In this document: positions 1 to 64,000 of the stretch, in pieces
Position numbering within the stretch: position 1 is the first letter of the stretch
How the letters are laid out: each line of letters opens with the position of its first letter
Notes under the pieces: generated by a model
Database searches by the model: none
What the model saw: the letters and a program-made list of their open reading frames with translations, nothing else
What the model was told of the DNA's origin: nothing
Program-made: the position numbers and the translations under genes
DNA from: Ostreococcus lucimarinus
Lineage: Eukaryota
DNA length: 64,000 bases
Strand: one strand, 5' to 3'
Assembly (NCBI GenBank): GCA_000092065.1
Contig: CP000584.1

Positions 1-761
1 GGAGCGTGACGCCGGTCGTGTACGTCGCGACGTACGCGTATCACGGCGTCGGCACGGCGGCGCGGGCGCGGTTGACGCTCATGCTGGGATTGGCGCTGCT
101 GTGGGGGGCGAGGCTGACGTATAACTTTGCCAGGAAGGGTGGTTACGCCGGAGAGGAGGATTACCGCTGGGGCGAGTTGCGAAAGAATAAACTGTTGCGT
201 AATCCGATCGTCTGGCAGCTGTTCAACGTGTCGTTCATCGCGGTGTATCAAAACGTGTTGTTGCTATTGATCGCCCTGCCCGCGGCGGTGGCGTATCGAT
301 CGAAAGAGGCGCTGGCGTGGCGCGGCGCCGACGGCGTCGCGCTGTGCGCGTGGACGGCGGCGTTTCTCGTCGAAGTCGCCGCGGATGAGCAGCAGTGGCG
401 GTTTCAACGCTCCAAGCGCGGGTTGGCGCGCAAGGTGAAGGGGTGGAAAGAGGATTACGAGCGAGGGTTCTTGACGCACGCGCTGTTCGCGTGGTCGCGA
501 CACCCGAATTTTTGGGCCGAGCAGACGATGTGGGTGAGCTTTAGCGGCTTCGCCGCGGCGAGCTTAAAGTCCAAGGCGTTCTTCACGCCCGCGCTCATCG
601 GACCGATTCTGTTGATACTGCTGTTCCAAGGCTCGACGTCGTTCACCGAAGCCATCACGGGGAAAAAGTACCCGGATTACAAGGCGTACCAAGACGCGAC
701 GAGTCGGTTGCTCCCGCTGCCTCGTCGCCGCGCTTTGCCGCCGCCGACGAAGAAGGATTAA
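1..761 (+). CDS. DUF1295 / steroid-5alpha-reductase-ICMT-like polytopic membrane protein, N-terminally truncated by window start
   Basis: The reading frame is open from base 1; the ORF-track M at 6 is a GTG. It has multiple hydrophobic segments and the C-terminal motif ...AWSRHPNFWAEQTMWVSF..., which matches the SRHPNYFGE signature of the DUF1295/ICMT/5alpha-reductase superfamily. Confidence 0.65.
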   Translation, partial: SVTPVVYVATYAYHGVGTAARARLTLMLGLALLWGARLTYNFARKGGYAGEEDYRWGELRKNKLLRNPIVWQLFNVSFIAVYQNVLLLLIALPAAVAYRSKEALAWRGADGVALCAWTAAFLVEVAADEQQWRFQRSKRGLARKVKGWKEDYERGFLTHALFAWSRHPNFWAEQTMWVSFSGFAAASLKSKAFFTPALIGPILLILLFQGSTSFTEAITGKKYPDYKAYQDATSRLLPLPRRRALPPPTKKD

Positions 762-833
762 AGTCCGCGACGCGGTGCGTTCGCTCGTTTTACCCGCTAA
801 AATCAATATTCTCAACTCCTACCGCCATGTTTC

Positions 834-1295
834 CTAGTGCGTTTCCGCGAGCTCTTCCTCCCGCTGTCTCGACAGGTGCAACAGCGCGTCCACCCTTCGC
901 TCGCGCGCCGCGCGCCTCGCGTCCACCTCCGCGCTCACCTCCTCGTACCGCATCCCTCGCCCCGGCTCCCCTCCCTCTTCGATGACATCGTATTGATCGT
1001 AATTCGCGTACCCTCTCGCGATCGCCTCCCCTCGCGCGTCTCCCTCGCCCCGCGTTCGCGCCTTCGCGACGTCCTCCGTCTCCCCCATCACCGCCCGTCG
1101 CTTCGCCTCGCGCAACCGTCGCCGCCCCGGATCGTTCCCACGCCTCCCGCGCACCACGCGCGCCATCTGTCGCCCGAGCGCGCACGCGACGCCCACCCCC
1201 AGCGCGAGATACGTCAGCGCGAACATCGCCCGCATCAAATTCGCGTCCCGTTCGACGCGCATCGCCGGCGGCGGCGGCGGCGGCATCGACGCCAT
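834..1295 (-). CDS. small hypothetical single-pass membrane protein (poly-Pro N-terminus, one TM, charged C-terminus)
   Basis: The first in-frame ATG lies inside a much longer antisense ORF (834..2093). The product is MASMPPPPPPAMRV...LMRAMFALTYLALGVGVACALG... and GC3 is high like neighbouring genes. I recognise no homology. Confidence 0.35.
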   Translation of the reverse strand: MASMPPPPPPAMRVERDANLMRAMFALTYLALGVGVACALGRQMARVVRGRRGNDPGRRRLREAKRRAVMGETEDVAKARTRGEGDARGEAIARGYANYDQYDVIEEGGEPGRGMRYEEVSAEVDARRAARERRVDALLHLSRQREEELAETH

Positions 1296-1414
1296 GTCGG
1301 CGTCGAGGACCGGCGCGACGACGTCGAGGATCGTCGCGCGGCGCGCCTCGGTCGCCGCGCGTCGACGAGTCGCGACCGTCGGCGCGCGCCGTCGACGCGT
1401 TCGGCCGCGGCGTT

Positions 1415-1479
1415 GGTCCGTGTTAAAGTGTCCCCGTCGTGAGACTATGGTCCGTGTTAAAGTGTCCCCGTCGTGAGAC
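1415..1479. repeat. 31-bp tandem duplication (ggtccgtgttaaagtgtccccgtcgtgagac x2, 3-nt spacer) in divergent intergenic/promoter region
   Basis: Two exact copies lie at 1415-1445 and 1449-1479 with a relatively AT-rich core (tgttaaagtgt) in an otherwise very GC-rich spacer. They sit between the minus-strand small gene start (1295) and the plus-strand RING gene. Confidence 0.9.
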
Positions 1480-1653
1480 GACCTCGCGACGGTCGCGGTC
1501 GCGGACGCGATTCGTCGTCGCCGCGACGCGACGCGCGCCGACGCGACGCCGCGCGACGCGAGCGACGCGCGCGATCGCGCGGTCGACGCGTCGGACGCGG
1601 ACGCGCGAACGACGCGCGACGCGGAAGCGGGACGAACGACGGCGGAGGATTCG

Positions 1654-3459
1654 ATGGCGCCAGGTGGCGACGAAGCGCCGACGTCGCGCGCGCGCGACGC
1701 GCGGCGCGCGCGAGGAGCGACGCGAGGGCGAGGAGGAGGCGCGCGGCGCGCGTTCGTCGCGATGGCGGTCGCGGTGGCGGTCGCGGCGGCGCGCGTGGGG
1801 GCGTCGTACGACGACGACGACGACGACGACGACAGACGAGGCGCGACGACGCTCGCCGTCGGGGGGGACGCCGAGTACGGCGAGGTCCTGCTGCGACGCG
1901 ATAAGTGGTATCGGTTCGACGTGAGCGGGACGTCGTCGGACGTCGTCGTGGAGTTGGAACGGGAGAGCGGGATACCGCTCGTGTACTTGAAGAAGGACTC
2001 GTCGTCGACGGGGGGGTGGCAAAGAATCGTGGGAGCGTACGCGGCGATCGGGAAGTCGAACGAGTGGTGGGATTTTCCGTTGAAAAGATACACGGTGGGG
2101 AATTACGGCGCGTATGGATACGTGGATGACTACAGAACGATTAAACTCGTCGGCGCGTCGGCGGGGAGGTATTATTTGCGAGTGAAAAACTTGCAGGAGA
2201 CGTCGATGACGACGGGACGGGTGACGTATTCCGACGTCGCGAGGTACAAGCTCAGGGTGCGTTCGACGAGCGATGGCGTGACTCAGGCGCCGTTGTGCGC
2301 GTGGGACTGCTCGAGCCACGGGACGTGCGTGAATAGCGGCTCGGCGACCGGCGATAACACCAAATGTGAGTGCGACGCGTCGCCGACGATAACGGGCGAC
2401 GGCTTCACGTTCGCGAGCGGAAGCGCGTGCAGAGATCGTTACGGGACGTACGAGAACTTGAGATCCAAGTCCTCGTTGACGGTGTCTCCGGGACAGTTTT
2501 TGTACTTGTCGTACGACGCGTGGAATTTAGTCAGTCGATCGCAAGATTACGGCTTAGAAATAGACGTGTACTGGGAGCGCGGCGGCGATCCGTTGCTCCT
2601 GGTCAAGGCTGGTTCGCCACCGACGCTCATCGATTACGACGCGCAGTACGGTTCGTTGCGCCTGGGTTACAATTCTGTCTACCTACCGCGGCTCGCATCG
2701 AGTCAAATGTACTACTTTGCCGTCTTCAATCGCAAGTTTGACGCCAACAGTGACTGCGTTTTCAGAATATCGCTGACGTCGGCTTCGCGGAACAGGGCGA
2801 CGAACTCGCCGAACATGGTGTCCATGGCGCTCGTGTTATTCGTGAGCATGAGCTTTTGCTTCGTCGTCGCCCTCATCAAGCGATACTTTCAGCGACGCTA
2901 CTTGACCCAGTTTCGCGAGCAACGAGTGCAGCAGCTGTCGATGGAAGAATTGCGAACGCAACGCCGCAACGACCGCGACACCAACCCCGGGACACCCGAA
3001 GACATCATCTCGCAAATCGCACTGGTGGATTATCATCCCAACTTGAAGGACGGCATCCTCGCCGACGGACAAGAGCCGACGTGCACGATTTGCTTGGATG
3101 ATTACGTCGAGGGAGACAAGCTGCGACGCTTCCCGCAGTGCAAACACATGTTCCATCAAGAGTGCGCGGACTTGTGGTTACACACGAGCCACACGTGCCC
3201 GAACTGCCGGGCGTCGCTCCTACCGGAAGAGAACGCGCCCGCGGCGGAGAGCGCGCCCGCGGCGGAGAGCGCGCCGATGCCTCCCGGCGTTCCGGGTGGT
3301 GTATACGAGCTTGCACCTCTGCCTTACGCGCTTCGCGGGCAAGCGGCGCCAGTCGTAGTCGTTCACATGCCTCCGCCGCCGACGCCCGTCCGCGGCGCGG
3401 GTGGCATAGCGCCCGCAAATTCGCGTCCGTTCGACTCGAGTGAACTCCCGACCATTTAA
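1654..3459 (+). CDS. transmembrane RING-H2 E3 ubiquitin ligase with EGF-like Cys-rich ectodomain
   Basis: A signal-peptide-like MAVAVAVAAARVGA is followed by an acidic D8 run and an EGF-like CAWDCSSHGTCVNSG...CECD. A TM helix (VSMALVLFVSMSFCFVVALI) precedes the canonical RING-H2 CTICLDDYVEGDKLRRFPQCKHMFHQECADLWLHTSHTCPNCR. The real start may be the internal Met near 1762. Confidence 0.8.
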   Translation: MAPGGDEAPTSRARDARRARGATRGRGGGARRAFVAMAVAVAVAAARVGASYDDDDDDDDRRGATTLAVGGDAEYGEVLLRRDKWYRFDVSGTSSDVVVELERESGIPLVYLKKDSSSTGGWQRIVGAYAAIGKSNEWWDFPLKRYTVGNYGAYGYVDDYRTIKLVGASAGRYYLRVKNLQETSMTTGRVTYSDVARYKLRVRSTSDGVTQAPLCAWDCSSHGTCVNSGSATGDNTKCECDASPTITGDGFTFASGSACRDRYGTYENLRSKSSLTVSPGQFLYLSYDAWNLVSRSQDYGLEIDVYWERGGDPLLLVKAGSPPTLIDYDAQYGSLRLGYNSVYLPRLASSQMYYFAVFNRKFDANSDCVFRISLTSASRNRATNSPNMVSMALVLFVSMSFCFVVALIKRYFQRRYLTQFREQRVQQLSMEELRTQRRNDRDTNPGTPEDIISQIALVDYHPNLKDGILADGQEPTCTICLDDYVEGDKLRRFPQCKHMFHQECADLWLHTSHTCPNCRASLLPEENAPAAESAPAAESAPMPPGVPGGVYELAPLPYALRGQAAPVVVVHMPPPPTPVRGAGGIAPANSRPFDSSELPTI

Positions 3460-3532
3460 GCCCGAGTCGAGCGAACTTTTTACTGTGTCATCATTATTGC
3501 ATATTGTTATCATTACACGTAGCGCATCTTCA

Positions 3533-4540
3533 CTATATTGTCGTATCTTCACTTTTGCGTCGCTGGCCAGTGAGCATCGCACGCGCGCGCCGACCAAGCT
3601 CAACCAAGCTCAATCTGCGACTGACGGCGCCGGTGCCGCGAGCCGGCGAGCCGGCGAGAACCCATGGGTGTCTCGACACCTCGCGTAACGTGATTCGCTT
3701 CTTCGGGTCGGGGTGTAGCATACGAAGAATCAGATCTTTGACCTCGTTCGATATCGATCGAGACATCGGCGCGATGTTTCCCTTCACGATGTTTTCGAGC
3801 GTCAACTTCACGGAGTTTGGGCGGTCTGGATTTTGAAATGGATATGTGCCAGTCAACATGATGTAACAAAAGACCCCGCACGACCAAACATCGCAAGCCT
3901 TCGCGTCGTACTTTGTTCGTCTCACGTTCCCGTCGCCGTCGTGCTTGTCCAGCATCTCGGGCGCCATGTAATCCGGCGTGCCGACCGCGCGCGTCGCGAC
4001 GCTATCCAGGCCCTTGGCCAATCCGAAATCGATGAGTTTCAAATCTCCGTGCGGCTCGCACACGATCGCGTTCTCGGGTTTGACGTCTCGATGACACAAT
4101 CCGTGATCGTGTATCATCCGGATCGCCTCCACGAGCTGCGAGAACAACCGTCTCGCCGTGACTTCGTCCAATCGTCCGCCCCGCGCGTTTATGAAATCCA
4201 AAACGTCGACCCCCCGCGCGAGTTCAAACACCAACACCAACAAATCTTCCCCATCGTTCACAACATTCATCAATCGCACGACTCGACTCGTCGACGCCAT
4301 CAATTTCGTCGCGTACTTGATCTCCCTCTTCACCGCCGCCAGCGGCACCTTCACCCTCGCCCCGTCGCCGACGTCCAAGCACTTCAGCGCGACTTTTTCC
4401 CCCGTCTCCCGATCCACGCCCTCGTACACCAACGCCGTGCCACCGCGATTGATCAGCTTCGTCACCTCGTACCGCGCGTTTTTCCCCACCGTCGTCCCGC
4501 GCGCGAGTTCGTTCGCCGCCGCGCGCGTCGACCGCATCAT
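3533..4540 (-). CDS. serine/threonine protein kinase (CAMK/SnRK-like)
   Basis: All kinase subdomains are present: ATP-binding G-loop-like LINRGGTALVYEG, VALK, HRDVKPEN, DFG, GTPDYMAPE and DVWSCGV. Confidence 0.9.
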   Translation of the reverse strand: MMRSTRAAANELARGTTVGKNARYEVTKLINRGGTALVYEGVDRETGEKVALKCLDVGDGARVKVPLAAVKREIKYATKLMASTSRVVRLMNVVNDGEDLLVLVFELARGVDVLDFINARGGRLDEVTARRLFSQLVEAIRMIHDHGLCHRDVKPENAIVCEPHGDLKLIDFGLAKGLDSVATRAVGTPDYMAPEMLDKHDGDGNVRRTKYDAKACDVWSCGVFCYIMLTGTYPFQNPDRPNSVKLTLENIVKGNIAPMSRSISNEVKDLILRMLHPDPKKRITLREVSRHPWVLAGSPARGTGAVSRRLSLVELGRRARAMLTGQRRKSEDTTI

Positions 4541-4551
4541 CGCGACGTCGA

Positions 4552-5667
4552 TTGGTCTTCTCGGCGATGGCGCCGGGTCGCGATCCGCGTTCGTTCGACG
4601 ACGGCGCGTTCGCGACGACGCGATGCGGTTCGCGACGGACGACGACGCGACGCTCGTTTCGGACGCGCGTCGCGACGAAGGCGCTCGATCGACGCGTCGA
4701 CGAAAGCGACGCGTCGACGAATCGAATCGTTCGCTCGAACGCGTCGACGTGTGGCGATCGAACCGACGCGCGTCGACCGGCGATCGCGACGCGCGGCGAC
4801 GCGATGCGGGACGCGGTGTACTACCCGGACGACGACGACGACGCGCGCGAGGACGCGCGCGAGGACGGCGCGACGACGACGACGCGCGCGGGCGCGACGA
4901 CGACGACGACGACGACGACGATCGCGACGGGCGATGCGAGCGAAGGCGATGGGAAAGCGCGCGCGACGATCGCGACGGGCGCGCGCGAGGGAGGGGGGAG
5001 TTACACCACGCCGGGAGTGGTTCCGCCGGTGATGCCGACGCGGTTGGTGAGCGCGAGGACGTACGAGAGCGAACCGGCGAGAGGGACGCCGGTGAGCGCG
5101 ATTGAGACGCGACCGCGACCGCAGACGATCGCGCGCGCGCAGGGCGGCGTGTTCGCGTTCGTGTCGCCGATGTTCGCGGACATGGATGATCCTCAAGTGC
5201 GCGCGGTGATGGAACGGGAGTTCGCGCGCGAGTTGGGGTTGCCCGAGGGCGAACTGCCGGTGGATTTGGAGCACTTCATGCTGGCGCGACAGTTGAGTCG
5301 CGTGGTGCGTTTGTTCGCGTTGATCGATATGGTGTTGTGCGTGTTGTACGCGCTGAGCGGGGTGAGCGTGATCGCGGTGTTACTCATAGGCCCGCTCGCT
5401 GGGTTCGTGGGGGCGCGCATGTACAGTCCAGGGCTCACCGCTTGTTACGTGGCGTTTTGCGTGGCGTCCATCGTTTGGCGAATTTTGAATTTCGTCTTTA
5501 TGAAAAATGTCACCGCGCGCGTGCTGTCGGTGATCACCATCATCTTAGCGACGTACATCACGCGATTGGTGATTCGGTTTTATCACGTCGTGCGCGTGAT
5601 ACCGCTCGAGGGACAAATTTTGCTTCGGCAACTCGACTTCGCGAACTCGGCGGCGCCCGTGGTCTAA
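4552..5667 (+). CDS. hypothetical multi-pass membrane protein (acidic/T-rich low-complexity N-region)
   Basis: The ORF opens with a TTG; the first ATG is at 4567, only 27 bp from the kinase start on the other strand. The C-terminal ~170 aa contain 3-4 predicted TM helices (VVRLFALIDMVLCVLYALSGVSVIAVLLIGPLAGF...). The true start is uncertain and could be an internal Met. Confidence 0.45.
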   Translation: MVFSAMAPGRDPRSFDDGAFATTRCGSRRTTTRRSFRTRVATKALDRRVDESDASTNRIVRSNASTCGDRTDARRPAIATRGDAMRDAVYYPDDDDDAREDAREDGATTTTRAGATTTTTTTTIATGDASEGDGKARATIATGAREGGGSYTTPGVVPPVMPTRLVSARTYESEPARGTPVSAIETRPRPQTIARAQGGVFAFVSPMFADMDDPQVRAVMEREFARELGLPEGELPVDLEHFMLARQLSRVVRLFALIDMVLCVLYALSGVSVIAVLLIGPLAGFVGARMYSPGLTACYVAFCVASIVWRILNFVFMKNVTARVLSVITIILATYITRLVIRFYHVVRVIPLEGQILLRQLDFANSAAPVV

Positions 5668-5729
5668 ATGTAATTTTCAACGTACAATAGTCGATAGTTA
5701 CAGCTGCTGCTACCTAAACGCCGACCGAC

Positions 5730-6722
5730 CTAACCGCGCGGTTTTTGGTGTCGTCGCCGTCCGAGCGATTTCCAGAACGCCTTGACCTCTTTCCGCGCGT
5801 TCGGACGTCCTCGGCCTCCGCAAAACGACTCGGCGTCTTTGCCTGGCGGAACAAAGCACGCGCACGAGCCGTGTTTTTTCACCTTCTTCACGCGCTTCAA
5901 CACGAACCAGCGACGGACGCGTCGTTTCGACGACGAGCCTTCGCTCGTTATGAGCTTTCGATATCCCTCTCTGTCCTCGACCCAACCGTGCGCGCAAAAC
6001 GTATCCATCCACCACCGCCTCGTTTGATACGTTTCGTCTTCGTCTCCCACCGGGCTCCCACCGTCGAGCGTCTTCGCCAGCGCGAACACCATCATCGCCC
6101 CTTTCTTCGCCACGCGCGTGGCTTCGTTTATCACCGGATCGACGTTTTCTTTCGTCGCCTTCATCTCCATCTTCCCGAACGTCTCGAACGCGACGACGTA
6201 ATCGAAAAACGCTCGTCGATACGGCAAGCGCCGCAACGACGCCGCCGTCGCCACGCCTTTCGCCGCCAAATCTCCCCCCCGATCGCGCGTGCGCGCGATT
6301 CTCGGATCGACGCCCACTATCTTAAACCCTCGTTCTCGCATCTCTCGCAAAAACGTGCCCGTGCCGCACGCCAGCTCCAATCCGCGCGCGTCTCGCCGCC
6401 GTCCCGCCGCCGCGCGCACGAACGCCCCCATCCCTTCGCACGCCCCGCACGTCGCCCGCATCTCCGCCTCGCCGATCGTCACCGCGCGCGTCTCGTCATC
6501 ATCATCCTCCGCTCGCCCTCGCGCGAACCACGACGCGAGCGCGGACGGCGGCGCCGGCGGCGCGCGCACGCGCGCGCCGTCCGGTCGAACGAACGTCGTC
6601 GCGTTCGCATCTTTCGACGCCGCGCGGTGCGCCCACGTCAGCGTCGCGCACGCGACGGCGACGAGGACGAAGAGCGTCGGTCGGCATCGCCTCGGGCGCG
6701 CGACGACGCGCGAGAGCGCCAT
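5730..6722 (-). CDS. secretory-pathway SAM-dependent methyltransferase (Methyltransf_11/25-like) with N-terminal signal/anchor
   Basis: A signal-anchor-like MALSRVVARPRRCRPTLFVLVAVACATLTWA is followed by SAM-binding motif I LELACGTGTFLREM...KIVGVD and an acidic motif II DYVVAFETF. The real start is an internal Met of the longer ORF 5730..7193. Confidence 0.7.
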   Translation of the reverse strand: MALSRVVARPRRCRPTLFVLVAVACATLTWAHRAASKDANATTFVRPDGARVRAPPAPPSALASWFARGRAEDDDDETRAVTIGEAEMRATCGACEGMGAFVRAAAGRRRDARGLELACGTGTFLREMRERGFKIVGVDPRIARTRDRGGDLAAKGVATAASLRRLPYRRAFFDYVVAFETFGKMEMKATKENVDPVINEATRVAKKGAMMVFALAKTLDGGSPVGDEDETYQTRRWWMDTFCAHGWVEDREGYRKLITSEGSSSKRRVRRWFVLKRVKKVKKHGSCACFVPPGKDAESFCGGRGRPNARKEVKAFWKSLGRRRHQKPRG

Positions 6723-6797
6723 CGCGGCGCGGCGCGGCGCGGCGCGAAGTGCCGTTCGGGCGCGGCGCCATTCGTCCGCGCGCGACGACGCGCCGTC

Positions 6798-7580
6798 ATG
6801 GCGGTCGCGGCGCGACCGTCGCGATGGGACTTTCGCGCGCGAGTCTTCTTCGCGCTGTGCGCCGTGACGTGCGCGAGCGGGTGCGCGTGCGCGTGCGCGG
6901 CGCTCGCGCCGGGCGTCGTCAGACGACGCGCGGACGCGCTCTTCAGACTGTCGATTTACGCGTCGACGAGCGCGTTCGCGTACAGGATCGCGTACGGCGC
7001 GGCGACGAGCGTGAAGGCGAGAGATTTTAAGGCGCTCGGCGCGCATCTGTCGCGAAGCGCGCGCTCGAACGGGGGGCAATACATGATTTACGGGTCGATG
7101 GCGTTGGCGAGCGCGCGACGCGGCGGCGCCAACGCGCCGCAGTTGGCGCCTTTGATCGTGCTGAGCGCGTATCAGGTGCTGGCGATCGGGCATAAAGTGT
7201 GGGAGGACGCGGATAGTAAAACGATGTGGTGCAAGCTCGGGTTCGGACGCGTGTTCGACGCGGCGCAGCGAAATATGGAGCTGGCGCTCGCGATTTGCGC
7301 GACGATGGAGGTGTCGCTGATGACGACGATTCTTCTGGATTTAGCGAGTCCTCAGCGACGTAGTTTTAGCCGAGTGATCGCGTACGCGTTTTGGCTTCGA
7401 TCGAGGTATCACTGTCACGATAACACGGTGTTTCGCATCAAGTTTACCGCGCACGATACGGCGCACTACCACAGAGAGGTTTGGAAAATGTTGGACGAGA
7501 AGGTGGCGTCCAAGGTGCCGGCGCTTCGAAAAGCCCTGTCGCCGTTCGCGACGTGGTTCGCCACGCCGTCGGCGTCGTAA
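6798..7580 (+). CDS. hypothetical membrane protein
   Basis: It starts at an ATG 75 bp from the divergent methyltransferase start. The product is hydrophobic with several TM segments (VFFALCAVTCASGCACACAAL; LAPLIVLSAYQVLAIG; LALAICATMEVSLMTTILL). It is the C-terminal part of a long ORF (5745..7580) whose upstream part is antisense to the methyltransferase. Confidence 0.5.
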   Translation: MAVAARPSRWDFRARVFFALCAVTCASGCACACAALAPGVVRRRADALFRLSIYASTSAFAYRIAYGAATSVKARDFKALGAHLSRSARSNGGQYMIYGSMALASARRGGANAPQLAPLIVLSAYQVLAIGHKVWEDADSKTMWCKLGFGRVFDAAQRNMELALAICATMEVSLMTTILLDLASPQRRSFSRVIAYAFWLRSRYHCHDNTVFRIKFTAHDTAHYHREVWKMLDEKVASKVPALRKALSPFATWFATPSAS

Positions 7581-7634
7581 TGTTGTAACGAGCGTGTTGA
7601 ATATTAATCATCATCTAAAAGTTCGTCCGATCTA

Positions 7635-8979
7635 TCAATATTTTGGTGGCACTTTGCACGCGTCGATTTCTCTCGCCGCGGCGTCAAAGCCCGGGAACAT
7701 CATAAAGTTTGGCGAAATCCCTGTCTGATCGATGTCGACGAGACCTGGGGTGACGTACTTACCCACGGTGAGTACCATCCCACTCAAATCACTGAGTTCG
7801 TACACGCTCTGAATCAAACCCTTGCCGTACGTCTTACTCCCGACCACAGTCGCTCGACAGTTGTCCTTCAAAGCGCCGGTTAAAATTTCGCTCGCAGAAG
7901 CGCTTCTGCCGTTGACAAGAACAACCAGCGGAACGTCAGCGGCGACGACAGGGTCATTTTTCGACGTCGTGATCGCCTTCAGCTTAGTCGGTAGTTGAGA
8001 ATCAGATCCGTTTCTCGCGGTTTTTGTCGCCGAGACGTCGGTATCGCGTTTGACGCCTCCGGCGACGACTCGACCTTCGGTGTACGCGATGGTCGAATCC
8101 GCAGGTAAAAATAATCGAGCAATCTCCACACCAGCTTGCACTAATCCCCCAGGATTGTCGCGTAAGTCTAGAATATACGCGTCTGCTCCTTGCGTCCTTA
8201 AATCCGTGATCGCTCTCGCGATATCGCGCTCGGCGAGCGAGTTGAACTCGCGAAGCCGAATGTAACCGACGTGTCCGCCCTCCAGACGCATGCTCACTGG
8301 ACTTTTCGGCGCTTCGAATTGACTGTCTCGCGTCAGAGAAACGACGCGCGGGACGTCTTCGCCTGTGCGCGAGATTGTTAGATCCACGCTCTTCCCGTCA
8401 GCCTCTTGAATGAGCGAAGACACCTGAAACGCGCTCAAGCCGCGCACGAGTTCGCCGTTGACGGCGACGATTTCATCATCCTGCGCCACTCCAGCCTTCA
8501 TCGCGCTCGAGTCGAGCACCATTCCCAGCACGCGCACGCGTTCAGGGTCGTCCGCATCTTCCGCGATGTTCAAACCGACGCCGGTGATGTCGTATTTCAA
8601 CATCGAAGTGAACCGATCCGGCTCGATGAAGCGCGTAAACTTATCCCCGAGCGTCCCCAGCATCGACTTAATCATCTCGTACGCCTCCTCGCGACTTTGA
8701 GGCGGATTCGCCTCGTGTTCGGCCTTGATCGCCTCCCACGCCGCGCGATCGAATCCGTCCGACTCAGATTTTCTCGCCGGTAAAAAGTTGTCGAAAACCA
8801 ACCCCCACGCTTCGTCCAAGATGGTCGCGTCCGTCGCGCCCTCCGATTCCGCCTCCGCCTCCGCCGCTTCGGCCGCGATCTCGCTCACCAGTTCCACCGC
8901 CGACGACACAGATTTCGTCCGCGCGTCCCCTCGACCGCGCGCGACGTCATCCGCGAACGCCGCGGGCGTCCCGAACGTC

Positions 8980-9029
<50 letters not shown>

Positions 9030-9383
9030 GCGCGCGCGCGCCGTCGGCCCCATCACCGCTCGCGCGATCGCCTCCGCCCACGATGACGTCGTCGTCATCG
9101 ACGCCGACGCGTCGCCGCGCGCGCGCGCGCCGTCGCCGCTCCTCGCGCGCGCGGCGCCGCTCGTTCGCCGTGACCCATCGCCCGCGCGTCCCGACGACGA
9201 CGTCGCGCACCGCGCGCGCGCGTGCGCACCGCGCGTCGTCGCGCGCGACGCGCCCGCGTTCGCGCCACCGCGCGGCCACGCCTCGGGGCGCGCGCTCGAC
9301 GCGCGCGCGACGTGGAACCGCATCGCGCGCGTCGCGCGGTGACGCGATTTCGCGACGCGACGCCGCGCTCGTCGTCGCGCCAT
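7635..9383 (-). CDS. ctpA: C-terminal processing peptidase (S41; photosystem II D1 CtpA-like) with bipartite transit + thylakoid-lumen signal
   Basis: There is a PDZ domain (GLNIAEDADDPERVRVLGMVL...VNGELVRG) and S41 catalytic-region motifs (ILDLRDNPGG...; VLVNGRSASASEILTGALKDN with Ser; TYGKGLIQSV with Lys). The N-terminus has an Ala-rich hydrophobic core ending in AFA before DDV, a typical lumenal cleavage site. The start is taken as the first ATG at 9383; the ORF extends to a GTG at 9494. Confidence 0.9.
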
Positions 9384-9933
9384 GCTCGCCGCGCGCGATG
9401 CGCTCTCGCCGCGCGCGTGCGCGCGCGCGTTCGCCCTGCTCGTCCTGCTCGGCGCCCCGCTGTTTGCGACGCGCGGGGACGCGACGGCGTTCACCGTCGT
9501 CGACGGCGTCGCGAGTTGGCTGAGCGCGCAGAACGGCGGAAGAAAACTCGCGGGATGGCGCGCGGTGGTCGTCGAGGCGTGCTATTACCCCGACAGCGCG
9601 ATCGCGCGCCTTAGCGGTCGATCGGTCGAGGCGACGGCGACGCGGATCACGCGAAAGGCGGCGCAGATGCGCGAGGCGCTCGGCGAGGCGGGGGCGCGCG
9701 AGTGCGCGCTGGGGTGCGCGCTCGCGCTGCTGGGGAGCGTCAAGTATTGCGTGAACGGCGATATCGGACCGTACGGCGTGCTGGCGGCGCTCGAACTCGG
9801 GTATTCCGTGTTCGCGAAGGGACTTCCCGCGATGCGGGCGAACGTGGTGGGGACGACGTGCGTCGTCGTCTTCGGCGCGTTGTCGTCGCCGAGCGCGCGC
9901 CGACGCGCGCGGGCGAGGGCGAAGCGAGATTAA
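9382..9933 (+). CDS. possible small secreted/membrane protein (hypothetical)
   Basis: The 183-aa ORF has a signal-like N-terminus (AFALLVLLGAPLFA), a later hydrophobic segment and very high GC3 like real genes. Its ATG shares a CATG palindrome with the CtpA first ATG, so both models cannot be fully correct. Confidence 0.3.
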   Translation: MLAARDALSPRACARAFALLVLLGAPLFATRGDATAFTVVDGVASWLSAQNGGRKLAGWRAVVVEACYYPDSAIARLSGRSVEATATRITRKAAQMREALGEAGARECALGCALALLGSVKYCVNGDIGPYGVLAALELGYSVFAKGLPAMRANVVGTTCVVVFGALSSPSARRRARARAKRD

Positions 9934-10103
9934 CGACGCGCTGCGATCGATTTCGCGCGTTCGGGCGTTCGGTTTTTGATCTTTCTTGTGAATTCGTGAC
10001 GTGAAAGCGTCGACCTGTCGGTATAATAATGTACAATTCGTTCTCGCTGAATCGCGTCCGTCATTCGTTCTCATCGCGCGGCGTCGCGTCGGCGCGCGAC
10101 GCT

Positions 10104-11714
10104 CTACTTCGGCGCGCGATGCTCTCGCCAGAGGAAGAAACCGCAGTCACAATCGGGATTGGTGCGCGCGCCGGCCGGGCGCGGGCAGCAAAAGAACACG
10201 CGTCCACAGTGTGGGCTCTCCTTCTTCTTCACCGTGCGTACTTTGCACGTTTCGCCGTGCTTGCACTTGGGAGGCGCCATTTTGGCGAACGTGTTCATCC
10301 ACGCGCCTCGCGCTTCTTCGGAGCTCACTTTCGTCTCGCGCGATTCGAATGCGTTCGCCGTGGGTGCTATAGGTTGTTCTACTGTGTCTAGTTGGCGTTC
10401 GTTTCGGTCATCCGGCTCTTTCTTTTTGGACTTGACGACGAAGAAATCTTTCAACGTCGCTTCGGGCTTGCGCTTGGGCGCGTCTGAGACGCCCGCGCGG
10501 GATTGGGCGCGGGCGCTTGGGCGCGTCGGCTTCGCTCGCGACTGAGACGCCGCGTTAAGAAATTCCGGCGTCGCGTTGCTCGTCGACGATGCGCGTGCGA
10601 ATATTGAATCTACCGTGGTTTGTCGACCTGGGTAAAGCATCGAAATCGCCAAAGACGGAGGCGTTTGTTGCGAATCTCTCCGCCTCCACATCGATTCCTC
10701 GAGCTCAAGATAGACTGGCGCGTGATCGCTCCCTTCAAATTTTTGTGCCACACCGACGCCTCGGACGCGCTTCAACGTCACCGCTCGATCGCACAAGAAA
10801 TAATCGATTCGTGATCCATAATTGGACAACTGCGCTCCACTCGCAACGTTCCAACACGTGAACGCATCGCCGAGCGTCGGAAAAAATTCGCGAAACACGT
10901 CCACCATCGCGTCCCCGGCAAGTTGTGCCGCGAGCCAATCGCGCGATGGATTTCGAGGTTCCACCGCGTTCGGGTCTTCATCCGCGCGATCGAGTTTCCA
11001 CGACGGTGCGATGTTCCAATCACCGCATAAAATCACATTTCGACCGCGTTCGCGCAGACTCTTGTATCTCGCCTCGAGCGCGCTCAAAAAATCGCGCTTG
11101 AACGCCGCGCGCTCGGCTGTTTTCTCATCGACCGCTGGATCGCCGAAAACGGCCGGCACGTACACCGTGCACAGAACGAACTCACCGAAATCGACCCACA
11201 ACGCCCTGCCCTCGCCGTCGATCTCTTTCGCGCGCGTCGCGTCGTCCGCGAACGGCGCGATTTCTCCCGCCCACATGGTCGACTCGCCCGCGTCGCCTTT
11301 CGCGCACACTCCCCGCTCGATCGACGTCGGGCAAATCTCGTTCGAGCGCCAGTACACCGCCACGCCGCTGTATCCCACGCGGTGATTGGAGGATTCGCAC
11401 ACCGCGTGGGCGCCGTCCCAACCTTCGACGCGTTCCAGCCGCTCGACGTCGCCGCTCGAGCTCAGCTTTGTTTCCTGCAAACAAATCACCTTCAAATCGC
11501 TTCCGAGCGCGTCGAACAGCGCCTTCATGGACCCGTAGCCGTGTATCCGACGCACGCCGTGCGCGTCCGCGCGTCCGTTCGTTTTTTGCGCCGCGCGCGC
11601 GTCCGTGAGCGCGCGCAACCCGCGCAGACCGACGTTCCACGAGACAATCGTCGAGCGTCGCGACGCCGCGTTCGAGCGTCGAGGGTACGCGCGCGCGTCG
11701 TCGGGCGTCGACAT
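10104..11714 (-). CDS. APEX2: AP endonuclease 2 (exonuclease III family) with C-terminal GRF-type zinc finger
   Basis: Endonuclease/exonuclease/phosphatase motifs are present (IVSWNVGLRG, CLQETK, CGDWNIAP, GSRIDYF, SDHAPV). The C-terminal zf-GRF is CKHGETCKVRTVKKKESPHCGRVFFCCPRP...CDCGFFLW. Confidence 0.9.
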   Translation of the reverse strand: MSTPDDARAYPRRSNAASRRSTIVSWNVGLRGLRALTDARAAQKTNGRADAHGVRRIHGYGSMKALFDALGSDLKVICLQETKLSSSGDVERLERVEGWDGAHAVCESSNHRVGYSGVAVYWRSNEICPTSIERGVCAKGDAGESTMWAGEIAPFADDATRAKEIDGEGRALWVDFGEFVLCTVYVPAVFGDPAVDEKTAERAAFKRDFLSALEARYKSLRERGRNVILCGDWNIAPSWKLDRADEDPNAVEPRNPSRDWLAAQLAGDAMVDVFREFFPTLGDAFTCWNVASGAQLSNYGSRIDYFLCDRAVTLKRVRGVGVAQKFEGSDHAPVYLELEESMWRRRDSQQTPPSLAISMLYPGRQTTVDSIFARASSTSNATPEFLNAASQSRAKPTRPSARAQSRAGVSDAPKRKPEATLKDFFVVKSKKKEPDDRNERQLDTVEQPIAPTANAFESRETKVSSEEARGAWMNTFAKMAPPKCKHGETCKVRTVKKKESPHCGRVFFCCPRPAGARTNPDCDCGFFLWREHRAPK

Positions 11715-11844
11715 CGCGCGCTTAAACGCGTCGCGCGCGCCGCGGTGACGCGAGGTGTCGCATGCCGACGAGCGTTCGAATGCCGATGACGAGTGCCTCG
11801 TTTCCTCTACTCACAACGCGCGTTCGAGTCGCGGGACTACGGCG

Positions 11845-14418
11845 CTAGAGGACGAGCTTGACCCACGGCATGTCGCACGCGTCGTTCTCGCAGTTCTCCA
11901 CCAGCGCGAACGTGATGTCAGCCATGGGCACGGAGAGGGAAATTTGTTGTAAATTTCTGGCCGTCGAGGCGTCCGTCATGATGAGGTGCGTGGAACGTAA
12001 GCGAGAGGCGATGCGAACGCCGCTCCCAATCGGGGGCTCGGCGACGTTTACGCGCGGATCTTTGCACATCACCTTGAGCATTTGCATCACCGTGCCCATG
12101 TCCACGGTGGTCGTGCCGGTGCGTTGAAGCGCCTTAACCAACGCTATCAAGAACATGCGCTCGTAAAAGCTCGCAGCGTGAATGAGTTTCATGTGCGGAC
12201 CGTCGAACATTTCGCTTTGCGCTTGGCGGACGTCGTCCATGGTTACTTTTTCGATGCGAGCCTTGGCGCGCGCTGCGGCGCCCTCTTCTGGTTGCGCGTT
12301 TTGCAAAGTGAGAGTAGTCACCTTTTCGACGTTAATTCTGGCTTCGGCGACTTCCGCCGCTCGCCGCGCGAGTTCGAGCGCTCGCCGCGCGTCGCCGTTC
12401 ACCGAAGCAACTTTTCTGCAAATCAAGTCGAGGGTCGACGGCGCGTAGGCGTCGCTGCATCCCTCGACACTTTCCAGACGCGAGGTGACGATCTTCTTGA
12501 GCTGTTCCCAGGAATACGGAGCGAAAGCCGCGCGATTGCTTCCGAGTCGAGACGCGATGCGCGGGAGCATGCGTTCGGGTACGTCGAGCGTGTTGGCGAT
12601 GCCGATGACGACGAGTCGACTCTTCTTGTGAGTCGGCCAATCGAAAATATTGTACAGCACGTCTTGCCTGTGCGTAACGAGCAAATCAAGCTCGTCGACG
12701 ATGAGAACTGTGACTCGTCCATCGCTTCCTTTGCCTTCCTTGAATCTCTTCTCCAAGACCATGCTCGCTTTGTCCGGGCTAAACTTTTGCCCCATCAACT
12801 CTTCGGCGATGGTGCTGTACGCGTGCTTGGGCGTTTGCAAACGGAGCGCGTTGAGCTCAACGTGGTTGAACTTTGGAATCACGCCGTTGCGCGCTTGCGA
12901 ACGAAGGACCCGTATGATTTCGCGAACTGTCGCCGTCTTGCCCGTACCGGGGACGCCGGAAATGTACAGACATTTTCCCGTGCTGTGCGAACCCGCCATG
13001 ATGGCTTCGTGCACGAAGTCGTAGACTTGCTTGCGTTCGTTTTCGCGACACGGCAGCGTCGCCGGCGTCGATGCCAGAGATAACACAGCGCGCACGCCGC
13101 CTAAAACAGTCGACGGGTGCTTCCTACCACGACTGAGAGCGCTGCCACCGAAACCAGCAATCTCCAAACGCGCCGCCGCGTCTTCCACACGCCGTCGAGC
13201 GGCGAGACGACCCGCGAGACGACTGTTGGCGCCCGACTTTTTGTCCTTCTTTTTCTTCGAGTCCCAGTCGTCGTCCTCTGCGTCGCGCCAGTCTAATTCA
13301 TTCTCAAAGCGATCGTCGTCGCTGAATTCGTCCTCTTCGCCCCATTCGCCGCGACGCTTGAAGCGCTGAAACGCGGTGTCGTACGTGTATTCGCACACGT
13401 ACGTGTCGTGCGATCCTTCCTCTTGATCTCGGAATTCTTGAGGCGTGCACACCTTGGCGACGCGAAATAAGCAATCGACGGGATTAACGTCGACGTTATG
13501 CGTCAAAAACACCTCGCGCCGATGCTGAATGGGTTGGCGTCCCATGTGCGTCTCCTCGGGCAGCGCGTACCATCGCGCCGCGAATTGGTACTCTCCGTTC
13601 TCTTCCCAAATGTGCTCTATACGCGCTAAATGGAACCTACCCGCCATGAACTCCGTGCACGCGGTGCGCGTCAACGTTTCGATTCGCGGCACCGCGCTCG
13701 CGGCCTCCCCGCCCCGCGCACACAACGGACAGTGCCAATCGCTCTCCGGCACGCGCGTCAGCGGCGGCTTGAGACAGCACATGTGCCACCCGCTCAGACA
13801 CGTATCGCACTCGAGCATGATTCGATCCGCGTTCGGCGCTTCACCGCACACCATGCAAGGACAATCTTCGTCGTCATCGAAATCGACCGTTTTCTCGTTC
13901 ACCACGTACACGCTATCGCCCACGGCAAACTTTTCGCCTTCCAAATTCACGCACTTCCAATACTTGCGCTTCGGCGCCGCCGCCGCCGCGTTCAATTTTT
14001 TTCCCCTCCCCACCTTTTTCCCGTCCGACCCCCCCCCGACGTCGCTCGCGACGTCCCGCGCGTCGCGCGTCCTCGTCCTCTCCCCCTCGCTCGCTTTCGC
14101 CTTCGTCTTTTTCCCTCCTCTCCCCGACGCGTCCCTCGCCGCGTCGTCGTCTCGCGTCCGCGCCGCCTCCGTCTCCATCTCCTTCCTCCCTCGCGCCATC
14201 TGCGCCAAAAACGCCGCGTTCGCCCGCTTCTTCTTCTTCTTCTTCTTCGCCTTCCCATCGTTCGCGTCCTCGTCGTCCCGTCCCGTCGTCGTCGTCGTCG
14301 TCGTCGTCTTTCGCTTCGTCGGTCGCGTCCCATCCTCGGTGGCGTACACCCGCGTCGCCATCGCGCGCGCGCGCGACGTCGACGCGAGTCGCGATCGCAG
14401 TCGCGTCTGCCGCTCCAT
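11845..14418 (-). CDS. ORC1: origin recognition complex subunit 1 (plant-type: BAH domain interrupted by PHD finger, AAA+ ATPase, winged helix)
   Basis: The BAH domain begins at KYWKCVNLEGEKFAVGDSVYVV. A PHD finger (CPCMVCGEAPNADRIMLECDTCLSGWHMCCLKPP...WHCPLCA) is inserted within it. The AAA+ region has Walker A GVPGTGKTAT, Walker B LIVDELDLL and sensor motifs. A Lys/Thr-rich low-complexity N-terminus is present. Confidence 0.9.
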   Translation of the reverse strand: MERQTRLRSRLASTSRARAMATRVYATEDGTRPTKRKTTTTTTTTGRDDEDANDGKAKKKKKKKRANAAFLAQMARGRKEMETEAARTRDDDAARDASGRGGKKTKAKASEGERTRTRDARDVASDVGGGSDGKKVGRGKKLNAAAAAPKRKYWKCVNLEGEKFAVGDSVYVVNEKTVDFDDDEDCPCMVCGEAPNADRIMLECDTCLSGWHMCCLKPPLTRVPESDWHCPLCARGGEAASAVPRIETLTRTACTEFMAGRFHLARIEHIWEENGEYQFAARWYALPEETHMGRQPIQHRREVFLTHNVDVNPVDCLFRVAKVCTPQEFRDQEEGSHDTYVCEYTYDTAFQRFKRRGEWGEEDEFSDDDRFENELDWRDAEDDDWDSKKKKDKKSGANSRLAGRLAARRRVEDAAARLEIAGFGGSALSRGRKHPSTVLGGVRAVLSLASTPATLPCRENERKQVYDFVHEAIMAGSHSTGKCLYISGVPGTGKTATVREIIRVLRSQARNGVIPKFNHVELNALRLQTPKHAYSTIAEELMGQKFSPDKASMVLEKRFKEGKGSDGRVTVLIVDELDLLVTHRQDVLYNIFDWPTHKKSRLVVIGIANTLDVPERMLPRIASRLGSNRAAFAPYSWEQLKKIVTSRLESVEGCSDAYAPSTLDLICRKVASVNGDARRALELARRAAEVAEARINVEKVTTLTLQNAQPEEGAAARAKARIEKVTMDDVRQAQSEMFDGPHMKLIHAASFYERMFLIALVKALQRTGTTTVDMGTVMQMLKVMCKDPRVNVAEPPIGSGVRIASRLRSTHLIMTDASTARNLQQISLSVPMADITFALVENCENDACDMPWVKLVL

Positions 14419-14564
14419 CTCGTCCGTCGTCCCTCGTCGCCGGCGTCGCGGTGTGAGCGCGCGTCGCGGTGTGCGCGCACCGCGATTCGAATCGATCGCG
14501 CGACAGCTCGAGTTTGAATTCGCGTTCGCGTCGTCGCGAGTGCGACGCGCGCGAGGGACGACGG

Positions 14565-16250
14565 ATGCGCGTCTCGACGTCGACGCGCGTCTCGATCGCG
14601 GTCGCGTCGACGCCGCGTCGCGCGCGTCGGCGACGACGCGCGAACGCGACGCGACGACGCGCGTTCGACGACGACGACGACGACGACGACGGACTCGATG
14701 GACTCGTGCGACGGGCGTGCGCGCGAATCGGACGCGGCGACGAGGAAGCGAAAGAGATGACGGCGCGATTGCGGGCGAATTGGTTCGAGACGGCGGAGGA
14801 CGTGCGAGGGATGGGGCCGGAGGACGCGCGCGCGGCGGGAATGCCGGCGAGGCTGTACGCGAGCGTGCGGGCGACGCTGGACGAGGACGAAGAAGACGAC
14901 GTAGAGGCGAGAAATGGGGAAACGAAGCGCGAGGAGAGCGAAAGTGGGTGGATCGGGGGGGCGCTGCCGGGCGCGGGAACGCGCGCGCCGACGGTGACGC
15001 GAGAGGGAGGGACGGCGCTCGCCGACGTGCGCGTGACGCAACGGCGACGATTGAAACCGTTTTCTCTGCGCGGCGAAGAGGTGAGCGCGGAGTTGGAGGA
15101 AGAGTTGAATACGCTGGTGAGAGATTTGACGTCGAGACGCGTCGGTGGTGGGCGCGCGCCCGTGCGAGAGCGCACGGCGATGAATCACGTCGCCGTGGCG
15201 AAGCAATTCATGGGATGGTTGTGCCGAGAGTCAGAGCACGCGAGCGAGTTTGCGACTCTGAGCGTCGATGGACGCGTGGTGTTGCGTCCGGGCGTGTCGT
15301 TGCGCGACGCGTTTCCGAAGCGCGAATCCGTAGGCGCGAAGTACGCGATAGAATACGTTCAGTGGCTCAGCGACGAGCGTCGCATCAAATCGACGACGGA
15401 GGATTTTCAGCTGCGAAGTCTCGTCGCCTTGGCGAAGTGGGTGCACGCGTTCGTCGAAGACGACGGTATAGCGCCGCCGTGCGTGCAAGAGCTCGTTCGA
15501 GTGCAGCGATCGGCGCGCGATCGCGCGAAAAACGCCCCACACGCCGCGGACGACGACCGAAAATGGCTCGAATGGGATCAGTACTTGGCGCTCGTCGAGC
15601 ATCTCAAACTCGAGTGCGCGCCGCTGGATTGCAACGGCAAAGAGCGCTCTGAGCGCGAAATCGCGATGAGCGTGCAGCGCTATTTATTGTTCGCCATCTT
15701 GGCGTGCATTCCCGATCGCCAGCGAACGTTGCGCGAGCTGCAGTTGAACAAGACGCTCTTTCGCGACGCCTCCACCGGCGCGTGGATGGTGCGTCACGGC
15801 AGCGACGATTACAAAACGGGCGGCGCCTACGGCGAGCGACCCGCGCTCGTGATCGATTCTCGCGTCTATCCAGCGCTCGAGAGTTGGCTCTCCACCCACC
15901 GAGCCGCGTTATCGCCGTCCCACGACTTTGTTTTCACCCGCCCCAACGGCACGCCCTGGACGGTGAGCGAATTGTCGCGAACGTTTTCCCGCGCCGCCCT
16001 TCGCGTCACCGGCCAAAAGACCAATCCCCACTTGATTCGCGACATGATCGTCACCCACGTCCGCTCTCGCGGCATCGCCAGCGACGCCGAGCTCGAGGCC
16101 TTGGCTCGTTTCATGGGTCACTCCAGCGCCATGCAAAAGTCCACCTACGACCGCCGCACGACGCAAGAAAAAGTCAACCCGGCGTTGTCGTTGATGGCCA
16201 ACGTCAACGCCGCCGCGCCGCCGTCGCGACCGGCGTCCGCGCCGTCCTAG
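14565..16250 (+). CDS. tyrosine recombinase (phage-integrase/Crypton-like) domain protein, stand-alone
   Basis: The catalytic domain has box I Arg in DRQRTLRELQL, the beta2-3 Lys in YKTGGAYGERPALVID, box II H-x-x-R in NPHLIRDMIVTHV, and LGHS-type ARFMGHSSAMQKSTYDRR with the catalytic Tyr codon at 16146-16148. An upstream SAM-like core-binding segment (RERTAMNHVAVAKQFMGWL) is present. The ORF opens at GTG 14469; the first ATG is at 14565. There is no RT, RNase H or transposase DDE domain nearby, and composition matches the host. Confidence 0.75.
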   Translation: MRVSTSTRVSIAVASTPRRARRRRRANATRRRAFDDDDDDDDGLDGLVRRACARIGRGDEEAKEMTARLRANWFETAEDVRGMGPEDARAAGMPARLYASVRATLDEDEEDDVEARNGETKREESESGWIGGALPGAGTRAPTVTREGGTALADVRVTQRRRLKPFSLRGEEVSAELEEELNTLVRDLTSRRVGGGRAPVRERTAMNHVAVAKQFMGWLCRESEHASEFATLSVDGRVVLRPGVSLRDAFPKRESVGAKYAIEYVQWLSDERRIKSTTEDFQLRSLVALAKWVHAFVEDDGIAPPCVQELVRVQRSARDRAKNAPHAADDDRKWLEWDQYLALVEHLKLECAPLDCNGKERSEREIAMSVQRYLLFAILACIPDRQRTLRELQLNKTLFRDASTGAWMVRHGSDDYKTGGAYGERPALVIDSRVYPALESWLSTHRAALSPSHDFVFTRPNGTPWTVSELSRTFSRAALRVTGQKTNPHLIRDMIVTHVRSRGIASDAELEALARFMGHSSAMQKSTYDRRTTQEKVNPALSLMANVNAAAPPSRPASAPS

Positions 16251-16648
16251 CGATCGCGGAGTCGATCGATTTTCGGTCTCGACCGCGGCGTCCGGATCGG
16301 ATCCCGTCGGCGCGCGCCCGCGATGAAACCAAACCAAACCAAACGCCACCGAACCAAACACAGACACGACGCGACCACGCGCCGCCGCGCGGTGACCTCG
16401 CCGCAGTCGGGGACGCGAGTCGCGACTCGCCGATTCATCACCGCGCGTCGCCGCGGCGCGACGACGCGCGAGAGCGGAGAAAGGGCGCTCGAATCGTCGA
16501 TCGCGAATCGCGTCGAACGCGCGACGCGACCGACGCGCGCGACGCGCGCGACGCCGCGCGACGCGACGGCGCGGGACGCGCGATCGACGCCCGGACGCGA
16601 ATCGACGGGAGGCGCGAGCGACGCGAGGAAACGTCGGCGACGCGCGCG

Positions 16649-17779
16649 ATGGCGCCGAACGACGGCGAACGAACGGCGTTCGCGCTGAAGATCGCGCGAG
16701 GGCGCGTCGTGGAGGTGACGAAGACGAACGGGGAGACGATCGAGGGGGTGTTCGCGGAGACGACGAAGAACGGCGGCGAGGCGACGATCAAGTACGGATG
16801 GACGAAACGCGAGGCGGGGGCGAAAGAGCGGGCGCAGAGGAGCAAACCGATGGAAACGATGGCGATCGCGATGGATGAGATCGCGAGCATCACGGCGAGA
16901 GACGTGGGGATGAGCGATTTGGCGGTGGGGCCGAGTCGAATGAACGACGACTTCACCGACGGCGGCATCTCGAGAGGGGCGACGGGACAGGATCGCGAAC
17001 TCGTCGCGTGGGCGCCGGAAGAGGGCGATGGAGCGAGTGGGATGACGCTCGAGGAAGAGGCTGGGATCGGGGCGAAGAAGGCGGCGGCGGCGGCGTGGGG
17101 GAAGAAATCCGGCGGACAGTGGGACCAATTCTCCGCCAATAAGCAACTCTTCGGCGTCGACACCAAGTTTGACGAATCCTTGTACACGACGACGATCGAT
17201 AAGGCCAAGGGAGGGATCTCCGAAGCCGAGGCCGCGCGCATCGCGTACGAGATTCAGAATCAAATCTCGGACAACCCGCACGTCGCGGAGGAACGTGGCC
17301 AAAAGGCGCTCGCGGATTACGACGAAGAGGAACGATACTCCTCGGTGTTGCCCACGCCGAAAGGCGCGGCGCCGCCGACGCCGGCGTGGGGCTCGGGCAA
17401 GGTGCCGAGCACCGTCGCGCAGCACGCGGAAAAGAAGCCCGCGGGTGAGAAGGCGAAGGACGTCGCCCAGCCCGCGGACGCGTCCAAGTCCAAGCTCAAC
17501 GCCGACGCCAAGTCTTTCTCTCTCAGCGCCAAGGCGGCCGAGTTCGTGCCGACGTTCAAAAAGCCAGCCGCGCCGCAAGTGCCGCCCACGGGACCGCAAA
17601 TGATGATGTACCCGGGTATCCCGCAAATGCAAGGCCAAATGATGTACATGCCGCAAATGGGCATGGGCGTTCCGCCGCAAATGCGAGGCATGATGCCGGG
17701 TATGCCGTACATGCCGCAACAAGGCATGGGCGTCCCGCACGGTGCGCCTCCCACACGACCACCCGAGGGTGAGAACTGA
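16649..17779 (+). CDS. ataxin-2-like protein (Lsm + LsmAD + PAM2 PABP-binding motif)
   Basis: The Lsm fold is RVVEVTKTNGETIEGVFAET and the LsmAD is GGQWDQFSANKQLFGVDTKFDESLYTTTID. The PAM2 motif is SKLNADAKSFSLSAKAAEFVPTF. A Met/Gln/Pro-rich C-terminus is present. The start is an internal ATG of ORF 15704..17779, whose upstream part is out of frame with and overlaps the recombinase gene. Confidence 0.85.
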   Translation: MAPNDGERTAFALKIARGRVVEVTKTNGETIEGVFAETTKNGGEATIKYGWTKREAGAKERAQRSKPMETMAIAMDEIASITARDVGMSDLAVGPSRMNDDFTDGGISRGATGQDRELVAWAPEEGDGASGMTLEEEAGIGAKKAAAAAWGKKSGGQWDQFSANKQLFGVDTKFDESLYTTTIDKAKGGISEAEAARIAYEIQNQISDNPHVAEERGQKALADYDEEERYSSVLPTPKGAAPPTPAWGSGKVPSTVAQHAEKKPAGEKAKDVAQPADASKSKLNADAKSFSLSAKAAEFVPTFKKPAAPQVPPTGPQMMMYPGIPQMQGQMMYMPQMGMGVPPQMRGMMPGMPYMPQQGMGVPHGAPPTRPPEGEN

Positions 17780-18051
17780 GCTCGCGTTCGCGTACACAAC
17801 GAGCGAGTGCGTTCCATAGGCGTCGCGCGCGCGCCATCCGAAACCGTCAAACCGTCGACGCGCTCGCTCGACGTTTGATTTTGTCCGTCTCCGACGACGC
17901 AATAACACATTACCGACAAAACATATTATCCAGGCGACTCCGACGGCGCGTCGCGTCTTCGCCTTTCGCGACCGTCGACGCGAGCGCGAAACGACGTCCC
18001 GACGGGACGACTGGCGACCCCGCGCGGCGGTTACCGCACATCGCGCCGACG

Positions 18052-19173
18052 ATGCGCGTCGCGCGCGCCTTCGTCGTCGCTTTCGCGCGCGCGCGCCCGC
18101 GAGTGACGCGCGCCGCGCGTCCGAGCGCGCCCGCGACGAAACCGCGCGTCTGCGCCCCCCTCTGCGCGTCCGCCGACGACCGCGCGCTGCACAGCCTCGA
18201 CGGCTGCGACGACGCCAGCGACGCGCCGTACGTCGTCGTCAAGCGCGTCGACGCCCACGACGTCGGCGCGCTCGGTGATGTGTTACTTTCTCTCGGTGCC
18301 TCGTCCGTGTCGACGATCGACGCCGACGCGGGGACGGAGGACGAGCACGAAATCTTCAGCGCCAACACGTTCGAGGAGCAGGCGAGCGACAAGACGAAGG
18401 CGCGCGTTTGGGCGAAGTGCCACGTGACGGCGTACTTTGAAGATCACGCGCGAGCGCGCGCGGGAATCGAGGCGGCGGAAGAAATTTTGGGGATTTCGTT
18501 GGAAGCGTCGTACGCGGAGTCGAAATCAAACGATTGGGTGCAGGCGGTGAAGGATAGCTTTACGCCGACGAAAATCGCGGACGGGCTGTACATCGTGCCG
18601 GATTGGTGTAAAGACGTCGATGCGAACGCTGTGAACATCGCGCTGGAGCCGGGCATCGCGTTCGGTACCGGTGAACATCCGACGACGCGGTTGTGCCTGC
18701 GCTGGCTGAAACAGACTTTGGCGAGGCGAGGGAAGACCGAGCTCGTGGTCGATTTCGGATGCGGCTCGGGCGTACTCGCGATCGGAGCGCTCGTCATGGG
18801 GGCCGACCGCGCGGTGGGCGTGGATTTGGCGAAACAAGCCGTGCAGAGTTCTATCGACAACGCCAAGTTGAATGGTGTGGAGGATCGCTTGACGACGTAT
18901 CTTGGCGACGGACGCGATCCCGGAACTCCGGGCGCGAACGGGCAGGCGGACGTCGTCGTCGCGAATATTTTAATCGGCCCCGTGCTCGAGTTGGAGCCAC
19001 TCTTCGCGGGGTACTGTAAAGTCGGTGGCGAAATCGCGTTGAGTGGGATTTTATACGGTGAGCAGAGCGCATCTGTCGTGGCAAAGTACGCGCGTCATTT
19101 CGACAATATTTGCGTCGTCGAGGAAGGTGGGTGGGCGTGCGTGCACGGCGTACGAAACGGAACGCCAGTCTGA
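18052..19173 (+). CDS. prmA: ribosomal protein L11 methyltransferase (PrmA family), probable organellar
   Basis: The hallmark GTGEHPTTRLCLRWL is followed by SAM motif VVDFGCGSGVLAIGA and then VVANIL. A basic R/A-rich presequence follows the first ATG at 18052. The ORF-track start at 17875 is a TTG in an AT-rich leader. Confidence 0.85.
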   Translation: MRVARAFVVAFARARPRVTRAARPSAPATKPRVCAPLCASADDRALHSLDGCDDASDAPYVVVKRVDAHDVGALGDVLLSLGASSVSTIDADAGTEDEHEIFSANTFEEQASDKTKARVWAKCHVTAYFEDHARARAGIEAAEEILGISLEASYAESKSNDWVQAVKDSFTPTKIADGLYIVPDWCKDVDANAVNIALEPGIAFGTGEHPTTRLCLRWLKQTLARRGKTELVVDFGCGSGVLAIGALVMGADRAVGVDLAKQAVQSSIDNAKLNGVEDRLTTYLGDGRDPGTPGANGQADVVVANILIGPVLELEPLFAGYCKVGGEIALSGILYGEQSASVVAKYARHFDNICVVEEGGWACVHGVRNGTPV

Positions 19174-19292
19174 TTGATGGTTCTTCGTCGTCATTGTTAT
19201 TGTGTCGTAGTTTTCTAATACAAAAATTCGCGTGCGCGCGCATATTAACAAAAATTACGAATCCAGTCGTCGTCTACATTGCTCGCTTAACA

Positions 19293-21218
19293 TCATTCGC
19301 TCGAAACCGGCTCTTTTCCGCCGCCGCCGCACACCTCTTCGCCGTCTTCTTCGCTTTCGTCACCGAGCATAAAGGCATCCGACTGCATCGCATTCTTCTG
19401 CATAGAGATAGTCGTACCTTTACTCACGCTCGGCGTACCACCGACGCGATTGAAAGTTGTTCCCGGTTGATCCATGCGCGATTCCGTGCCGGTGGCGTGC
19501 GACGGGCTGTCTGGTCGGCGCAAGTGCGTACCGTCAAGCATCGCTCGTGTATCCATGGCAGCGTTATCGTCGACGTTTTGGAAAGAGCTGAACCCACCTC
19601 CGAAAACTCCAGCACTCATGGCGCCATCGGTTTCCCCCTCAACTTCACCGTGCATACCCAAGCCACCGCTGGCGACGTAGCCGGCGTTGGGGTAAGAGAA
19701 CAGTTGCCCGCCCTGCGCGCTCGATCCCGCCATGCCGCTCATGGGCATCGTCCCCCAGGACACTCCTCCCGGTGCGCCGATGAACGACGATGCGATACCA
19801 CCCCGTCGTGGTGCGTGGAGAGCGACATCACGTCGGTGAGTGGCTTCGCGCAAATCCGCGACGAGCCCCGGATCATCGGGCGTCATTTCCAACGCCTTGG
19901 TCAAGTCGCCGATGGCGGTGCCGAAATCTCCCTCGGTCACCGCGGCGAGCGCTCGCGCCTTGAGTGCGAGTGCATTGTTCGGTTCGCGCGCGAGCGCGCG
20001 AGCTGCGAGTTCACCCGCTCGCACGGGATCGGCTCTCCGAAGCGCGCACGCGCTCGCTTCGAGCAAGCACGCCGTCTTCAACTGTGAATTTCGCTCCGAC
20101 GATCCACCCGTCTCTTCGGTTTCAAACATTTCAATTTGATCGATAAATCGCAGGGCGTGTCCGTACGCGCGCTCGGCGGTGCCGAAATTCTCGATCGCCT
20201 TGAGCGCATCCGCGCGAGCCTTGAGCTCGAGCGACGCCGGAACGAGCGATTCTCGCGGTACGTCCCACGGTTCTTGATTATCCCACCGCGTCGGCGCGGG
20301 CAGAATGATTTGCTTCGATTCGACCTCGGTACCGACACCTGCCGCTCCTCCCTCACCGGCGAGCAAGCTTCCAGCCGCCTTGATGTCGCCACATTCCACC
20401 TCTTCGCTATTGCCCAGGCCCGAATCCGCGCGCCCGCCTTCGCCGCGCGAATTCGTAAGCCTCTGCGCCTCGGTCGAATCCACCGGACGCGCGCGGTCGC
20501 TCGACACCGCCGCCGTGTTCGAATCTCCCGCACTATTCGCCGGCCGCTGTGCGTGTCCGTGCACCGTGCTCGAACTCCCCGTCGCGCCTCCGCGCCCGCC
20601 GACGCGACTTCGCGTCAACCCGGGCGCCGCGCCGCGCCGCGCCGCGCCGTCCGCATTCGTCGCGTCGACCGTCGCCGCCGCCTCCTCACCCATCGCCCGC
20701 GCGCGCGCCCTCACATTCCCGGCTTCGTCTCCGTTCACGACGTCGTCGTTCGACCGCACGGCTTGCGAGTTTTGAATCGAGTGCGTCGCCGCGCGTCGCG
20801 CCCCTTCGTCCCCGATCACCGTGGCGTGTCCCGGATTTTCGATCGACCGCGTCACCGCCGCCGCGTCCACCGCGGGCATTCGTGTCTCGTATCCGCCGTC
20901 GTCGTCCAAGTCTCTCGCGGACCGTTCGACGTCCGCGTCGTCGTCCGCGTCTTCGTCCCCTCGTCGCGTCCCGCGTCCCCGTCGCCGCGCTTCGCCCGCG
21001 CCGCCCGCGCCGCCCATCCCGAACGCCGATCCCGACGATTGCGCCGCGCGCGTCGCCGCGGCGCGCTCGGGCGACGCCCGCAGCGCGTCGTCGTCGAGGC
21101 GTTCGGCGCCGTCCGTTCGCATCAGCATCGGACTCAGATGGGTGTCACCCTCGGACGTCGTCGCGTCGAGCGTCGCCAGCGACGCCGCGCCCGTGGATCC
21201 GCCCGCGCTGCGCGCCAT
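19293..21218 (-). CDS. TPR-repeat protein with Gly/Ser/Ala-rich low-complexity regions
   Basis: TPR-like helical repeats span LELKARADALKAIENFGTAERAYGHALRFID...ALKARALAAVTEGDFGTAIGDLTKALEMTPDD. The start is set at the internal ATG 21218, because the longer ORF N-terminus runs through an AT-rich non-coding-like stretch. Confidence 0.6.
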   Translation of the reverse strand: MARSAGGSTGAASLATLDATTSEGDTHLSPMLMRTDGAERLDDDALRASPERAAATRAAQSSGSAFGMGGAGGAGEARRRGRGTRRGDEDADDDADVERSARDLDDDGGYETRMPAVDAAAVTRSIENPGHATVIGDEGARRAATHSIQNSQAVRSNDDVVNGDEAGNVRARARAMGEEAAATVDATNADGAARRGAAPGLTRSRVGGRGGATGSSSTVHGHAQRPANSAGDSNTAAVSSDRARPVDSTEAQRLTNSRGEGGRADSGLGNSEEVECGDIKAAGSLLAGEGGAAGVGTEVESKQIILPAPTRWDNQEPWDVPRESLVPASLELKARADALKAIENFGTAERAYGHALRFIDQIEMFETEETGGSSERNSQLKTACLLEASACALRRADPVRAGELAARALAREPNNALALKARALAAVTEGDFGTAIGDLTKALEMTPDDPGLVADLREATHRRDVALHAPRRGGIASSFIGAPGGVSWGTMPMSGMAGSSAQGGQLFSYPNAGYVASGGLGMHGEVEGETDGAMSAGVFGGGFSSFQNVDDNAAMDTRAMLDGTHLRRPDSPSHATGTESRMDQPGTTFNRVGGTPSVSKGTTISMQKNAMQSDAFMLGDESEEDGEEVCGGGGKEPVSSE

Positions 21219-22396
21219 GTCGGCGCGCGCGACGCGCGAAGACGCGTCGCGGTGTGCGACTCGGCGGCGTCCGCGCGGCGGGCGACGCGAACGCGAACGC
21301 GAGACGCGCGCGAACGTCGAGGTCGATATCCCGAATCGTCGATGTGAATGAATTACACGAATCACACAAAAAGTTAGTTCGTTTCCCAGCGCTCGCTCGT
21401 CGCGATGACGCGTCGAAATCGCCCGTCGTCGCGTCACCGCGCGTTGGGATCGAGCGGAAACGACGCGCGCGCCGCGTCGCTCGGAAACGGAAACGGAAAC
21501 GCGACGCCGACGCCGACGCCCGCGATCGCGCGCATCGCGTCGATCGTCATCGTCGACGACGACGACGACGACGCGCGGTGCGCGTGACGCGCACCGCGAC
21601 GCCCGCCGCCGCCGCGTCCCGTCGACGCCGGCTCGCCTCCGTCTCGCGCCGGCGACGACGCGTCTAGAACTTCGTCGTCCGTCGCCTCCTCCGTCGTCAT
21701 CTCCGCGTCCCACGAAGCGAGTCGTCCCGTCATCGTCGACGTCGACGTCGTCGGCGTCTCCGAGTCGTTCGCTTCCTCGCGCTCGCGCTCGCGCTCGTCC
21801 CGCCTCGCGTCTCGCTTGGCCAGTCGTCCGTCGCGCACGCCGACGGCTTCGACGTACGCGTCTCGTCTTCGCTTGCGCCCGCGCGCCGCGCGCGCGGCGT
21901 CACCGTCGTCGTCCATGGAATCCACGTCGCACGCGGCGCGCGCGCGCGCGTTTTCGAACGAACGCGCGAACCACCGGTCGGTGATTGATTGTATTGATTT
22001 TTGAACGCGATGCGCTCGAGCTCGACGCCGCGACGACGCGACGACGCGACGACGCGACGCGCGACTACCGACGACGCGACGACGACGATCGCGACCGATC
22101 GGATCGATCGCGCGTCTCGCGGTGTCGCGCGCGCGGCGTCGAACGCGCGTCTTCCATCGATCGATTCGACGCCCGCGTCTTCTCGGCGACCGACCGAACG
22201 CGACCGACGACGCGATCGCGACGAACGGCGCGTTCGACCGACGTCGAGATCGAAATCGAACGATCGCACCGCGATCGATCGGTGCGATCGAACCTCGACG
22301 CGTCGATCGAACGATCGTCGAATCGCGCGATCGACCCATCTGGATCGCCGTCGGCGCCGACGTCACGCCCGGCGGCACAGCGCGACGGACGACGCC

Positions 22397-24469
22397 ATGA
22401 GCGACTGGGCCGACGACAGCGGCGATTTACCACCCCTGAGCGCGGGACTGCCGCCGCCACCGACGACGACGACGACGACGACGATACCGAAACCGTCGAC
22501 GTCGGTGCCGGCGCCGCAGGTCGCGTCGCCGCAGAAATCGGGATACGTCCCGCCGCATCTGCGGAATCGGCACGCGGCGGCGGGCGACGGCGGGTCGCGA
22601 GGATTCGGTGCGTCGACGACGACGGCGCGACGCGCGCGAACGACGGCGACGGCGACGACGAGAGGGAATTTTTAATCGATCGATCGCGCGCGCGCGATGA
22701 CGCGCGAACGCGTCGCGCGAGAGAGGGGACGCACGCGATCGCGATCTCGACCGCCCCGCACGATGGCGACGGGCGATAACATTGAGGCGTAACCCTGGAC
22801 GAGCGCCGAGGCGGGCGACTGACGACGAACGACGCGCGCGGTTCCGATCGAGCAGGCGGTGACGATAGACGAGGCGATGGATGGGATACCGGACGCGACC
22901 GCGGCGGCGGTGGATGGGGCGGCGGCGGCGGCGGTGGATGGGGCGGCGGCGGCGGCGGCGGACGGTTTTCGCGCGGGGAAGACTACGGCGGGACGTCGTT
23001 CGGGCGGCGAGACGATCGCGGGGGAGGAGGCGGAGGATGGGACACCGGACGGTCGCGATTCCGCAGAGAAGATAACCCGTTCGCGCAAATGGAAGAGGAA
23101 GAAGCGGCGGCGGCGAGAAACGATCCTGACTCCGAGGCGACGAAGATGTTTACCGGCGAAAACACCGGTTTGGACTTTGACCTGTACGACGACATTCCCG
23201 TGGAGACGAGCGGACGCGACGTGCCGGAGCCCATCACTTCGTTCGTCGACCTCGACCTCGGGGCGGCCGTGAACACGAACATCAAGAGATGCAAGTTTAA
23301 GAATCCGACGCCGGTGCAAAAGTACGCCATTCCAGCTTCGCTGGCGGGAAGAGATTTAATGGCGTGCGCGCAGACGGGTTCCGGTAAAACGGCGGCGTTT
23401 TGCTTTCCCATCATCGCCGGTATCTTGAAGCGCGGTCTTCAAGGCGGTCATATGAACCGCAAGACGTATCCTCTCGCGCTCGTGCTTTCGCCGACGCGCG
23501 AATTGGCGAGCCAGATTCACGAAGAATCGCGGAAGTTCGCGTACCAAACCGGCGTCGCCTCGTGCGTCATCTACGGTGGCGCTCCGGCGGTGGAACAATT
23601 CCGCGCCATGGAACGCGGGTGCGACATTCTCGTCGCCACGCCGGGTCGTTTGATCGATCTCATCGATCGCGCTAAGATCTCGTTGAGCAGAGTTCAATAT
23701 CTCGCGCTCGACGAGGCGGATCGCATGTTGGATATGGGTTTCGAGCCGCAAATTCGACAAATCGTCGACGAGCGCGACATGCCGCGATGTGGCGAGCGTC
23801 AAACGATGTTGTTCTCCGCAACGTTCCCGAGGGAAATCCAGCGAATGGCTTCGGACTTCTTGGACGATTACGTCTTTCTCACGGTCGGTCGCGTCGGCTC
23901 TTCGCACGCGTTGATCACGCAATCCGTCGAGCGCGTGACTTCGTACCACGAAAAGAGCAATATGCTTCTCGATTTGGTCGAAGCCGTGCCGGGTTTGACT
24001 TTGGTTTTCGTCGAAACGAAGCGAGGTGCGGACCAGCTCGAGGATTTCTTGTACCAAAACGGTAAGCCCGCGACGAGCATCCACGGCGATCGCACGCAGC
24101 AGGAGCGCGAGGCGGCGTTGAAATCCTTCCGAGCGGGTAAGACGCCCATCCTCGTCGCCACGGACGTCGCGGCGAGAGGTTTGGATATTCCTCACGTCAC
24201 CCACGTCATCAACTTTGACTTGCCATCGGATATCGACGACTACACGCACCGCATCGGTCGTACCGGGCGCGCGGGGAAGAAGGGTCGGGCGACGGCGCTG
24301 TTTTTAGAATCCAAAGACGGCCAAATGGCTCGCCCGTTGACGGAGCTCATGAGCGAGGCGAACCAGGAAGTGCCGACGTGGTTGACGCAAATCTCTGGCC
24401 ATTCCTTCGGCGGTGGTGGACGTCGTCGCGGTGGTGGTGGCGGGAATAGATTCGGCGGTCGCGACTACC

Positions 24470-24516
<47 letters not shown>

Positions 24517-24531
24517 TGGGGCCGCGAGTAA
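22397..24531 (+). CDS. ATP-dependent DEAD-box RNA helicase DDX3/Ded1 family (two exons; intron ~22608..22786)
   Basis: Exon 1 (22397..22607) encodes [11 protein letters not shown]...[11 protein letters not shown], the conserved DDX3 YxPPHLR eIF4E-binding motif, then GGSRGFG. Exon 2 (22787..24531, the 23089 ORF extended upstream in frame) has RGG/GW repeats, the Q motif, [29 protein letters not shown] and a Gly-rich tail. The proposed GTGCGT donor and TTGAG acceptor keep the frame; exon lengths sum to a multiple of 3. Confidence 0.85.
22608..22786 (+). other. predicted spliceosomal intron of DDX3-like gene (179 bp, GT...AG)
   Basis: The exon-1 frame runs into stops after RGFG, and the exon-2 frame has stops upstream of 22787. 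The donor is G|GTGCGT at 22608 and the acceptor AG is at 22785-22786. Phase-1 junctions recreate a Gly codon. Confidence 0.55.
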
Positions 24532-24893
24532 ATCGACCCGCCTCGCGCGTTCGCGTTCCGAGTATGAAATCCTAGATGTGTGCATCTGTTAGATGTTAGA
24601 CATTCGTGTTGTGACTATTTTCTACACTATCCCACTACGCCATCACACGTCCCCTCGCGTCTCGGCCGCCGACAAAGACGACGAAGCCTCGACTCGACGA
24701 AAACGGTCCCGCGCCCGCCCCCCTCGCAAAAGATTCCTCTTCGGCACGCGTAGGAATAAAAAACCAAAATCACCCCGAAACCCCGTATACAACGTGAAAC
24801 GAGTCGATGTACCGCGCACCCCATTTGTGCGACGGCGTCCCCCGCCTCGTCGTCGCGGCGTCGTCGTCGCGGCATCGCGCGACGCGTCGGACG

Positions 24894-26028
24894 ATGAAGT
24901 TCGGTCAGCTCTTCGCCGCGACGACGGCGTCGATGGCGCCGAACGTGCGAGAGCAGGTGCGCGACGCGAACGCGCGAGCGCCCGGAACGACGCGACGACG
25001 ACCGCGCGAACGACGACCGCAAAACGGGGCGACGGGCGATGGCGCGGTAGAATATTCCCAGCGCGCGACCGTCGCGGAGGGGGGGGGAGGGCGCGCGTCG
25101 CGCGCGTCGCGCGCTCTAAAGAGAGACAAGAATGCGCGCGAAGGATGCGCGCGAGGACGCCGCGAATGGGGACGGTTCGCGCGCGATGGTGGGCGTCGAG
25201 CGCGCGAAGACGGCGAACGGAGGGCGGCGAGACGCGCGAACGACTCGAGGGCGTTGACTGACGGATTCACGCGATGCACGCGCGCGGGAAGCGTAGTTTT
25301 TGGATTATAAACTCTTGAAACAGGTGTTAAAGACACTTCCGGAGAATAAGGGCGATGTGAAGCCCGCGACGGCGGGGGAGGTTCACGCGGGGGAGCGGGC
25401 ATTCGTGCAGGCGCTGTCCAACGAGTTGAAGAAGTTTAACGAGTTCTTCATGAACAGAGAGGAGGAAATCGTCATGAAGGAGGGTCATTTGCAGCAGTTA
25501 TTCGATCAGAACGAAGAGCGCATCGCGAGCGCGTTGAGCGCGGGGGTGTACGACGACGCGTGTTTGGCGGGAGACACGGGCATTTGCCAGAAATTTGCCA
25601 ACTTTCACGGAGAGCTCGTGTTGTTGGAGCACTGGACCAATTTAAACTACGCGGCTTTGGTGAAAATTTTGAAGAAGCACGATAAGCGATCGAGCTTGGC
25701 GCTGCGTTCTCCTTTCCTAGTCAACGTCCTGCAGCAGCCTTTCTACAGCACGGAGGTGCTCACGGCGATGATCGGTCGCGCCGAGGAGCGATTCCGCGCC
25801 ATCGAGCACAGGATTCGAGAATTCTTGGGCGAGCACGTCCCGCGCGCTGAGCTCGGGACATCGCCGCAGGTGCAACTGAGGGTATCATCGGACGGAAGCG
25901 AGATTAGCGACGACGACGACGACGCCTATTCCATCGAGCACACCAAAGCCGCTCTGAACTGCTGGCAAGGTTTGGACAAGAGCGAGGCTTTGCAAAACCC
26001 GCTCGGCACGCCTCACGACGTTCAGTGA
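24894..26028 (+). CDS. SPX domain protein (single-domain SPX, plant SPX1-4-like; two exons, intron ~24957..25296)
   Basis: Exon 1 encodes MKFGQLFAATTASMAPNVREQ, the canonical SPX start MKFG. Exon 2 begins FLDYKLLKQVLKTLPEN, matching plant SPX1 [33 protein letters not shown]. The rest of the SPX helices follow (LVLLEHWTNLNYAALVKILKKHDKRSS). Confidence 0.8.
24957..25296 (+). other. predicted spliceosomal intron of SPX gene (340 bp, GTGCGC...GCGTAG)
   Basis: The donor CAG|GTGCGC follows codon Q21 and the acceptor TAG is at 25294-25296. The spliced junction reproduces the conserved SPX N-terminal helix, and the intron is extremely GC-rich. Confidence 0.6.
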
Positions 26029-26327
26029 AAACTTACGCACTAGTTTCTCGCACTCCCACCGCGCGTCGTGACATCTCGCGCGTGAATGACGCATATTACC
26101 CTAGCTCAGCCACACGTCTGGCTGACCACCATTCTTTCCTTGTTGTAAGCTTTTTTTGTTAACTTGGCCTCGAACCGTCTTGTCTCGCGCGCGCGCATCA
26201 CGAGCCATTCATCCGCGCGTCGTCGGACCGATCGATCGGCGCCGAAGCGAAGGGACGCCACGCACTCACCTCCAGAGTCGAGACCGCGCGCGCGCGACAT
26301 CGACGCGCGCTCGATACGACGGCGCAA

Positions 26328-28958
26328 ATGCGACTCCTCGACGGGTCGCCCTCGGCCCAATACGTCGTTTCACGCGAGCTCGTCGTTATGCTCGACGCGC
26401 CGCGCGCGGGCGTGCCTCGGCGCGTGCGCGAGCGATTCGAAAGTGCGAGCGAGACACATCCATCATCCAACGACGAACGACGAGCGGTGTCGAACGAGCG
26501 CGACGTTGAGGTAGGCTGCGAGTCAAGATACGAACAGCCTTTTCTGACGACGCGACTCCATGAAACTGACGTGACTAACGACGTGACTGACGACGTGACT
26601 GACGACGCCTCGTCGCGTGAGCTGCAGATCGCTCGAGCATTTCTCGACGCACGGTTGAACGGTGAGCACGAATACGAAGGCTTTGAAGCGCTACTGTGCG
26701 ACGAATCCGTGATCTCTCTGACGACGCGACTTCTCGCGCGCGTCGAAGAGCGCGGCGAAGCCAAATTTCCAGCGAAAATGGTTCTGAGCGCGTACATGAT
26801 TTGCTACCACGCCGATGTGGTCCTCGGTGGTTCGAACGCGAAGGAGGTACCGTGCGAAGAAACGTCGCTCATTGATTCATCCAAGGCGTTGGTTAACGCG
26901 TTCGACGCGCTCGCACTCACGATGTCGCGCTCGGGCACGTTCACAGCCACCATCACGAACGCGTTCGAGCGCGCTTGGCACACGTGGACTGCAGATTTCA
27001 AAATTTGGAAATCGAAAGACGCGTTTAGTTTGACCCAAGAGCTCATACGAATCGGTGTTGCGATGGAGTCTTCGATGATTCGTGTGTGCGGCGCTCGCGG
27101 CGCGCTCGATTCCACAGTCGATCTCGGTGAAGAACGCAACGCGATACGCTCCGCACAATCGCACGATCGCGCGCTTCTAAGAGAGAAAGTCTTCACGCTT
27201 TCGGGTAAAAGCGCAGTCGACGAGTTCGATGCGATGATTACAAGAGTTCGAGCCGCGGGCTTAAGCGACGAAGAGTCAGCGAGGGCAAAGGATACTCGCA
27301 CGGATCGGCTCGACGAACGTCGGCGTAAACGGGAAGCCACGAGCGCTCAAATCGCCGCTGCGATCGAAAAGGACAAAGAACGCGCTCGTCAGCAGATGGC
27401 TGGTGAAGAAAACGTTGTTTCGAACTTTGTCGAAATGCAAAAGGATCAGATTTTACACGAATTAATGCTGGACCCCGAGTGGAAGCTCAGAGCGCCACCA
27501 AAGTCACCCGTTGAGGACGATCCCGTACGCGAGCAGGTCGTACAAATCATGAAGAAGGCGTTCTGGGACATGGTGTACGAATCACTTGTTCATGATACGA
27601 TCGACACATCTATCGTTCGCGCTCGAATTTTCGAATGGAAAGACGCCATCATCGACGACACTTTGATTTTGGATCGCCAGACGACGGAGAGCTTGGAACT
27701 GATCCAAAATTCACTCAGCCTCATCGACGTCAACTATCTTGAAGCGAGCATCTTGCGCATGGAAAGCACACCTACAGACACATCAGAAGCTTTGCGAACC
27801 TCGCTCGATCATGGTTACACGGCTCTCAATGCGCTCGCGAATGGTTCCGTGAAGGACGATCTTAGCGCTGCGTTTGACAATCTGACGCGAGAACTCGAGA
27901 CGGCGACGAACGCGGACAAATTCACTTTATCTCGAGCGATTGCTGATGCTTTGGCGTTCTTGTTTGATTTTCGCGAGCGTATACACCAATCGATGAGCCT
28001 TGAAGCAGCCAACGAGGCGATTGATGCACTCCGCGAGACGCTCGCGGTGATGCCAGATGGCATCGAGTACGCGACAACGCGCTTCTTGCATCGATTTGAT
28101 GTGAAAGTCGGGGAGACCGAACTCGCACTTGCGTTTCCTCGCACGTGTGCTTGGCTTGAAAGCGTCGTCGAAGAGCTTCCGACGCTCGATGCGACATTTG
28201 CACCTCTTCTCGATTCTCTCAATGTCGACCGCTGGCGAGGCGTGCGTCTGAGGAGCGGTTTCGAGACTCGAGCCGAGGGCGCGCAAAAGACTTCTTCGGA
28301 AGTAATCAGTTCAACTTTACATCCGACCCGGGTCATGTCTGTGAATGGTGTTTGTCGTGTCGCCTTTGCACGATTGGTTACCAATCCCAACGCCATGATT
28401 CAAGACTTTATCCCGGAAACGCTTGAAAACGACGTGCAACGCATCGATTACTTTTGCCGTGAGTTTCAGAACATTCAAACGCTTGCCGCTTGTTTGATGC
28501 TCTCCACGCAACTCTGTCGCTTAGAGGTTTTCGTGGATGTGGACGCGCTCATCGATCGAGTCGCGGTTCTGCTCTCTTCGGAACGAGACCTACCGGCGAT
28601 GTCTCGCGTCGCCGAGGTCCTCTCCGCGACGCTCCCGACGTCCGACGGCGCCCAAACCATCACCAACATGCTTCGCAAGCTCACGGGTTCCGACGATTGC
28701 GCCAATCCGATGTCTGTCGCCATCATCAAGGCCATACGATCCGCGCTCACGATTCGTCTCCTTCACGGCTTCGAAGGCGAAGCCGTTGATAGGGCGTGCG
28801 ACGCCCGGCTCGCCGCAGTCTTCGCGTCGCGTCTCCGTCCTCGCGTCGACGCCATCGCTCGCGACGCCGCGCGAGTGATCAATCTACACGCCACAGTGCG
28901 CGCGCCCGTGGTTTCGGCCTTAGTGAACGACTTGCTCGCCAGAGATGATGAAATTTAA
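26328..28958 (+). CDS. T-complex protein 11 (TCP11/Sok1)-like protein
   Basis: The 876-aa ORF has the characteristic TCP11 segment ILHELMLDPEWKLRAPPKSP...QIMKKAFWDMVYESLVHDTIDTSIVRARIFEWKDAIIDDTL. An in-frame (DVTD/DVTN)x3 12-bp repeat lies near the N-terminus. Confidence 0.55.
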   Translation: MRLLDGSPSAQYVVSRELVVMLDAPRAGVPRRVRERFESASETHPSSNDERRAVSNERDVEVGCESRYEQPFLTTRLHETDVTNDVTDDVTDDASSRELQIARAFLDARLNGEHEYEGFEALLCDESVISLTTRLLARVEERGEAKFPAKMVLSAYMICYHADVVLGGSNAKEVPCEETSLIDSSKALVNAFDALALTMSRSGTFTATITNAFERAWHTWTADFKIWKSKDAFSLTQELIRIGVAMESSMIRVCGARGALDSTVDLGEERNAIRSAQSHDRALLREKVFTLSGKSAVDEFDAMITRVRAAGLSDEESARAKDTRTDRLDERRRKREATSAQIAAAIEKDKERARQQMAGEENVVSNFVEMQKDQILHELMLDPEWKLRAPPKSPVEDDPVREQVVQIMKKAFWDMVYESLVHDTIDTSIVRARIFEWKDAIIDDTLILDRQTTESLELIQNSLSLIDVNYLEASILRMESTPTDTSEALRTSLDHGYTALNALANGSVKDDLSAAFDNLTRELETATNADKFTLSRAIADALAFLFDFRERIHQSMSLEAANEAIDALRETLAVMPDGIEYATTRFLHRFDVKVGETELALAFPRTCAWLESVVEELPTLDATFAPLLDSLNVDRWRGVRLRSGFETRAEGAQKTSSEVISSTLHPTRVMSVNGVCRVAFARLVTNPNAMIQDFIPETLENDVQRIDYFCREFQNIQTLAACLMLSTQLCRLEVFVDVDALIDRVAVLLSSERDLPAMSRVAEVLSATLPTSDGAQTITNMLRKLTGSDDCANPMSVAIIKAIRSALTIRLLHGFEGEAVDRACDARLAAVFASRLRPRVDAIARDAARVINLHATVRAPVVSALVNDLLARDDEI

Positions 28959-29005
28959 CGCTCTTCTTCGCGAATCAGAGGCACCCGGCGCTTGAAGAAT
29001 CTTCA

Positions 29006-32000
29006 ATGAAGATGAACCGCTTTTCCGTTGCCCACGCGTCAGAATTCTGCATTCAGCGACTCGCGCGGCGAGCACGCCGCGCTCGAAACGCCGCCAAGTT
29101 GTCGCAGGAGAACAACGATGTGTGCGCGCGCGACGAATCCACCGTCGCGCGCGACGAAGCGCGCCAAGGCCTGCTGTCGCTCGCGCGCGTCGCGAGTCGA
29201 CGCGTCGATCGCTCGTTACGACGCATGCGCGCGTCAATCAGTCGTAGACGCTCCAACAAAGGAACGGATGGCGAAGCGTGCTTAGTTTTACACGGATGGC
29301 GAAGCAACGCCGACGTGAGCGCGCTGCATGCGCGAAGGTTGCGGCTTTTGAAGCGATTTAGAAAGGCGTCGTGCGTGAATGGCTCGGAGGAGGCGCCGCA
29401 CGCGGCGGACGAGACGACGTCTGAATTAATCGATGGACCGTGGTTCTCCTGGGTCGACGACGCGAGTGATGATACGTTTGAAAATTTGGAAAGCGAGCGA
29501 GCGACGGCGTTAATGACGGCGGCGCGATCGGTGGCAAAGTTTGCCATCGAACACGGGCCGTTCAAGTGCGCGGTGGGATTTTCGCAAGGCGGCGCAATGA
29601 TCACGTTGTTGTCCAACCCGCAGGTCTTAAGCATGCTGGGGATCGAAGGGGGCTATTTGTGGGACAGTGCGGTGATTTGTTGCGGCGCGTCATCTTCATT
29701 GCTCGATCTCGCGGCGACGAAGTGGGGTATCGACGTGCGCTCGTCGGCGTCGCCGATGCCGTCGTTGCACGTGTTCGGTTTTCAAGACAAATTCAAACCA
29801 CAAGGTGAAGTGCTCATGAATACGTTCCGTGCGTACGACAGCGAGGACCAATTGATCAGACACGCTCTGTATTTAGACTGCGGTCACACGTTGCCGGCGT
29901 CGCTCGAGACGGACACTGGTTTTCACGCCGAATTCGACGCCTGGCTCGAGGCGGCGACCGAGGCGGCTCCCCGTCGTTACAGGTCAAACGAGTTCGATGA
30001 AGATGTTTTGTTCGACGACATCAAGTCGCTAGAGTATAAGTCGCTCAAGTTTAGTAATCAGCCCACCATCGAGCGCGCTGAGGCTGATATTGAGAGAGCA
30101 GAAGCGGAGGGCGCACGCGCCGCCCAAGCGACGACATTTGCTTCAGCCAGAACTCTCGCCCGAAACATCGATGTAAGCACCGCAACTGCGCCGAGCGGGA
30201 ATGATCTCACGTTCAACACGCGCTGTGCGAGTTTGGTTCAGTGTAATGTGTCGCTAAAGTCAAGCAGAGTGAATATTCTTGACTTTCTAGCGAGGGCGCC
30301 TCGAGCGTCTCCGCTTCTTCGAAGCTTGGACGGGGCAACATTGACGTACGGGCAAGCGATCGACTTCATAACAAAAGGGGACGGTGATTTACGTAAACTT
30401 GGGGCAGATTCGTCATCTGTTTTTGCGTATAATGTCCCTCCAGGCCCGGTCGGTGCGCTAGCTTTTCTCGCCGTCGCGTCGCAGTGCACCGCCGTCCCTT
30501 TGGACCCCGGCATCGCCGAGGAAGACGCCTACGAAGCCCTGACGTCGTGTCGAGTGTCAATGCTTGCGTTATTTCGAGGAACCGACACTGAAGCAATTGA
30601 AACGGCAGCTTCTCGAGCTCATATACCGATTAAATGGTTCGTGATGACGGAAGCTGATACTAAACTTGCCGGTTTGTACGCGCCGGAATCGTCTCAATCG
30701 TCAACGAGTGACGTCGCGCCGCTCGTACAATCGAGTGAAACGATCGGTCTTTTGCTTCGAACTTCTGGGACGACATCCAAGTCAAAAGTTGTTCCGTTGG
30801 TTATCGGCGCGTTGACTTCAAACGGCGCTACGCTGGCGGCTTCTCTTGAACTCAAAGCTTCAGACGTTTGCATCAACGCCATGCCTCTTTTTCACATCGG
30901 TGGCCTTTCGTGTTCCATCTTGGCGACGATCGCGGCGCACTCTTCTGTCATCTGCTGTCGTAAGTTTGACGCTCAATCGTTTTATGACACCATTACGACG
31001 TCGCATGAAGTCAAACCGACGTGGTACTCAGCAATACCGACGATTCATTTGACAGTACTGCAATACGGTCAAGCTGTGGCTCGTGGCGCAAAGCCATCGC
31101 ATGCTCTTCGTTTCATACGCTCTGGCGCGGCGGCGCTCAGCCATGCCGACGCAGAAAAGTTGCAACGATTTTGGGACGTGCCGATAATACCGACGTATAG
31201 TATGAGTGAACAAATGCCGATCACTGGTAAAGGTGTCCACGTTCCGCTCGCCGAGCGTGCGGATACCGTGGGCCAGCCTCTCTGTTGTTCGTTTGCGCTC
31301 GTCGGTGATGGTCATTGCAGACTCACGGCACCTTTTGGACAGCAAGGTGAACTCGTCATCAGCGGTGATAACGTGATGACGGCGTATCAAGATGCGGAAG
31401 AAGCTAACAATAAGACTTACTTCTACGTTGCCGATAAGCGTTACCTTCGCACTGGCGACATCGCAAAGATGGACCACGATGGGTTTGTGTACTTGACTGG
31501 TCGTAGTAAGGAACTTATCAAGCGCGGGGGTGAGCAAGTGAGCCCATTAAAAGTCGAGGCTGTGCTCGTGCAGCATCCATACGTGCGTGTTGCGGTAGTC
31601 TTCAGCGTTCCTTCGGCGCTTTGGGGAGAAGAAGTGGGCGCCGCGATCGTATTGACCGACGACTTTGATGGGCACGAAGACTCGGCGCTCTCTTCAATCA
31701 AGTCTTTCATGGGAACATCGAAAGAACTATCTCGATTTGAAATTCCTGTACACTGGAAATTTGTCGCTGACGAAGATTTACCCAAAACATCGACGAAAAA
31801 GTATAAGCGTGCGGGTTTGGCCGAGATTTTAAACGTCGCGAAGAAAGTCGACGCGTGCACTTTGCGGCACTCTAAAAAGGTGACGACCCCGTCGCATGGT
31901 CTTGCAGGCTTGCGCTATTGTATGGCTGTAGGTGTGATGTTTAACCACATAGGTGCCATTTGGCAAGGCGAGGACGAACGTGATCCTTTGACGTATGGTC

Positions 32001-33667
32001 CAGCGTGGATGTCTGCCAAGGCGACGACGTTTTACTTTCCAGCGACAACTTTCTTTGTGCTGGGTGGCTTCACGCTCAGCGCCGCACTGAACGGCAAGGA
32101 AATCACAAAAGGAACATGGGGATCGTTCTATAATTCAAGGTTTCAAACACTCTTTCCTCTGTACTTGCTGTCTTTGTTTCTCGGTCTGATCAACGTCCTC
32201 GTGGTGTGTCGCCCGGAAACTTTTAGTAGCGAATTTAGCTGGCAACCACATAACGCAACGCTCACGCTCGACTCTGGGGCGTGGGCGCAATGCCAGACCG
32301 GTCCAGTGGAGATGCCCTACGGCGCTTGGCTCTTCATGACCCTCATCGTTTTCTCTTTCGGGTTGCAAACTTGGTTCCCGCTGTGGCTTCTCAGCTCGTG
32401 GTTCATGTACTACACGTGGTTCAACGGCGTTTACTATTTCATTATTCTCGTGTTTCCTTTCATGCACAACGCGCTCGCTCGCGTCAAAGGCGAATTCAAA
32501 GCCGTACTGAGATGGTTCATCGTTTACTGTGTCGGTACTCTTATCACCGCCGGGCTTTTGGGATTGTACTACGCCTTACCGGCGTGGGAAGAGCACGACG
32601 ATGTCGCCAAAGTGAAGAGCTGGAAAGAAAATGTGCAGAACATCTACGCACTCAGCACAATGATGTTTCCGCCGTATTGGGTGCCATGTGTCGGTACGGG
32701 TATGGCCGCATACTTTTGGTACGACGCCGTACGGCCAGTAGAGTCGCACAAGCGCGCGTTGTACGGCCACTGCGCCGATGTGCTCACGCTCGCATTTTTC
32801 GCCTTCCATCTCGCCCATTTCCTTGACATTGATTGGCCTTATCCGACCAACGTCACGGGCAAGATGTGGGAAGTTGTACCCGAAGAGCATCATCGCTGGG
32901 ATACAGGCATCAATCGCTATGTATGGAGCGTCATGATCACTCGGTTGTATTCTCCGTTGATCGCCGTCTGGATCGCTCTGCTGTCGATACCGAAGGGCAG
33001 CCGAACGACTCGCCTTCTTGAATCAAACTTACTAAGCAAAGTGCTCGCCCCGACGAGTTATGGTTGCTTCTTGTTCCACCAGATCATTGGACAGTGGTAT
33101 TGGTGGGCGACTCGTAATGGAAATGGCATCAAGACCGCAGACGTTGGCGACAAGACGTCGTGGATGTGGTGGGCGTATCCGAAGGAATATTACTGGTTCT
33201 CGCCGCAGCCGTTACCTGTGGCGTGGTACGAGTTCTTCTTCATCGTCGGAATGACGACGTGCTTTTCGGCGGCGGTAGACAGGTGGCTCAATACTCCACT
33301 GACGGTGCTATGGATCAAGTTTATAACCTTCTTCCGGAATATTATATGGCCGAATTCGGCGAAGAGCGCGGAGACTTCGGGTAGCAGCGAGGAGTCGTCG
33401 CCTGAAGACGCGGTGATCAAAGCAGTCGCCGCGGTCACGGGCGTCGACGAACGAGTGTCTCTCGACGACTCCTTTGATGAGATCGGTCTCGTTTCTGTCG
33501 GTCTGCCAGTGCTCGTGGGTATAATCAACGCCGGCGAACAATTCGCCGTCATCTCGGCTCAAGAAATAGCGACGTGCGCGAACCTTCGTGACGTCGTCAG
33601 AATAATCGCTTCCAAGCGTGAATCGGCTCGATCGAGTGTAGGGTTTGGAACTAGAAGCTCTCTGTAA
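29006..33667 (+). CDS. multidomain fusion: FSH1-type serine hydrolase + AMP-dependent synthetase/ligase (adenylation) + acyltransferase-3 (OafA-like) 10-12 TM domain + C-terminal carrier-protein-like domain
   Basis: This is one uninterrupted 1553-aa ORF. The FSH1 part has CLVLHGWRSNAD...GFSQGGAM. The ANL adenylation motifs are LLRTSGTTSKSKVVPL, LFHIGG, TYSMSE, YLRTGDIAKMDHDGFVYLTGRSKELIKRGGEQVSPLKVE and PKTSTKKYKR. The Acyl_transf_3 N-motif is GLAGLRYCMAVGVMFNHI, followed by many aromatic-rich TM helices. The C-terminus (VIKAVAAVTGVDERVSLDDSFDEIGLVSVGL) resembles an ACP/PCP 4'-phosphopantetheine site. Confidence 0.8.
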   Translation: MKMNRFSVAHASEFCIQRLARRARRARNAAKLSQENNDVCARDESTVARDEARQGLLSLARVASRRVDRSLRRMRASISRRRSNKGTDGEACLVLHGWRSNADVSALHARRLRLLKRFRKASCVNGSEEAPHAADETTSELIDGPWFSWVDDASDDTFENLESERATALMTAARSVAKFAIEHGPFKCAVGFSQGGAMITLLSNPQVLSMLGIEGGYLWDSAVICCGASSSLLDLAATKWGIDVRSSASPMPSLHVFGFQDKFKPQGEVLMNTFRAYDSEDQLIRHALYLDCGHTLPASLETDTGFHAEFDAWLEAATEAAPRRYRSNEFDEDVLFDDIKSLEYKSLKFSNQPTIERAEADIERAEAEGARAAQATTFASARTLARNIDVSTATAPSGNDLTFNTRCASLVQCNVSLKSSRVNILDFLARAPRASPLLRSLDGATLTYGQAIDFITKGDGDLRKLGADSSSVFAYNVPPGPVGALAFLAVASQCTAVPLDPGIAEEDAYEALTSCRVSMLALFRGTDTEAIETAASRAHIPIKWFVMTEADTKLAGLYAPESSQSSTSDVAPLVQSSETIGLLLRTSGTTSKSKVVPLVIGALTSNGATLAASLELKASDVCINAMPLFHIGGLSCSILATIAAHSSVICCRKFDAQSFYDTITTSHEVKPTWYSAIPTIHLTVLQYGQAVARGAKPSHALRFIRSGAAALSHADAEKLQRFWDVPIIPTYSMSEQMPITGKGVHVPLAERADTVGQPLCCSFALVGDGHCRLTAPFGQQGELVISGDNVMTAYQDAEEANNKTYFYVADKRYLRTGDIAKMDHDGFVYLTGRSKELIKRGGEQVSPLKVEAVLVQHPYVRVAVVFSVPSALWGEEVGAAIVLTDDFDGHEDSALSSIKSFMGTSKELSRFEIPVHWKFVADEDLPKTSTKKYKRAGLAEILNVAKKVDACTLRHSKKVTTPSHGLAGLRYCMAVGVMFNHIGAIWQGEDERDPLTYGPAWMSAKATTFYFPATTFFVLGGFTLSAALNGKEITKGTWGSFYNSRFQTLFPLYLLSLFLGLINVLVVCRPETFSSEFSWQPHNATLTLDSGAWAQCQTGPVEMPYGAWLFMTLIVFSFGLQTWFPLWLLSSWFMYYTWFNGVYYFIILVFPFMHNALARVKGEFKAVLRWFIVYCVGTLITAGLLGLYYALPAWEEHDDVAKVKSWKENVQNIYALSTMMFPPYWVPCVGTGMAAYFWYDAVRPVESHKRALYGHCADVLTLAFFAFHLAHFLDIDWPYPTNVTGKMWEVVPEEHHRWDTGINRYVWSVMITRLYSPLIAVWIALLSIPKGSRTTRLLESNLLSKVLAPTSYGCFLFHQIIGQWYWWATRNGNGIKTADVGDKTSWMWWAYPKEYYWFSPQPLPVAWYEFFFIVGMTTCFSAAVDRWLNTPLTVLWIKFITFFRNIIWPNSAKSAETSGSSEESSPEDAVIKAVAAVTGVDERVSLDDSFDEIGLVSVGLPVLVGIINAGEQFAVISAQEIATCANLRDVVRIIASKRESARSSVGFGTRSSL

Positions 33668-34039
33668 TAAGTTATCACACGCTAAGCATCATCGTCACTC
33701 AAACGACGACGAGTTGCGTATCCTCTCCTTGTGCTCGTGCGCCTCGCGTCCGAGGAAAACCTTTGCTCGACTGATTCAGTCACGTCACAACCCAGACGCC
33801 ATGAACTCGATCAAGCGTGCGATCGCGCGCGTGCTGGCGTCAGACGAGTTACACTACGCCATCATCCCCGTCATCATCATCGTCGGTATGAACACGACGC
33901 CGAAACCGAGCATTTTGTCGCTCTTGACGCCGATTTAGACGAGTGTAGAGATCTAGAGATTAGCAACGAACGAACGCATCGACCGCGACACGGATACGAG
34001 TGTAATGAAAACGAAGTGGTTTGTTACAAGTTGCGCGTT

Positions 34040-35674
34040 TTAGCTTCGCTCGCGCAGGCGTCGATCAAAGTCGGAGAGGTCGTAATCATCGCCGGCGCCC
34101 TCGTTGGACGTGTACACGGCGTCACCCACGACGCGCTGGGACGCAGCTGAGCTCGCGGCGGCGAGCTTGGCGGCTAAACGAGGCTCTGGACTCGCGATAC
34201 GGCGAGCTGCGAGCAATCGAGAGTTATTGCGAGCATCGATTTCCCGGTTCTTGCCTTGGTTGCGGAAATAGCGCAACAGCGGAACGACGAAGAATAATAC
34301 GCCGTAGCTCAGTAAACCGGGGAGCAAGCCCGAGAAGGCGCGCGCCAACTCCACGTACTCTCGGGTGCGGTACATGATTTGCGGGTCGTTAATCATCTGC
34401 GCCAAAATCACCACCCCCACTAAGTTCGCAACGCCGAGTAAACCCGCTTGAATCTTTTGCGACGGCTCGGCGAGCGAAAACACCCATCGCTCCTCTTGCG
34501 CCAACGCCTCACTTTCGCCTCTACTTCGCGCCGTTGTTTTTCCAGCGGTGGACTCCATGTTAGGAAATCGATAAATGATCGATCCTGTGACGGTATTCAC
34601 CTCTGGCGTGCCCTCGAAGCGGGTGAGCGCGGGCAAGACAAAGGACTCGTCTTCGTATCCCGCCGTGTCCAGAAACGGCGCCAACTGCTCCGCCGTCACA
34701 ACGCCCTTATTCTTTTGAATCAAGCGTCCAACCAACTCCCAACGCCGCTTTTCGAAATCCAAGTTCGGATCGCCGTCGCCGAAAACAAAACTGAAGACAG
34801 CCTCAAAAAAGTTCATCTCTCTGTCGCGTCTTCGCGGTCGGCGATAGTAGTACGGATCCCAATACCAAAACAAATCAAACGGCGAAATGTAAAAGCGCGG
34901 CCCAGCGAAGCCACCACCGCGCCGATCTGAACGATCGTCACTACTCTTGGCGCTCATGAGGGCGAAGATGGCGGTGTAGACAATCATCACGCTCGCCACG
35001 AGCGACGTTCCAAACGCCACGCGAAAAACGTACGAAGCTAAGCTTTTCGCCCCGCTCACGATCGGTTCGATCTTCATCTTGAACGATTTCGAGCTCAAAA
35101 TCCCTCGTGTCGACCTGGGAAACACGTATGTGAGATCGCCCGCGCTGGATACTTCCAAAGTCGCTCCTGTGTCCGCCGCCAGCGCGTTGAGCGCCTTTTG
35201 CGTCTCGAACACGCTCGCCCCCGAAATCGAGCTCACGTCCCCCACAGTGGCGCGATACTGCGCCTTCTCGATCGCTTTAAGTGTTTTTTCGCGCAATTCA
35301 GCGTTCAAATCATCGCTCTCCACGCGTCCTCCCGGGGCGACGGCGAGCTTGTCGTCCTCCGCGAGCGCGCTCTCGCGAGGCAGGTCCAACTCGACTCGAT
35401 CGTCGTAGTCCCATCCTCCTCGCGCGCGCGTCGTCACCGCTCCATCGCGCGCGCGCGCGAAGCGCGTCTTTCGCGCGACGCGCCCGTCCTCAGCGCGCGT
35501 CGCCGCGTCGCTCGCCCGCGCGCGCGACCTCGTCGGCGTCATCTTGGACGACGCGCGAACGACGACGACGACGACGCGCGGCGACGACGACGACGCGCGC
35601 GCTCGAACGGCGCCGACCGCGAGCGGCGGCATCGCGCGCGAGTTGTGCGTCGTCGGCACCGCGGTGGCGCGCAT
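34040..35674 (-). CDS. conserved plastid-type membrane protein (Arabidopsis At5g03900-like family), with transit peptide
   Basis: An N-terminal S/R/A-rich presequence is followed by LREKTLKAIEKAQYRATVGDVS...LEVSSAGDLTYVFP, TM helices and the conserved FEAVFSFVFGDGDPN...RWELVGRLI...VTAEQLAPFLD. The start is taken at an internal ATG; the ORF extends to 35773. Confidence 0.6.
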   Translation of the reverse strand: MRATAVPTTHNSRAMPPLAVGAVRARASSSSPRVVVVVVRASSKMTPTRSRARASDAATRAEDGRVARKTRFARARDGAVTTRARGGWDYDDRVELDLPRESALAEDDKLAVAPGGRVESDDLNAELREKTLKAIEKAQYRATVGDVSSISGASVFETQKALNALAADTGATLEVSSAGDLTYVFPRSTRGILSSKSFKMKIEPIVSGAKSLASYVFRVAFGTSLVASVMIVYTAIFALMSAKSSDDRSDRRGGGFAGPRFYISPFDLFWYWDPYYYRRPRRRDREMNFFEAVFSFVFGDGDPNLDFEKRRWELVGRLIQKNKGVVTAEQLAPFLDTAGYEDESFVLPALTRFEGTPEVNTVTGSIIYRFPNMESTAGKTTARSRGESEALAQEERWVFSLAEPSQKIQAGLLGVANLVGVVILAQMINDPQIMYRTREYVELARAFSGLLPGLLSYGVLFFVVPLLRYFRNQGKNREIDARNNSRLLAARRIASPEPRLAAKLAAASSAASQRVVGDAVYTSNEGAGDDYDLSDFDRRLRERS

Positions 35675-35762
35675 GTCGATCGAAGCGAAGGGCGCGTCGT
35701 GAGATGACGCGATGCGACGCGAAGGACGAGCGAGCGACAGTGCGAGACGCGCGACGCGCGCG

Positions 35763-37628
35763 ATGTCTCGCAAGGGCGGATGGGGACGCGGGGACGAGGA
35801 TGATTATTACGACGATTACGACGACGACGAGGCGTACGACGACGACGACGAGGCGTACGACGACGACGACGAAGCCGCAGGCGCCGGGCGCGAGGCCCTC
35901 GAGCGAGCCGAGGATGGCGAGCGCGCGACGACGGGCGCGAGGGCGGCGAAGACGAGCAAGGCGATGGAGTTGATGAAGACGAAACCGACGCCCACGCGCG
36001 TGGGGATGAAAGAGATCGAGGCGCGGATGGCGGCGGAGAGAAACGCGAGGTATCCCGCGGCGCCGCGCGGGCCGAGCGGAGGCGGCGCGAGCGCGGGGAA
36101 GTTTGCGTTCGATACGCCTTCACCGGACGCGGCAGCGGCGGCGGCGCGAGCGCGGGGGAGTAAGTCTGGGGCGAGCGCGGCGATGGAAACGACGGAAACG
36201 CTCGTGAAAGAATTTGCGGCCAAGACGCGAGTCGGCGGCGACGCGACCGCGTTTGCGGGATACGAAGCTTCGAGCGCCGAGCGCGCGGCGTACACCTCAC
36301 CGGAGGGCGGTGACGTGCACGTCGTGATATTAGGACACGTTGATGCGGGGAAATCGACGCTTAGTGGGCGATTGATGTACGCTTTGAAAGCGGTCGATGA
36401 CAGAGCGATGCATAAAAACGTGCGCGATTCCAAGGCGAGCGGGAAATCGTCGTTCGCCTGGGCTTGGGTGATGGACTGTAGACCGGAAGAACGAGAGCGC
36501 GGGGTGACGATAGACGTCAGCATGAAGCGATGTGTGTTAGATGGACATCGACAGTTGGTAGTTTTAGATGCTCCTGGGCACAAAGATTTCGTGCCGAACG
36601 CGATTTCCGGCGCGTCGCAAGCCGACGCGGGCGTTTTGGTCATTGACGGCGCGATGGGTGGATTTGAAAACGGTTTCGCTGCGACTCCAGGTCACACGGG
36701 ACAAACGCGCGAGCACGCGCGATTGGCGCGGGCGCTTGGTTTACATTCCCTCATCGTCGTCATCAATAAGATGGACTGCGTTGAGTATGGAGAGGAGCGA
36801 TTTAGATTTGTCGTCGATGCGCTTCAAAACTTTCTCATCGACGACGTCGGTTTTAGCCAAGAACAGCTCACGTTCGTGCCGGTTTCGGGGATTGAGGGTA
36901 CAAATATTTCGCCCGATGACGCGGCTGCATTGCCCGATGCATTGGCCTCGTGGTATCGAGGCCCGACGCTCGTAGACGCGTTGCGAGCGGTTAAAATTCC
37001 ATCTCGAGGAGCGCCGAAACCGCTTCGCATGCCAATCGCAGACATCATCACCGAAGTGCGCTCTCTCGGTGGAGCCGCGTGCGGTGGTAAGATCGAAGCT
37101 GGAAGCTTGATGAAAGGTCAAAAGCTACTCGTGATGCCGGCCAACGTTTCGGCCACTGTGAAGTGCGTGGAAGTGGACGGAATAGCCGTCGACTTTGCGC
37201 CGATTGGCACATCCGTGGACGTCGGCTTGAGCGACGTGGATTCGCGGCATTTAGAAGTCGGGAGCGTTTTATGCCATGCGTCGCATCCAATAACGCCCAC
37301 GGATGAGATTGAAGTCCGTGTGCTCACGACGGACATGCTTCGTGTGCCTTTACTCAAAGGCTCAAGGGTTGTTTTGCATTCGCACATGCTCGCGTGCGAC
37401 GCAACGATTGAGGAACTCGTCGCGCAAGTGGACACGGTGACGGGAGACGTGGTAAAGGCAAGTCCTCGGTGTATTACGCGCGAACAGAGCGCTATTTTGC
37501 GTATTCGCACGTCTAGGAATATTTGCGTCGAACCGGTCGAGATTTCACCGACGTTAAGCCGCGTGACGCTTCGCATGAATGGCAAAACCATGGCGCTCGG
37601 TGTGGTGACTGCGATTTGGCGCTCTTAG
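35763..37628 (+). CDS. HBS1: HBS1-like translational GTPase (eRF3/EF1A superfamily, mRNA surveillance)
   Basis: An acidic Tyr-rich N-terminus (MSRKGG...DDYYDDYDDDEAYDDDDEAYDDDDE) precedes GTPase motifs G1 GHVDAGKST, G2 RGVTID, G3 DAPGH and G4 NKMD. The beta-barrel domains II and III follow. Confidence 0.85.
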   Translation: MSRKGGWGRGDEDDYYDDYDDDEAYDDDDEAYDDDDEAAGAGREALERAEDGERATTGARAAKTSKAMELMKTKPTPTRVGMKEIEARMAAERNARYPAAPRGPSGGGASAGKFAFDTPSPDAAAAAARARGSKSGASAAMETTETLVKEFAAKTRVGGDATAFAGYEASSAERAAYTSPEGGDVHVVILGHVDAGKSTLSGRLMYALKAVDDRAMHKNVRDSKASGKSSFAWAWVMDCRPEERERGVTIDVSMKRCVLDGHRQLVVLDAPGHKDFVPNAISGASQADAGVLVIDGAMGGFENGFAATPGHTGQTREHARLARALGLHSLIVVINKMDCVEYGEERFRFVVDALQNFLIDDVGFSQEQLTFVPVSGIEGTNISPDDAAALPDALASWYRGPTLVDALRAVKIPSRGAPKPLRMPIADIITEVRSLGGAACGGKIEAGSLMKGQKLLVMPANVSATVKCVEVDGIAVDFAPIGTSVDVGLSDVDSRHLEVGSVLCHASHPITPTDEIEVRVLTTDMLRVPLLKGSRVVLHSHMLACDATIEELVAQVDTVTGDVVKASPRCITREQSAILRIRTSRNICVEPVEISPTLSRVTLRMNGKTMALGVVTAIWRS

Positions 37629-37646
37629 TTGGCTAATTTCTAATTT

Positions 37647-38900
37647 CTACTTTGGAACGCCGTACACGACTTGATTCGCGCCTTCTATATCTAGATACTG
37701 TACTTCGCCCCCCGTTTTTCGCGCGAGATAATCCACGAGCGCCATTCTCTCGGTCACCGGCGCGCCGTCGCGGTCTCGTCTGTGCTTGAACAAATCCGGA
37801 AAGACGCAACACGGAACTACGGCGAACGGCTTACTGTATTGCAGCGCGAAATCGACGATCGCTTCGGTGGCCTGATCTGGATGCATACCGATAATGGCCG
37901 AACAATCTTTGAACTGTGCGAAATTTTCACTGGAAAACTCTGTTCGAATTTGCTCGCACAGCATCGATTCCGCCTCCGGCGCCGTCGACTCGTCCGTCTT
38001 CAACTTCTTCTTCAGCCACTTGTGCTGTTTCTTGTTCAGCTTTCGCTCGCGCGGTTCGACAAGCGTGCTTTTGATTCCTAATTTTGTATGTAACTCAAAC
38101 GACACATCGCCTCGTCCGCCCGCGACGTCCAAAACGCCGGTACCCGCGTTTAAAACTTCGGCGCCAAACTTTTCGAGCAAAAATTGCGCGAATCGCTGCG
38201 CACGCATTTGTTTGCTCGCCACCGAGTCTCCGTGCGGGTCCCCGCACTCTTTAGCCGCGATTTCCCGTCTATTCGCCTTACGCGCCGCGATCCATTCGCG
38301 TTGCACCGCTCGATCGTGCGCATACTTGCACTTGTCGCCTTTGGCGCAAAATGCGTTATTGATGAAGAACTTGCACGCGCCGACGCTCGCTCCGTCGGCG
38401 ACTCTCGAACTCGCCTCGCCGCCGATCCCACTCTCGCCTCCTTCGTTCGGGAGGTACAACTCGCGCTGAAACGCTTTCCCTGGATTCACTTTCGCCCACT
38501 CTTCGACGATCTCGACCACTTCCTCGCACGCCAACGACCACTCGCCGTGCGCGTTCGCCGCTCGCCGCGAGAGCGTCCCGCGAAACGCGCCCGTGTTCCC
38601 GAGCTTCAACGACGTCTTTTGCGCCCACGCCACGTCTTCGTGCGTCACGAACGCACCATGCGACGCCTTCACCACCATTTCGATCAGCTCGCCAGCGCTC
38701 AACGCCGCGTGCGCCCGCGCGCGTCGTCCGTCGTCTCGCAAAGTCGCGTCGTCCGCGCCAACCGCCGCCGCATCGAGCGCGTCGTCCACGCGCACGTCGT
38801 AAAATGCCAAGCGCTTGCTCACGCGACGTCGACCGATGATGCGTCCGCGCACGATGACGTCAACCGCGCTCGCGCCGTCGTCGGCGGCGGCGGCGCGCAT
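37647..38900 (-). CDS. CCCH zinc-finger SAM-dependent methyltransferase with N-terminal tRNA-anticodon-type OB fold (tRNA-modifying, TRM13/TRM44-like)
   Basis: The N-terminal VDVIVRGRIIGRRRVSKRLAFYDVR resembles the class-IIb aaRS anticodon-binding OB fold. The CCCH finger is CKFFINNAFCAKGDKCKYAH. The methyltransferase core is VLDVAGGRGDVSFEL...AIIGMHPDQATE...PFAVVPCC. The subfamily assignment is uncertain. Confidence 0.6.
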   Translation of the reverse strand: MRAAAADDGASAVDVIVRGRIIGRRRVSKRLAFYDVRVDDALDAAAVGADDATLRDDGRRARAHAALSAGELIEMVVKASHGAFVTHEDVAWAQKTSLKLGNTGAFRGTLSRRAANAHGEWSLACEEVVEIVEEWAKVNPGKAFQRELYLPNEGGESGIGGEASSRVADGASVGACKFFINNAFCAKGDKCKYAHDRAVQREWIAARKANRREIAAKECGDPHGDSVASKQMRAQRFAQFLLEKFGAEVLNAGTGVLDVAGGRGDVSFELHTKLGIKSTLVEPRERKLNKKQHKWLKKKLKTDESTAPEAESMLCEQIRTEFSSENFAQFKDCSAIIGMHPDQATEAIVDFALQYSKPFAVVPCCVFPDLFKHRRDRDGAPVTERMALVDYLARKTGGEVQYLDIEGANQVVYGVPK

Positions 38901-40440
38901 GACTGCGCGACGCGATGCGACCGACGCGCGTCAAAGTGACGCGCTCGGGGCGACGACGACGCGCATCGGGATGACGACGTCGGTGACGCCGGCGCGCGGC
39001 GCGAGGTGTGCGCGAGGTGTGTCCGCGCGCGCTCTGGCGCGCGCAGACGACGCGCGACGCGCGACACACGCGCGCGGCGCGGCGTCGAACGCGATGGATA
39101 AAACGCGCGGCGAAACGACGACGACGACGACGACGAGACGAAGCGGTGGACGACGACGTGACGCGCGAGCGCGCGCGAGCGCAGATGATGTCGAAGAGCG
39201 TGTGACGTCGACGCGTGAAACCACGACGGGGCGGTTCGGGAATGGAAACACGACGAGACGAGACGCGCTCATGGCGGCGGCGAGCGCGGCGGCGCTGCGA
39301 GCGACGGGAGCAAACGCGGCGGATGACGACGCGCGACGGTTGTTCGAGCAGAGGTTCCCGGTGCTGTTTAAACCGTTCATCGGTCGTGGAACGCGCGCGA
39401 CGGTGAAGCGAACGATCGTGCCGGGACAGATGTGGGCGTTTGAACAAAACATCGAGCTCGGCCCGCTCGAGACGACGATTCGATGCGTGACGTGCAAGCT
39501 AAGCGACGGTTCGCTGTGGGTGCACGCGCCCTTAGCGCCGACGGAGGAGTTTTTTGAATTTGTGGAGAGTTGTGGGGATGGTACGAGCGCGTGCGTTCGA
39601 TACGTCGTCGTGCCAACGTACGCGTTAGAGCATAAAATTTTCGCCAAGGATGCGCTCGCGCGATGGCGAGGCGCCAAGTTATACGCCTCGCCGGGGCAGT
39701 TTACGTTTCCCATTCGCGACGTCTCTGACGAAATAGTGTTCGGGAAAAAGGTGGACTTCGTATTACAAGGAAGTGATTTAGACGTGAGATCGCCTGTAGC
39801 GGTGCCTTGGAAGGATGAGATCGAGTTTGAGACGCTCGAAGCGGGAACGTTTGACGTGGGATCGACGAAGCAGACGATTTACGAGACCGCGTTTTTTCAC
39901 AAACCAAGCAAGACTTTGATCGTCACCGACGCCTTGGCGCAGATCCCGATCGACCCTCCGGAGGCGAATTCCGTGGAAAAACTCTTAGTCGTCTCCCAGC
40001 GATCGACGGCGGACCCCGTGCCCGAGGACACGCCCGAGGCGCGTCGCGCCGGGTGGGAGAAAACGGCGTTGTTGGTGAGTTACTTTTTCCCCGAACACGA
40101 AGAGCTCGACCCGGCGGCGCCTGGGACGGTGATTTGGACAGACGGTTGGCACGACAACTTTCAAGCCCTCGCCGGTCGCTTGCTCGTTCCCCCGGTCGTG
40201 CGCACGCTGCTTTACGCTCAAAATCCCAACGCTGTTCGCCGTTGGGTAGCCGCCGTGAGCTCGAGGTGGGATTTTGAGCGCGTCGTCCCGGCGCATTGGG
40301 AGGCGCCCTTGGCGTGTTCCCCCGGTGATTTCAAGCGCGCGTTCGCATTTTTAGACGACGATGCGATCGATGCGTTTCCCGAGGGTGATTTAAAGCGCGG
40401 TTTGCAGCCCGTAGCTGACATAGTGCTGAAGAAAAAGTAG
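38836..40440 (+). CDS. DUF4336-family protein (plant/algal/cyanobacterial), probable plastid-targeted
   Basis: A Ser/Thr/Arg/Ala-rich presequence is followed by a conserved core RFPVLFKPFIGRGTRATVKRTIVPGQMWAFEQNIELGPLETTIRCVTCKLSDGSLWVHAPLAPT...TLIVTDALAQIP. The first ATG is 38836 (the ORF opens at a TTG at 38815). Its 5' end overlaps the divergent methyltransferase start by about 65 bp. Confidence 0.65.
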   Translation: MMRPRTMTSTALAPSSAAAARMTARRDATDARQSDALGATTTRIGMTTSVTPARGARCARGVSARALARADDARRATHARGAASNAMDKTRGETTTTTTTRRSGGRRRDARARASADDVEERVTSTRETTTGRFGNGNTTRRDALMAAASAAALRATGANAADDDARRLFEQRFPVLFKPFIGRGTRATVKRTIVPGQMWAFEQNIELGPLETTIRCVTCKLSDGSLWVHAPLAPTEEFFEFVESCGDGTSACVRYVVVPTYALEHKIFAKDALARWRGAKLYASPGQFTFPIRDVSDEIVFGKKVDFVLQGSDLDVRSPVAVPWKDEIEFETLEAGTFDVGSTKQTIYETAFFHKPSKTLIVTDALAQIPIDPPEANSVEKLLVVSQRSTADPVPEDTPEARRAGWEKTALLVSYFFPEHEELDPAAPGTVIWTDGWHDNFQALAGRLLVPPVVRTLLYAQNPNAVRRWVAAVSSRWDFERVVPAHWEAPLACSPGDFKRAFAFLDDDAIDAFPEGDLKRGLQPVADIVLKKK

Positions 40441-40506
40441 TACACGGTGTGTTTTACAACGCCGGCGTCGCTCGGCTGAGTCAGCATTCTTTCCAGTCAT
40501 TCGCGC

Positions 40507-40562
40507 TCGTTCGTTCCTTCCTTCGTTCGTTCGTTCGTCCGTTCGTTCGTTCGCTCACTTCG
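40507..40562. repeat. (TTCG)n / TCGT-type microsatellite in convergent 3' region
   Basis: The sequence tcgttcgttccttccttcgttcgttcgttcgtccgttcgttcgttcgctcacttcg lies just 3' of DUF4336 (+) and overlaps the 3' end of the minus-strand COX16-like gene. Confidence 0.85.
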
Positions 40563-40833
40563 CGGGATCGTTCCAGAGATTATTCACGTGCTTGCGCGGT
40601 GATCCTTTATCCCAGGACGATCGCCACACCTCTTCGTGTTTCGTCATCCCCGTCGTCCCCGTCGATGCGTTCGATTGCGTCGATGTCACGAACGAGCGGA
40701 ACGCGTAATACGTCGCCACGCCGACGCCCGACGCGACGCACAGCGCGCCAAGACTCGTTCGCGGGAGTTTGAAGAGTTTATGATTACGCGCGTAATCTTC
40801 GTGAATCGTGTGCGCGCGATGTAAATCAACCAT
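40555..40833 (-). CDS. COX16-like small mitochondrial inner-membrane protein (92 aa)
   Basis: The product is MVDLHRAHTIHEDYARNHKLFKLPRTSLGALCVASGVGVATYYAFRSF...EVWRSSWDKGSPRKHVNNLWNDP. It compares with human COX16 [26 protein letters not shown]...DDWKNIRGPRPWEDP. It forms the 3' terminal segment of a long spurious antisense ORF (40555..42591). Confidence 0.45.
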   Translation of the reverse strand: MVDLHRAHTIHEDYARNHKLFKLPRTSLGALCVASGVGVATYYAFRSFVTSTQSNASTGTTGMTKHEEVWRSSWDKGSPRKHVNNLWNDPAK

Positions 40834-41041
40834 GGGTGATGGCGGCTCGCCGACGTCGAGGTGTGCCGACGCCGACGCGGGCCGTTCGCGATGACGATTG
40901 GCCGTCGGCGCCGCGCGGCCGGTCGCACGTCGCGACGCGCGGTGAGGACGACGACGACGGGACGACGGGACGGGACGACGACGACGGGACGACGACGACG
41001 GGACGACGGGACGACGGGACGACGCGCGCACCGCGCGCGCG

Positions 41042-44000
41042 ATGGACGACCGCGCGGTGTTTAAAGATGGCACGAATGCGTCGCGTCGCCGAGGCGAGGA
41101 CGCCGTGGAAACGATGCGCGAGAAGCTGGAGAAGACATCCATCAAAGCGTTGCGAGCGTTGGAGGCGAAAGACGCGGAGATCGCGCGATTGCGCGCGGAG
41201 CTGCGGGCGCGCGAGCGAAGAGAAGGGGCGACGACGGCGTTTGAACGGCGAAGACGCGCTCGACGCGGAGGCGAAGACGAAGGTGAGATGAGCGATGAGG
41301 AGACGTTCGAGGACGAGGATCGGTATCGAAACGCGCGACGCGGTCGAACGTCGGCGTCGGCGTCGGCATCGGGCGCGCGCGTTGGGCAATTGGAACGGGA
41401 ATTGGAAGACGAACGCGCCGTCGTCATTCGTTTGAGGCGAGAGCTGCGCGAGGCAAACGGAAACGCGGAAAGGCTTCGAGAGTCGCACGAAGAAGCGAAG
41501 AAGTTTGCGTTGGCGAGCGAAAAACACGCGGGGGCGTTGACAGAACGAATGCAGCGCTTGGTGTGCGCGCGAGATGAGCGGTGGAGCGAGCGCGAGAATG
41601 CGGCGGATGCCTCGGAGAGAGCGTTGTCGGCTCGCGTCGCCGCGCTGACGGTCGAAAGCGCGCGCGCGAGCGAAGAAGGCGAGCGATGGCGGGTAAAGGC
41701 GCAAGATTTAGAAGAAGAATTACGCTCAATCAAGGCTGCCACGTTCGAAACCGAGATCTTGAATGAAGAGGAGGACGAAGACGCCGGCGCCGCAGAGTCG
41801 GCGCATCGATTGCGCGTTCGACTCGCCGAGACGCGTCTCGCGCTTCGCCAGGCGCTTGCCTCGGATAGCGCTGAAGCGAATACGATGGCATCATCGCAGA
41901 CCAGCGAGCAAATCGGTGATGCGCTCTCGATGATGTCGCAATCATCGAGGATGACAGCGACTAAGAGCGCGCGAGACAACGCCAAACTTGCCTCTGCTGA
42001 AGAGAAAATTTCTTCTCTCAAACGCGTCGTGAAGGAACTTAGAAGTACGAATAACTCGCAAGCGAACGAGCTCGGGCGATTGGAAATGCTATTGAGGGAA
42101 CAAATCGCGTCGAGCAAACTCACGCTAGAGTCCGCGGAGGCGACTTCTGAAAACGCGACACACGAACGGGAATACTTCACCAACACCTTGCGCGAACGCG
42201 AAGAAGAATTACTCGTCTTGAGAGACACTTTATCGGTATTAGAAAGTGATCGTTCGCCTGCGACAGCAGATGGTGATTGGCGGCGAGACGAAATGAATCG
42301 AGCGCGCGAGAAGATTATCGCCCTCGAGACTGAAAATGCGTCGCTCGTAAACGAGAGAGAGCTTCTCGCGGGCGAGGTGCGACAGTATCGCCACGAGCTC
42401 AAGGGTGAGTCGGAGCGCGCGGAGGCGTACGAGAGCATCGCCAAATCTGCGCGCCAGCGCGAAGAAATCTTGTTCGCACAACTCGAGTGGAAAACTGAAG
42501 AGTGCATCGCGTACATGGATGCGGAGCTTGAGCTGCTGAGTCGTTTAGACGACGCCGAGCGAGACAACTTGGATTTGGAAATCAGTCTCAAGTCGTGTGA
42601 GAAAGCGCTTCGACTGCAAGTCGAACGGTTGAGTCAATACAGCGCCACGCAGATCGGAGATTTGAAACGCAAAGTTCAACAGAGCGTGACGGATACCGTT
42701 TCAACAGACGCCGCGGCGAACTTTTGCCGCGGTATCCAAATCGCGCTGCGACAGACAGACGACGGGGAAACCACTGTCAATCAAAGACTTGAAGAAGCGC
42801 TCTTGGATGCGCAGCGCACGATTGCTCTGTTGGAGTGTACGTCTATTAAATACGAGAAGGCTTTTACTTCGGCTATGAGGCACGTGGAGAAGGCGGAACA
42901 TCGCAGCGAGTCGACAAAGACAGCGTTTGATCACGTGTGCGCCATTCTCGAACTTTCTCAAAAGTCGTACGCCTCTCTGAGCTCCAAGGCCATGAGTTCG
43001 TTGGAGAATCGACTCATGACGACGCACGCTCGCAACGTAAAGTTATCACAGATAATTGTGCGAGGCGAAACGGACACGGGCGTCGAGCTTAACGAAATGG
43101 AGGAGGAACTGCGCGATCGCGACGAAAAGATTGAATTAATGAAGGCGCGCATCGACGAGCTCGAAGTCACGGGAAGCGAACTCATTGGCGCTCGCGAGTC
43201 GGCTGCGAGCGCTATGCAAGCCATGTCGGTGGCCCGCGATAAGGCGAAGAAGGAAGTGTTCGAGGAGCAGGATCGCTTGCGCGAAGCCCAGCGCACGATT
43301 GCCGAACTTAACGCCCGCGTTGCGCAGCTTCACGAAGAATTTCGGGCGTCGATATTAGAAGATCAGGCGGACCAATTGCGCGCGTTAGTCGAAGAACAAG
43401 CGCAGACGATCGCATCGGCGTCTATGGAGCTAGAGAAACGAGTGAATGCGGAAACGCATGCGCAGGAGAGACTGGCAGAAATCACACGAGAGCTCGAAGC
43501 GACGCGTGAAAGCTTTGAGCGAGCGACTGCAGAGCTCGAAGAAGTACGGGAATCTCGCGCAAAGCTCGTCGAGCGGACAGATGGACAATCTGAACACCCT
43601 GATGTCGTGACAAAATTGAGCCAGCGCACATCCGAGCTCGAAAAAGCGATTGAGGTTCGAGACGATCGAATCAGAGAATTGGAAAAGTCGGCGCGCTTCG
43701 AGACGGCTTTGGCGACAAAGGGAACGACGGCGACGCTTGGTGCGAAAGTTGATCCTCACGATGCGGAAAGCTTAGTCACTGTCGCGCTCAAAGACAACCG
43801 AGCGGCTGCTGTCGTCGCAGCCGCTGCGCGTGACGAAGTCGATCGACTGAAGGAAGAAATCAGATGGCGTGATGACGCCTTGGCTGCCGTCGGCGCGTCG
43901 ACGACAAATGTCGCGATGGACGAATCCACGCGAACTGAACTCGAAAATATCAAGTCTCTTCTCGAAGGCGCGTTCAAGCAACACGAAGGACGGTTATCAG

Positions 44001-45163
44001 AAACCAATCGCTTGGTCGCGCGCGACACATCGACTTTGCAAGCATACGCCGAGGTAATGACGGCGAGGCTGCTCAACTTGGAAGCCGAAATCGCGGAACA
44101 AAAGCGAAAAGAAGAGGAATGGCAGGCGAGCAACATGCCGGGCGATGATGAGCGTCGCGCGCACGTGGAAAGATGTAAGCGCTACAGAGAGCTCATGCAA
44201 CGCCTGCGTCAGGAGCACGAACGCGAGCGAAATAAACTGTTGGAATTCGTCAAGGAGTCGGAAGCAAAGATTGCCGATTTGACCAGGCGCGTGCAGAGCA
44301 GCTGGGCAGGAGAATCCGAGGCTGAAGTCGCCAATCTCAACGCGCAGCTCGTGCGCGCAAATCAACGAATCGAAGAGCTCGAACGTCAGCTAAAAACCAA
44401 GCAACTCGCCGTCGACGCGACAGAAGGCGGTTTCACTTTGCTCACAGAAGTCGAATCCGCCGACGCAGAACTTCGAGACACCAGCGCCAAGCTCGCGACG
44501 AGCGTCGAAGAAGCCGCTCGACTTCGCGATGAACTCGAACAGTGCAAGACGCAAATCGAGTCGATGAGGGAAGAAACGAAGAAAGCTGTGGAGAAGCAGC
44601 TGACGACCCGATTCCGGCGCGAGCTGGCGAGACACGAAGATGAGATCGAGCGATTGCGCGAACGTTGCTCGGCGTTCGCACCGCCGTGCGCATCCCTGGT
44701 TGAGGCTGTGCGCAAGATGTCGATACGCTTGTTGCGTATGTCAGCCGCTGTGGCGCACATGTCGAGACAAGCCCAAGGCAAGCAGTCGATATCAGAAACC
44801 CTGATGGCGAAAGATGCGAACGAAGTTGCTTCTTTGGTCGGGTTGTCGCTCGAGGAAATCACCTCGGTGTTTGCAGTGCAAAACATTCGTTCCGACGGTT
44901 CCGCGGATGAAGCGAAAACGGCGCTGAGCATGTTGGATTCACCGGAAAATATCGCCGCTGCGATCGCGTGGTGCGAGGCGCGTACCTTGCAACTCAACGA
45001 CGCTTTGACATCGGAGGCTCCGATTGCCGAAGTCTGGAGAGACGATGCACTCGACGCCGTGACGTCGCTCGTGCACGATCAAGCGAGCGCGGCTGAGACG
45101 TGCCTTCGCGAGTCCACGCCCGAACTTCAACGCTGGTGGATGGGATTAGCTACTAGTGACTAG
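41042..45163 (+). CDS. large coiled-coil protein (1373 aa; structural/cytoskeletal-type, function unknown)
   Basis: E/R/A/L-rich heptad-like sequence runs almost the entire ORF (ELEDERAVVIRLRRELREANGNAERLRESHEEAKK...). No enzymatic motifs were found. Confidence 0.7.
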   Translation: MDDRAVFKDGTNASRRRGEDAVETMREKLEKTSIKALRALEAKDAEIARLRAELRARERREGATTAFERRRRARRGGEDEGEMSDEETFEDEDRYRNARRGRTSASASASGARVGQLERELEDERAVVIRLRRELREANGNAERLRESHEEAKKFALASEKHAGALTERMQRLVCARDERWSERENAADASERALSARVAALTVESARASEEGERWRVKAQDLEEELRSIKAATFETEILNEEEDEDAGAAESAHRLRVRLAETRLALRQALASDSAEANTMASSQTSEQIGDALSMMSQSSRMTATKSARDNAKLASAEEKISSLKRVVKELRSTNNSQANELGRLEMLLREQIASSKLTLESAEATSENATHEREYFTNTLREREEELLVLRDTLSVLESDRSPATADGDWRRDEMNRAREKIIALETENASLVNERELLAGEVRQYRHELKGESERAEAYESIAKSARQREEILFAQLEWKTEECIAYMDAELELLSRLDDAERDNLDLEISLKSCEKALRLQVERLSQYSATQIGDLKRKVQQSVTDTVSTDAAANFCRGIQIALRQTDDGETTVNQRLEEALLDAQRTIALLECTSIKYEKAFTSAMRHVEKAEHRSESTKTAFDHVCAILELSQKSYASLSSKAMSSLENRLMTTHARNVKLSQIIVRGETDTGVELNEMEEELRDRDEKIELMKARIDELEVTGSELIGARESAASAMQAMSVARDKAKKEVFEEQDRLREAQRTIAELNARVAQLHEEFRASILEDQADQLRALVEEQAQTIASASMELEKRVNAETHAQERLAEITRELEATRESFERATAELEEVRESRAKLVERTDGQSEHPDVVTKLSQRTSELEKAIEVRDDRIRELEKSARFETALATKGTTATLGAKVDPHDAESLVTVALKDNRAAAVVAAAARDEVDRLKEEIRWRDDALAAVGASTTNVAMDESTRTELENIKSLLEGAFKQHEGRLSETNRLVARDTSTLQAYAEVMTARLLNLEAEIAEQKRKEEEWQASNMPGDDERRAHVERCKRYRELMQRLRQEHERERNKLLEFVKESEAKIADLTRRVQSSWAGESEAEVANLNAQLVRANQRIEELERQLKTKQLAVDATEGGFTLLTEVESADAELRDTSAKLATSVEEAARLRDELEQCKTQIESMREETKKAVEKQLTTRFRRELARHEDEIERLRERCSAFAPPCASLVEAVRKMSIRLLRMSAAVAHMSRQAQGKQSISETLMAKDANEVASLVGLSLEEITSVFAVQNIRSDGSADEAKTALSMLDSPENIAAAIAWCEARTLQLNDALTSEAPIAEVWRDDALDAVTSLVHDQASAAETCLRESTPELQRWWMGLATSD

Positions 45164-45197
45164 GGAATGTATTATTTTCACTATTTTCACTATTTTC

Positions 45198-45688
45198 CTA
45201 CGCTAATTTTCCCGCCTTCTGTAGCGCGATGCGTGCCTCGACCCGCGCCTTCGCGATTTGTGAATTTATCGCCGCCTGTCGCGCCTCGTCCGCTGGCGGT
45301 GGGGCCACGACGGGTTGTTGCGGACCAGCGCTGTGAAACGAGATTCCGTTTCGCTTGGCGAGGTACTTCTCCGTGACCCGCTTCTGTTCATCAGCGAGCG
45401 CACGAGCGAAATCTTCCTCCTCCACTGGCGATTCGTCAAACGCAAATTTTGCCCCAGTGGCGAACGCGTCGCTCGCCGACACTCCATCTCGCGCGCAGGT
45501 CTCCATGAACTCTGGGTTCCTAAAAGTCGATGACGTGAACATCAACGCGCTCGGCGTCACGCCTCGTCGTCTCGCGACGATTAAGAGGTCGTTCACTCTC
45601 TGTTGCGTCGCCTTCGTCTCCTCGCTCGTCTCGCTCGTCTCGCTCGTCGTCGCCCCGTATCTCGCCGCGATCGCCGCCACCCACGCGT

Positions 45689-45774
<86 letters not shown>

Positions 45775-45962
45775 CGATCATCGACGTTCACCCTCGTCGT
45801 CATCGCCGTCGGTCGCGCCGGTCCCACGAACGCATCCTCGCCGTCGCTCGTCGCTTCGTCCGCCGTCTGCCGCGCCGATCCAGCGCGCGCCGGTCCCACG
45901 AAGCCACCGTCGTCGCCGTCGCCGTCGTCGCTGCTTCCGTACTCTCCCACGAACGCGTCCAT
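45198..45962 (-). CDS. HCNGP-like / SAP30-binding-protein-like transcriptional regulator
   Basis: Asp/Gly-rich acidic repeats ((DDGDDGDDDDDG)x2) are followed by TKATQQRVNDLLIVARRRGVTPSALMFTSSTFRNPEFMETCARDG. This matches the HCNGP core (KLQEKIQKLYERKIKEG...KDFRNPSIYEKL). The start is at internal ATG 45962 of ORF 45198..46847. Confidence 0.55.
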
Positions 45963-46519
45963 CGTCGCGATGGGACGGCGCGACGCGTCGGCGGCGTTCG
46001 TCCGAGTGTCGCGGCGCGAACGCGCGACGCGCGAACAAAGGGTCGCGGATATTTTGGTTTTTCGAAAATTCGAATGGATGCGATCAAATCTACGTATACG
46101 GTGTGTAAAAAACGCCATCACGAGTGGATAGGGTTCTGCATCCAAATCTTTAAATCGCGCGGCGCAGCTGTCGACGTTTTGGCGCGCAAGATGACGGATG
46201 AGTTTCGACGCCGCGCCGCACACCTCGCCGCTCGACGAGGTTATAAATCTAAATCTCGAGCGAAACGAACTGCATCGATTCGATCGTGTTCCGCGCGAGC
46301 ATCGCGTCGTCATCCGCGCTTGAGGGAGCGCGCACGGACAACGCGCGCGCGAACGGCGTCGAACGAATTCGCTTGTTCCCCCGATCTCGACACATCGCCG
46401 ATCGCGCGCATCGGCGACGTCGATTTCGAGCGCGTCGCGGGAGTGTTCGGTGACGAACGCGCGCGTGGACGTGAGAACGAACGTCGTTCGTTCACCGCGA
46501 GCGGCGCTCGCGCGAAGGC

Positions 46520-49500
46520 ATGGCTGGGAAACGCGCGACGCCGGTAAAAGATGCGTCGAAAAACAAACCGAAAACGACGCCGGTGAAGAAGTCGACGATG
46601 AAGGCGCCGCGGGACGGGGCGTCGGCGCCGAATTCGCCGGCGGGGCGTGGAACGCCGCGACGAGCGACGGCGAATAAGGCAACAGAAAGAATGAAGGAAA
46701 TGGCTGTGAAGACGGAGGACATGGATGAGGACTACGCGTTCGACGGGGATGACGATTACGCCGCGGCGCCGAGCGCGCCGGCGAGCGGGCGCACGACGCC
46801 GAAGAAGTACAGAGCGCGCGTCGTGGGAGGATCAGCACCGCCGACACCGATGAGCAAGAGGTACGCTAGTAGTGGTTCTTTGATTTTATCTCCGTTGCGC
46901 GCGTGAACAGGACGGCGCGGATGAGAGAAAAGGGGAATCGCGATCAGGGCGCCCGCGGGTGCCCGCGACGCGTTTCCCGCCCGAACTGCGTCGCCGACGG
47001 CAAACGCGCGCCTCACGCGACGTTGACGCGCTTCGGGCGCGTTGAAATCGCGCGTATACATGGATGACTGACGAATATTTTTTCACCTCTTGTTTCATTT
47101 TTAACAGATCTCCGGGTGGTTCTCCGCGCAAGAGCGGAGACAGCGACAGCGGCGCGAGCGGCAACCCGAGAACGCAACTCGCGGAGCATTTGCCCGTGAT
47201 TGCGGATATCGGTGGTATGTTTGCCGATCTTGTTAGTCGTGTTCCGGGCATGGAGAACTTCTTGACGGCGATGAAGCGCCCGTTACGCGTCGCGACGATG
47301 TGCTCTGGCACGGAGTCGCCGCTTCTCGCACTCGACAAGATTGGGGACGCCACGGAAAAACTCTATGGTACGCGTCTCGCCGTCGACCACGTGTTCTCGT
47401 GCGAGATCGAACCGTTCAAGCAAGCATACATCGAGCGTAACTTCGCGCCGCCAATCCTCTTTCGCGATATTCGCGAATTAGGCGGCGACCAGGCGACGAC
47501 GGCTTACGGCGCGAAAATCAACGTGCCGCACGACGTCGACATGCTCGTCGCGGGTACTTCTTGTGTCGATTACTCCAACTTGAACAACGAGCGTAAGGGT
47601 CTCGAGGCACAAGGGGAGTCTGGTCAAACGTTCCGCGGGATGATGAACTGGATCAGAAAGAGCCAACCACCGATCATCATCTTGGAGAACGTGTGCAACG
47701 CGCCGTGGGATCAAGTGCAGAAGAAGTTTGAAGACGAGGGCTACCACGCGCGTTTCATGCGCGTGGACACGAAGCGGTTCTACATTCCGCACACGCGTAC
47801 GCGTGTGTACTTGTTTGCGTGCAAAGCGAGCGATGCATCGCTCGTCGAAGCGTGGAAGGGTATGGTAAAGTCGCTCGAGCGACCGGCGAGCGCGACGCTC
47901 GAAGCATTCCTCTTCGACGCCGACGATCCTCGTGTACACGAAGGTCGACGTATGTTGGCTCGCCCGGGTGAAGATTCGACGCGCGCAAACACTGACTGGG
48001 GACGGTGCGAATCTCGTCATCAACGCGCACGCTTGGAGGAAGGTTTGGGTCAGCGTCGCCCGTTCACGCATTGGGATGGCGGTTGCACGCTCCCCGACTT
48101 TGCATGGAACGACTGGGGTAAGGCTCAGACCGACCGCGTGCTTGACTTGATGGACATCGACTATTTACGCCTTGCGCAACTTGATATTGATTCCATGCAC
48201 AAGACTTTGGTTTGGAACCTCTCTCAAAACGTCGATCGTACCACCGGCTCGGTCGCTCCGGGAATTTGCCCGTGCCTGACGCCATCGATGGTGCCGTTCG
48301 TCACCAACCGTGGTGGTCCTCTCGTCGGCATTGAAGCTCTGAGCTTACAAGGGATTCCGGTCGATGACTTGTTGTTGACCCGTGAAAGCGAGAACCAAAT
48401 GAGCGATTTAGCCGGCAACGCGATGACGACGACCGTCGTCGGCGCTTGCATGCTCGCCGCGATGACTCTCATGACGGACAACCTCGCCGCAAAGAAGCAC
48501 AAGACGGCTCGACGCGCTTTACTGCTTGACGATGATTCCAAGGAGAGCTCGCAAACTATGCAAGGCTCGCTGACAGTCGTTCAAGCTGCTGCGGCTAAGA
48601 AGACGGAGGTCGTCGGGCAAGACAAGTTGGTGAAGCGTCCCCTCGATCTCGGCATGAAGCCAGTCGGGATGAAGGAGCTCCTCAGCAAGGCGAACAGATC
48701 TGCGCGTTTGTGCGTGTGCGAAGGTGAAACTGGCACCACTGATGCGGATTCTCTCGTCATTTGCCGTGACTGCTCTCACACGTGCTGTATCAAGTGCTGC
48801 GGGCGACCCGAACACAACTACGAGAAGCACGTCGTCGATCGCATCTTGCCGGAGGATTTCAAAGAAGACTTGAAAAACTCTCTGCCGATGCACATGAAGT
48901 TGGATGTGAGCTCGGCCAAGTTTACGAAACCGAAAGAACTTCTTGGTAAAGTGTGGGACGACTGGATGGACGCGATCAAGGCTATTGGGGAAGCTGATTT
49001 CTTGTTCCGAGGCATGAAGCGAACCAACGTCTGGCGCGTGTATTACTCGTGCGCTTCTGAGGACAAAGTACGCTTGGAATTGCGCATCGCTCCTAACGCG
49101 GCCGAGTGGTTGATCTTCGTTGATCCTTCCATCAAGAAGGGCAAACCGGAGGAGTTCCATGAACGCCCGTTGATGCGTATGCTCTTGGACAAGTCGGCGA
49201 AGAGCGTCTTGGACGGCACGTGGGAGTTCTTCTCGCCAGAGTACGCCGCGGTGCCGGTTATTCTTGAAGGTAAGGGCGAACTCGAAGATTCTTGGCAGAT
49301 CAAGCTCGGTATGTTGACCAACAGCAAGCTGAACGGTGACGTGAATTGGCCGGAGGAACGTTGGACTCAGTACGAAGTTAAGCTGAAAGATCCGAAGAAC
49401 GCGACAGAGTTTGATCGCAGCATCACCGGCACCTACCAGCTTTATGACAAATGCGACGCCGCTCAAAGTTCATTGCACAAGCGCATTGGTGGCCCGCAAA

Positions 49501-52500
49501 ATGGTCGCGAAATGTACTTCTTCATGGACCCCAGACGTAACCAAAAGGGTGAATTTGACTACTTCGTGTTTGCGGATAACCATCGTCGTTTGATGTATGG
49601 TGAAGACCGCATGGAGACGGCGCACTTGGATTTCCGAAACCTTGGACAGCCTCCTTCGGGAGATCGTTTCCGTCCGAGTGATAAGAAGGTTGTCGAACAC
49701 ATGGCTCACACGTTTGGAAAATGGACTGCTCTGCCGCAAAAGGTTGCCCTCATGCCCGCCGTCGTCCAAAACGCCGTCGTGTTGACGCCGCCGGTGAACG
49801 CCGTCCCGACTCAAGGCGAGGACTCGTGCTCGAAGGCGGTTGCCATCATGCGTTGCTCCGTTCCTTTGTCTAGCGTTGATGTCGATTTGTGGCCCGAGAA
49901 TGGATACACGACTGTGCGTCTTGACAAGAGTCATGCTACCTTCCAACGCCTCGAGTGGTTCACGTCTCGCATGGAACTTCCGAAGGTTGTGGAGAAGTGG
50001 AACCAGCTCAGCGACGATCACGCGTTGTCGTGCGATAAATTCGCTTGCTCGCGATGTGCGCCGACGCCGCCGACTCTTTTGTGGAGCCGACAAGTCGGTT
50101 CGCAAAAGATTCAAGCCCGTGAAGATCCGTTGCAGGCATCCAAATATGAACAAGCGCTCAAGTGTCGACCCGAGCCATTCGTCGTGCAATGGACTCGCGA
50201 GAAGACGACGGGCAACTTGATGATTGCTGGTAACCCAGCTACGCTCGTTCATCGTGCTCTTGCGCTTGTCGCTCCGTCTGGTGTTCGAGGCATCGAATCA
50301 AAGGCGCCGCATATGTCGTGGAGAATCGTTCGACACGACGACCGCCCGATGGACAACTTTGGGGAGTTTGAATTGAAGAGCAACCGTCACGACAAGCAAG
50401 TTGCGCAACCGCCGAACTGGAGCAAGAAGTACCCACTTCGCCCAGAACAACTGCGCTCGCTTGGGTGGATGGTTCAGCAAGAGATCAACGAAACGCCGTT
50501 CGTGGAAGAGGAAATTTGTGAAAAACTTCTTCCGGCTTTGGGCCTTCGCATGGATGGCAAGGCGGAAGTCTCAAAGGTGATTCGCGGCGGCATCGTGGCC
50601 GATCAAGTTGGTTACGGGAAAACGGCCATCTCCATCGGGGTCATCTTGGCGAACCAGCTCAAGTTCCCGACGCCCAAGCAAGCTAAAGTTGATGCTCCGG
50701 TCAAAGCGATTCCGACCAAGGCAACGCTTGTCATCGCGCCGTCTCAGTTGCTCCGCCAATGGCCGAGAGAGGTTGAGAAGTTCAGCGCGAGAGGTTCTTT
50801 GAACACGGTCGTTCTCAAGACAATGTCTGATCTCAACTCTTTGACGGCGCGAGAGGTCATGGAAGCAGATGTTGTCATCGTCGCTACGACTCTCTTCAGA
50901 TCTTCGCTGTACTTTGAGCGTCTCGCGCAACTCGCCGGTCGACCTTCTCTTCCGGATCCGAAATCTTCGAGCCAAGCGCGCCACTTCACGAGCGTGTACA
51001 AGGACACTGTGGCGAGCCTCGAAGACCAAGTCATGCGATTGACCGATAAGAAACTTGGTGTCGCTGAGGTTGCCAAACACGTTCGTTGTGGCACTTCTAC
51101 GCTCAGCGACGTCGCCGTCACAGCGGCGCCCAAACGTCTCAAGGGCGCAAAGCTCATCGAAATGACCGAAAAGGCTGGCGGCGAAGGTTACGAGTTCGTC
51201 GAGGCCTTGCACAAGGAACGCCAGCAGGCTTTGGACAAGGAGAATGTTCAAAAACCGATCAATGTTGAGCCGACAAGTGCTCCGGTCACGCCGTCCAAGC
51301 CTAAGAAGACGCCGACGAAGAAGACGCCGACGAAGAAGACGCCGACGAAGAAGACGCCGACGAAGAAGACGCCGACGAAGAAGACGCCGACGAAGAAGAC
51401 GCCGATGAAGTCACCGATCCGCGCGTCTGCGCGAAACACGCCGCGTAAGTCATACGCTGAAGATGATAGCATGGAAACTGATGATGAGATCTCTGATTGG
51501 GATGACGATGAATCGCTGGATGGCAGTGAAAGCGAGGAATTCGTCAAGGAAAAGTCGACGCCGAAGCGTAAGCGCATCGTTAAGCAACGAAGCATGGAAA
51601 TTGACGCCGATGGCAATAAAGATCATTGGGGTCTCGAAAGCGCTCAAGCTGAGTACGACTGGCGTGACATCAAGTCTGTTCCTGTCGAGCTATTCCACTG
51701 GCGCCGCGTCATCGTCGATGAGTTTACATACTTGAAGCCGTCCGATAAGGCCGTCGTCATGGGACTTCAATCTGAATCCCGTTGGTGCTTGTCTGGTACT
51801 CCGCCGGTGGGCGACTTTGCCGACATCAAGGGTACCGCTGCTTTACTCGGTATCAACCTCGGCAGCGACGAAGTTCCGCGCTATAACAAGTCGGAAATCA
51901 CGAAGGTGGAGACGTTCCAATTCTTTAAGGAGAAGCCGACACAACAATGGCACAAGCGAAGATGGGAGGTGGCGCAAGGCTTTTTGAACCGTTACATGCG
52001 ACAAAACATTGCTGAAATCGATGAGATCAAGTTCAAAGAAGATGTGTGTGATGTTCAACTTCGACCAGCTGAGCGTGCTATCTACCTTGAGCTCGATCAC
52101 TACTTGCAATCCATGGACATGAAGGCGAAGAAGAAGAAGCGAGGCGCGTCTGAGAGTGACCGCGACGCCCGTCTCGCTGCCGTCCTCGGCAACTCTTCTT
52201 CCGCAGAAGAAGCACTTCTGAAGCGCGTGGCGCACTTCGAATTGGATGACGAAGCGGGAACTGCGCTTCGAACTTGCCAAGACATCGTGAACGTTCGCAA
52301 GACTCAACAAGAAGATTGCTTGAAGGAATTCGGTGAAGCCATTCTCAAGGCGCGCGCCATGTTGTCGCAAATGTCTCAGATGCCTGACTTTACTCCGGAA
52401 GACAATCCGTTCATCCGATGGGAGAACGGCGTTCAAGGCGAAGGTATCGGTGACCCCACAGCGAGCGAACTTCTCAAGGGCGTTCTCAAGGAGCAAACCG

Positions 52501-53624
52501 AAGCCAAGGCTGCTAAGACCGCGCACCTCTTGCAAACGCGCCCGCCCGTCGGATCGACCATCGCGGTGTTTTCTGTTGAAGAGCAAGAATGGATTGAAGG
52601 TGAAGTTCGCGGTTATAGTGGTCAGTGGAAGCAAAAAGCTTCCGTCTACTACGACGCCAAGACTCGTAAGGATGAAGATTTGACCAAGGTTGACTGGAAG
52701 GTGGTCAAGGCTGTTGAAGGCGAGCCGAGCTCCACGATGGACTCTGGGAAATCCGTATCCATGAAGAAGACGAAGACGGCATCCCTCGACGATAAGCTCT
52801 GGGAGCTGCGAGAGCATACGCACGGTCTCCGCAAGTTGCAAAAAGAGCTTGTCGGTCGAGTGCGCTCTTTGCGCTTCTTCCAGTCTGTTCGTGACTTGCA
52901 ACAAGCCAAGATGGACGATTCGGTCAAGTGCGAAGCGTGCTCGAAGAAGTTTGCCAAGTCAAAGTCTGGCGTCCTATCTACGTGCGGCCATATTGGTTGC
53001 GTCACCTGCCTCAAGGTCAACGCCGAGAACCAAGAGTGTGGCGTGAAGAACTGCGATTGCGCTACTCGTGACACGTCCGTCGTGACCGCGGTCTCTCTTG
53101 GCACCGAGGCCAGCGCGGACTCCAAGTCTATCAAGACTGATGGTGGCGTCGGCGTGCACGGTTCAAAGATCATCGACATCGTCGCTCACATCAAGTCCAT
53201 CCCGGATGACGAACGAATCCTGGTCTTCGTGCAATTTCCTGACTTGATGCAACAAGTGAGCTCCGCGCTCAACGAAGCTGGTATCAAAACGCTCAAGCTC
53301 AAGGGCTCGGTGCATCAACAAACGGGCGCGCTCGACGAGTTCCAAAAAGAAAACTTGAAGAAGGATGATGCTCGCGTTCTCTTGCTTTTGAGCCGAGACG
53401 AAAGTGCGTCTGGAGCCAACTTGACGACGGCTAACCACGCCATCTTCGTTCACCCCTTGCTCACGAACACTGCTCAGGAGTACATCGCCAGCGAGACGCA
53501 AGCCATCGGTCGCATCCGCCGCTACGGGCAACAGCGCGAAGTGCGCATCTGGCGCTTCATCGCTCGCGATTCCGTCGACTCTGAAATCTTGAGTCAGCGC
53601 GCCGCTGGCTTGATGCAGAACTAA
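46520..53624 (+). CDS. DNMT5: DNA (cytosine-5)-methyltransferase DNMT5: C5-MTase + RING finger + SNF2-family ATPase; proposed 2-exon model with basic S/TPKK N-terminal exon (46520..46860), intron 46861..47107
   Basis: MTase motifs are I MCSGTES, IV AGTSCVDYS, VI IIILENVCNAP, VIII IPHTRTRVYLFA and IX/X GNAMTTTVV. The SNF2 ATPase has GIVADQVGYGKT, IVDEFTYL and helicase-C motifs (LLLSRDESASGANLT, QAIGRIRRYGQQREV). The RING finger is CEACSKKF...CGHIGCVTCL. Exon 1 (MAGKRATPVKDASKNKPKTTPVKK...TPKKY...PPTPMSK) ends AG|GTACGC. The acceptor cttgtttcatttttaacag| is a textbook pyrimidine tract; phase 2+1 recreates an Arg codon and total length is divisible by 3. The ORF-track M at 47064 lies inside the intron. 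Confidence 0.85.
51304..51408. repeat. in-frame 15-bp tandem repeat x7 (aagaagacgccgacg; encodes KKTPT x7) inside DNMT5 linker
   Basis: Six perfect copies and one variant (…gccgatg) sit between the MTase and SNF2 regions. The array continues the basic Thr/Pro/Lys theme of the proposed N-terminal exon. Confidence 0.9.
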
Positions 53625-53795
53625 TAACAGACTAGATGCGCTTCTTACTTTACTATTACTGCAACCGCAAAGAAACACCCTCATATTGACGACAGGAGGT
53701 GGTCTGATCCCTCTCAAGTCTGCCAGTTGTCGCCAACACACATATATGACGATTTGTAACGTGTTTTACATACAACTATATCACCTAATGACGCT

Positions 53796-54710
53796 CTAAT
53801 ACCAACGCGTCGTCGTTTTCATGAACCAAGCATCTCGTGCAGTTTCGGTGCTTCGAAGCTGCGCGTAGAGCGGTAGTTGGTCTTCAAGAACTTTCCTCGT
53901 CGCTCCGCGGCGTCGATCAACGCGCGGAGTTGGCGCCGAAGATGGATCTTGACTCAACTTTATCTTCGCCAACTGTGAACGCAGGCGCTCAGTTTCTTTC
54001 GTCTTCTTCTCGAGTTCGATGGTCAGGCGTTCGTTGCGCGATTTTTCGCGCGCCAACGCCCCTCGAAGCTCCTGAATTTCTCGCTCTTTCGCGTTTGCTT
54101 TCGAACGCCGCTCTTCGCTTTCAACCGCTGTCGCGTTCTTTGTCGCCGTCGTTCGCGCAGCATCGGCGCGACGTCGTGCCCAAAATAACGCCATATCTAA
54201 ATCAAACGAGACCGGCGCTAGCGCTCCCGGATCGTGCGCGCCATCTTCATCGTCTCGCCGATCGCCGGCTCTGCCTTTGGCCCTGGCGCCCGCTTCCTCA
54301 TTCAAGTCACCGGGGAACGAGGACGTCGACAGTTCGTCGTCGAATTGCGCGTATTTTTCCAGTCGCACCTCTTGTAGGTGTTTAGACACCCGCGATGCCA
54401 TCTTCTTCGCGTACTCCTCTTCGCTCAGTGCGTATTTTCTTCTTCTCTGTTCGGCCTCGATGTCCAAAGCGCTCACCCACGGCGGTCGCGCGTCGCCGCC
54501 GTCATCGCCACCTCCATCGGTCGACGATGATGATGCGTACTCATCGTACTCATCACCGTCTTCCCGCATCGCGTCGCTCGCGAGGTCGTCCCACACAGCG
54601 CGAGGTCCCATCGCGAGGCGACACCGAACCGCGCGACGTCGTCTGTCGCGGCGTGATTCAAACGTCGATGTTCCAGATTTCAGGGCGTCCTCAGGTTGTA
54701 AAACCCTCAC
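53796..54710 (-). CDS. hypothetical protein with acidic region and C-terminal coiled coil
   Basis: The 304-aa ORF has a C-terminal coiled coil (ESEERRSKANAKEREIQELRGALAREKSRNERLTIELEKKTKETERLRSQLAKIK). An internal Met at 54611 is an alternative start. No homology was recognised. Confidence 0.45.
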   Translation of the reverse strand: MRVLQPEDALKSGTSTFESRRDRRRRAVRCRLAMGPRAVWDDLASDAMREDGDEYDEYASSSSTDGGGDDGGDARPPWVSALDIEAEQRRRKYALSEEEYAKKMASRVSKHLQEVRLEKYAQFDDELSTSSFPGDLNEEAGARAKGRAGDRRDDEDGAHDPGALAPVSFDLDMALFWARRRADAARTTATKNATAVESEERRSKANAKEREIQELRGALAREKSRNERLTIELEKKTKETERLRSQLAKIKLSQDPSSAPTPRVDRRRGATRKVLEDQLPLYAQLRSTETARDAWFMKTTTRWY

Positions 54711-54911
54711 GATTTTTATGATTTATTTCTTGATCCCACATACTATAAATACTGTCTTTAAAGTGCCGTCGCTTCGGGTTTTTGGTCGATCCGAAGCGTC
54801 ACGAACGTTGCCGTCGACACGCTGGTGGTGGTTGACCGTCGCGGCGGCAGAGTGACACACGTCGTCGTTCAAGCATCGCATCGCGCGGAATTTCGAGTGA
54901 ACGCTTTCCTC

Positions 54912-56327
54912 ATGCTCTCTCGTGCGTTCGCCGCCGACAAAGATCGTCACGCGGTGGCGGCGAACGCGCGCGATGACGATCACTCGCCTTCGGTGCCGAC
55001 TGGATTAATGACGCCTTTGCGGAGCGACGAAGACGTTGCGTGCGCGAGGGACGCGGATATTTCGGCGAGCAGTGCGAGTGGAACGCCGACGTCGAAGTGC
55101 TTCGTGCACGCGCCCGCGGACTCCCCGAACGGGACACCGCAAGAAAACCGAAAAGCCGTGCTGGCGCGCATGGAGCTCGTCCAGCGCTGGCCCACGCGAG
55201 TGGAGTTGTCCGCGGCGGAACAAAACCGTGCAGAGATGTTTTCGCGCTCGTACGAGGACGAAGACGATGGATTCATGCTTGCCGAGCGACGAAATGAAGC
55301 GTCGACGGTGCGTCGCACGCTGCAAGCGTCGCAATCGCTGAGTTCGATGCCACGCATCGATTCCAAGCCGCCGCTGGCGCCAAAACCGACGCTGTCGCGC
55401 GCCAGAGCGTACGCTTCGGAGGCAGATTTGAGCAAACTGGTCGACACTCATGACGAAGGGCCCGTGTCTTTCGGGCCTAGTGTTGCGTTAATGCTCGTCG
55501 ATATCCAACCCGTGTATTGGAGCTTGGCGCCAGAGGTGCAGGCGGCTTTCCCCACGTTTCCTGAAAATGTTTCGCATCTACTCGCCTCGGCGCGAGATGC
55601 GGGCTCGCACGTCGTCCACGTGAAAGCTTCATACACGTATGACACGTGTCCGTGGCTGAAGAACTTCCAGCGATTGAACCCAGGTCGACGCGCATACGAG
55701 ATCGATCCGTCCGAGGTGGAGGAGTTTGCGCAACCGCGCGAGGGCGAAACCATCGTCGACAAGGACACCTTTGGCGCCTTCATCCACGCGCCAGATCTCG
55801 CAGTGCGACTGCGCGAAGCTGGTGTGAAGACGATCGTATTCGCTGGGCTCATCACGTCTGTTTGCGTGCAACATTCTGTTTTCAGCGCCTTTAACGCTGG
55901 TTTCCGAGTCGTCGTCGCGCACGACGCGTGCGGCGATCGCTCTCGCGCTCGTCACGAAGCCGCATTGATGCTTTACGGCAACTACATGTATGATGTCGCA
56001 TCGACGAGCGAGTTAGTGCAAGAAACCGTGGAAGCGAAGAAACGAGAAGAAGTAGAATCTTCTTACAAATCCACGGCCGCACCGTCGGTTGTTCAAAAAC
56101 CGCCCCGACCGCTCGCCATCGCGAAACCGACGGCGGTGCACGAATCAAATGTCGCCGATTTGAAGTCCAAGCGATATCTTGTCGCCTCCAAATACGGTGG
56201 CTCACCGGTAAGCAACCTTGGGGTGTCGTTGTCTCAAATTTCTCTCGTCGATTACGTCGACAAGCGCGGCGCCCGAGGCGGCCTGTCACCTGTCAGCGCG
56301 CTAGATCTTGATAACGCGTCGCTCTAG
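54912..56327 (+). CDS. isochorismatase-family cysteine hydrolase domain protein with N- and C-terminal extensions
   Basis: The core VALMLVDIQPVYWS...VVHVKASY...DKDTFGAFIH...KTIVFAGLITSVCVQHSVFSAFNAGFRVVVAHDACGD has the Asp-Lys-Cys triad arrangement. The first ATG is at 54912; the ORF opens at a TTG at 54825. Confidence 0.75.
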   Translation: MLSRAFAADKDRHAVAANARDDDHSPSVPTGLMTPLRSDEDVACARDADISASSASGTPTSKCFVHAPADSPNGTPQENRKAVLARMELVQRWPTRVELSAAEQNRAEMFSRSYEDEDDGFMLAERRNEASTVRRTLQASQSLSSMPRIDSKPPLAPKPTLSRARAYASEADLSKLVDTHDEGPVSFGPSVALMLVDIQPVYWSLAPEVQAAFPTFPENVSHLLASARDAGSHVVHVKASYTYDTCPWLKNFQRLNPGRRAYEIDPSEVEEFAQPREGETIVDKDTFGAFIHAPDLAVRLREAGVKTIVFAGLITSVCVQHSVFSAFNAGFRVVVAHDACGDRSRARHEAALMLYGNYMYDVASTSELVQETVEAKKREEVESSYKSTAAPSVVQKPPRPLAIAKPTAVHESNVADLKSKRYLVASKYGGSPVSNLGVSLSQISLVDYVDKRGARGGLSPVSALDLDNASL

Positions 56328-56424
56328 AGCCGTGTTTGAACTCATTACCGGTCGACCTGTCTTTGACTCGCTCCCTAATCGAGCGTTCTGTTGTTGTTCC
56401 ACTTATAATGTAAAAATATTGCCG

Positions 56425-57216
56425 CTACATTTTAAAATCGATGAACACGAGTTCGTCTCCTCCTTCTTGAACGAGTAGTTCGCGCATCACGAACGCGCCG
56501 TACTGCTCGGTAAGCGTCTCTTTAAACCTTTTACGATTTTGAGGCGCTCGGCTTGGTGGATCTCCCAGTAGAAATCGGCCACCGCCGCGTTTTACGAGCT
56601 TTGGAACGAGTTCCGCGACGGGCAATACAGCGTGCGATTCATAGAGTACATCGCACGCAAGAAGAGTGTCGAACTTCGCTTGATCTTCGCGTACGTCATT
56701 CCAGTCGAAATCTTTCACCAAAACGCGATCTTGAAACCCATTTGCCTCGATTGACAGGATGGCGCACGCCAACGCGAGCGGTTCGCGGTCGAAGAGCTCG
56801 ACTCGTTTCGCGCCCGCGGCGCACGCAACGAGACCAGCAAGTCCTAAACCTGCGCCGAGATCACACACCGTTTTGTCTCGCACCAAAGCCGGAGCGTTTG
56901 CGATGTACCGAGAAACCGCGAAAGCGCTCGGCCACAGAGTCGCCCAGTACGGATCTGCGTCGAAGGCCTCGTTCGCGACGTAGTGCTCAACGACTTCGTC
57001 TTCAGAAACCGGTCGCACCAATCGCACGCTCAGGGTGTCGGATATGATAATTTGGTCCGTCACGAGCTCGAACACATCTCGCACGTCTCGCACGTCTCGC
57101 TCGCTTGCTCTCGGCGACCGTCGTGGCCGCCGCCGCTTTTCTAACGACCATCGTCTCTCGAGTGCGAACGTCACTCTCGACGCGCGCGTTCGCGTCACCG
57201 CCGTCGTGGCGGACAT
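56425..57216 (-). CDS. protein-lysine N-methyltransferase, family 16 (METTL21/Nnt1-like)
   Basis: Motifs are DADPYWATLWPSAFAVSRYI...VRDKTVCDLGAGLGLAGLVAC...RVELFD...LLACDVLY. A basic N-terminal extension suggests a targeting peptide. A (DVR)x3 9-bp repeat is present. Confidence 0.75.
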   Translation of the reverse strand: MSATTAVTRTRASRVTFALERRWSLEKRRRPRRSPRASERDVRDVRDVFELVTDQIIISDTLSVRLVRPVSEDEVVEHYVANEAFDADPYWATLWPSAFAVSRYIANAPALVRDKTVCDLGAGLGLAGLVACAAGAKRVELFDREPLALACAILSIEANGFQDRVLVKDFDWNDVREDQAKFDTLLACDVLYESHAVLPVAELVPKLVKRGGGRFLLGDPPSRAPQNRKRFKETLTEQYGAFVMRELLVQEGGDELVFIDFKM

Positions 57217-57443
57217 GCGTCAACGCTTCGATCTCCTCTATTGTGGCTCACGACGCATGGTCCGCGACGAACGAAGCGTTGTGTGGGGATTCAACGCCTT
57301 TTTCTAAGTTTGTACGTACGCTTTCGTTCAAGAGCCCTGTGCCATGCGCGATTGATTAGCGCGGGGACGACGTGAGTCGCGTATTAATTACGTGCGTATA
57401 TCGTTCTCTTACCACATGTGTTTCTAGGTTTCTATGCTTCCGT

Positions 57444-59576
57444 TCAAGACGTCCTTCTCCACGCGCGGTCCGCCTCGCTCGGCGACGCCTCGTCGTCGAG
57501 CAAAACTTGTTGATCGTCGTCTCGACGCATTTGCCCGCGTTCGAGCCAGTCGATGTCGTCGTCATCCTTCAGGATACTCACTCGGGGTCCACGTGCCGCT
57601 TGAGATTCGCCACCAAAGTACTTCGGGTCGTAGAACAACGACGTACACAGCGCGATGAACTCAAACACCGAAAAGAGAGGCGTCAAGACAATCGTCAACA
57701 CAAATAGGATGTTGTAATATATTGCGCCGGACACGACACCTTGCGATAAATCGGCGACGGACGCGCTCTTGTAAAACCCAATGGCATACTTGAATGTCAC
57801 ACAAGCGGTGATGAAACCAACGATGCAAGAGACTGCAAACGTGTCCGCGCCGCTCGAACGCAAACACCAAGGAGCGAAAGCGCTGAGCACGGGAGCGATG
57901 GTCGAGAAGCCCGCGCTCACGCACGCAAGCGTTAAAGAAGCGCGATGCGAGTGATCGAGCGCACTCTCGTCGCGCATCAAAACCAGCGCACTATGGTGAT
58001 CTCGCGCTCGAAGTTTAAACAATTTCCAGACGTTGCTCGTCGGTATCGGCACGTGAACGCCCGCATCCAACCAGGAGAACTTGACGCCGTTGTTTGAACA
58101 TCGCAACGCGAAAGCCGTGAGCTCAAAGCCGTCGTGCACGTCCATGTCGGCGAACCCAACTGCGAGCTCGAGTTCGTTTGGAACTACTAAATATGTGTTC
58201 GGAATCGGAGCGACGACGCGCGAGTGCTTCGCATACATCATTCGTAACGCACCGTACGATTCGCCTGCGCGGATGCACTCTGCCATGGCTGGGATCCATT
58301 GAAACACGCTTTCGACGCCATCGATGAAGGAATTCGATGTTCGAGTGATTCCAGGAAGCACCGCACCTTGCGCGAGCCGGCGCACGTGTGTGTCCCCACG
58401 CCCAGACAAAGCCGCGAGACGTGTTTCTCGCGCGCAGTGTGCGAGCACGGCATCAACCGCTCGCACGTTCAGCAACGAATCCGATCCTAAATGCACCACC
58501 CAGTCTCCCCATGTCGCCGAACTTGCACGCGTGGCGAAGTTCAACAACCCGCTGCTTCCTTGAACTTTGTAATTCATCTCCAATGGAACCACAAGCTCGC
58601 TGACGCACGACGACGACACGCCAATCTCTTTTGTCGTCACCACTTCGATTTCAAACAACGTCGTCGGTATTGCGCGTTGCAGAATATCCACCGCCACGTC
58701 CACAGCGCGCTTCACTGCAAGTGGCTTCGCGTCACGTGATATGTGGAATCTAAAGTAAATTTTTCCGCCTAGCTCCTCCAATAGCTTTGAACGGTCGGGA
58801 TAAGCCTCTAACCACACCGGCGGCCAGGTGAGGTACGCCGTGACGTGAGCGACGGCTGAAGGAATCGCTATGAAGCTCGCGACCGAAATAATCATCCAAA
58901 CCACGTTTTCTAATGCATTTAACTCCAACACTTCCCCAGTTGGATTGAGGTAGGCGCCGAGCGCAGTGACGATGACGAACGCGAAGACTAGCGCCATGAA
59001 GGAAGCGTACAAGCAGAACAGGCGACACAAAAGTGTGAAGGTCACCGGTTTATATGCTCGGCGCTCCGCCTTCCGACGCAGGGCTTCTTTCGATGACTTG
59101 CCCGAGGCACTTTTCTTTCGCCCTCGTTCGGTTGCATCCCCTGAGCGGCGAGTACTCGCTCCGCTCCGACGAGACCTCGTACCGTGCGACGAAGCGGGCT
59201 TCTTCACACCACTCAGTAAACCTGTGGTGATCGCCGCGTCCTGACCCCTTGCGAGTGTTTCTGCGGCATCTTCGAATGCATCCGCGTCTTCGCCGTCATC
59301 ATCTGAATCGCTCGCGTCACCCGCGCGCATGTCGCCGTCGTCCTCTACGTCGGTGACGTACGCGTCCGAACTCGTCGTCGACGGCTCGTCGTCATCGAAA
59401 CCACTCGCCGCGAGCGCGCGCGTGAGATCATCTGGTTCATCTCCGGGTAATCGTACGCCATCATTCTCTCTCCCCGGTAAAACCGCTCGCCAGCTCGGGT
59501 CGTTTTGATTGAGCGCCATCGCTGCTTGCGTCAAGGAGGACGGCGATCTTCCCTCGCGTCGTCCGTGTTGGCGCAC
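57444..59576 (-). CDS. multi-pass membrane protein with central glycosyltransferase-like (GT2/egghead-type?) domain
   Basis: The 710-aa protein has an S/R/K-rich N-tail, an N-terminal TM, a ~300-aa central soluble domain and 3-4 C-terminal TM helices. This is the topology of membrane GT2 enzymes. Catalytic motifs were not identified confidently. Confidence 0.55.
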   Translation of the reverse strand: MRQHGRREGRSPSSLTQAAMALNQNDPSWRAVLPGRENDGVRLPGDEPDDLTRALAASGFDDDEPSTTSSDAYVTDVEDDGDMRAGDASDSDDDGEDADAFEDAAETLARGQDAAITTGLLSGVKKPASSHGTRSRRSGASTRRSGDATERGRKKSASGKSSKEALRRKAERRAYKPVTFTLLCRLFCLYASFMALVFAFVIVTALGAYLNPTGEVLELNALENVVWMIISVASFIAIPSAVAHVTAYLTWPPVWLEAYPDRSKLLEELGGKIYFRFHISRDAKPLAVKRAVDVAVDILQRAIPTTLFEIEVVTTKEIGVSSSCVSELVVPLEMNYKVQGSSGLLNFATRASSATWGDWVVHLGSDSLLNVRAVDAVLAHCARETRLAALSGRGDTHVRRLAQGAVLPGITRTSNSFIDGVESVFQWIPAMAECIRAGESYGALRMMYAKHSRVVAPIPNTYLVVPNELELAVGFADMDVHDGFELTAFALRCSNNGVKFSWLDAGVHVPIPTSNVWKLFKLRARDHHSALVLMRDESALDHSHRASLTLACVSAGFSTIAPVLSAFAPWCLRSSGADTFAVSCIVGFITACVTFKYAIGFYKSASVADLSQGVVSGAIYYNILFVLTIVLTPLFSVFEFIALCTSLFYDPKYFGGESQAARGPRVSILKDDDDIDWLERGQMRRDDDQQVLLDDEASPSEADRAWRRTS

Positions 59577-59750
59577 CGAGGGCGACGACGGCGACGCTTG
59601 CGTCTGCGTCTACTTCTCCGTCGTTTTCGTCGTCGCCGTCGATTCCGTTTACACCGCCGCGCCCGCCACGCGACGGGACGCGTCTCACTGTGCGGATTTC
59701 GTTTAGTGTTGAACGGCTTACGACGTGAGAGCGCGGCGCGCGCGGGGGCG

Positions 59751-62700
59751 ATGTCGGAATCAACTGTGTCCGTATCGCTCGCCGGCGACGCCGACGCCAC
59801 CGCGCGAGTCGGCGGCGACGTCGGGACAAACGAGGCGACGACGACGACGACGACGCCGACGACGACGGGAGCGACGAAGCCACGCCACAGGAACTTTCGC
59901 CGTCGGGCAGCGCATGATCGAAGGGAGCGATGGAGGCAGGCACAGACGGCCAACTGGCGCCGAGGCGCGGAGACTGACAGCGAAGACCACAGCGATTCAT
60001 CGCACTCGGACGCCGTGATGCGTTGGAAGCAAGGATCGAGCGCCGACGAGGCCGACGAGATTGACCTCAAAATGCCAGAGCACTTAAAGCCGGTATTCGT
60101 GCAAGGAAAGTTGATGATGCGAAAGAAAAAGCAGTCCAGCGCGCATGTGCGGTCGAAAAAGACGCTTCACGCGTCGAGTTCCGAGACGGCTTCGCACTCG
60201 TCGCGAAGTATATCTGAATGGGAGCGCGCGCAGACTGCCGCTTGGCGTGGGCAAGAGCAAGCGGTTCCATCTGGTTTGCAAGACTGGGACGACGACGACG
60301 ACGACGATTTTGCGAATCGGTTGCGCCAGCCCTTGAAGTTGCCATCCACAGTCGCGTCGAGTAGTAGTAGCAGTAGCAGCAGCAGCTCTTCGAGCTCTTC
60401 GAGCGGCAGTGGCAACGATGGCTCGGCGAAAAAAGCGCCGTCGAAGCCCAAACCATCGATGCTCACCAGACAAGATCACATCAGGCACGTTGATGAGAGT
60501 GACAAGGAGTATTACACCCCTACTGACTCCGACGACACGTTTGAATCCACTGACGGTGACGATGCGAGCGCCGAATGCGAGGACGACGAGGTCGACGAAT
60601 TTGATGAAGAGTTTGACGACGACGAGAACGGCGCTGAAGCGCGAAAAAAGTTGAGAAAGAAAAAGAAAAGAACAGACAAAAGGGCGTTGGGTAAAGCTCT
60701 CACGCCGCCGATGAGTCCGAAGAGCAAGGCGAGGCATCGTTGCATCAAAGGAGAGCTCGCAGCGTCAAAGGCACGAACGGAAGCGCTTCGCGCGCAGCAC
60801 GCCGCCGTCAAGTACGCATTGGAAGTGGAGAGCGAAACAGGCGAGCGTGTGGTGAATGATGAGCTCAGTCTGGTGCTCGCCGAAGCTAGCAAAGAGAGTG
60901 GAACGATCGACGCCGGGATGCGAGTGCGCGCGAGCATGTTTGCGAAGACAAACGGGCTTTCACCTTTACCGGTTTGCACGTGCAACGAGACGCCCATGAC
61001 GCTCATCGGCTCCAATCACAAAGGTTCGTGTGCGGCGTATTGCCAAATTCACATGCCGTTTGCGGCTGCGAAAATGGGGGTGTACGGAACTTCGCATAGT
61101 GAAAATCACGTCGAAGAGGCGACTCGACGTCTACGAGCGGTGTATCTAGAAGAGAAGGCGATCGAAGAAAAGCAAAAGCAAAAGGTGCGAAATGCTGAAG
61201 CGCGACGAAAAGCGCGAGGTGACTTTTCGTGGGCGAAGGGTGGAGCCCTGGAACGTCAAGCTGGTGATTCGAGTGACTCCGACTGGGACATAGCGCGTGT
61301 GTCGAAGACGGTCGGTGGGCACGGCGGCCCGCCCTTGGTGGTCCCGAATCCCCAGATCGAGCGCTCAAAGCAGCGTCTCGCGGAGCTTCGCGAGTCGCAC
61401 GGGTACCAACTCTTCGAGACTCGCACACATTACATGATCGTGACCAATAACAGGAGCAAATCATTGTATCGTCTGGCAAAGATCGAGCGTTTTTCAGATG
61501 AGTTTCGAATCGATGAAGATCCATTCTTGTACTCACAGATGCAAATTCAAAACTTGCTCAAGATGGCCGCAATGTCGCAGCAAGGGTGTAGACGTATAAG
61601 TGGAGGACATGGGATCGTCGGTTTCATCCAGTTGTACAACTTTGAATCGACGTCTGAGACGGGTCTCGACTTGGACGCGATGAACGATTGCAAAGGAGGT
61701 GACATTATTAAAATCACTGAACAAATTTATCGTAAGCACATATGGGCCATGAAGCGCAAAGAGCTGATGTTTTCGTTCCTCGAGCGAACGAAGACGGTGC
61801 GCGGCATTCCAAGTTACCTCTATCAGCTTGGCCCGCATCAAGGCTATACGCTCTTCAGCGGCGCAGACCAAGTGAGACCCGTAGGCAAGTTTGGTGTGAA
61901 GACGCACACGAGAGCGGTGCCGCCAGGAGCGTTAAGCGCCGCCGCGAAGCAGATCGCATCTGATCCCAACGAGACGGCGGGCGCTCCCACAGACATCAAC
62001 GGTGAAGCCGAAACTGAAGTGGAGCGTAATAAAGCGCAGCAGGATCGTAGACCGAATTGGTTTGATCGCATCGTCGCGAATATCGACGAAGCGGTTCAGA
62101 ATCAAGAAGAAGAATTGCGAAGGCTTGAATTGAAGAAGATGACTAAAGATCAAAATGACGAAATAGTGGAACAACAGCGCCTCGAGCAATTGAAGCGAGA
62201 GGAAGAAGCGGCCGCAGCTCTCGCCGCGAGCGAGGACAATTGGACGAAAATGATTCTCGAGGGTTTCATTGTACCTGAAATTCCCACCGACAACGCGCTT
62301 CCGGGACAAGTCATGCAAATCGCTGCAAACAAATACATTTACCGAACCAAGTACTTGACGGTTTTCAGAGAGCTCGATCCTTCTGAAGACGACGAGAGCG
62401 ATCCAGACGATGCAGCGCTTCGTGAAGAGGATGTGGGGTCGAGTTCGGATTCTGAACGCGCAAAATCGGATAAGAGGCGTACAGATCAACAGCCATCGTC
62501 ACCGACGCAGACACCTGCGTCTCCAAAGATATTCGATCGCTTGAAGAGTATGTTCCAATCGAAGAAGCAACCAGATATTGAGAAGCAGGTGAGTTTTCAC
62601 ACCCCCGCAGACGACGACGTTCTCGCCGAGCGCGCCGACATGCCGCCTTCCCAAATGAGCAAGCAAATGAGCCAAGATTTACAAGAAGCGGATGGTGTGA

Positions 62701-63488
62701 AAACGAATCAGTCCATCCGGCATTCTTTGTCACCTATCAGCACGACACGAGCTGGTGTCGCCAAAGACGGCGACGTCCTTCCGCCGAAGTCGCCAAAGTC
62801 ACCAAAGTCACCAAAGTCTACTGATATCAAACCACAGAAGGAAAACGCGGTGGTGATCAACAGCAAGGTGTATCCCGAGGACAAAAATGTCTTCCAGTCT
62901 GACAGCGATCCAGATTGGGATTCTGACGGCGACGCTTTCGAGTACTCTGACGAATCGAGCGACACCGACGAAGACGAAGAAGTTTTCGTCGAGTATACGT
63001 TGATTGAACGCATTCTCATCTTTCTCGGGTTTTTGGAGGATCGCCAGGCGAAGGAAAAGGCGGCGCACGAATCATCCGACTCCGAAGAAGAACCCACAGC
63101 TGGCATATTTACTCGAGTCTACGACGGCGTCGGCGCGATGATGAATTCGGCGCCGACGTCAACGAAATCAGCGGCAGCCCCTGGTACGAAGAAGCCCAAG
63201 CCCGGACAGCGTAAGAAAGCAGATGGCGTGTACAGAAAGAAGAAAGACTCAGCTCACACGAAGCGAAGGCTCACAAAAGAAGAGCTCGCTGCCGCTGTTG
63301 AGCGTCGTCGCGTCGCTTTGGAAGCAAGGGAAAAGCGCCGAAAGCGCCGCGCCGAGATCCGCGCCGCGAGGGCCAAGGCTCAAGCGAAAGCGCAGGCGCG
63401 CATCGATCGCTACAAATTCGACCCCGATCAAGACATAATTAAACTGCGCTTTAAAGCGTTCGGTGGCCACGCACCGATGATGTTGTAA
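59751..63488 (+). CDS. large hypothetical protein (1246 aa from first ATG) with acidic/Ser-rich low complexity, coiled-coil segments, Cys/His cluster and (KSP)x4 repeat; telomere-proximal
   Basis: It is one long ORF (59505..63488) with moderate-GC coding-like composition and no recognisable enzymatic domain. A CTCNETPMTLIGSNHKGSCAAYCQIHMP Cys/His cluster is present. Confidence 0.55.
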   Translation: MSESTVSVSLAGDADATARVGGDVGTNEATTTTTTPTTTGATKPRHRNFRRRAAHDRRERWRQAQTANWRRGAETDSEDHSDSSHSDAVMRWKQGSSADEADEIDLKMPEHLKPVFVQGKLMMRKKKQSSAHVRSKKTLHASSSETASHSSRSISEWERAQTAAWRGQEQAVPSGLQDWDDDDDDDFANRLRQPLKLPSTVASSSSSSSSSSSSSSSSGSGNDGSAKKAPSKPKPSMLTRQDHIRHVDESDKEYYTPTDSDDTFESTDGDDASAECEDDEVDEFDEEFDDDENGAEARKKLRKKKKRTDKRALGKALTPPMSPKSKARHRCIKGELAASKARTEALRAQHAAVKYALEVESETGERVVNDELSLVLAEASKESGTIDAGMRVRASMFAKTNGLSPLPVCTCNETPMTLIGSNHKGSCAAYCQIHMPFAAAKMGVYGTSHSENHVEEATRRLRAVYLEEKAIEEKQKQKVRNAEARRKARGDFSWAKGGALERQAGDSSDSDWDIARVSKTVGGHGGPPLVVPNPQIERSKQRLAELRESHGYQLFETRTHYMIVTNNRSKSLYRLAKIERFSDEFRIDEDPFLYSQMQIQNLLKMAAMSQQGCRRISGGHGIVGFIQLYNFESTSETGLDLDAMNDCKGGDIIKITEQIYRKHIWAMKRKELMFSFLERTKTVRGIPSYLYQLGPHQGYTLFSGADQVRPVGKFGVKTHTRAVPPGALSAAAKQIASDPNETAGAPTDINGEAETEVERNKAQQDRRPNWFDRIVANIDEAVQNQEEELRRLELKKMTKDQNDEIVEQQRLEQLKREEEAAAALAASEDNWTKMILEGFIVPEIPTDNALPGQVMQIAANKYIYRTKYLTVFRELDPSEDDESDPDDAALREEDVGSSSDSERAKSDKRRTDQQPSSPTQTPASPKIFDRLKSMFQSKKQPDIEKQVSFHTPADDDVLAERADMPPSQMSKQMSQDLQEADGVKTNQSIRHSLSPISTTRAGVAKDGDVLPPKSPKSPKSPKSTDIKPQKENAVVINSKVYPEDKNVFQSDSDPDWDSDGDAFEYSDESSDTDEDEEVFVEYTLIERILIFLGFLEDRQAKEKAAHESSDSEEEPTAGIFTRVYDGVGAMMNSAPTSTKSAAAPGTKKPKPGQRKKADGVYRKKKDSAHTKRRLTKEELAAAVERRRVALEAREKRRKRRAEIRAARAKAQAKAQARIDRYKFDPDQDIIKLRFKAFGGHAPMML

Positions 63489-63842
63489 AATTAATACGCG
63501 GGCTAATCAATCGCGCATGGCGCAGGGTCTCTTGAACGAAAGCGTACGTAGAAACTTAGAAAATGGCCTTTTTAGGGTCGTTTGTCGCCCAACACGAACA
63601 CTGAAGAAGGCACTTTGACGCAAGAGTCCGGCGACGTCCGGAGCGTCGAGGGGGAAGTCTGCGGTGCCGTGCTGGTCGACGAGTGATGGCCGTAGGGTGT
63701 CGTGCAGGTGCACAGGAAGGATGCGAATGCTAGTGACTTTTCGGGTTTAGTACGATCCAGAGAACCTAGGGTTAGGTGTAATAAGTATTAGCTAGTCGGT
63801 CGGTTACGGCACTTCTCCCGAAGCGCCTGCCTCCCTCATGCG
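63489..63842. other. subtelomeric spacer with degenerate telomere-like fragments
   Basis: The 354 bp between the last stop codon and the telomere array contain CTAGGGTTAGGTG, GGGTTTAGTACG and TTTTTAGGGT. There is no ORF. Confidence 0.7.
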
Positions 63843-64000
63843 TAGGGTTTAGGGTTTCGGTTTAGGGTTTAGGGTTTAGGGTTTAGGGTTTAGGGTTTAG
63901 GGTTTAGGGTTTAGGGTTTAGGGTTTAGGGTTTAGGGTTTAGGGTTTAGGGTTTAGGGTTTAGGGTTTAGGGTTTAGGGTTTAGGGTTTAGGGTTTAGGG
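63843..64000 (+). repeat. telomere: (TTTAGGG)n, G-rich strand 5'->3' toward window end (right chromosome terminus)
   Basis: The array starts with TAGGGTTTAGGGTTTCGG and then has more than 19 perfect TTTAGGG units to the last base. Its orientation is correct for a physical chromosome end. Confidence 0.95.

Follow-up and report, generated by a model that had tools for sequence, protein, structure and literature searches.

Which kind of gene is a stand-alone tyrosine recombinase (YR) that lies among housekeeping genes in the nuclear genome of Ostreococcus lucimarinus? To our knowledge, the YRs described from eukaryotes are either selfish, as in Crypton, DIRS and Ngaro elements, the 2-micron Flp system and Starship captains, or dead domesticated remnants, namely the DUF3504 proteins. 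An earlier note on the 64-kb window (the whole stretch of 64,000 nucleotides that was analysed) had left the choice between a novel Crypton-like element and a domesticated recombinase. The gene model, active site, genomic setting and relatives of this YR were compared here with those two options and with several others.

Gene model, domains and active site

The YR open reading frame on the plus strand of the window (14469-16250, 593 aa) opens mechanically at a GTG at 14469, while its first ATG at 14565 yields a protein of 561 aa. The ATG start agrees with 560-aa database models and with the conservation of orthologues. Two further models of the locus, XP_001417382.1 and UniProt A4RWS7, are shorter (497 aa), and a 418-aa model derives from a 1.4-kb contig only, which is uninformative on copy number.

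From its N-terminus, the protein is laid out as a presequence-like segment, a SAM-like domain, a core-binding domain and a catalytic domain (Table 1), and its AlphaFold model has a pLDDT of 81. A core-binding-like segment upstream of the active site had already been noted. Searched as a single protein against PDB sequences, the YR returned noise only (E about 1) and a profile was required; the profile matches XerD, as does hhalign. With the Pfam profile PF00589, whose gathering score is 27.1, the full ORF scores 26.3 bits (E 7e-6) and the trimmed protein 27.4 bits, so that the proposed check against a tyrosine recombinase profile gave a match, albeit a marginal one. The same profile is matched by 26 of 46 family members at E<0.01 and by one cyanobacterial relative at E 4e-11, and the Ostreococcus protein has the PF00589 catalytic-domain fold.

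His II, Arg II, His III and the Tyr were assigned by alignment with XerD, and K417 by its conservation in the family; for Arg I, global hhalign to XerD and Cre is unreliable and conservation was used instead. Among 138 non-redundant sequences, R385 is present in 138, R387 in 132 and R390 in 131, making R385 the best candidate. K417 stands three residues before the hhalign partner of XerD K172, an offset implying a longer hairpin. R492 and Y528 are unchanged in 298/298 family sequences and the full set R-K-H-R-H-Y is kept in 285 of them. The Int-family active site claimed for this ORF, with its Tyr at 16146-16148, thus survived alignment, and from its sequence the protein is apparently a catalytically competent tyrosine site-specific recombinase.

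Table 1. Features of the recombinase gene, its product and the adjoining genes (window coordinates)
Feature	Position	Strand	Details
APEX2	~10107-11618	-	Exo_endo_phos and GRF in orthologues
ORC1	11845..14418	-	Pfam BAH, PHD, AAA, Cdc6 lid, Cdc6_C; syntenic in L001, L005; context only
Intergenic region YR/ORC1	14419..14564	.	146 bp; ORC1 start codon 14418 (-), YR ATG 14565
YR coding sequence	14565..16250	+	561 aa and stop; ORF, ATG, 99-100% database matches
N-terminal 34 aa MRVSTSTRVSIAVASTPRRARRRRRANATRRRAF	14565..14666	+	0 acidic residues; rich in R, S, T, A; resembles organelle transit peptide; disordered in model
Asp run after N-terminal 34 aa	14667-14693	+	
SAM-like helical N-terminal domain (aa 44-118)	14694..14918	+	
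Core-binding-type helical domain (aa 175-323)	15087..15533	+	
Catalytic domain (aa 337-549)	15573..16211	+	Includes C-terminal helix past Tyr
R385, best Arg I candidate (PDRQRTLRE motif)	15717..15719	+	Conservation only
R387, alternative Arg I	15723-15725	+	
K417 (DYKTG), beta-hairpin catalytic Lys	15813..15815	+	Kept in family
H489-x-x-R492 (NPHLIRD)	16029..16040	+	Aligned with XerD H244, R247
H519 (MGHSS)	16119..16121	+	Aligned with XerD H270; conserved
Y528 (STYDRR), nucleophilic Tyr	16146..16148	+	Codon TAC; aligned with XerD Y279
Ataxin-2-like gene	16649..17779	+	Pfam SM-ATX, LsmAD, PAM2; syntenic; context only

Genomic setting and selection

A collinear block of S41 peptidase, APEX2, ORC1, YR, ataxin-2-like, PrmA and TPR genes is found in the window and in two other Ostreococcus lineages (L001 and L005/L006), whose YR orthologues show 76% and 66% protein identity. 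The lineages that hold the YR gene in this slot have diverged to dS ~1 or more. Syntenic orthologues in related species had been named as a check for domestication, and here they were recovered in identical order. The dN/dS of the YR gene, 0.21-0.25 vs 0.14-0.23 in its neighbours, indicates purifying selection, and the host-like composition remarked on earlier was confirmed by its GC3 (0.78 vs 0.65-0.81 in neighbours) and by a codon-usage cosine of 0.95 with them. A second conserved slot, DNMT-SNF2 followed by YR, occurs in two more distant metagenomic Mamiellophyceae-like lineages that are probably Micromonas-type. Introns are present in the YR genes of Acanthamoeba and Chlamydomonas incerta, and the family includes transcriptome-derived members.

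Neither RT, RNase H, DDE nor helicase partners were found among the ORFs and Pfam matches of the window, and no TIR or LTR was seen around the gene, whose flanks carry only CG-rich low-complexity repeats, in agreement with the absence of partners, TIR and LTR read from the sequence alone. No second YR copy occurs in the 64 kb. Judged by these comparisons, the YR is a single-copy (in the 64-kb window), vertically inherited nuclear host gene of O. lucimarinus.

The divergent, head-to-head pairing with ORC1 at about 150 bp and the presence of APEX2 alongside were likewise borne out, the distance from ORC1 to the YR ATG being 146 bp; this spacer is presumed to be a putative bidirectional promoter. 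A functional meaning of the ORC1/APEX2 clustering was considered and rejected, as the arrangement is not conserved outside Ostreococcus. YR neighbours vary between lineages and this neighbourhood is conserved only within Ostreococcus, so that the clustering probably carries no functional meaning. The telomeric (TAGGGTT)n array at 63843-64000 places the gene ~47.6-49.4 kb from the chromosome end, matching the earlier estimate of ~48 kb, and nothing was found in support of the role in telomere or subtelomere dynamics that had been floated with it.

A eukaryotic family and its relatives

The family profile gave 2478 matches, 392 of them at E<=1e-30, and its members are distributed in green algae, diatoms, other ochrophytes, an oomycete, amoebozoans and a choanoflagellate. 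A homology search with the Chlamydomonas incerta protein, dominated by low-complexity words, gave C. schloesseri only. This large eukaryotic YR family, which combines SAM-like, core-binding and catalytic domains, is apparently undescribed; the literature search for a nuclear YR family turned up no description, and what it found were tyrC and int genes encoded in organelles, besides papers on Cryptons. In a neighbour-joining phylogeny, unrooted and with mostly unnamed tips, the eukaryotes stand apart from the prokaryote-like set with a bootstrap of 55/60. As far as sequences tell, the family appears to be ancient and separate from Cryptons, and the premise of the earlier note, which limited stand-alone YRs of eukaryotes essentially to Cryptons and their domesticated derivatives, was too narrow.

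All prokaryotic relatives found (9/9 loci and two named proteins) are cyanobacterial, at identities of 33-36% and E values as low as 6e-69, in a genome scan that used motifs from the eukaryotic proteins, which makes distant relatives in other bacterial phyla possible. These closest non-eukaryotic relatives are long proteins of 530-650 aa annotated as 'site-specific integrase' in Microcoleus, Nostoc, Kamptonema, Stenomitos and Coleofasciculaceae. The identity spans the core-binding and catalytic domains, and the motifs PDRQRT.RE, DYKTG, NPH..RD, MGHS and YDRR are shared with the YR, but the cyanobacterial integrases lack the SAM-like domain of the eukaryotic family, and His II or His III is substituted in some. 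Their accessory-genome context (Prim-Pol/D5-type primase, CHAT, LRR, Fic) is typical of mobile elements, with Microcoleus copies adjoining Prim-Pol or D5-type primase genes; no tRNA genes flank the cyanobacterial loci within 5 kb. Since only cyanobacterial integrases of the mobile-element type were found as prokaryotic relatives, the best reading of the family is an integrase captured ('domesticated') long ago that would have retained its chemistry. A reading as a plastid-only product of endosymbiotic gene transfer was dropped in view of the members in amoebozoans, a choanoflagellate and an oomycete.

The Ostreococcus YR is not an orthologue of the Xer-type resolvases (XerC/XerD, XerH, XerS and archaeal XerA). 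Against the Xer equivalog profiles of NCBIfam (TIGR02224 and TIGR02225 for XerC/XerD, NF040815 for archaeal XerA) it reaches 19-28 bits where the cut-offs are 220-335, for instance 25.4 bits for XerC TIGR02224 (cut-off 335) and 19.5 bits for XerA (cut-off 220). It is eukaryotic and nucleus-encoded, has about twice the length of Xer proteins, and carries the additional SAM-like domain and N-terminal extension. For the YR family neither a dif-like site nor an FtsK partner is known. Among eukaryotic systems, the YRs Flp/R of the yeast 2-micron plasmids are catalytically active and invert the DNA that lies between inverted repeats, and the DIRS, Ngaro and PAT retroelements join their YR to RT, RNase H and terminal repeats, in contrast to the Ostreococcus gene with no RT/RNase H ORF.

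The Cryptons (CryptonF, S, A and I) and their DUF3504 derivatives resemble the YR in being eukaryotic, nucleus-encoded and stand-alone, without RT, TIRs or LTRs, and the domestication of YRs has precedent among them (PMC3212892). Described Crypton features comprise terminal direct repeats of 4-6 bp, TATGG termini and a conserved C-terminal region in CryptonS, and GCR1_C in CryptonF (PMC3212892). By their extra domains CryptonS and CryptonF are set apart from the YR protein, in which no GCR1_C match was found; for the termini, its flanks offer only the CG-rich low-complexity repeats, and repeats of 4-6 bp need several copies to be judged. The domesticated DUF3504 genes have lost most of the catalytic tetrad, whereas the YR keeps all residues and gives no PF12012 match.

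Another group linked to organelle DNA, as the YR family would be, consists of the organelle-encoded YRs, namely tyrC of Heterosigma and diatom plastids, int of the Oedogonium plastid, and the mitochondrial genes of Prototheca and Chaetosphaeridium. Organelle DNA has been proposed as their substrate, with the resolution of multimers at dif-like sites among their tasks (PMC2410131). These proteins of ~300 aa are encoded in organelle genomes, occur sporadically and are thought to be recent lateral transfers, unlike the YR family, which is nucleus-encoded, 550-700 aa long, widespread and vertically inherited.

Predicted targeting and candidate function

The N-terminal extensions of the family have a median length of 63 aa and are poor in acidic residues (D+E 4.3% vs 12.4% in whole proteins). 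In the green lineage the N-termini abound in A, R and S, again with few acidic residues, and are transit-peptide-like. Of 60 starts in the ochrophyte clade, 32 are signal-peptide-like and 17 of these 32 are followed by [ASCG]|F, as in FLAASA|FQP and ASVHA|FCLF. This pattern of signal peptide plus Phe, which the diatoms show, matches the ASAFAP plastid presequence motif. The starts of Achlya, Salpingoeca and Dermamoeba resemble mitochondrial presequences, and the Acanthamoeba model has no presequence; all these calls come from composition plus one simple pattern, and the start positions of many metagenomic gene models are unreliable. In the Ostreococcus YR, the Arg-rich N-terminal stretch RRARRRRR could double as a nuclear localisation signal. 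From the presequence types of the different lineages we infer an organelle-targeted recombinase working on organelle DNA, with the YR probably sent to the plastid or the mitochondrion.

Four other readings were weighed. An active or recently active Crypton-like DNA transposon with the YR as its only gene, the first option of the earlier note, is extremely unlikely and largely refuted for Ostreococcus. An intact active site in a YR that stands alone, without a partner ORF, would fit such an element, and Cryptons are low-copy and without TIRs (PMC3212892), but the same ORC1/ataxin-2-like slot is occupied in three Ostreococcus lineages that far apart, the upstream spacer leaves almost no room for element ends, no terminal direct repeats are seen except low-complexity CG-rich matches, and the 64 kb hold no other copy of a gene whose composition is host-like. 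Introns in orthologues elsewhere also speak against a transposon, as does a C-terminus with the Tyr 33 aa from the end, which lacks a CryptonS/CryptonF-type domain, and the protein has no DUF3504. Synteny, selection and composition all favour the other option, the domesticated host gene. Recent horizontal gain of a viral or bacterial gene that has no conserved role in the host is equally hard to credit. Phages and giant viruses typically carry YRs, and weak structural matches in BFVD include integrases of phages, Tetraselmis virus and Harvfovirus; the fold search against BFVD, however, returned generic phage integrases only, at 10-17% identity and E 5e-6 or weaker, and no viral relative was present among 2.9 million IMG/VR contigs. 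Synteny, the eukaryote-wide spread and the eukaryote-specific SAM-like domain instead imply ancient residence.

A YR fold can also outlive catalysis, as in the DUF3504 proteins KCTD1, ZMYM and QRICH1 and the phage regulators MrpR and SroF. That the present protein is likewise a catalytically dead DNA-binding or regulatory protein is improbable, given the six catalytic positions in 285/298 sequences and the invariance of R385, R492 and Y528 from green algae to amoebozoans and a choanoflagellate; such conservation would be unexpected were the chemistry dispensable. A domesticated recombinase that stays in the nucleus, where it would catalyse, or merely bind at, a specific DNA rearrangement, such as one in subtelomeres or at repeated loci, deserves more weight than these, though we consider it rather unlikely. 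The RRARRRRR stretch would then be its localisation signal, the Acanthamoeba model without a presequence fits, and its Mamiellophyceae neighbours belong to DNA metabolism (ORC1 and APEX2 in Ostreococcus, DNMT-SNF2 in Micromonas-type contigs). Yet the hydrophobic signal peptide plus Phe at many ochrophyte starts is incompatible with nuclear import, heterotroph members have presequence-like starts, the neighbours differ among lineages and their clustering is probably coincidental, and the surroundings of the gene showed neither a candidate nuclear site nor a candidate repeat.

The explanation that we regard, with moderate confidence, as the best is a host gene for an organelle-imported recombinase of captured-integrase origin. 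Algae would import the protein into the plastid and heterotrophs into the mitochondrion, in either case an organelle that contains DNA. A homo-oligomer would there bind the organelle chromosome at a short core site made of inverted repeats, and strand exchange would involve a 3'-phosphotyrosyl intermediate at Y528 and a Holliday junction. Most likely this would serve the Xer-like resolution of organelle genome multimers, with programmed inversion as the alternative. The more specific proposal of a widespread nucleus-encoded, organelle-imported recombinase that came from a cyanobacterial mobile-element integrase, handles multimers or inversion in the manner of XerCD/dif, and represents the first conserved active host YR in eukaryotes is advanced tentatively, as a possibility somewhat short of even chances.

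A fixed YR under purifying selection, with its catalytic residues kept in green algae, diatoms, oomycetes, amoebozoans and a choanoflagellate, points to a host process that still needs site-specific strand exchange. If the organelle targeting is true, the family would offer a testable answer to how many protists handle plastid or mitochondrial multimers or isomers, and would illustrate the capture of an integrase from a cyanobacterial mobile element. The YR could also be a naturally organelle-targeted recombinase, useful for the engineering of algal plastids. For annotation, it means that an 'integrase' called in an algal genome or a marine metagenome does not necessarily denote a transposon or virus.

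The recombinase gene and its active site

The window derives from Ostreococcus lucimarinus CCE9901, and the product of the recombinase ORF matches database proteins at 99–100% identity, among them XP_001417382.1 and UniProt A4RWS7, the latter automatically named 'Tyr recombinase domain-containing protein'. The first ATG was taken as the start because gene models of 560 aa are known and the stretch just downstream is conserved in the orthologues; with it the protein regains a SAM-like domain that the orthologues share and that is modelled confidently. The 497-aa RefSeq/UniProt model appears N-terminally truncated (14565–14760), and in its RefSeq form would cut into the conserved N-terminal domain.

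Positions of the recombinase, its neighbours and the repeats in the window
Feature	Position	Strand	Remarks
APEX2	~10107–11618		Exo_endo_phos and GRF zinc ribbon in orthologues; left of ORC1
ORC1	11845–14418	−	BAH, PHD, AAA+, Cdc6 winged helix; head-to-head, 146 bp from recombinase ATG
34-nt direct repeat	14374–14407 and 14575–14608		91% identity
Recombinase ORF, mechanical	14469–16250	+	GTG start
Recombinase CDS from first ATG	14565 (start)	+	561-aa protein
Catalytic Tyr codon	16146–16148	+	TAC
Ataxin-2-like gene	16649–17779		Right of recombinase
PrmA-like methyltransferase	17875–19173	+	Two genes downstream of recombinase
15-nt tandem repeat AAGAAGACGCCGACG	51303–51410		7.2 copies, 98% match
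(TAGGGTT)n array	63843–64000		22.7 copies, 97% match

Every checkable detail of the observation in the earlier note was confirmed. The ORF that it described is present, the Tyr codon stands exactly where it was placed, and ORC1 is divergent across a spacer close to the estimated 150 bp, with APEX2 nearby. The claimed host-like codon style agrees with a GC3 of 0.78 (neighbours, 0.65–0.81) and with codon usage as alike between the recombinase and its neighbours as among the neighbours themselves. Again as the note had it, no ORF for RT, RNase H or DDE was found near the gene and its flanks held no TIRs or LTRs; the repeats there are CG-rich and of low complexity. The telomeric array runs to the window end, so the window reaches the chromosome end, and the recombinase lies ~48 kb from the telomere, the distance previously proposed. 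The 34-nt direct repeat covers the first codons of ORC1 and of the recombinase, bracketing their shared promoter region, and may be CG-rich low complexity only. The near-perfect 15-nt repeat is the top-scoring non-telomeric tandem repeat in the window.

Pfam Phage_integrase, the profile check suggested by the earlier note, matched the C-terminal part at E 7e-6 with 26.3 bits for the full ORF, just under the gathering score of 27.1, and with 27.4 bits once the low-complexity N-terminus was removed. The structure/system comparison gave values of 13.4 for an archaeal XerC-like protein (4a8e), 12.6 for XerA, 12.4 for XerH, 11.5 for Cre, 11.4 for XerD, 10.7 for Tn1549 Int, 9.8 for IntI4, 8–9 for type IB topoisomerases, 8.7 for Flp and 6.5 for the Crypton-derived QRICH1, and among PDB entries the family profile matched XerD at E 2.5e-6. 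An hhalign alignment with an approximate E. coli XerD sequence reached 93.6% probability, pairing H489/H244, R492/R247, H519/H270 and Y528/Y279, and placing K417 at the beta-hairpin lysine position of XerD, given a turn 3 residues longer.

Within the Arg I motif PDRQRTLRE, R387 and R390 are conserved slightly less than R385, which we take as the candidate catalytic arginine because it is invariant in 138/138 non-redundant sequences. The complete Int-family active site that had been claimed (R-K-H-R-H-Y) is present and is carried by 285 of the 298 sequences covering all six catalytic positions, with zero variation at R385, R492 and Y528; nearly all exceptions are His substitutions within the prokaryote-like group. 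This residue conservation argues strongly for selection acting on catalysis, beyond DNA binding alone.

Host gene or mobile element

Two metagenomic contigs from other Ostreococcus lineages carry recombinase orthologues with protein identities of 76% and 66%, and share with the window the gene order S41 peptidase, APEX2, ORC1, recombinase, ataxin-2-like, PrmA and TPR, with the recombinase divergent from ORC1 in both; the synteny that the earlier note proposed to look for in relatives is thus present. Conservation of the recombinase is comparable to that of its housekeeping neighbours (50%–86% identity), and Nei–Gojobori dN/dS was 0.21–0.25 for the recombinase, 0.14–0.19 for ORC1 and 0.14–0.23 for the ataxin-2-like gene, ratios that are rough since dS is ~1 or more, near saturation.

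In two more distant Mamiellophyceae-like lineages, probably Micromonas-type, the recombinase (47–51% identity) lies directly downstream of a large DNA-methylase–SNF2 gene, with a protein kinase further on, and this is a second conserved context. The upstream gene (contigs L002–L004 and L019, ~200–7600) encodes a DNMT5-like protein of ~2400 aa with DNA-methylase and SNF2 helicase parts. Both this neighbourhood and the Ostreococcus ORC1/APEX2 one are DNA-related, and neither is conserved in Acanthamoeba or Seminavis. The Seminavis gene is likewise embedded among host genes, and the genes of Acanthamoeba castellanii (3.1 kb for 659 aa) and Chlamydomonas incerta (7.2 kb for 891 aa) lie among ordinary genes and contain introns, since their spans exceed the coding length.

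The recombinase is very probably a fixed host gene encoding an intact tyrosine recombinase (YR). The earlier note had offered either a Crypton-like element or a domesticated recombinase; the host recombinase stood, whereas the Crypton-like element gave way to synteny, host-like neighbours and the lack of a second copy in the 64-kb window (tblastn; best other match E 0.5). As far as the data go, shared synteny, dN/dS, introns elsewhere and the single window copy rule out an active Crypton-like element in Ostreococcus. Likeness to Cryptons is limited to the label 'stand-alone eukaryotic YR': the recombinase failed the tests run for mobility, extra domains and a DUF3504 signal, and differs from domesticated Crypton genes in keeping its full active site. 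No evidence was found for the telomere or subtelomere role that the note had entertained, or for a functional link to ORC1 and APEX2 behind its grouping of three DNA-metabolism genes.

Breadth and origin of the family

Searched with the family profile, 1.84 billion representative proteins yielded 2478 matches at E<=1e-3, of which 392 reached E<=1e-30; most are 450–750 aa long and match across the core-binding and catalytic domains. Named members include green algae (Ostreococcus, Chlamydomonas incerta, C. schloesseri, Chlorella sorokiniana, Monoraphidium, Tetraselmis), diatoms (Seminavis, Mayamaea, Thalassiosira oceanica, Stephanodiscus, Cyclostephanos, Extubocellulus) and the non-photosynthetic oomycete Achlya hypogyna, choanoflagellate Salpingoeca urceolata and amoebozoans Acanthamoeba, Balamuthia and Dermamoeba. 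Family genes are expressed, as several named sequences are transcriptome-derived. One EukProt sequence labelled Pelagococcus subviridis (P0048), 64% identical to the Ostreococcus protein and sharing Micromonas-type insertions, probably reflects a prasinophyte contaminant in the transcriptome and not a gene of a pelagophyte. The fusion to saccharopine dehydrogenase in C. sorokiniana (P0281, 1058 aa) is probably a merged gene model, and a 1145-aa transcript (P0211) has a DnaJ domain N-terminal to the recombinase.

Scanning 185,579 bacterial and archaeal species, one genome apiece, with three family motifs confirmed nine relatives, all cyanobacterial (Nostoc, Microcoleus x2, Kamptonema, Stenomitos x2, Leptolyngbyaceae, Xenococcus and one uncultured). 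The best of these closest kin of the family reach 33–36% identity over ~400 residues (E down to 6e-69); another two representatives bear the name 'site-specific integrase', from Coleofasciculaceae and Oscillatoriophycideae. The cyanobacterial proteins have 530–650 aa and no SAM-like domain, and their surroundings look accessory, with CHAT, LRR and Fic genes nearby and no tRNA genes within 5 kb. The adjacent gene in Microcoleus is Prim-Pol/HTH in one genome and DUF3854-D5_N-DUF5906 primase-helicase-like in the other, so that different replication-initiation genes follow a homologous integrase (L010, 8465–10114, −; L012, 8020–11115, −). Prim-Pol and D5-type primase genes are typical replication modules of integrative elements, and the Microcoleus loci suggest such elements with exchangeable modules. 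No relatives were found in IMG/VR viral contigs, and viral structure matches were generic phage integrases.

A neighbour-joining tree of 138 sequences and 419 columns placed every named eukaryote in a single group, split with a bootstrap of 55/60 from the cyanobacterial sequences and the unnamed prokaryote-like ones, the latter being deeper and paraphyletic under midpoint rooting, where the root is uncertain. Our reading is that a cyanobacterial mobile-element-type integrase may have been captured once, either early in eukaryotes or early within an algal lineage, followed by spread between eukaryotes, and would then have gained the SAM-like domain; on this tree the direction and number of transfers are provisional. 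The Acanthamoeba (P0291) and Balamuthia (P0150) proteins cluster with each other, close to where the green-lineage group begins.

Putative presequences and proposed role

In every lineage a poorly conserved extension (median 63 aa) precedes the first conserved domain. It is enriched in Arg/Lys and Ala, and acidic residues make up 4.3% of it versus 12.4% of whole proteins. The protein of O. lucimarinus begins with MRVSTSTRVSIAVASTPRRARRRRRANATRRRAF and has 0 acidic residues in 34 aa; the N-terminus of the PrmA-like protein, MRVARAFVVAFARARPRVTRAARPSAP..., is Arg/Ala-rich and acid-free in the same style. The character of the extensions tracks the organelle import type expected for each lineage. 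Green-lineage starts are transit-peptide-like and A-, R- and S-rich, only 3/35 having a signal-peptide-like hydrophobic start, which occurs in 32/60 of the ochrophyte/diatom clade. Among the latter, 17 of the 32 show [A/S/C/G]|F within a few residues (FLAASA|FQPAVP, ASVHA|FCLF, HHCLA|FQSS, AVLA|FCFVP), which we take to be the ASAFAP-type bipartite plastid presequence of diatoms. Heterotroph starts are mitochondrial-presequence-like (Achlya MLRAAIGQARHHVGRRCFS, Salpingoeca MLLASVARSGRRHVV, Dermamoeba MFSRFALNLSRNPRPTFSF), and an initial plastid-only idea was widened when members turned up in amoebozoans, a choanoflagellate and an oomycete. An extension of this kind is absent from the Acanthamoeba model, and this, with the protein's placement in the tree, may reflect a mis-called start, another localisation or horizontal transfer from an alga.

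Composition and pattern, read from gene models whose starts are often wrong in metagenomes, are suggestive of action in a DNA-containing organelle, and we lean slightly towards organelle targeting of the recombinase. The tyrC and int genes that organelles carry in their own genomes are short and occur sporadically, whereas this family is nuclear. The nearest likeness in fold and housekeeping character is to Xer recombinases, but in the sequence-membership test the recombinase fell outside them, with no orthology of the family to XerC, XerD or XerA.

The chemistry of Cre, Xer and lambda Int is established, and by analogy the mechanism should be that of characterised members of the fold. As a dimer of dimers, the recombinase would engage two copies of a short core sequence whose arms are inverted, Y528 cleavage would give a 3'-phosphotyrosyl link, and exchange of one strand pair would form a Holliday junction, followed by isomerisation and exchange of the second pair. 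Beyond the Tyr, a helix (aa 533–549) corresponds in position to the one that other YRs contribute to an adjacent subunit.

In the full-text literature searched no description of this nuclear family was found, though one may exist elsewhere, and the individual gene was already labelled automatically 'Tyr recombinase domain'; the apparent novelty lies in the family itself, how widely it occurs, its standing as a host gene and the organellar role that is likely for it. For a single-copy housekeeping YR among multicopy, recombining, circular-mapping genomes, the most economical task would be multimer resolution, with controlled inversion as an alternative; resolution of organelle genome multimers specifically is a tentative proposal, rather unlikely in that exact form.

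Follow-up and report, generated by a model that had tools for sequence, protein, structure and literature searches.

Can a single polypeptide activate a carboxylic acid, hold it as a thioester and pass it across a membrane? The question is raised by an open reading frame (ORF) in a 64,000-nucleotide stretch of Ostreococcus lucimarinus DNA (contig CP000584.1; hereafter, the window), in which the original prediction recognized an FSH1-type hydrolase, an adenylation (A) domain, a membrane domain of the Acyl_transf_3 (AT3) type and a carrier-like domain, and saw in their combination a possible self-contained acylation machine.

An uninterrupted four-domain gene

The ORF list confirmed the frame exactly as described: it begins with ATG, runs for 1553 codons plus a stop codon in a single exon (Table 1) and is the second longest open frame within the window. 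Its product is 100% identical to protein P0001. From the base composition of the ORF itself, the probability of 1553 codons without a stop is approximately 1e-28, and ten full-length orthologues (orthologue clusters) with 61-72% identity keep the whole FSH1-A-AT3-carrier architecture. The conservation of the architecture in these orthologues speaks for a genuine gene rather than a chance fusion, as had been surmised from the length of the frame. Thus, it is extremely improbable that separate or intron-bearing genes merely read through in the O. lucimarinus assembly. Such an artefact could be invoked as a matter of general caution only; besides the figures above, it is opposed by the uninterrupted architecture found in other prasinophytes and in more than 40 bacterial clusters, and by two transcript-derived sequences, P0155 (Trinity) and P0173 (a run-derived MERC entry), each of which covers the A-AT3-carrier portion.

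In Pfam searches, the FSH1 and AMP-binding models scored above their cut-offs and the AT3 and PP-binding models below. All four assignments were nonetheless upheld, including the AT3 and carrier assignments originally flagged as doubtful, which found independent confirmation (see below). The N-terminal extension is missing in the bacterial homologues, which begin 10-30 residues ahead of the FSH1 domain; for the extension, a targeting peptide and a disordered leader are both conceivable. No Pfam match was obtained in the linker between hydrolase and A domain (residues 302-429).

Table 1. Features of the ORF and their positions in the window.
Feature	Position	Strand	Basis or remark
Complete ORF, FSH1 - A - AT3 - carrier	29006..33667	+	ORF list; orthologues; colinear with bacterial ORFs of ~1370-1500 aa
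N-terminal extension, ~91 aa, variable, Arg/Ser/Ala-rich	29006..29278	+	Unalignable among orthologues
FSH1-type alpha/beta serine hydrolase, residues 92-301	29279..29908	+	PF03959
Triad: Ser193 in GFSQG; Asp261; His294	29582-29584; 29786-29788; 29885-29887	+	Alignment
Linker hydrolase/adenylation domain, residues 302-429	29909..30292	+	Low conservation in orthologue alignment
ANL adenylate-forming domain, N- and C-subdomains, residues ~430-940	30293..31825	+	PF00501, PF13193
AT3 (Acyl_transf_3) membrane domain, residues 965-1427	31898..33286	+	Ten predicted transmembrane helices and re-entrant segment
TM1 motif R970-X10-H981	31913-31948	+	R970-YCMAVGVMFN-H981
Loop after TM3 and short hydrophobic helix, residues 1068-1136	32207..32413	+	DSSP of AF2 model
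TM10-carrier connection: amphipathic helix plus acidic Ser-rich tether, residues 1428-1464	33287..33397	+	AF2 model
Carrier (ACP/PCP-like) domain, residues 1465-1545	33398..33640	+	
Putative phosphopantetheine site, Ser1497 in GLVSV	33494-33496	+	

Distribution and ancestry of the family

An exhaustive phmmer search (E <= 1e-3) returned just 211 matches among 1.84 billion representatives, delineating a small, compact fusion family; the low number is ascribed to the strong divergence of its AT3 family. The same architecture is present in prasinophytes, with eukaryotic counterparts in O. tauri (XP_003079071.2), Pycnococcus and Pseudoscourfieldia, and in single ORFs of approximately 1370-1500 aa in Pseudomonas, Acinetobacter, Marinobacter and cyanobacteria. 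Since the fusion is conserved in bacteria and in several algae, the notion that its modules normally act in trans does not hold for this family. The original prediction knew of no described eukaryotic counterpart; such entries do exist in the databases, named after the A domain only. Names such as "AMP-binding protein", "oxalate--CoA ligase" and "acyl-CoA synthetase" conceal the true nature of the fusion proteins. Literature searches yielded no description of the FSH1-A-AT3-carrier architecture, nor of the bacterial gene cluster in which it lies with PEBP and PPTase genes (see below); no NCBIfam model covers the AT3-carrier or FSH1 parts, and a tblastn search of 72,556 plasmids with the bacterial AT3-carrier region gave no match.

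Trees built from the two halves of the fusion are congruent, suggesting that the fusion was inherited as one unit. These are rough neighbor-joining (NJ) trees, too crude to tell which way the transfer ran. For the algal gene, an origin from cyanobacteria by way of the plastid was also weighed and rejected, because in these trees the algal sequences fall outside the bacterial clade that holds the cyanobacteria and not beside them.

Hydrolase domain

The N-terminal domain matches PF03959 with 53.6 bits (cut-off 21) and has a Ser-Asp-His triad with a G-x-S-x-G elbow, as befits an FSH1 serine hydrolase; the triad is invariant in every homologue that covers the domain. Used by itself in a phmmer search of the PDB, the domain found no match. 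The family profile was needed, and aligned with yeast FSH1 (1ycd; E 5.8e-6) with the nucleophile elbows in register. FSH1 domains are known from carrier-based systems, namely fungal PKS clusters and LovG (PMC10512364) and the PKS/NRPS hybrids of dinoflagellates (PMC8283056).

Adenylation domain and its substrate

Both Pfam models of the ANL superfamily exceed their thresholds in the A domain (PF00501, residues 442-794, 125.8 bits, cut-off 29.9; PF13193, residues 849-932, 37.7 bits, cut-off 24.5). The P-loop, A5 Glu, A7 Asp, A8 hinge Arg and A10 Lys are all present, the motifs reading TSGTTSKSK, TYSMSE, YLRTGD, GRSKELIKRGGEQVSP and PKTSTKKYKR (Lys932); E735 (TYSMSE735), D818 (RTGD818), R833 (GR833SKELIKRGGE) and K932 are the same in all 30 sequences compared. 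Among solved structures, oxalyl-CoA synthetases come closest (6qjz, E 3e-62; 5ie0; 8aff). These relatives, of the AAE3/Pcs60/LsOCS group (E 3e-62 to 1e-52), share every ANL core motif with the fusion protein. The substrate pocket differs. Ser289 and His319 (AtAAE3 numbering) bind oxalate and are conserved only among oxalyl-CoA synthetases (PMC8905533); in the alignment to 6qjz, they are replaced by Ala708 and Pro738, while pocket residues His223 and Cys295 become Gly632 and Gly707. All four changes are found in all homologues. Oxalate was rejected as the substrate on the strength of these pocket residues, which also contradict the "oxalate--CoA ligase" label. The acid is probably small or medium and non-dicarboxylic. 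A further difference from the oxalyl-CoA synthetases is that the product is probably a carrier thioester and not a CoA thioester.

Pseudomonas, Acinetobacter and cyanobacteria on the one hand and Ostreococcus and other prasinophytes on the other have nearly the same pocket motifs. This suggests that bacteria and algae use the same acid, and that the acid is a widespread primary metabolite and not a natural product of particular lineages. Among NCBIfam models, the best matches of the A domain are FadD7 (238 bits) and a long-chain fatty acid-CoA ligase (206 bits), with the acyl-[ACP]-phospholipid O-acyltransferase PRK06814 also represented; all of these scores are far under the curated cut-offs (476-1349). 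Aas-type proteins (P0056, P0058) appear among the distant matches, and the A domains of NRPS-like proteins with condensation and PP-binding domains (P0013-P0019) are 30-36% identical.

Membrane domain and topology

Residues 965-1391 match PF01757 with 29.0 bits (E 7e-7), just short of the cut-off of 31. The bacterial homologues score 36-53 bits, and several orthologues carry a precomputed PF01757 match. The R/K-X10-H motif of AT3 enzymes is present in TM1, R970-X10-H981 corresponding to R11-X10-H22 of Oac; H981 is conserved in 31 of 31 sequences and R970 in 28 of 30. The RXXR motif of the first cytoplasmic loop is incomplete. Here, R1045-F-Q-T1048 lines up by eye with R73-A-R-R76 of Oac, ahead of a shared (I/L)FP; the first Arg is found in 31/31 sequences, the last position is basic in 0/31. 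The second Arg has been proposed to contact the nucleotide phosphates of CoA, and its family-wide replacement fits a donor that has no nucleotide. Both correspondences derive from direct inspection of the Oac sequence and from the Pfam match, since an hhalign comparison of the family's AT3 alignment with Oac as a single sequence gave nothing usable (probability 0.7%).

The topology was predicted from the helices of the AF2 model (DSSP) and from the positive-inside rule applied to loop charges. Over 31 sequences, the charges of successive loops are -1.3, +3.1, -2.0, +1.7, -2.0, +1.2, -2.2, +1.5, +0.3 and +1.7, an alternation expected of ten transmembrane helices with both termini inside. The model and the charges indicate a ten-helix AT3 domain with cytoplasmic termini and a re-entrant loop between helices 3 and 4, as in the published AT3 fold (PMC9833829; also PMC9558356). 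In the model, residues 1068-1136 correspond to this extracytoplasmic/re-entrant loop, of the kind described in OafB (PMC9833829); the segment carries a net negative charge across the 31 sequences and contains two outer-loop cysteines, Cys1068 and Cys1096, both invariant (31/31). Eleven helices had been counted in a first hydropathy analysis, and a carrier brought outside by an eleventh helix, as in OafA, was therefore considered; it was discarded on account of residues 1105-1130, which are assigned to the AT3 re-entrant loop, of the loop charges, and of the bacterial linker, which is too short and charged to form a helix. The tether segment is not picked up as hydrophobic and has a net positive flank, the AF2 model has a helix at 490-508 followed by a linker of low pLDDT, and the bacterial counterpart (P0166) is short and charged. 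No Pfam match to an SGNH domain was found in the protein, nor any hydrophobic segment past TM10. With a carrier fold at its C-terminus and no eleventh helix, the protein falls outside the AT3-SGNH group (OafA, OafB, OatA, PglI). Ten helices with both ends inside would put hydrolase, A domain and carrier on one and the same cytoplasmic face.

Carrier domain

Against PF00550, residues 1469-1532 score 12.2 bits (E 0.22; cut-off 20.8) within the full protein, and the carrier domain alone scores 19.7 bits; 13 of 14 family members match at E <= 1, the best with E 5e-5. In its fold, the domain strongly matches carrier proteins: it is a bundle of four helices, the second of which starts with a conserved Ser. 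This is the candidate carrier Ser first noted in GLVSV, and it is invariant, together with Gly1494, in 31/31 homologues across bacteria and algae. The residue ahead of it is Val, Ala, Gly or Ser and never Asp or His, so that the family motif, G-L-(V/A/G/S)-S-(V/L/I), departs from the canonical (D/H)-S-(L/I) signature. A non-acidic precedent is the GAASV site in the carrier domain of 10-formyl-THF dehydrogenase (2cq8), which we take to be phosphopantetheinylated.

Bacterial gene neighborhoods

Of 21 bacterial loci, 9 (from Marinobacterium, Neptuniibacter, Azonexus, Acinetobacter and one further contig) have a gene for an Sfp/EntD-type phosphopantetheinyl transferase (PPTase; 4PPT_N+ACPS) within about 3 kb of the fusion gene, and the other 12 lack one; by a rough estimate, such linkage would arise by chance at less than 1% per locus. 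In about 15 of the 21, a YbcL-like PEBP gene is directly upstream, and all of the adjacent PEBPs have Sec signal peptides. This is a family with few conserved gene-neighborhood associations according to a 2022 review, and one whose name ("phosphatidylethanolamine-binding") does not establish lipid binding in bacteria (PMC8793217). The secreted PEBP and the two invariant outer-loop cysteines support an extracytoplasmic side of the system. An ElbB-type DJ-1 protein and an AraC regulator are often encoded nearby. The conserved bacterial neighbors include neither condensation or KS genes nor other tailoring genes. SDR genes adjoin the fusion gene in cyanobacterial loci. The algal gene represents the core enzyme in an ordinary nuclear context.

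Proposed mechanism and alternative explanations

We consider it rather probable, from sequence comparison, that the ORF encodes a self-contained, ATP-driven transmembrane acyltransferase that takes the acyl group from its own carrier. The narrower proposal, that this is the first AT3 family whose donor is a tethered carrier loaded by its own A domain instead of acyl-CoA, and that an extracytoplasmic or luminal glycan, lipid or metabolite is acylated, appears to us evenly balanced. After conversion of Ser1497 to the holo form by a PPTase, the ANL domain, whose motifs are intact, would adenylate the carboxylic acid and thioesterify it onto the pantetheine thiol of the carrier. Since both AT3 ends are predicted to be cytoplasmic, the tethered carrier would sit at the mouth of the cytoplasmic cavity of the membrane domain. 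The acyl-pantetheine arm could then enter this cavity in the way in which acyl-CoA inserts its own pantetheine arm in OafB and HGSNAT, presenting the thioester to the invariant His981 of TM1, near the opposite face; the acyl group would then be handed to an acceptor in the lumen, in the periplasm or outside the cell. The FSH1 hydrolase, on the same face as the carrier, would most likely serve as an editing or releasing thioesterase for the acyl-carrier, a role resembling that of type II thioesterases and LovG; alternatively, it might liberate the substrate acid from an ester. The bacterial system would work together with the periplasmic YbcL-like PEBP. The idea that the A domain loads the carrier and the AT3 domain moves the acyl group across the membrane was already part of the original prediction; it is supported, and strengthened by the predicted N-in/C-in topology, by the invariant catalytic residues of every domain and by the PPTase and secreted PEBP linkages. 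The transfer step, like the acyl group and its acceptor, is inferred. Counted against it are the PP-binding and AT3 scores below cut-off, the residue before the carrier Ser, which is neither Asp nor His, and the 12 loci that lack a PPTase gene.

The published work on AT3 enzymes favors acyl-CoA over ACP as the donor (PMC9558356), and the closest solved relatives of the A domain are CoA ligases, so that this domain possibly makes an acyl-CoA for local use by AT3. The C-terminal four-helix domain would then be a docking, regulatory or second-reaction module and the FSH1 domain an unrelated esterase. While the aberrant carrier motif and the sub-threshold PP-binding score would agree with this arrangement, we judge it unlikely given the invariance of Gly1494 and Ser1497 in bacteria and algae, the strong fold match to carrier proteins, the linked PPTase genes, the AASV precedent and the family-wide loss of the arginine proposed to contact the CoA nucleotide. 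A slightly better, though still low, chance is given to a lipid re-acylation cycle reminiscent of Aas/LplT, in which FSH1, acting as a (lyso)phospholipase, supplies a fatty acid that the A domain attaches to the carrier and AT3 re-esterifies onto a membrane lipid. The enzymology would be unchanged, while substrate class, acceptor and biological role would be others, the acceptor being a lyso-lipid, a glycolipid or a mycolate-like compound rather than a glycan across the membrane. Such a cycle would account for the fatty-acid ligase, PRK06814 and Aas-type matches, for the Gly and Ala substitutions in the pocket relative to the oxalate ligases, and for the PEBP partner; moreover, the AT3 enzyme TmaT can acylate lipid (PMC9558356), and yeast FSH1 is reported as a lysophospholipase in a reference cited in PMC11878206. 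Yet the NCBIfam scores fall far below cut-off, the closest solved relatives activate a C2 diacid and not fatty acids, a PlsC domain is absent and the PEBP name is no proof of lipid binding.

Least probable of the three is a minimal NRPS-like synthase, whose A domain and carrier build a thioester that FSH1 releases or cyclizes and whose AT3 domain O-acylates a small molecule during export, in the manner of the macrolide and aureolic-acid AT3 enzymes. The kinship with NRPS-like A domains, the PKS/NRPS contexts of FSH1 hydrolases, the SDR neighbors in cyanobacteria and the acylation of antibiotics by AT3 enzymes such as CmmA (PMC9558356) can all be cited for it. Conserved condensation, KS and tailoring genes are missing, however, and the conserved partners are instead a periplasmic PEBP, ElbB, AraC and PPTase; the A-domain pocket, nearly unchanged between Pseudomonas and Ostreococcus, also speaks against such a synthase.

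Relation to known systems

The tethered-carrier acyltransferase that we favor follows the logic of the Dlt system of Gram-positive bacteria: a cytoplasmic ANL enzyme loads a phosphopantetheinyl carrier, a polytopic membrane acyltransferase delivers outside, and an extracytoplasmic partner helps, DltD in one case and PEBP in the bacterial fusion loci in the other. The resemblance to Dlt pointed out originally holds for this working logic and not for membership. DltB is an MBOAT (PF03062) with a helix arrangement unlike that of AT3 (PMC9833829), and no MBOAT match was found by Pfam in the fusion protein, so that the likeness is one of functional analogy. In addition, the Dlt parts are separate proteins, whereas the fusion is one chain with an additional FSH1 hydrolase, and the Dlt A domain is a D-alanine ligase, whereas that of the fusion is nearest to oxalyl-CoA synthetases. 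With OafA/OafB, OatA, Oac and the structurally related lysosomal HGSNAT, the protein shares the TM1 R/K-X10-H motif and, by prediction, the ten-helix N-in/C-in core and re-entrant loop 3-4; it also resembles AT3 enzymes in its Pfam AT3 match, just under the cut-off, and, presumably, in moving the acyl group from a pantetheine thioester in the cytoplasm to an acceptor across the membrane. It differs from them in having its own A domain and carrier where known members use acyl-CoA, and in lacking the second RXXR Arg, the SGNH domain and the eleventh helix.

Aas and LplT-Aas also combine, in one membrane-associated polypeptide, ATP-dependent activation, a carrier thioester and transfer to a membrane-side acceptor. 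They do so with a PlsC-type acyltransferase (PF01553) and free cellular ACP, without AT3, fused carrier or FSH1, and PF01553 has no match in the fusion protein or its homologues, which places these outside the Aas group. Common to the fusion and to NRPS A-T didomains (with type II thioesterases, LovG and dinoflagellate FSH1) are an A domain, a carrier and a thioester-acting alpha/beta-hydrolase. In the fusion, a 460-residue membrane domain separates A domain and carrier, the hydrolase, an FSH1-type enzyme, stands at the N-terminus, and condensation and KS domains are absent.

The passage of acyl groups through the membrane by AT3 enzymes is still argued from models, and a donor fused to AT3, if confirmed, would provide a natural, stoichiometric donor-enzyme complex for structural trapping. 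The family would then match in function the MBOAT-based Dlt system, having reached this solution independently with an AT3 enzyme, and would give bacterial periplasmic PEBP (YbcL-like) proteins their first testable functional link. It would also hint at an unrecognized surface or lipid modification that occurs both in common environmental bacteria and in abundant marine picoalgae.

A conserved gene for a four-domain protein

The original prediction of a single frame joining a hydrolase, an adenylation (A) domain, a membrane acyltransferase and a carrier was borne out by the ORF listing of the window (see table). The chance of 1553 stop-free codons, computed from the ORF's own base composition, is ~1e-28, and the databases hold one identical protein (100%) and ten full-length orthologue clusters with 61-72% identity, one of them from Ostreococcus tauri (68%). 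These relatives place the window in an Ostreococcus-type prasinophyte and mark the ORF as a conserved gene, and an accidental fusion is as improbable as had been supposed. Its GC content (0.541) and GC3 (0.61) are near those of the adjoining genes, which are ordinary eukaryotic ones: on the upstream side a gene for a Tcp11-domain protein, on the downstream side one for an HBS1/eRF3-like GTPase.

In Ostreococcus genomes, some chromosome regions are low-GC "outliers". Within the window, GC content passes from ~0.62-0.69 over the first 25 kb (1-26000) to ~0.52-0.60 beyond (26000-64000), and the four-domain gene sits in the lower-GC part. Short GC-rich tandem repeats lie in a segment of unusually high AT skew (0.285 for 16001-18000). 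Two divergent ORFs overlap at their 5' ends, a GC-rich stretch also covered by several long Arg/Pro-rich shadow ORFs. At the start of the HBS1-like protein is an acidic low-complexity stretch rich in Asp and Tyr, DDYYDDYDDDEAYDDDDEAYDDDDE.

Features of the window, of the window protein and of related loci
Feature	Position	Strand	Description
Four-domain ORF	29006..33667	+	ATG start, 1553 aa
N-terminal leader	29006-29278		91 residues
FSH1	residues 92-301		Pfam 53.6 bits
AMP-binding	residues 442-794		Pfam 125.8 bits
AMP-binding_C	residues 849-932		Pfam 37.7 bits
Oxalate pocket, ligase to window protein			Val to Ile631, His to Gly632, Cys to Gly707, Ser to Ala708, Ala to Ser732, Met to Met733, His to Pro738
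Acyl_transf_3 (AT3)	residues 965-1391		Pfam 29.0 bits, cut-off 31
PP-binding (carrier)	residues 1469-1532		Pfam 12.2 bits, cut-off 20.8
Tandem repeats	16518-16627, 18090-18137		units CGCGA and GCGACGCGA, period 34
Divergent ORF	34040-35773	-
Divergent ORF	35712-37628	+
Overlapping 5' ends, shadow ORFs	35539-35973
Longest open frame of the window	from 47046	+	frame 2, ~2192 codons
Upstream PEBP gene	~70-300 bp from four-domain gene, L003-L024		e.g. L016:6203-6769, L012:6439-6981
L002 four-domain gene	4889-7804, 8001-9413		two ORFs
L002 insertion	L002:7790-8003		AT-rich, ~200 bp
P0012 gene	L001:5201-12193		2330 aa

Hydrolase and adenylation domains

The FSH1, AMP-binding and AMP-binding_C assignments can be regarded as secure. 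The FSH1 triad (Ser193 in GFSQG, Asp261, His294) is invariant in all homologues covering the region, and the family profile aligns to yeast FSH1 (1ycd) with the nucleophile elbows in register. The aligned homologues show no variation in the ANL motifs, among them the A10 lysine (Lys932).

Database entries name family members "AMP-dependent synthetase/ligase", "oxalate--CoA ligase", "acyl-CoA synthetase", "AMP-binding protein", once "Carrier domain-containing protein" and, in JGI records, "acyl-CoA synthetase/.../OafA/YrhL". The solved structures nearest to the A domain are indeed oxalyl-CoA synthetases (6qjz, E 3e-62; AtAAE3, 5ie0; yeast Pcs60, 8aff). Eight residues define the oxalate pocket, among which Ser289 and His319 (AtAAE3 numbering) are specific to oxalate ligases (PMC8905533). 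When the pocket was mapped through the 6qjz alignment, both specificity residues proved absent (Ala708 and Pro738 stand in their place), and His, Cys and Ser at three positions were found as Gly, Gly and Ala. Because of these changes the name "oxalate--CoA ligase" is unjustified for the family. Between bacteria and algae the three pocket motifs (HIGG(L/I)S, RSGAAAL, TYSMSExMPI) hardly differ, which suggests that both use one common acid, probably one without a second carboxylate.

Topology of the membrane domain

The AT3 assignment was upheld by the TM1 motif and by the scores of bacterial members. TM1 contains R970-X10-H981, the R/K-X10-H motif known from OafA and OafB (PMC9558356) and visible in phage Sf6 Oac as R11-X10-H22; His981 is invariant (31/31 homologues), and bacterial members exceed the Pfam threshold at 36-53 bits. 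Another AT3 hallmark, the RXXR of the first cytoplasmic loop (Oac R73-A-R-R76), is altered: its first Arg alone is kept (Arg1045, 31/31), and all 31 sequences end the motif with Thr, Gly, Val, Ser, Ala, Gln, Asn or Pro. Two invariant cysteines lie in the outer loop following TM3.

An initial hydropathy count gave 11 helices, which would move the carrier to the opposite face of the membrane, where OafA has its SGNH domain. The AT3 fold as published has ten helices and, between TMH3 and TMH4, a short helix and loop that are re-entrant (PMC9833829). In the AF2 model, a short helix (1105-1117) followed by an unstructured hydrophobic stretch matches this re-entrant element; this match, the loop charges and the short, charged bacterial linker led to rejection of the 11-helix reading. 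With ten helices so assigned, the net charges of consecutive loops, averaged over 31 sequences from bacteria and algae, are -1.3, +3.1, -2.0, +1.7, -2.0, +1.2, -2.2, +1.5 and +0.3, with +1.7 for the C-terminal flank, an alternation that follows the positive-inside expectation for ten helices with both ends inside. The window protein has no further hydrophobic segment beyond TM10, and in bacterial homologues the carrier begins ~25 charged residues past it. Because the charges fit and nothing hydrophobic follows TM10, the hydrolase, A domain and carrier are all predicted to lie on the cytoplasmic side, where the AT3 cavity opens.

The carrier and its genomic context

Aligning the last ~90 residues of 14 homologues (identity down to 18%) revealed a carrier-protein pattern with invariant Gly1479, Gly1494 and Ser1497. 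The resulting profile matched mostly ACP and PCP chains in the PDB (best 1vku, E 5e-4), Ser1497 falling on the phosphopantetheine serine, and 13 of the 14 domains matched PF00550 when scanned in isolation. The proposed carrier-like domain is supported, and its atypical GLVSV motif has a precedent: the carrier of 10-formyl-THF dehydrogenase (2cq8) has GAASV at the equivalent site, likewise with a non-acidic residue preceding the serine.

Neighboring ORFs of 21 bacterial loci were clustered and named with Pfam and NCBIfam. An Sfp/EntD-type phosphopantetheinyl transferase (PPTase) gene is present at 9/21. Since PPTase genes are few in a genome, such close linkage (within a few kilobases) at nine loci from several genera lends strong contextual support to the fused domain being a real, modified carrier. 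Another neighbor (16/21) encodes a phosphatidylethanolamine-binding family protein (PEBP), directly upstream on the same strand in ~15 loci; the adjacent PEBPs are YbcL-like, all with a typical Sec signal peptide, and a secreted partner indicates that one step takes place at the membrane's outer face. Genes for AraC-type regulators (15/21), ElbB-type DJ-1/PfpI proteins (8/21; 296 bits, cut-off 180) and, in cyanobacterial and some Acinetobacter loci, short-chain dehydrogenases also occur. As conserved PEBP/YbhB neighborhoods are described as rare (2022 review, PMC8793217), the PEBP linkage appears to be unreported.

Distribution of the family

A bacterial scan (one genome per species) yielded 22 loci, in Marinobacterium, Aeromonas popoffii, Neptuniibacter, Marinobacter, Azonexus, Zoogloea, Pseudomonas (including P. 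chlororaphis), Pseudoduganella, Acinetobacter, a Hyphomicrobiales MAG, Leptolyngbya, Nodosilinea and related cyanobacteria. The matching frame is open for ~1370-1500 codons in 19 of them, and all five bacterial proteins scanned have the four domains in unchanged order. Of 1.84 billion representatives searched exhaustively with phmmer, only 211 matched at E <= 1e-3, and 61 of these reached E <= 1e-30, the C-terminal end being the aligned part of every long match. The family is small and compact, with a fixed architecture.

No eukaryotic counterpart had been known to the original prediction; besides O. tauri, the prasinophytes Pycnococcus provasolii and Pseudoscourfieldia marina have the protein. 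With the AT3-carrier half as query, more distant eukaryotic relatives appear at 38-52% identity, among them P0155, a Trinity transcript covering A-AT3-carrier. In rough NJ trees, the FSH1+A and AT3+carrier halves are congruent and the algal clade stands apart from the bacterial one. This congruence argues for inheritance of the fusion as one unit. The cyanobacterial genes do not enclose the algal ones.

The relative P0166 lies on a bacterial-looking metagenome contig (L002, ERZ928430 k127_301867), adjoining an Sfp-type PPTase gene; here the gene is split, in the loop following TM3, by an insertion flanked by imperfect inverted repeats (CATTAGAGTTTGAT ... ATCAAACTTTAATG) that looks like a miniature transposable element and whose removal would restore a single frame. 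P0391 (1702 aa, JGI metagenome) and P0395 (1270 aa, EukProt record labelled Skeletonema dohrnii CCMP3373) carry an extra N-terminal isochorismatase-family hydrolase (PF00857) before FSH1 and A, and are closer to the Pseudomonas protein (43-45% identity) than the prasinophyte proteins are; P0395 may be either a true diatom gene or a bacterial contaminant. P0012, a distant relative on a GC-rich eukaryotic contig with Kelch, LRR and C2-domain neighbors, has ~650 extra N-terminal residues with one hydrophobic segment and no Pfam match, and an FSH1 domain broken up by long low-complexity inserts.

A proposed mechanism and its relation to known systems

A PPTase would convert the carrier to its holo form at Ser1497, and the A domain, its motifs intact, would adenylate the acid and load the carrier thiol. 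Tethered past TM10 by an amphipathic helix and an acidic Ser-rich linker, the carrier could insert its acyl-pantetheine arm into the AT3 cytoplasmic cavity, in which acetyl-CoA has been modelled for OafB (PMC9833829); His981, near the far face, would mediate transfer to an acceptor across the membrane. Speculatively, the family-wide loss of the RXXR arginine fits a nucleotide-free donor, because that residue is thought to bind the nucleotide phosphates of CoA. Editing or release of the thioester is the probable role of the FSH1 hydrolase: fungal PKS clusters contain FSH-type hydrolases, the alpha/beta-hydrolase LovG is a releasing thioesterase (PMC10512364), and a dinoflagellate PKS/NRPS includes an FSH1 domain (PMC8283056). 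Alternatively it might supply the acid through ester hydrolysis; yeast FSH1 is reported, as cited in PMC11878206, to be a lysophospholipase.

The Dlt-like logic originally proposed stands insofar as Dlt is the nearest functional likeness; the protein itself falls outside Dlt, since its membrane domain is an AT3 and DltB an MBOAT. By motif and fold it belongs with the AT3 proteins, though not with the AT3-SGNH type, and it would depart from their rule that the donor is acyl-CoA, favored in reviews (PMC9558356). Aas likewise couples an acyl-ACP synthetase to a membrane acyltransferase, but through a PlsC domain that is absent here. A literature search found no paper on the four-domain architecture: the component parts are already known, whereas their combination and the implied donor mechanism are without description.

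The basic, Arg/Ser/Ala-rich leader has a different length and sequence in each orthologue and is missing from the bacterial proteins. It could be an organelle-targeting peptide, a role that would alter which membrane holds the enzyme. For bacterial PEBPs, the conserved adjacency to the four-domain gene may provide a new functional lead.

Follow-up and report, generated by a model that had tools for sequence, protein, structure and literature searches.

DNMT1, a maintenance-type methyltransferase, has an extended basic N-terminal region that is disordered in part and bears sites for targeting and phosphorylation. In Cryptococcus DNMT5 the N-terminus is reportedly a chromodomain, while laminin-B-receptor, methyl-CpG-binding, HAND or Tudor domains are found at the N-termini of DNMT5b enzymes. 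Mamiellophyceae lack DNMT1, DNMT5 being their only maintenance-type CG methyltransferase, and XP_001417393 serves as the Ostreococcus lucimarinus DNMT5 in comparative work (PMC10538959). Heavy methylation of nucleosome linkers has been associated with DNMT5 in three microalgae, one of them Micromonas pusilla (PMC9998398). We analysed the 5' end of the gene corresponding to XP_001417393 in a stretch of 64,000 nucleotides of O. lucimarinus DNA (the window), to which all positions below refer, and compared it with orthologous loci from Ostreococcus- and Micromonas-like lineages.

Gene structure at the 5' end of DNMT5

RefSeq places two genes at this locus: XP_001417392, a protein of 102 aa that equals residues 27-128 of a small read-through ORF, and XP_001417393, in which DNMT5 starts at the ATG at 47064..47066 (+), as it also does in the ORF track. 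In a protein look-up we found no exact match to either the 2285-aa spliced product described below or the 2186-aa product of the DNMT5 ORF, and the RefSeq N-terminus was therefore inferred from the residue numbering of a published alignment.

The small ORF, 46520..46906 (+), encodes 128 aa (MAGKRATPVK...PMSKRYASSGSLILSPLRA*) and was reproduced from the window sequence. An earlier note on this DNA had proposed that it is spliced to DNMT5 through a donor AG|GTACGC at 46861 and an acceptor ending at 47107, and both sites were recovered: the donor context is AAGAG|GTACGC, with the G of GT at 46861, and the acceptor is cttgtttcatttttaacag|, with its AG at 47106-47107. The acceptor had been placed 2 bp inside the DNMT5 ORF, which was an error, since it lies 44 nt downstream of the ATG of that ORF and its AG forms the first two bases of codon 15 (AGA). 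The arithmetic of the note holds in full. Exon 1 (46520..46860, +), beginning with the ATG at 46520, has 341 nt, that is 113 codons plus AG, and exon 2 (47108..53624, +), running through the stop codon, has 6517 nt; together they make 6858 nt, or 2285 codons and a stop. Joining 46860 to 47108 yields a single frame of 2285 uninterrupted codons whose junction codon, AG+A, encodes Arg. The intron between them (46861..47107, +; phase 2, GT...AG) is 247 nt long (1 mod 3) and unspliced reading stops at codon 129, so that the frame is broken by the intron and restored on its removal.

The predicted spliced junction reads …CCGATGAGCAAGAG|ATCTCCGGGTGG… (with a longer right side, ATCTCCGGGTGGTTC…) and the predicted protein across it …PTPMSK-R-SPGG…, the conserved coding sequence (R)SPGGSPRK...QLAEHLPVI starting at the first base of exon 2. 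At the junction, the merged model would yield the Lys-C peptide RSPGGSPRK, as against …FIFNRSPGGSPRK, and exon 1 would contribute peptides such as VVGGSAPPTPMSK. Exon 2 encodes the architecture of the DNMT5 family, a C5 cytosine methyltransferase followed by an SNF2-related N-lobe and helicase-C, with a RING finger. Pfam detected PF00145 (2.1e-16), PF00176 (6.5e-21) and PF00271 (3.9e-06) above their cut-offs, and zf-RING_5 at 2.4e-4, which is below its cut-off.

The splice signals were compared with those published for the species. Among the EST-confirmed introns of O. lucimarinus that lie outside chromosome 2, 87% contain ACTGAC and 66.5% contain GACTGACG, and the 5' splice-site consensus is GTGCGTG (Irimia & Roy 2008, PMC2483917). 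The 5' splice site of the window, GTACGCT (46861..46867, +), agrees with this consensus at 4/7 positions, including GT, C4 and G5; the donor GTACGC differs from it at +3 and +6. Orthologous donors at the same codon position read GTGCGT, GTACGT, GTGAGT, GTGTGT or GTGAGA. The putative branch site GACTGACG (47066..47073, +) is an exact match to the extended branch-point consensus and places the branch A 36 nt ahead of the 3' AG. It is followed by a pyrimidine-rich tract and 3' splice site (…cacctcttgtttcatttttaacAG; 47074..47107, +), in which pyrimidines occupy 16 of the last 20 positions ahead of the terminal AG and this AG is the first past the branch site. Since GACTGACG alone is not enriched window-wide (6 observed vs 4.7 expected), it is the position of this motif, not its presence, that counts. 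Its other occurrences in the window fall within similar candidate introns of 198-340 nt, with an AG 30-36 nt downstream. A naive window-wide intron scan combining donor, branch, AG and ORF joining returned mostly false positives in long ORFs and was excluded from the statistics.

Comparison of orthologue N-termini, which had been suggested as a check on the spliced model, covered ten Ostreococcus- and Micromonas-like lineages (the window, or WIN, with L001, L002-4, L005/6, L007-9, L010, L011, L012/13, L014 and L022) and gave the same exon-1/intron structure throughout. In 10/10 DNMT5 is immediately preceded by a homologue of the small ORF, which follows a divergent HCNGP-like gene wherever flanks were available. 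All ten also share a phase-2 AG|GT, located at a codon common to them (…S[KRQ]R or …GTPR), and a YAG acceptor just before a conserved (S/T)PGG(S/T)PRK or K-rich segment; GT…AG boundaries are present in the window and the 9 orthologous loci. A CT[AG]AC motif is found 25-39 nt upstream of the AG in nine lineages, the window included, and CTCAC at 34 nt in the tenth, L022. Exon-1 lengths (341, 332, 332, 329, 323, 311, 338, 329, 431 and 446 nt) are all 2 mod 3, and none of the ten intron lengths (247, 230, 232, 221, 221, 310, 152, 257, 329 and 281 nt) is a multiple of 3. The position and phase of the intron are kept while its length (152-329 nt) and sequence drift. The window matches four other Ostreococcus-like lineages at a nucleotide identity of 0.70-0.73 in exon 1 and 0.73-0.77 in exon 2; the value falls to 0.51-0.54, the random level, in the intron and to 0.34-0.54 upstream. 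At the protein level, conservation ends exactly at the donor (46860 in the window) and restarts exactly at the acceptor. Exon 1 has a dN/dS of 0.08-0.35 in 10/10 pairs compared; the tail evolves faster (dN 0.22-0.27) than the catalytic part (0.07-0.10).

Nine other lineages have this donor, acceptor and phase at the homologous position, so that chance does not account for the arrangement, a judgement that does not depend on splice-site strength. The best explanation is, in all likelihood, that O. lucimarinus DNMT5 has its true first coding exon at 46520-46860. Comparative genomics and the published intron consensus strongly favour one spliced gene over two, and the product is very probably a protein of 2285 aa that replaces both XP_001417392 and XP_001417393. 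XP_001417392 would then be a spurious 'predicted protein', which the corrected model removes. This is mainly a gene-model correction, and otherwise an ordinary missed 5' exon in a compact genome.

Composition and possible role of the N-terminal tail

The tail added by exon 1 has 114 residues and is conserved across Ostreococcus- and Micromonas-like lineages. A basic block (residues 1-60) is followed by an acidic one with two aromatic anchors (61-80) and by a second basic block (88-125); conservation is highest in the acidic AFDGD-DY block. The first 125 aa contain 26 K+R (21%) and 14 D+E, with a net charge of +12. Five [ST]Px[KR] motifs occur in these 125 aa, a count reached by only 1/20000 shuffles. 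Just one is a literal TPKK, the other four being variants, and four sites (TPVK, TPRR, TPKK and SPRK) are conserved in position in 8 lineages. AlphaFold2, run on the single sequence, gave a mean pLDDT of 60.6, a pTM of 0.14 and one helix at residues 51-69, which predicts a mostly disordered tail; several position-conserved [ST]-P-x-[KR] sites are thus clustered, as CDK consensus sites, in a segment predicted to be disordered.

In histone H1, S/TPKK motifs contact DNA through its minor groove and are phosphorylated by CDKs, and [ST]Px[KR] is equally a consensus for CDK phosphorylation. The tail had been described as histone-H1-like, a label that fits its short motifs but neither its domain content, its ancestry nor its lysine content. 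The winged-helix Linker_histone domain was absent at E<=1 from the 172-aa spliced N-terminus in a Pfam search, and the tail showed no sequence similarity in the PDB (best E = 0.95). We rejected H1 homology on the lack of Pfam or PDB similarity. A Pfam match of the tail to PBP1_TM (E = 0.08) was dismissed as meaningless. The internal (KKTPT)7 array in which the same theme was said to recur is real: it lies within exon 2 at 51303..51410 (+), with a 15-nt period and 7.2 copies, every unit being a TPxK motif, and its copy number is 7 in the window, 4 in L002 and 5 in L005.

Judging from composition and motifs, the tail would be a regulatory or targeting extension of DNMT5, standing in place of the folded N-terminal reader domains that DNMT5 has in other groups. 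Most likely it would make an electrostatic contact with DNA or chromatin, tunable by phosphorylation at CDK-type sites, for which T7, T20, T45, T93 and S119 are the candidates, and it may contribute to nuclear import. A more specific and speculative proposal, to which we attach a low probability, is that the tail and the internal (KKTPT)n array steer Mamiellophyceae DNMT5 to nucleosome linker DNA. In this proposal the S/TPxK motifs would engage the linker's exposed minor groove, the acidic AFDGD-DY block would contact histones, and CDK phosphorylation would switch binding over the cell cycle. If true, it would account for the nucleosome-phasing, linker-restricted pattern that has been reported for CG methylation in these algae.

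The gene structure may be as we propose and the tail still be a mere nuclear-localisation or spacer segment that neither contacts DNA, linkers or chromatin specifically nor is under cell-cycle control, its [ST]Px[KR] motifs being by-products of a K/P/T-rich composition. By inspection, its basic clusters resemble a bipartite import signal (KR at 4-5, K-rich 14-24), and its faster evolution and predicted disorder are both consistent with such a segment. On the other hand, the motifs are enriched beyond composition in the shuffles and their positions are kept, the acidic AFDGD-DY block, best conserved of all, is unneeded for import, and a classical basic cluster, TPKRKRIVKQR, is already present in exon 2. 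We regard this plainer role as possible but rather unlikely.

Alternative gene structures

It is improbable, in our judgement, that O. lucimarinus and its closest relatives make both forms, a spliced long DNMT5 and a tail-less isoform that starts at ATG 47064 through internal transcription initiation or intron retention. Such an isoform could be encoded in WIN, L001, L002 and L007, four closely related lineages and the only ones with an in-frame intronic ATG, which lies 41-44 nt upstream of the acceptor with no stop between. However, this ATG sits within GATGACTRAC, the conserved context of the branch site, and the open frame that follows it is expected by chance because a pyrimidine tract cannot easily encode stops. 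Further, the 14-15 residues it would add are unconserved, and in the six other lineages (L005, L010, L011, L012, L014 and L022) the stretch from the last stop to the acceptor contains no in-frame ATG.

The arrangement annotated in RefSeq, with two independent genes encoding a protein of 102-128 aa (from 46520 or 46598 to the stop at 46904-46906) and a DNMT5 starting at ATG 47064, is very improbable. It has in its favour the existing public annotation, the fact that both ORFs are open with an ATG start in O. lucimarinus, and the absence of a spliced transcript from the collections searched (JGI contigs and protein databases). The exact spliced-junction sequence had 0 matches in JGI metagenome and metatranscriptome contigs, and a broader junction pattern built on six lineages had 6, all in unrelated contigs without flanking similarity and thus due to chance. 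Word-indexed protein-database searches and an exhaustive HMMER representative search returned no spliced protein; all entries they returned were prokaryote-style ORF calls that break at the intron. The cluster containing P0001, considered as a source of hidden spliced members, was chimeric (syntaxin and other proteins) and uninformative. Exon-1 peptide substrings had no match among the rows listed in supplementary tables from an O. tauri phosphoproteome study.

Against two genes, the small ORF is conserved exactly as far as the GT and no further. Beyond it, the tails of 14-52 residues are unrelated between lineages, with stops at codons 109-163, and within-species variants carry 4 changes in the 114 residues ahead of the donor vs 4 in the 14 past it (Fisher p = 0.005); a frameshift directly beyond the donor occurs in one variant. 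On the DNMT5 side, the stretch of 15 codons between ATG 47064 and the acceptor is unconserved (MTDEYFFTSCFIFN, MTNNCMILFSRSI, MTNIPRSPICFPD), and the ATG itself forms part of the branch-site consensus (atGACTGACG). In four of the six lineages without an in-frame ATG, the Ostreococcus-like L005 and L010-L012, the first exon-2 Met falls ~40 codons into conserved coding sequence, and for L022 DNMT5 the gene caller was forced to a TTG start. The comparison thus strongly supports the proposal, already made in the earlier note, that ATG 47064 is intronic.

Finally, that the conservation of 46520-46860 is due to the other strand is practically negligible as an explanation and was rejected: a 549-aa minus-strand ORF (45198..46847) covers the whole of exon 1 in the window, but in other lineages stops interrupt the antisense frames of exon 1 (2, 2, 2 in L005 and 1, 1, 1 in L010, for example), the minus-strand gene encodes an HCNGP-like protein whose homologous part runs from Met 45962 and which ends well upstream of exon 1 in relatives, and dN/dS in the plus frame is well below 1.

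The proposed spliced gene and known systems

With exon 1 as the start of DNMT5, the region upstream of the methyltransferase domain can be set beside those of described enzymes. At least two RefSeq models used in comparative studies are without this N-terminus, O. lucimarinus XP_001417393 and M. pusilla XP_003063363, which begins at an internal Met; work built on these models, whether domain surveys, expression constructs, or designs for knock-out or complementation, therefore leaves out a conserved region of 110-150 residues. The corrected model would provide a concrete candidate for a regulatory or targeting module.

As an intron, the one proposed here shares GT…AG boundaries, the exact GACTGACG and a pyrimidine-rich tract with canonical O. 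lucimarinus introns outside chromosome 2. Its first AG past the branch A (~30-36 nt) and its length (in the range of ~200-350 nt) are also those of other candidate introns in the window. It differs from the canonical ones in its donor, GTACGC rather than GTGCGT(G), and in being missing from the RefSeq annotation.

Cryptococcus neoformans DNMT5 and stramenopile DNMT5a/b have the same core of C5-MTase, RING and SNF2/helicase-C as the O. lucimarinus enzyme, and all of them carry a lineage-specific accessory region N-terminal to the MTase domain. Whereas other DNMT5s have folded reader domains at this position, O. lucimarinus has a 114-aa, low-complexity and, by prediction, mostly disordered tail without domain match. 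The N-terminal region of DNMT1 resembles the algal tail in kind, without homology, and a PCNA-binding box, RFTS, CXXC and BAH domains were not detected by Pfam.

The likeness to H1 is similarly partial. H1 C-terminal tails contain ~40% Lys, and the DNMT5 tail, at 21% for K and R together, is not very lysine-rich; unlike H1, it has no globular domain and carries a conserved acidic aromatic block in its middle. On the other hand, H1 tails and the N-tails of sea-urchin sperm H1 and H2B likewise present repeated [ST]-P-x-[KR] in a basic, disordered segment of a chromatin protein, a motif that in the algal DNMT5 recurs as the internal (KKTPT)7 array.

The reading frame at the 5' end of DNMT5

The small ORF at 46520..46906 on the + strand, which encodes 128 aa, had been proposed in an earlier note as the spliced first exon of DNMT5, and we could reproduce in the window sequence (59.6% G+C) its ORF, donor, acceptor tract, Arg junction and frame arithmetic. 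Codon 114 is split by AAGAG|GTACGC, the G of GT being nucleotide 46861, and the tract cacctcttgtttcatttttaacAG ends at 47107. Joining exon 1 (46520..46860, 341 nt) to 47108..53624 (6517 nt) yields 6858 nt, or 2285 codons plus a stop, with Arg (AG+A) at the junction, while read-through into the 247-nt interval meets an in-frame stop at codon 129. The acceptor had been placed 2 bp inside the DNMT5 ORF; it is in fact 44 nt into this long ORF, which starts at ATG 47064. This long ORF carries the Pfam domains DNA_methylase, SNF2-rel_dom, a sub-threshold RING and Helicase_C, which is the DNMT5 architecture.

Residues 27-128 of the small ORF product are identical, by exact look-up, to XP_001417392.1 / ABO95685.1 of Ostreococcus lucimarinus CCE9901, labelled 'predicted protein'. 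The next accession, XP_001417393, is the O. lucimarinus DNMT5 of Funabiki et al. 2023 (PMC10538959), in whose alignment the V of VFSCEIEPFKQ is residue 110. Since translation from ATG 47064 reproduces this numbering exactly, the public annotation consists of two adjacent genes and the proposal amounts to their merger. The N-terminal tail encoded by exon 1 appears to be missing from RefSeq DNMT5 models. The O. lucimarinus model takes the intronic ATG as its start; M. pusilla XP_003063363, by residue numbering in the published alignment, begins at an internal Met (MVKRLPEL) 54 residues before VFSCEIEP, leaving out exon 1 as well as the conserved QLAE-LP-I segment; and Bathycoccus XP_007511811 has only 81 residues ahead of VFSCEIEP. 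The same phase-2 exon is missed in the Micromonas-like contigs L014 and L022.

Comparison of ten lineages

Protein searches with the spliced N-terminus, exon 1 alone and a Micromonas-like N-terminus returned only unspliced metagenome ORF calls, the spliced protein being absent from the collections searched, and these calls gave entry to orthologous DNA. The comparison covered ten lineages, namely the window together with seven Ostreococcus-like (L001, L002-4, L005/6, L007-9, L010, L011 and L012/13; 55-60% G+C) and two Micromonas-like (L014 and L022; 67-70% G+C). We infer the taxon labels of the metagenome contigs from composition, identity and synteny. Protein identity at the DNMT5 N-terminus is high in all seven Ostreococcus-like lineages, L001 being the closest (89%). 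Scans of JGI metagenome contigs for the spliced junction gave nothing relevant, and an O. tauri phosphoproteome study has no exon-1 peptide string in the accessible part of its supplementary tables.

The database searches also returned probable artefacts. P0144 (Logan assembly, 279 aa) is a translation of the exon-1/intron region in which every C is read as T (A>V, R>C, T>M, P>L), which probably entered the protein database from the assembly of an O. lucimarinus bisulfite-sequencing run. The 90%-identity cluster P0001, represented by a DNMT5 fragment, also contains syntaxin-7-like and other unrelated proteins, and several ENA fragments share an 'LSLIHI' ending, apparently introduced by assembly or adapter sequence.

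All ten lineages have an exon-1-like ORF immediately 5' of the DNMT5 ORF and codirectional with it; wherever flanks were available, this small ORF lies downstream of a divergently transcribed HCNGP-like gene. Comparison with orthologue N-termini, a check suggested in the earlier note, gave the same donor codon, phase 2 and acceptor in 10/10 lineages. The conserved part of the ORF always stops at …S[KRQ]R or …GTPR, at an AG|GT[AG][CAT]G donor, and a YAG acceptor directly precedes the conserved exon-2 start, (S/T)PGG(S/T)PRK… in Ostreococcus. CT[AG]AC occurs 25-39 nt upstream of the acceptor AG in nine lineages, L022 having only CTCAC, at 34 nt. Exon-1 lengths (341, 332, 332, 329, 323, 311, 338, 329, 431 and 446 nt) are each 2 mod 3, and none of the intron lengths (247, 230, 232, 221, 221, 310, 152, 257, 329 and 281 nt) is a multiple of 3.

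Nucleotide identity between the window and four other lineages is 0.70-0.73 in exon 1 and 0.73-0.77 in the first 600 nt of exon 2, versus 0.51-0.54 in the intron and 0.34-0.54 in the upstream region; for the closer pair L005/L007 it is 0.84 in exon 1, 0.49 in the intron and 0.80 in exon 2. Exon-1 dN/dS is 0.08-0.35 across all 10 pairs (Nei-Gojobori). Past the donor, read-through tails are unrelated between lineages (YASSGS…, CVMVVF…, CVYRFR…, YVYWHM…) and stop at differing places. Among variants in the window's species cluster, substitutions number 4 over the 114 residues that precede the donor and 4 over the 14 that follow (Fisher p = 0.005), and one variant carries a frameshift after the donor. 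Exon-1 dS between distant lineages (0.70-0.92) is clearly below that of the first 200 codons of exon 2 (>1.4 or saturated), which hints that synonymous sites close to the 5' end are under additional constraint; dN is higher in exon 1 than in exon 2 despite the lower dS (46520-46860 versus 47108-47707, and orthologues).

The intron and the annotated start codon

ATG 47064 forms the first three letters of atGACTGACG. In EST-confirmed O. lucimarinus introns outside chromosome 2, ACTGAC occurs in 87% and the extended GACTGACG in 66.5%, and the 5' consensus is GTGCGTG (Irimia & Roy 2008, PMC2483917). An exact GACTGACG lies at 47066-47073, with 36 nt from branch A to AG. The motif alone shows no enrichment across the window (6 copies against an expected 4.7), and all six copies are on the + strand. 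At least three of the other five have an AG 30-36 nt downstream and, 200-340 nt upstream, a GTGCG[TC] donor joining ORF pieces, so that the intron at 46861-47107 resembles its neighbours. These mark probable + strand introns of the same type at 22608-22852, 24957-25296/25323 and 26424-26621/26637, the last with the motif repeated 2-4 times around 26560-26604. Intron 1 is an ordinary member of the O. lucimarinus intron class, and the ten-lineage comparison together with the published consensus makes it very probable that 46520-46860 is DNMT5 exon 1 and that ATG 47064 is intronic, as had been proposed.

A short DNMT5 isoform starting at ATG 47064 is conceivable but unlikely. The codon is in frame, probably by coincidence combined with a stop-poor pyrimidine tract; the 14-15 codons from it to the acceptor show no conservation between lineages. 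An in-frame ATG in this stretch occurs only in the window and the related L001, L002 and L007, 41-44 nt upstream of the acceptor and within GATGACTRAC; L005, L010, L011, L012, L014 and L022 have none. In L005 and L010-L012 a conserved coding segment (…GNPRTQLAEHLPVI.DIG.MF…) runs for about 40 codons before the first exon-2 Met, and these Ostreococcus-like lineages can translate it only by splicing exon 1 to it. In L014 the first exon-2 Met is codon 7, and in L022 the gene caller was forced onto a TTG start.

Antisense coding across exon 1 is ruled out by stops in all antisense frames of other lineages, and the 549-aa minus-strand ORF that reaches 46847, and so covers exon 1, extends the HCNGP-like gene spuriously at its 5' end. 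This divergent neighbour (45201-45962, - strand; PF07818, 25.9 bits versus a cut-off of 26.3) contains an acidic (DGD)n repeat of 9-nt period at 45606-45774, and the 557 bp between the two genes (45963-46519) presumably serve both as a promoter region.

The N-terminal tail

Of the first 125 residues, 26 are K or R and 14 are D or E (net charge +12); they form a basic segment (1-60), an acidic one (61-80, EDMDEDYAFDGDDDY) and a second basic one (88-125). Five [ST]Px[KR] motifs are present (TPVK, TPVK, TPRR, TPKK and SPRK), a number matched by 1/20000 shuffles and so above compositional expectation; four are fixed in alignment position across 8/8 Ostreococcus-like lineages, and TPRR is also found in both Micromonas-like lineages. 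The best-conserved blocks are RGTPRR, AFDG(D/E)-DY, TP(K/R)K-(Y/F)(K/R)ARV and SAP-TP-SKR. AlphaFold2 without an alignment gave a mean pLDDT of 60.6 and a pTM of 0.14, with a single helix at residues 51-69, and comparison with Pfam and PDB sequences gave no match. The tail is thus a conserved extension, predicted to be mostly disordered, that carries short linear motifs. The internal (KKTPT) array reported earlier (51303-51410) repeats a 15-nt unit 7.2 times in tandem, and lineages differ in copy number: the window has 7 copies, L002 has 4 and L005 has 5. KKTPTKKTPTKTTP also occurs near the N-terminus of P0148, an unrelated 450-aa protein of Ostreococcus, so the KKTPT-type motif recurs in the genus.

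The [ST]Px[KR] motif corresponds both to the CDK consensus and to the SPKK-type motif of minor-groove binding, two roles that are indistinguishable from sequence. We tentatively prefer, as one possibility among others, a phospho-tunable contact of the tail with DNA or chromatin, perhaps with an import signal. The acidic block, with its two conserved aromatics, may resemble the acidic motifs through which chaperones and remodelers bind histones. A link of the tail to linker-DNA methylation is speculative, although testable; the practical upshot is a correction of the DNMT5 gene model.

The description of the tail as histone-H1-like holds for its S/TPKK-type motifs but not for homology to histone H1, given that it has no globular domain, that an H1 tail has about twice its basic content, and that the acidic core is a feature of the DNMT5 tail. 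Elsewhere, DNMT5 enzymes carry folded N-terminal modules. DNMT5b enzymes have LBR, MBD, HAND or Tudor domains (PMC9998398). The Cryptococcus enzyme has an N-terminal chromodomain. The Mamiellophyceae, in contrast, are predicted to conserve a disordered S/TPxK tail, a different kind of N-terminal accessory.

Follow-up and report, generated by a model that had tools for sequence, protein, structure and literature searches.

A 64,000-nt window of the Ostreococcus lucimarinus genome (contig CP000584.1 of assembly GCA_000092065.1) very probably carries the single-copy DNMT5 (DNMT5a-type) gene of this species 10 kb from a telomere, with the likeliest structure join(46520..46860, 47108..53624) and, by homology to the Cryptococcus neoformans enzyme (CnDNMT5), a mechanism for copying hemimethylated CpG. 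The presence of DNMT5 in O. lucimarinus is already published: surveys have listed the species with DNMT5 and without DNMT1 (PMC5082852; eLife PMC10538959/bioRxiv; PMC9861306), and its enzyme counts among the founding members of the family. The main finding, though correct, is known and adds nothing new, and the practical value of the work lies in a corrected gene structure. No mention of the 5′ exon, of the coding status of two annotated introns or of a Tudor-fold insert was found in the literature searched.

An ORF scan of the window found an uninterrupted frame on the plus strand at 47064..53624 (2186 codons), encoding a C5 cytosine methyltransferase (MTase), two zinc fingers and a SNF2 ATPase. 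The product is 100% identical, in three blocks, to protein P0002 of O. lucimarinus CCE9901, and a search of PDB chains with it returned the CnDNMT5 structure 7r76_A at E=0 and 1353 bits, collinear over three stretches (query residues 39–1295, 1525–1787 and 1903–2183). A Pfam check, as proposed with the original prediction, matched DNA_methylase (PF00145; aa 79–459, 60.7 bits against a cutoff of 22), SNF2-rel_dom (75.1 bits) and Helicase_C (PF00271; aa 2043–2155, 27.5 bits), with zf-RING_5 (aa 1955–1997, 21.4 bits) below its cutoff of 27.9. Full-length orthologs are present in all Mamiellales clades. Identity, architecture, conservation of all named functional residues and coding continuity are directly established here. 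The assignment to DNMT5, made originally for 47108–53624, is supported at the sequence level and borne out by the open frame, the Pfam matches and the match to 7r76, and the end coordinate is that of the stop codon.

As to placement in the DNMT1 or Dim-2 family, the MTase domain alone matched CnDNMT5 at 4e-170, followed by M.HhaI (0.008) and DNMT3B (0.25), with no DNMT1 chain even at E≤10, in a comparison set of PDB chains that holds no Dim-2 structure; the PDB search with the whole ORF product likewise returned no DNMT1 chain. DNMT1 is a functional analogue, being a maintenance enzyme for CG methylation with a preference for hemimethylated DNA, but the two share no detectable sequence relation beyond the generic MTase fold. 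In contrast to DNMT1, the O. lucimarinus protein would be ATP-dependent, by analogy with CnDNMT5, and a Pfam scan of the ORF product found no RFTS, CXXC or BAH domain.

The catalytic domain and target recognition domain (TRD) of the MTase occupy 47298..48440 (+; aa 79–459), as delimited by Pfam PF00145 (60.7 bits) and by residue identity to CnDNMT5. Motif I (MCSGTES, aa 79–85), motif IV (GTSC, aa 164–167; 47553–47564) and ENV (aa 208–210), which had been called clear from the DNA, could be located in the ORF product, as could RTRVY (aa 245–249), GNAM (aa 451–454) and the flip-out loop WNLSQNVDRT at 48213–48242. Motif IV has Ser in place of the Pro of PCQ, with Cys167 as the catalytic residue; it corresponds to S439/C440 of the fungal enzyme, and xSC occurs in 29/29 non-gap DNMT5 sequences. 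The equivalents of fungal S439, C440, N447, W590, R596, N665, S667, Q668 and N669 are all identical in O. lucimarinus, where N385, S387, Q388, N389 and R318 correspond to N665, S667, Q668, N669 and R596, and the flip-out-loop residues are invariant in all 31 aligned DNMT5s. Every residue that the structure paper names for catalysis, for reading hemimethyl-CpG or for the ATPase is kept and nearly invariant across the 31. Fungal Q673 is replaced by Thr, which is the majority residue (28/31) and makes C. neoformans the outlier.

A RING had been predicted between the MTase and the ATPase. A C3HC4 RING does exist, but there are two zinc modules, and the C3HC4 one sits inside SNF2 lobe 2 and not before the ATPase. 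RING1 (48711..48815, +; aa 550–584; CVCEG...CRDCSHTCCIKCCGRPEH) aligns to RING1 of CnDNMT5 and lies between the MTase and the ATPase, with the pattern C-x-C...C-x2-C-x-H-x2-C-x2-C...H; its candidate ligands C550, C552, C567, C570, H572, C575, C578 and H584 are kept in 26–31 of 31 DNMT5s. RING2 (52929..53060, +; aa 1956–1999), inserted between the helical domain and RecA2, gave a sub-threshold Pfam zf-RING_5 match and aligned to RING2 of CnDNMT5 and to yeast Rad5 (PDB 6l8n). Its C3HC4 ligands (C1956, C1959, C1974, H1976, C1979, C1982, C1992 and C1997) are kept in 29–31 of 31. By ligand conservation, both RINGs are putative zinc modules.

The complete SNF2 ATPase that had been predicted was confirmed, since Walker A, motif II and motif VI all lie in the same polypeptide. 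The first part of lobe 1 (50448..50948, +; aa 1129–1295; Pfam SNF2-rel_dom and alignment to 7r76) carries Walker A, GYGKT (aa 1183–1187; 50610–50624), invariant in 31/31. Lobe 1 continues, together with the start of the helical domain, at 51636..52424 (+; aa 1525–1787; aligned to 7r76 chain residues 1669–1947), with motif II, DEFT (aa 1552–1555; 51717–51728), and motif III, SGTP (51792–51803). The DEFT previously described as a variant is present but is not a local one: it is shared with CnDNMT5 (D1725/E1726), and D, E and T do not vary among the DNMT5s aligned (31/31). Lobe 2 (RecA2/Helicase_C; 53190..53528, +; aa 2043–2155; PF00271, 27.5 bits) leads into motif VI, QAIGRIRRYGQ (aa 2146–2156; 53499–53531), in which R2150, R2153 and Y2154 correspond to fungal R2265, R2268 and Y2269 and are again invariant in 31/31.

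Considering that sources name homologs "DNA repair protein rad8/RAD5", the protein could be conceived as a Rad5/Rad8-type SNF2-RING repair protein with a degenerate, inactive methyltransferase-like domain. A C3HC4 RING between the helicase lobes is indeed shared with Rad5/Rad16 SNF2 proteins, and the C-terminal RING and Helicase_C region (aa 1941–2177) matches yeast Rad5 6l8n at 2.6e-12. Yet the PDB entry named "Rad8" is none other than the cryo-EM structure of DNMT5, the motifs for SAM binding and catalysis are intact and do not vary among aligned DNMT5s, and the Ser-for-Pro change of motif IV is a functional family feature. Moreover, in contrast to Rad5/HLTF, DNMT5 is fused to a C5-MTase, HIRAN had no Pfam match in the ORF product, and the ATPase of CnDNMT5 remodels its own MTase and not DNA or nucleosomes. 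A repair protein is scarcely credible on this evidence, and DNMT5 is clearly preferred.

With C. neoformans DNMT5 (PDB 7r76/7r77/7r78/7t02; DNMT5a), the O. lucimarinus protein shares the collinear order of MTase (catalytic domain and TRD), RING1, alpha/beta region, RecA1, helical domain, RING2 and RecA2, as well as an identical catalytic Ser-Cys, flip-out loop, Walker A, DEFT and motif VI. The fungal enzyme is structurally and biochemically characterised, and it is described as ATP-dependent and hemimethyl-specific (bioRxiv 10.1101/2020.01.05.895227, 10.1101/149385, 10.1101/2021.10.01.462825). Taken over by homology, its mechanism would begin with reading of hemimethylated CpG by the TRD flip-out loop, in which the Ser387 backbone would contact 5mC, Asn389 would vacate the methyl pocket and Gln388 would read the orphan guanine. 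Such reading would release the autoinhibition of the Rad5/16-like SNF2 ATPase; ATP binding would then close the two RecA lobes and remodel the MTase, so that the Ser166-Cys167 catalytic loop could insert, SAM could bind and the unmethylated strand could be methylated. In this way the enzyme would copy CG methylation after replication, methylation that in Mamiellales is reported to be dense in nucleosome linkers. The "maintenance" label given originally fits the residue conservation but is biochemically shown for the fungal enzyme only; for O. lucimarinus, enzymatic specificity and in vivo role would follow by analogy.

The 5′ end of the gene appears to lie upstream of the long ORF. A probable exon 1 at 46520..46860 (+), missing from the public model, comprises 113 codons plus 2 nt. 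The tail that it encodes is basic/acidic and disordered, and carries four [ST]Px[KR] sites as well as the conserved motif R-x-T-P-[RK]-R-x-A-A-x-x-A-x-x-x-M. The exon was compared in five Mamiellales loci from three genera. In two other Ostreococcus clades it retains 68–72% amino acid identity with indels in frame only, conservation stops exactly at the GT donor, and Bathycoccus-like and Micromonas loci have homologous upstream exons in which motifs are shared. In each of the five loci, exon 1 has a length of 2 mod 3 and splicing yields an open CDS. The probable intron that follows (46861..47107, 247 nt, +) has the donor GTACGC, a branch-point-like GATGACTGAC, a T-rich tract and the acceptor AACAG. 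Its nucleotide identity between Ostreococcus clades is 38–50%, with gap runs not in threes, and its only conserved parts are the donor, GATGACTRAC and the acceptor; GC falls to 0.37–0.40 at 47060–47119.

Judged by these splice signals and conservation patterns, exon 1 is probably spliced to 47108, where exon 2 (47108..53624, +) carries the DNMT5 body in an uninterrupted frame to the stop codon (E=0 to 7r76; 100% identity to P0002). The start of 47108 given earlier thus equals the acceptor, that is, the start of exon 2, but lies out of frame with the first ATG (47064). The most likely gene, join(46520..46860, 47108..53624), has this one intron and a product of 2285 aa.

Alternatively, the upstream ORF (46520–46906) might be an independent small gene and DNMT5 might start at ATG 47064 as in the public model, the fit of GT/AG borders and frame being coincidental. 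The ATG that opens the long ORF lies within the branch-point-like motif, and since an in-frame ATG occurs inside the conserved GATGACTRAC in 3/3 Ostreococcus loci, the motif could instead be a conserved start context; gene callers also list the upstream ORF separately, though those callers ignore splicing. Against this, in all five loci, which represent three genera, upstream-ORF conservation halts exactly at the GT donor, DNMT5 conservation starts directly after the (Y)n-CAG acceptor, and the residues from the ATG to the acceptor are T-rich, low in GC and unconserved between species. Furthermore, exon 1 is 2 mod 3 in 5/5 loci, yet the intron lengths (247, 229, 221, 139 and 348) cover all residue classes and the frame is open each time. 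An independent upstream gene is unlikely on these grounds, and the spliced structure is favoured.

The public model, at 2017 aa, also treats 51081–51368 and 52485–52703 as introns. Both segments (288 and 219 nt) are multiples of 3 without a stop codon, and their indels are in frame only. Against two diverged Ostreococcus clades, codon-position differences in the two segments were 12/8/37, 15/13/46, 13/11/43 and 10/2/34, the first two of these counts coming from 51081–51368; this is a strong third-position bias, as in the flanking exons. The peptides of both are kept across genera. By these measures of the sequence, both "introns" are coding. For the public model to be right, both would have to be real introns, leaving the protein without the Tudor-like segment and without a portion of the KKTPT array. 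GT...AG borders can be drawn on both, and the equivalent regions are missing from the M. pusilla CCMP1545 model P0018 as well, but their divisibility by 3, freedom from stops, third-position bias and in-frame indels all speak against splicing, as does cross-genus conservation of peptides, one of which has a predicted Tudor-barrel fold (pLDDT 80) and is homologous to Tudor domains at the profile level. Real introns here are highly improbable. The 2017-aa model, which is in wide use, appears to miss about 99 N-terminal and 169 internal residues, the internal ones including a folded Tudor-like domain. Domain surveys that relied on it, or on the M. pusilla model that resembles it, would have overlooked a potential chromatin-reading module in the lineage in which DNMT5 methylation is linked to nucleosome positioning.

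Two lineage-specific inserts occupy the ATPase. The first, a lineage-variable RecA1 insertion (50949..51635, +; aa 1296–1524) unaligned to CnDNMT5, consists of a basic [ST]Px[KR] array and then an acidic run, and includes a 15-bp tandem repeat (51303–51410) encoding KKTPT x 7. Eleven of the 12 [ST]Px[KR] sites of the ORF lie in aa 1409–1502; ORF-called Mamiellales orthologs have 3–11 such sites in this insertion, against 0–1 in other DNMT5s. Even Ostreococcus sequences that are almost identical can differ in KKTPT copy number (7 vs 6 units).

The second insert is a Mamiellales-specific Tudor-fold segment in lobe 2 (52542..52715, +; aa ~1827–1884), overlapping the public-model "intron" 52485–52703. 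As modelled, it is a predicted five-stranded SH3-like barrel of the Tudor "royal family" fold: AF2 gave a mean pLDDT of 80.2 with strands at model residues 21–26, 31–41, 47–51, 57–61 and 67–71, and the Foldseek list was mostly Tudor domains, with 7de9 on top in both searches. An hmmsearch for the insert matched P0129 at 1e-11 in a stretch that overlaps the Pfam calls of Tudor_3, Tudor_5 and Agenet on that protein, and hhalign gave 94.7% and E 5.8e-8; direct Pfam scans of the insert gave matches below threshold only. PDB 7de9 is the single Tudor of Arabidopsis RDM15 (PDS5C-type), an H3K4me1 reader that sits at the C-terminus of its protein, whereas the O. lucimarinus insert is embedded in the ATPase. 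The RDM15 pocket (W616, Y623, Y641, D643, D645) is not kept and reads S, I, Y, A, T; no aromatic methyl-lysine or methyl-arginine cage was found in the O. lucimarinus insert, the RDM15 cage positions reading S, I, Y, A. The pocket is complete only in Ostreococcus clade P0006.

Compared with C. neoformans DNMT5, then, the O. lucimarinus protein has a different RecA1 insertion (the KKTPT array), a Tudor-fold insert of ~60 residues absent in the fungus and, instead of an N-terminal chromodomain, a short tail that is basic, carries [ST]Px[KR] sites and probably comes from the separate 5′ exon. Pfam found no chromodomain (PF00385) in the ORF or exon 1; the chytrid homologs P0022, P0072 and P0119 have one. 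Other Mamiellales DNMT5s (Micromonas, Bathycoccus) are built alike: they too have the Tudor-fold insert, clusters of [ST]Px[KR] and a phase-2 intron that follows exon 1, and the HCNGP neighbour of the gene is syntenic in Micromonas. Their differences from the O. lucimarinus gene are quantitative only: 50–57% identity, longer inserts in Micromonas and variable KKTPT copy number.

Linker CG methylation has been reported in Mamiellales (Huff & Zilberman 2014, as cited in PMC5082852), and fungal and diatom DNMT5s methylate mainly transposon-rich sequence according to bioRxiv 10.1101/149385 and PMC9998398. The claim that the presence of DNMT5 implies linker CG methylation thus holds for Mamiellales only because it was experimentally reported there; presence of the enzyme alone is insufficient. 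Nor does pure maintenance activity account for the establishment or linker confinement of methylation. Conceivably, Mamiellales DNMT5 is not a pure copier: the Tudor-fold insert and [ST]Px[KR] tails may target or gate it on chromatin, through a histone mark, linker DNA or CDK phosphorylation limiting activity to S phase, giving linker specificity and possibly de novo activity. Both modules are confined to DNMT5s of Mamiellales, the lineage for which linker methylation is reported. In CnDNMT5 the helical-domain region, where the insert lies, lines the DNA cleft; the nearest structural relative of the insert is an H3K4me1 reader of the plant DNA-methylation pathway, and the fungal targeting chromodomain is absent. 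[ST]Px[KR] matches the CDK consensus as well as the minor-groove motif of SPKK type in linker histones.

On the other side stand the altered RDM15-type pocket, complete only in clade P0006, and the finding that only S, G, P and Q are (near-)invariant in the insert, which argues against a conserved methyl-lysine cage. Linker methylation is reported outside Mamiellales too and the non-Mamiellales DNMT5s aligned lack the insert, so that it could not be the general cause of such methylation. Targeting is possible but the less probable reading, and copying of hemimethylated CpG remains preferred. Should the insert or the arrays of [ST]Px[KR] motifs have a function, they would offer testable handles on the targeting of linker-restricted methylation. 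Tentatively, Mamiellales DNMT5 might form a distinct architectural subtype hidden by public models, in which an N-terminal basic tail, the RecA1 [ST]Px[KR] array and the Tudor-fold in lobe 2 beside the DNA cleft replace the chromodomain and couple the MTase to chromatin or the cell cycle, helping to explain linker confinement.

The window itself has a CpG O/E of 1.67. CG density shows a periodicity of ~160–195 bp, with power at 155–200 bp of 1.65x the null (z=5.7; reached by 0/200 shuffles), which fits with the reported linker methylation; a ~180 bp periodicity is seen also in GC, TA and AT dinucleotides and is thus a general compositional one, nothing methylation-specific. The predicted proximity to a chromosome end was evident from a telomere repeat, (TTTAGGG)n, at 63843..64000 (+), which has 22.7 copies, runs to the window end, had no match in 100 shuffles and begins 10.2 kb past the DNMT5 stop codon.

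The body of the DNMT5 gene lies in a single unbroken reading frame of 2186 codons on the + strand (47064..53624; residues are counted here from the ATG at 47064). Pfam places four domains in it: a C5 DNA methylase (MTase) at aa 79-459 with 60.7 bits, an SNF2-related one with 75.1 bits, Helicase_C at aa 2043-2155 and a sub-threshold RING at aa 1955-1997. The top database match, with 100% identity in three blocks, comes from Ostreococcus lucimarinus CCE9901, where it is named "predicted protein" and encoded on a 930,724-bp contig. Other Ostreococcus clades carry full-length orthologs at 75-86% identity, as do Bathycoccus-like sequences at 57% and Micromonas at 48-50%, with lengths ranging overall from 2135 to 2452 aa; basidiomycete, chytrid and stramenopile proteins come next in the ranking (39-45%). 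In the PDB, 7r76_A was matched at E=0 and 1353 bits over three collinear stretches; deposited as "DNA repair protein Rad8", this entry is the cryo-EM structure of Cryptococcus neoformans DNMT5 (CnDNMT5; bioRxiv 10.1101/2021.10.01.462825). Reading frame, domains and structural match together confirm the DNMT5-type gene that the original prediction had described.

Placement of the MTase in a family was judged by the ranking of PDB matches. When searched alone, the MTase region matched CnDNMT5 at 4e-170, followed by M.HhaI (0.008) and DNMT3B (0.25), and no DNMT1 chain appeared among its PDB matches even at E<=10. On this ranking, the domain is assigned to the DNMT5 family, which supports the interpretation first proposed, and placement in DNMT1 or Dim-2 was rejected. 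The gene could also be read as a pure Rad5/Rad8 repair protein or as a pseudogene. Both readings were rejected on the same ranking together with the motif residues checked, which vary little or not at all across 31 aligned DNMT5s. Published work already covers the O. lucimarinus DNMT5 gene, and finding it here is in itself ordinary.

Functional residues were mapped onto 7r76, whose chain index runs 29 below the native numbering, with residues as named in the structure paper. Every mapped residue is identical between O. lucimarinus and C. neoformans. In the MTase, these comprise the catalytic Cys167 and adjoining Ser166 (Cn C440, S439), Asn174 of the catalytic loop (N447), Trp312 of the allosteric loop (W590), Arg318 (R596), and Asn385, Ser387, Gln388 and Asn389 of the flip-out loop (N665, S667, Q668, N669). 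In the ATPase, they include Asp1552 and Glu1553 of motif II (D1725, E1726) and Arg2150, Arg2153 and Tyr2154 of motif VI (R2265, R2268, Y2269), and Lys1186 is the Walker A lysine. Motif II had been described as a DEFT variant of the DExH box; since fungal DNMT5 likewise reads DEFT, this is the norm in the family and no local departure. The C3HC4 RING that had been noted is present, but there are two zinc modules rather than one: RING1 (aa 550-584) directly follows the MTase in domain order, while the C3HC4 module, RING2 (aa 1956-1997), interrupts ATPase lobe 2, as a RING also does in Rad5 (6l8n, 2.6e-12).

The public gene model, a 2017-aa protein, corresponds to the reading frame minus aa 1340-1435 (51081-51368) and aa 1808-1880 (52485-52703). 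Substitutions were counted by codon position against L001 and L002, a pair of diverged loci from other Ostreococcus clades. For the first segment, positions 1/2/3 carried 12/8/37 and 15/13/46 substitutions, respectively; for the second, 13/11/43 and 10/2/34. The third-position bias of both segments equals that of the flanking exons, and all indels relative to L001 and L002 are in frame. By this pattern of sequence change, both segments cut out by the public model are coding.

The 5′ end of the gene also appears to need revision. Directly upstream lies a small, basic, same-strand ORF (46520-46906) whose conservation in L001 and L002 breaks off after "...PTPMSK(R)", at a GT donor in every species (GTACGC, GTGCGT or GTGAGT). 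DNMT5 conservation then starts right after a pyrimidine tract and CAG/TAG acceptor, before "[ST]PGG[ST]PRKS". A shared GATGACTRAC motif, of which ATG 47064 is part in O. lucimarinus, precedes the acceptor by about 35 nt; the 44 nt from this ATG to the acceptor are rich in T (GC 0.37-0.40) and lack protein-level conservation. The O. lucimarinus intron of 247 nt would thus have a GT donor, a GATGACTGAC branch-like motif, a T-rich tract and CAG. Exon 1 retains 68-72% protein identity between Ostreococcus clades, while the intron interval is unalignable between them (38-50% identity, with gap runs not in threes). The same exon-intron layout recurs in a Bathycoccus-like locus (L004) and a Micromonas locus (L005), which share the exon-1 motifs R-x-T-P-[RK]-R-x-A-A..A...M and an acidic DDAFD-type patch. 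Exon 1 measures 341, 332, 323, 572 and 455 nt in the five Mamiellales loci, 2 mod 3 in every case, while intron lengths of 247, 229, 221, 139 and 348 nt (1, 1, 2, 1 and 0 mod 3) cover all three residue classes; the spliced coding sequence is open in 5/5.

With five loci in agreement, the upstream ORF looks like a conserved 5′ exon, and the start of the public model seems to lie inside the probable intron. It is therefore quite probable that the coding sequence is join(46520..46860, 47108..53624), encoding 2285 aa, in which residue numbers equal those used here plus 99. The start originally given, 47108, is retained as the first base of exon 2, but, by comparison among loci, it would be preceded by exon 1 at 46520..46860.

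A further feature is an insert in ATPase lobe 2 at aa ~1827-1884, for whose surrounding segment CnDNMT5 has no alignable counterpart. All Mamiellales ORF-called orthologs possess this segment, but DNMT5s from fungi, stramenopiles and elsewhere do not. Within the region 52485-52715 (aa 1808-1884), the public O. lucimarinus model splices the insert out, and the M. pusilla model is missing this stretch too. AlphaFold2, supplied with a 17-sequence alignment, modeled one helix followed by five strands at a mean pLDDT of 80.2. Searching 1.8 billion representatives with a profile retrieved a multi-Tudor protein at 1e-11, over its Pfam Tudor/Agenet region, and hhalign of the insert against this protein gave 94.7% with E 5.8e-8; most strong matches in that exhaustive search aligned in 10-30 partial stretches, proved to be repetitive proteins made of SH3-like half-barrels and were discounted. 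A direct Pfam scan of the insert gave sub-threshold matches only (BAHCC1-like Tudor 0.051; WYL_2 0.11), and the best match in a profile search of the PDB, RDM15, was non-significant (E 0.69). As modeled, the insert is predicted to have a Tudor fold. One conceivable role would be as an H3K4me1 reader. PMC8184781 assigns the H3K4me1 pocket of RDM15 to W616, Y623, Y641, D643 and D645; these positions read S, I, Y, A and T in O. lucimarinus, and the pocket is complete in one Ostreococcus clade only, where it reads W/F/Y/D/D. The RDM15-type methyl-lysine cage is thus not conserved in O. lucimarinus, and despite the Tudor fold, a role as methyl-lysine reader lacks support in this alga.

The ATPase carries another insertion, in RecA1, where aa 1409-1502 (51288-51569) hold 11 of the 12 [ST]Px[KR] motifs of the reading frame. 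A tandem repeat with a 15-bp unit (51303-51410) supplies seven of them (KKTPT x 7), and an acidic run follows the cluster. Mamiellales ORF-called orthologs have 3-11 such sites in this insertion, compared with 0-1 in other DNMT5s, the cluster being specific to Mamiellales; a further four sites lie in exon 1. [ST]Px[KR] is the CDK consensus and also an SPKK-type DNA-binding motif. A metagenomic near-copy (99% identical) has one KKTPT unit fewer. Fungal DNMT5 and chytrid homologs carry a chromodomain, whereas Pfam found none in the O. lucimarinus protein.

An ATP-dependent mechanism acting on hemimethylated DNA can be carried over from the CnDNMT5 study (bioRxiv 10.1101/2021.10.01.462825). By homology, the TRD would recognize hemimethylated CpG, which would relieve autoinhibition of the ATPase; ATP-driven lobe closure would then remodel the MTase active site, permitting SAM binding and methylation of the target cytosine. 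Three papers, all citing Huff & Zilberman 2014 (PMC5082852; the eLife/bioRxiv CDCA7-HELLS paper; PMC9861306), describe Mamiellales, including O. lucimarinus, as having DNMT5 without DNMT1, note that DNMT5 was put forward as their CG maintenance enzyme and place their CG methylation in nucleosome linkers. The CpG observed/expected ratio is 1.67 across the window (1-63840) and 1.74 over its first 26 kb, and CG density shows an excess of power for periods of ~158-195 bp; its 155-200 bp band reaches 1.65x a chunk-shuffle null (z=5.7, equalled in 0/200 shuffles). These values fit the reported linker methylation, but GC, TA and AT dinucleotides share the periodicity, which therefore reflects composition on the nucleosome scale and does not measure methylation.

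A search of the literature found no earlier description of the revised gene model, Tudor-fold insert, conserved N-terminal exon or [ST]Px[KR] arrays, which are modest refinements.

The position near a chromosome end holds, as the DNMT5 stop lies 10.2 kb from 22.7 copies of the plant-type telomere repeat TTTAGGG (63843-64000), which run to the window end. Neighboring ORFs are ordinary, encoding coiled-coil, HCNGP-like, isochorismatase-family and Methyltransf_16 lysine methyltransferase proteins. Genomic context was compared through the loci of orthologs P0003, P0005, P0009 and P0012. The order long coiled-coil ORF, HCNGP-like gene (minus strand), DNMT5 exon 1 and DNMT5 (41042-56327) is kept in the Ostreococcus clade of L002/L003, and Micromonas L005 retains the HCNGP-DNMT5 adjacency; in L001, HCNGP and DNMT5 are separated by inserted genes for a P-type ATPase and a carbonic-anhydrase-like protein. 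A scan for bacterial-type promoters and terminators, irrelevant for a eukaryote, yielded nothing useful. GC content is 0.64 in 1-26000 versus 0.57 in 26001-63800, and TRF found the former rich in short, imperfect, CG-rich tandem repeats of CGACGCG type. An unusual fusion at 29006-33667 (+), 1553 aa long, joins FSH1 serine hydrolase, AMP-binding, AMP-binding_C and membrane Acyltransf_3 domains. Between DNMT5 and the telomere are two ORFs with no Pfam match, at 57444-59576 (-; 710 aa) and 59505-63488 (+; 1327 aa), and L001 has a 1314-aa ORF placed much like these.
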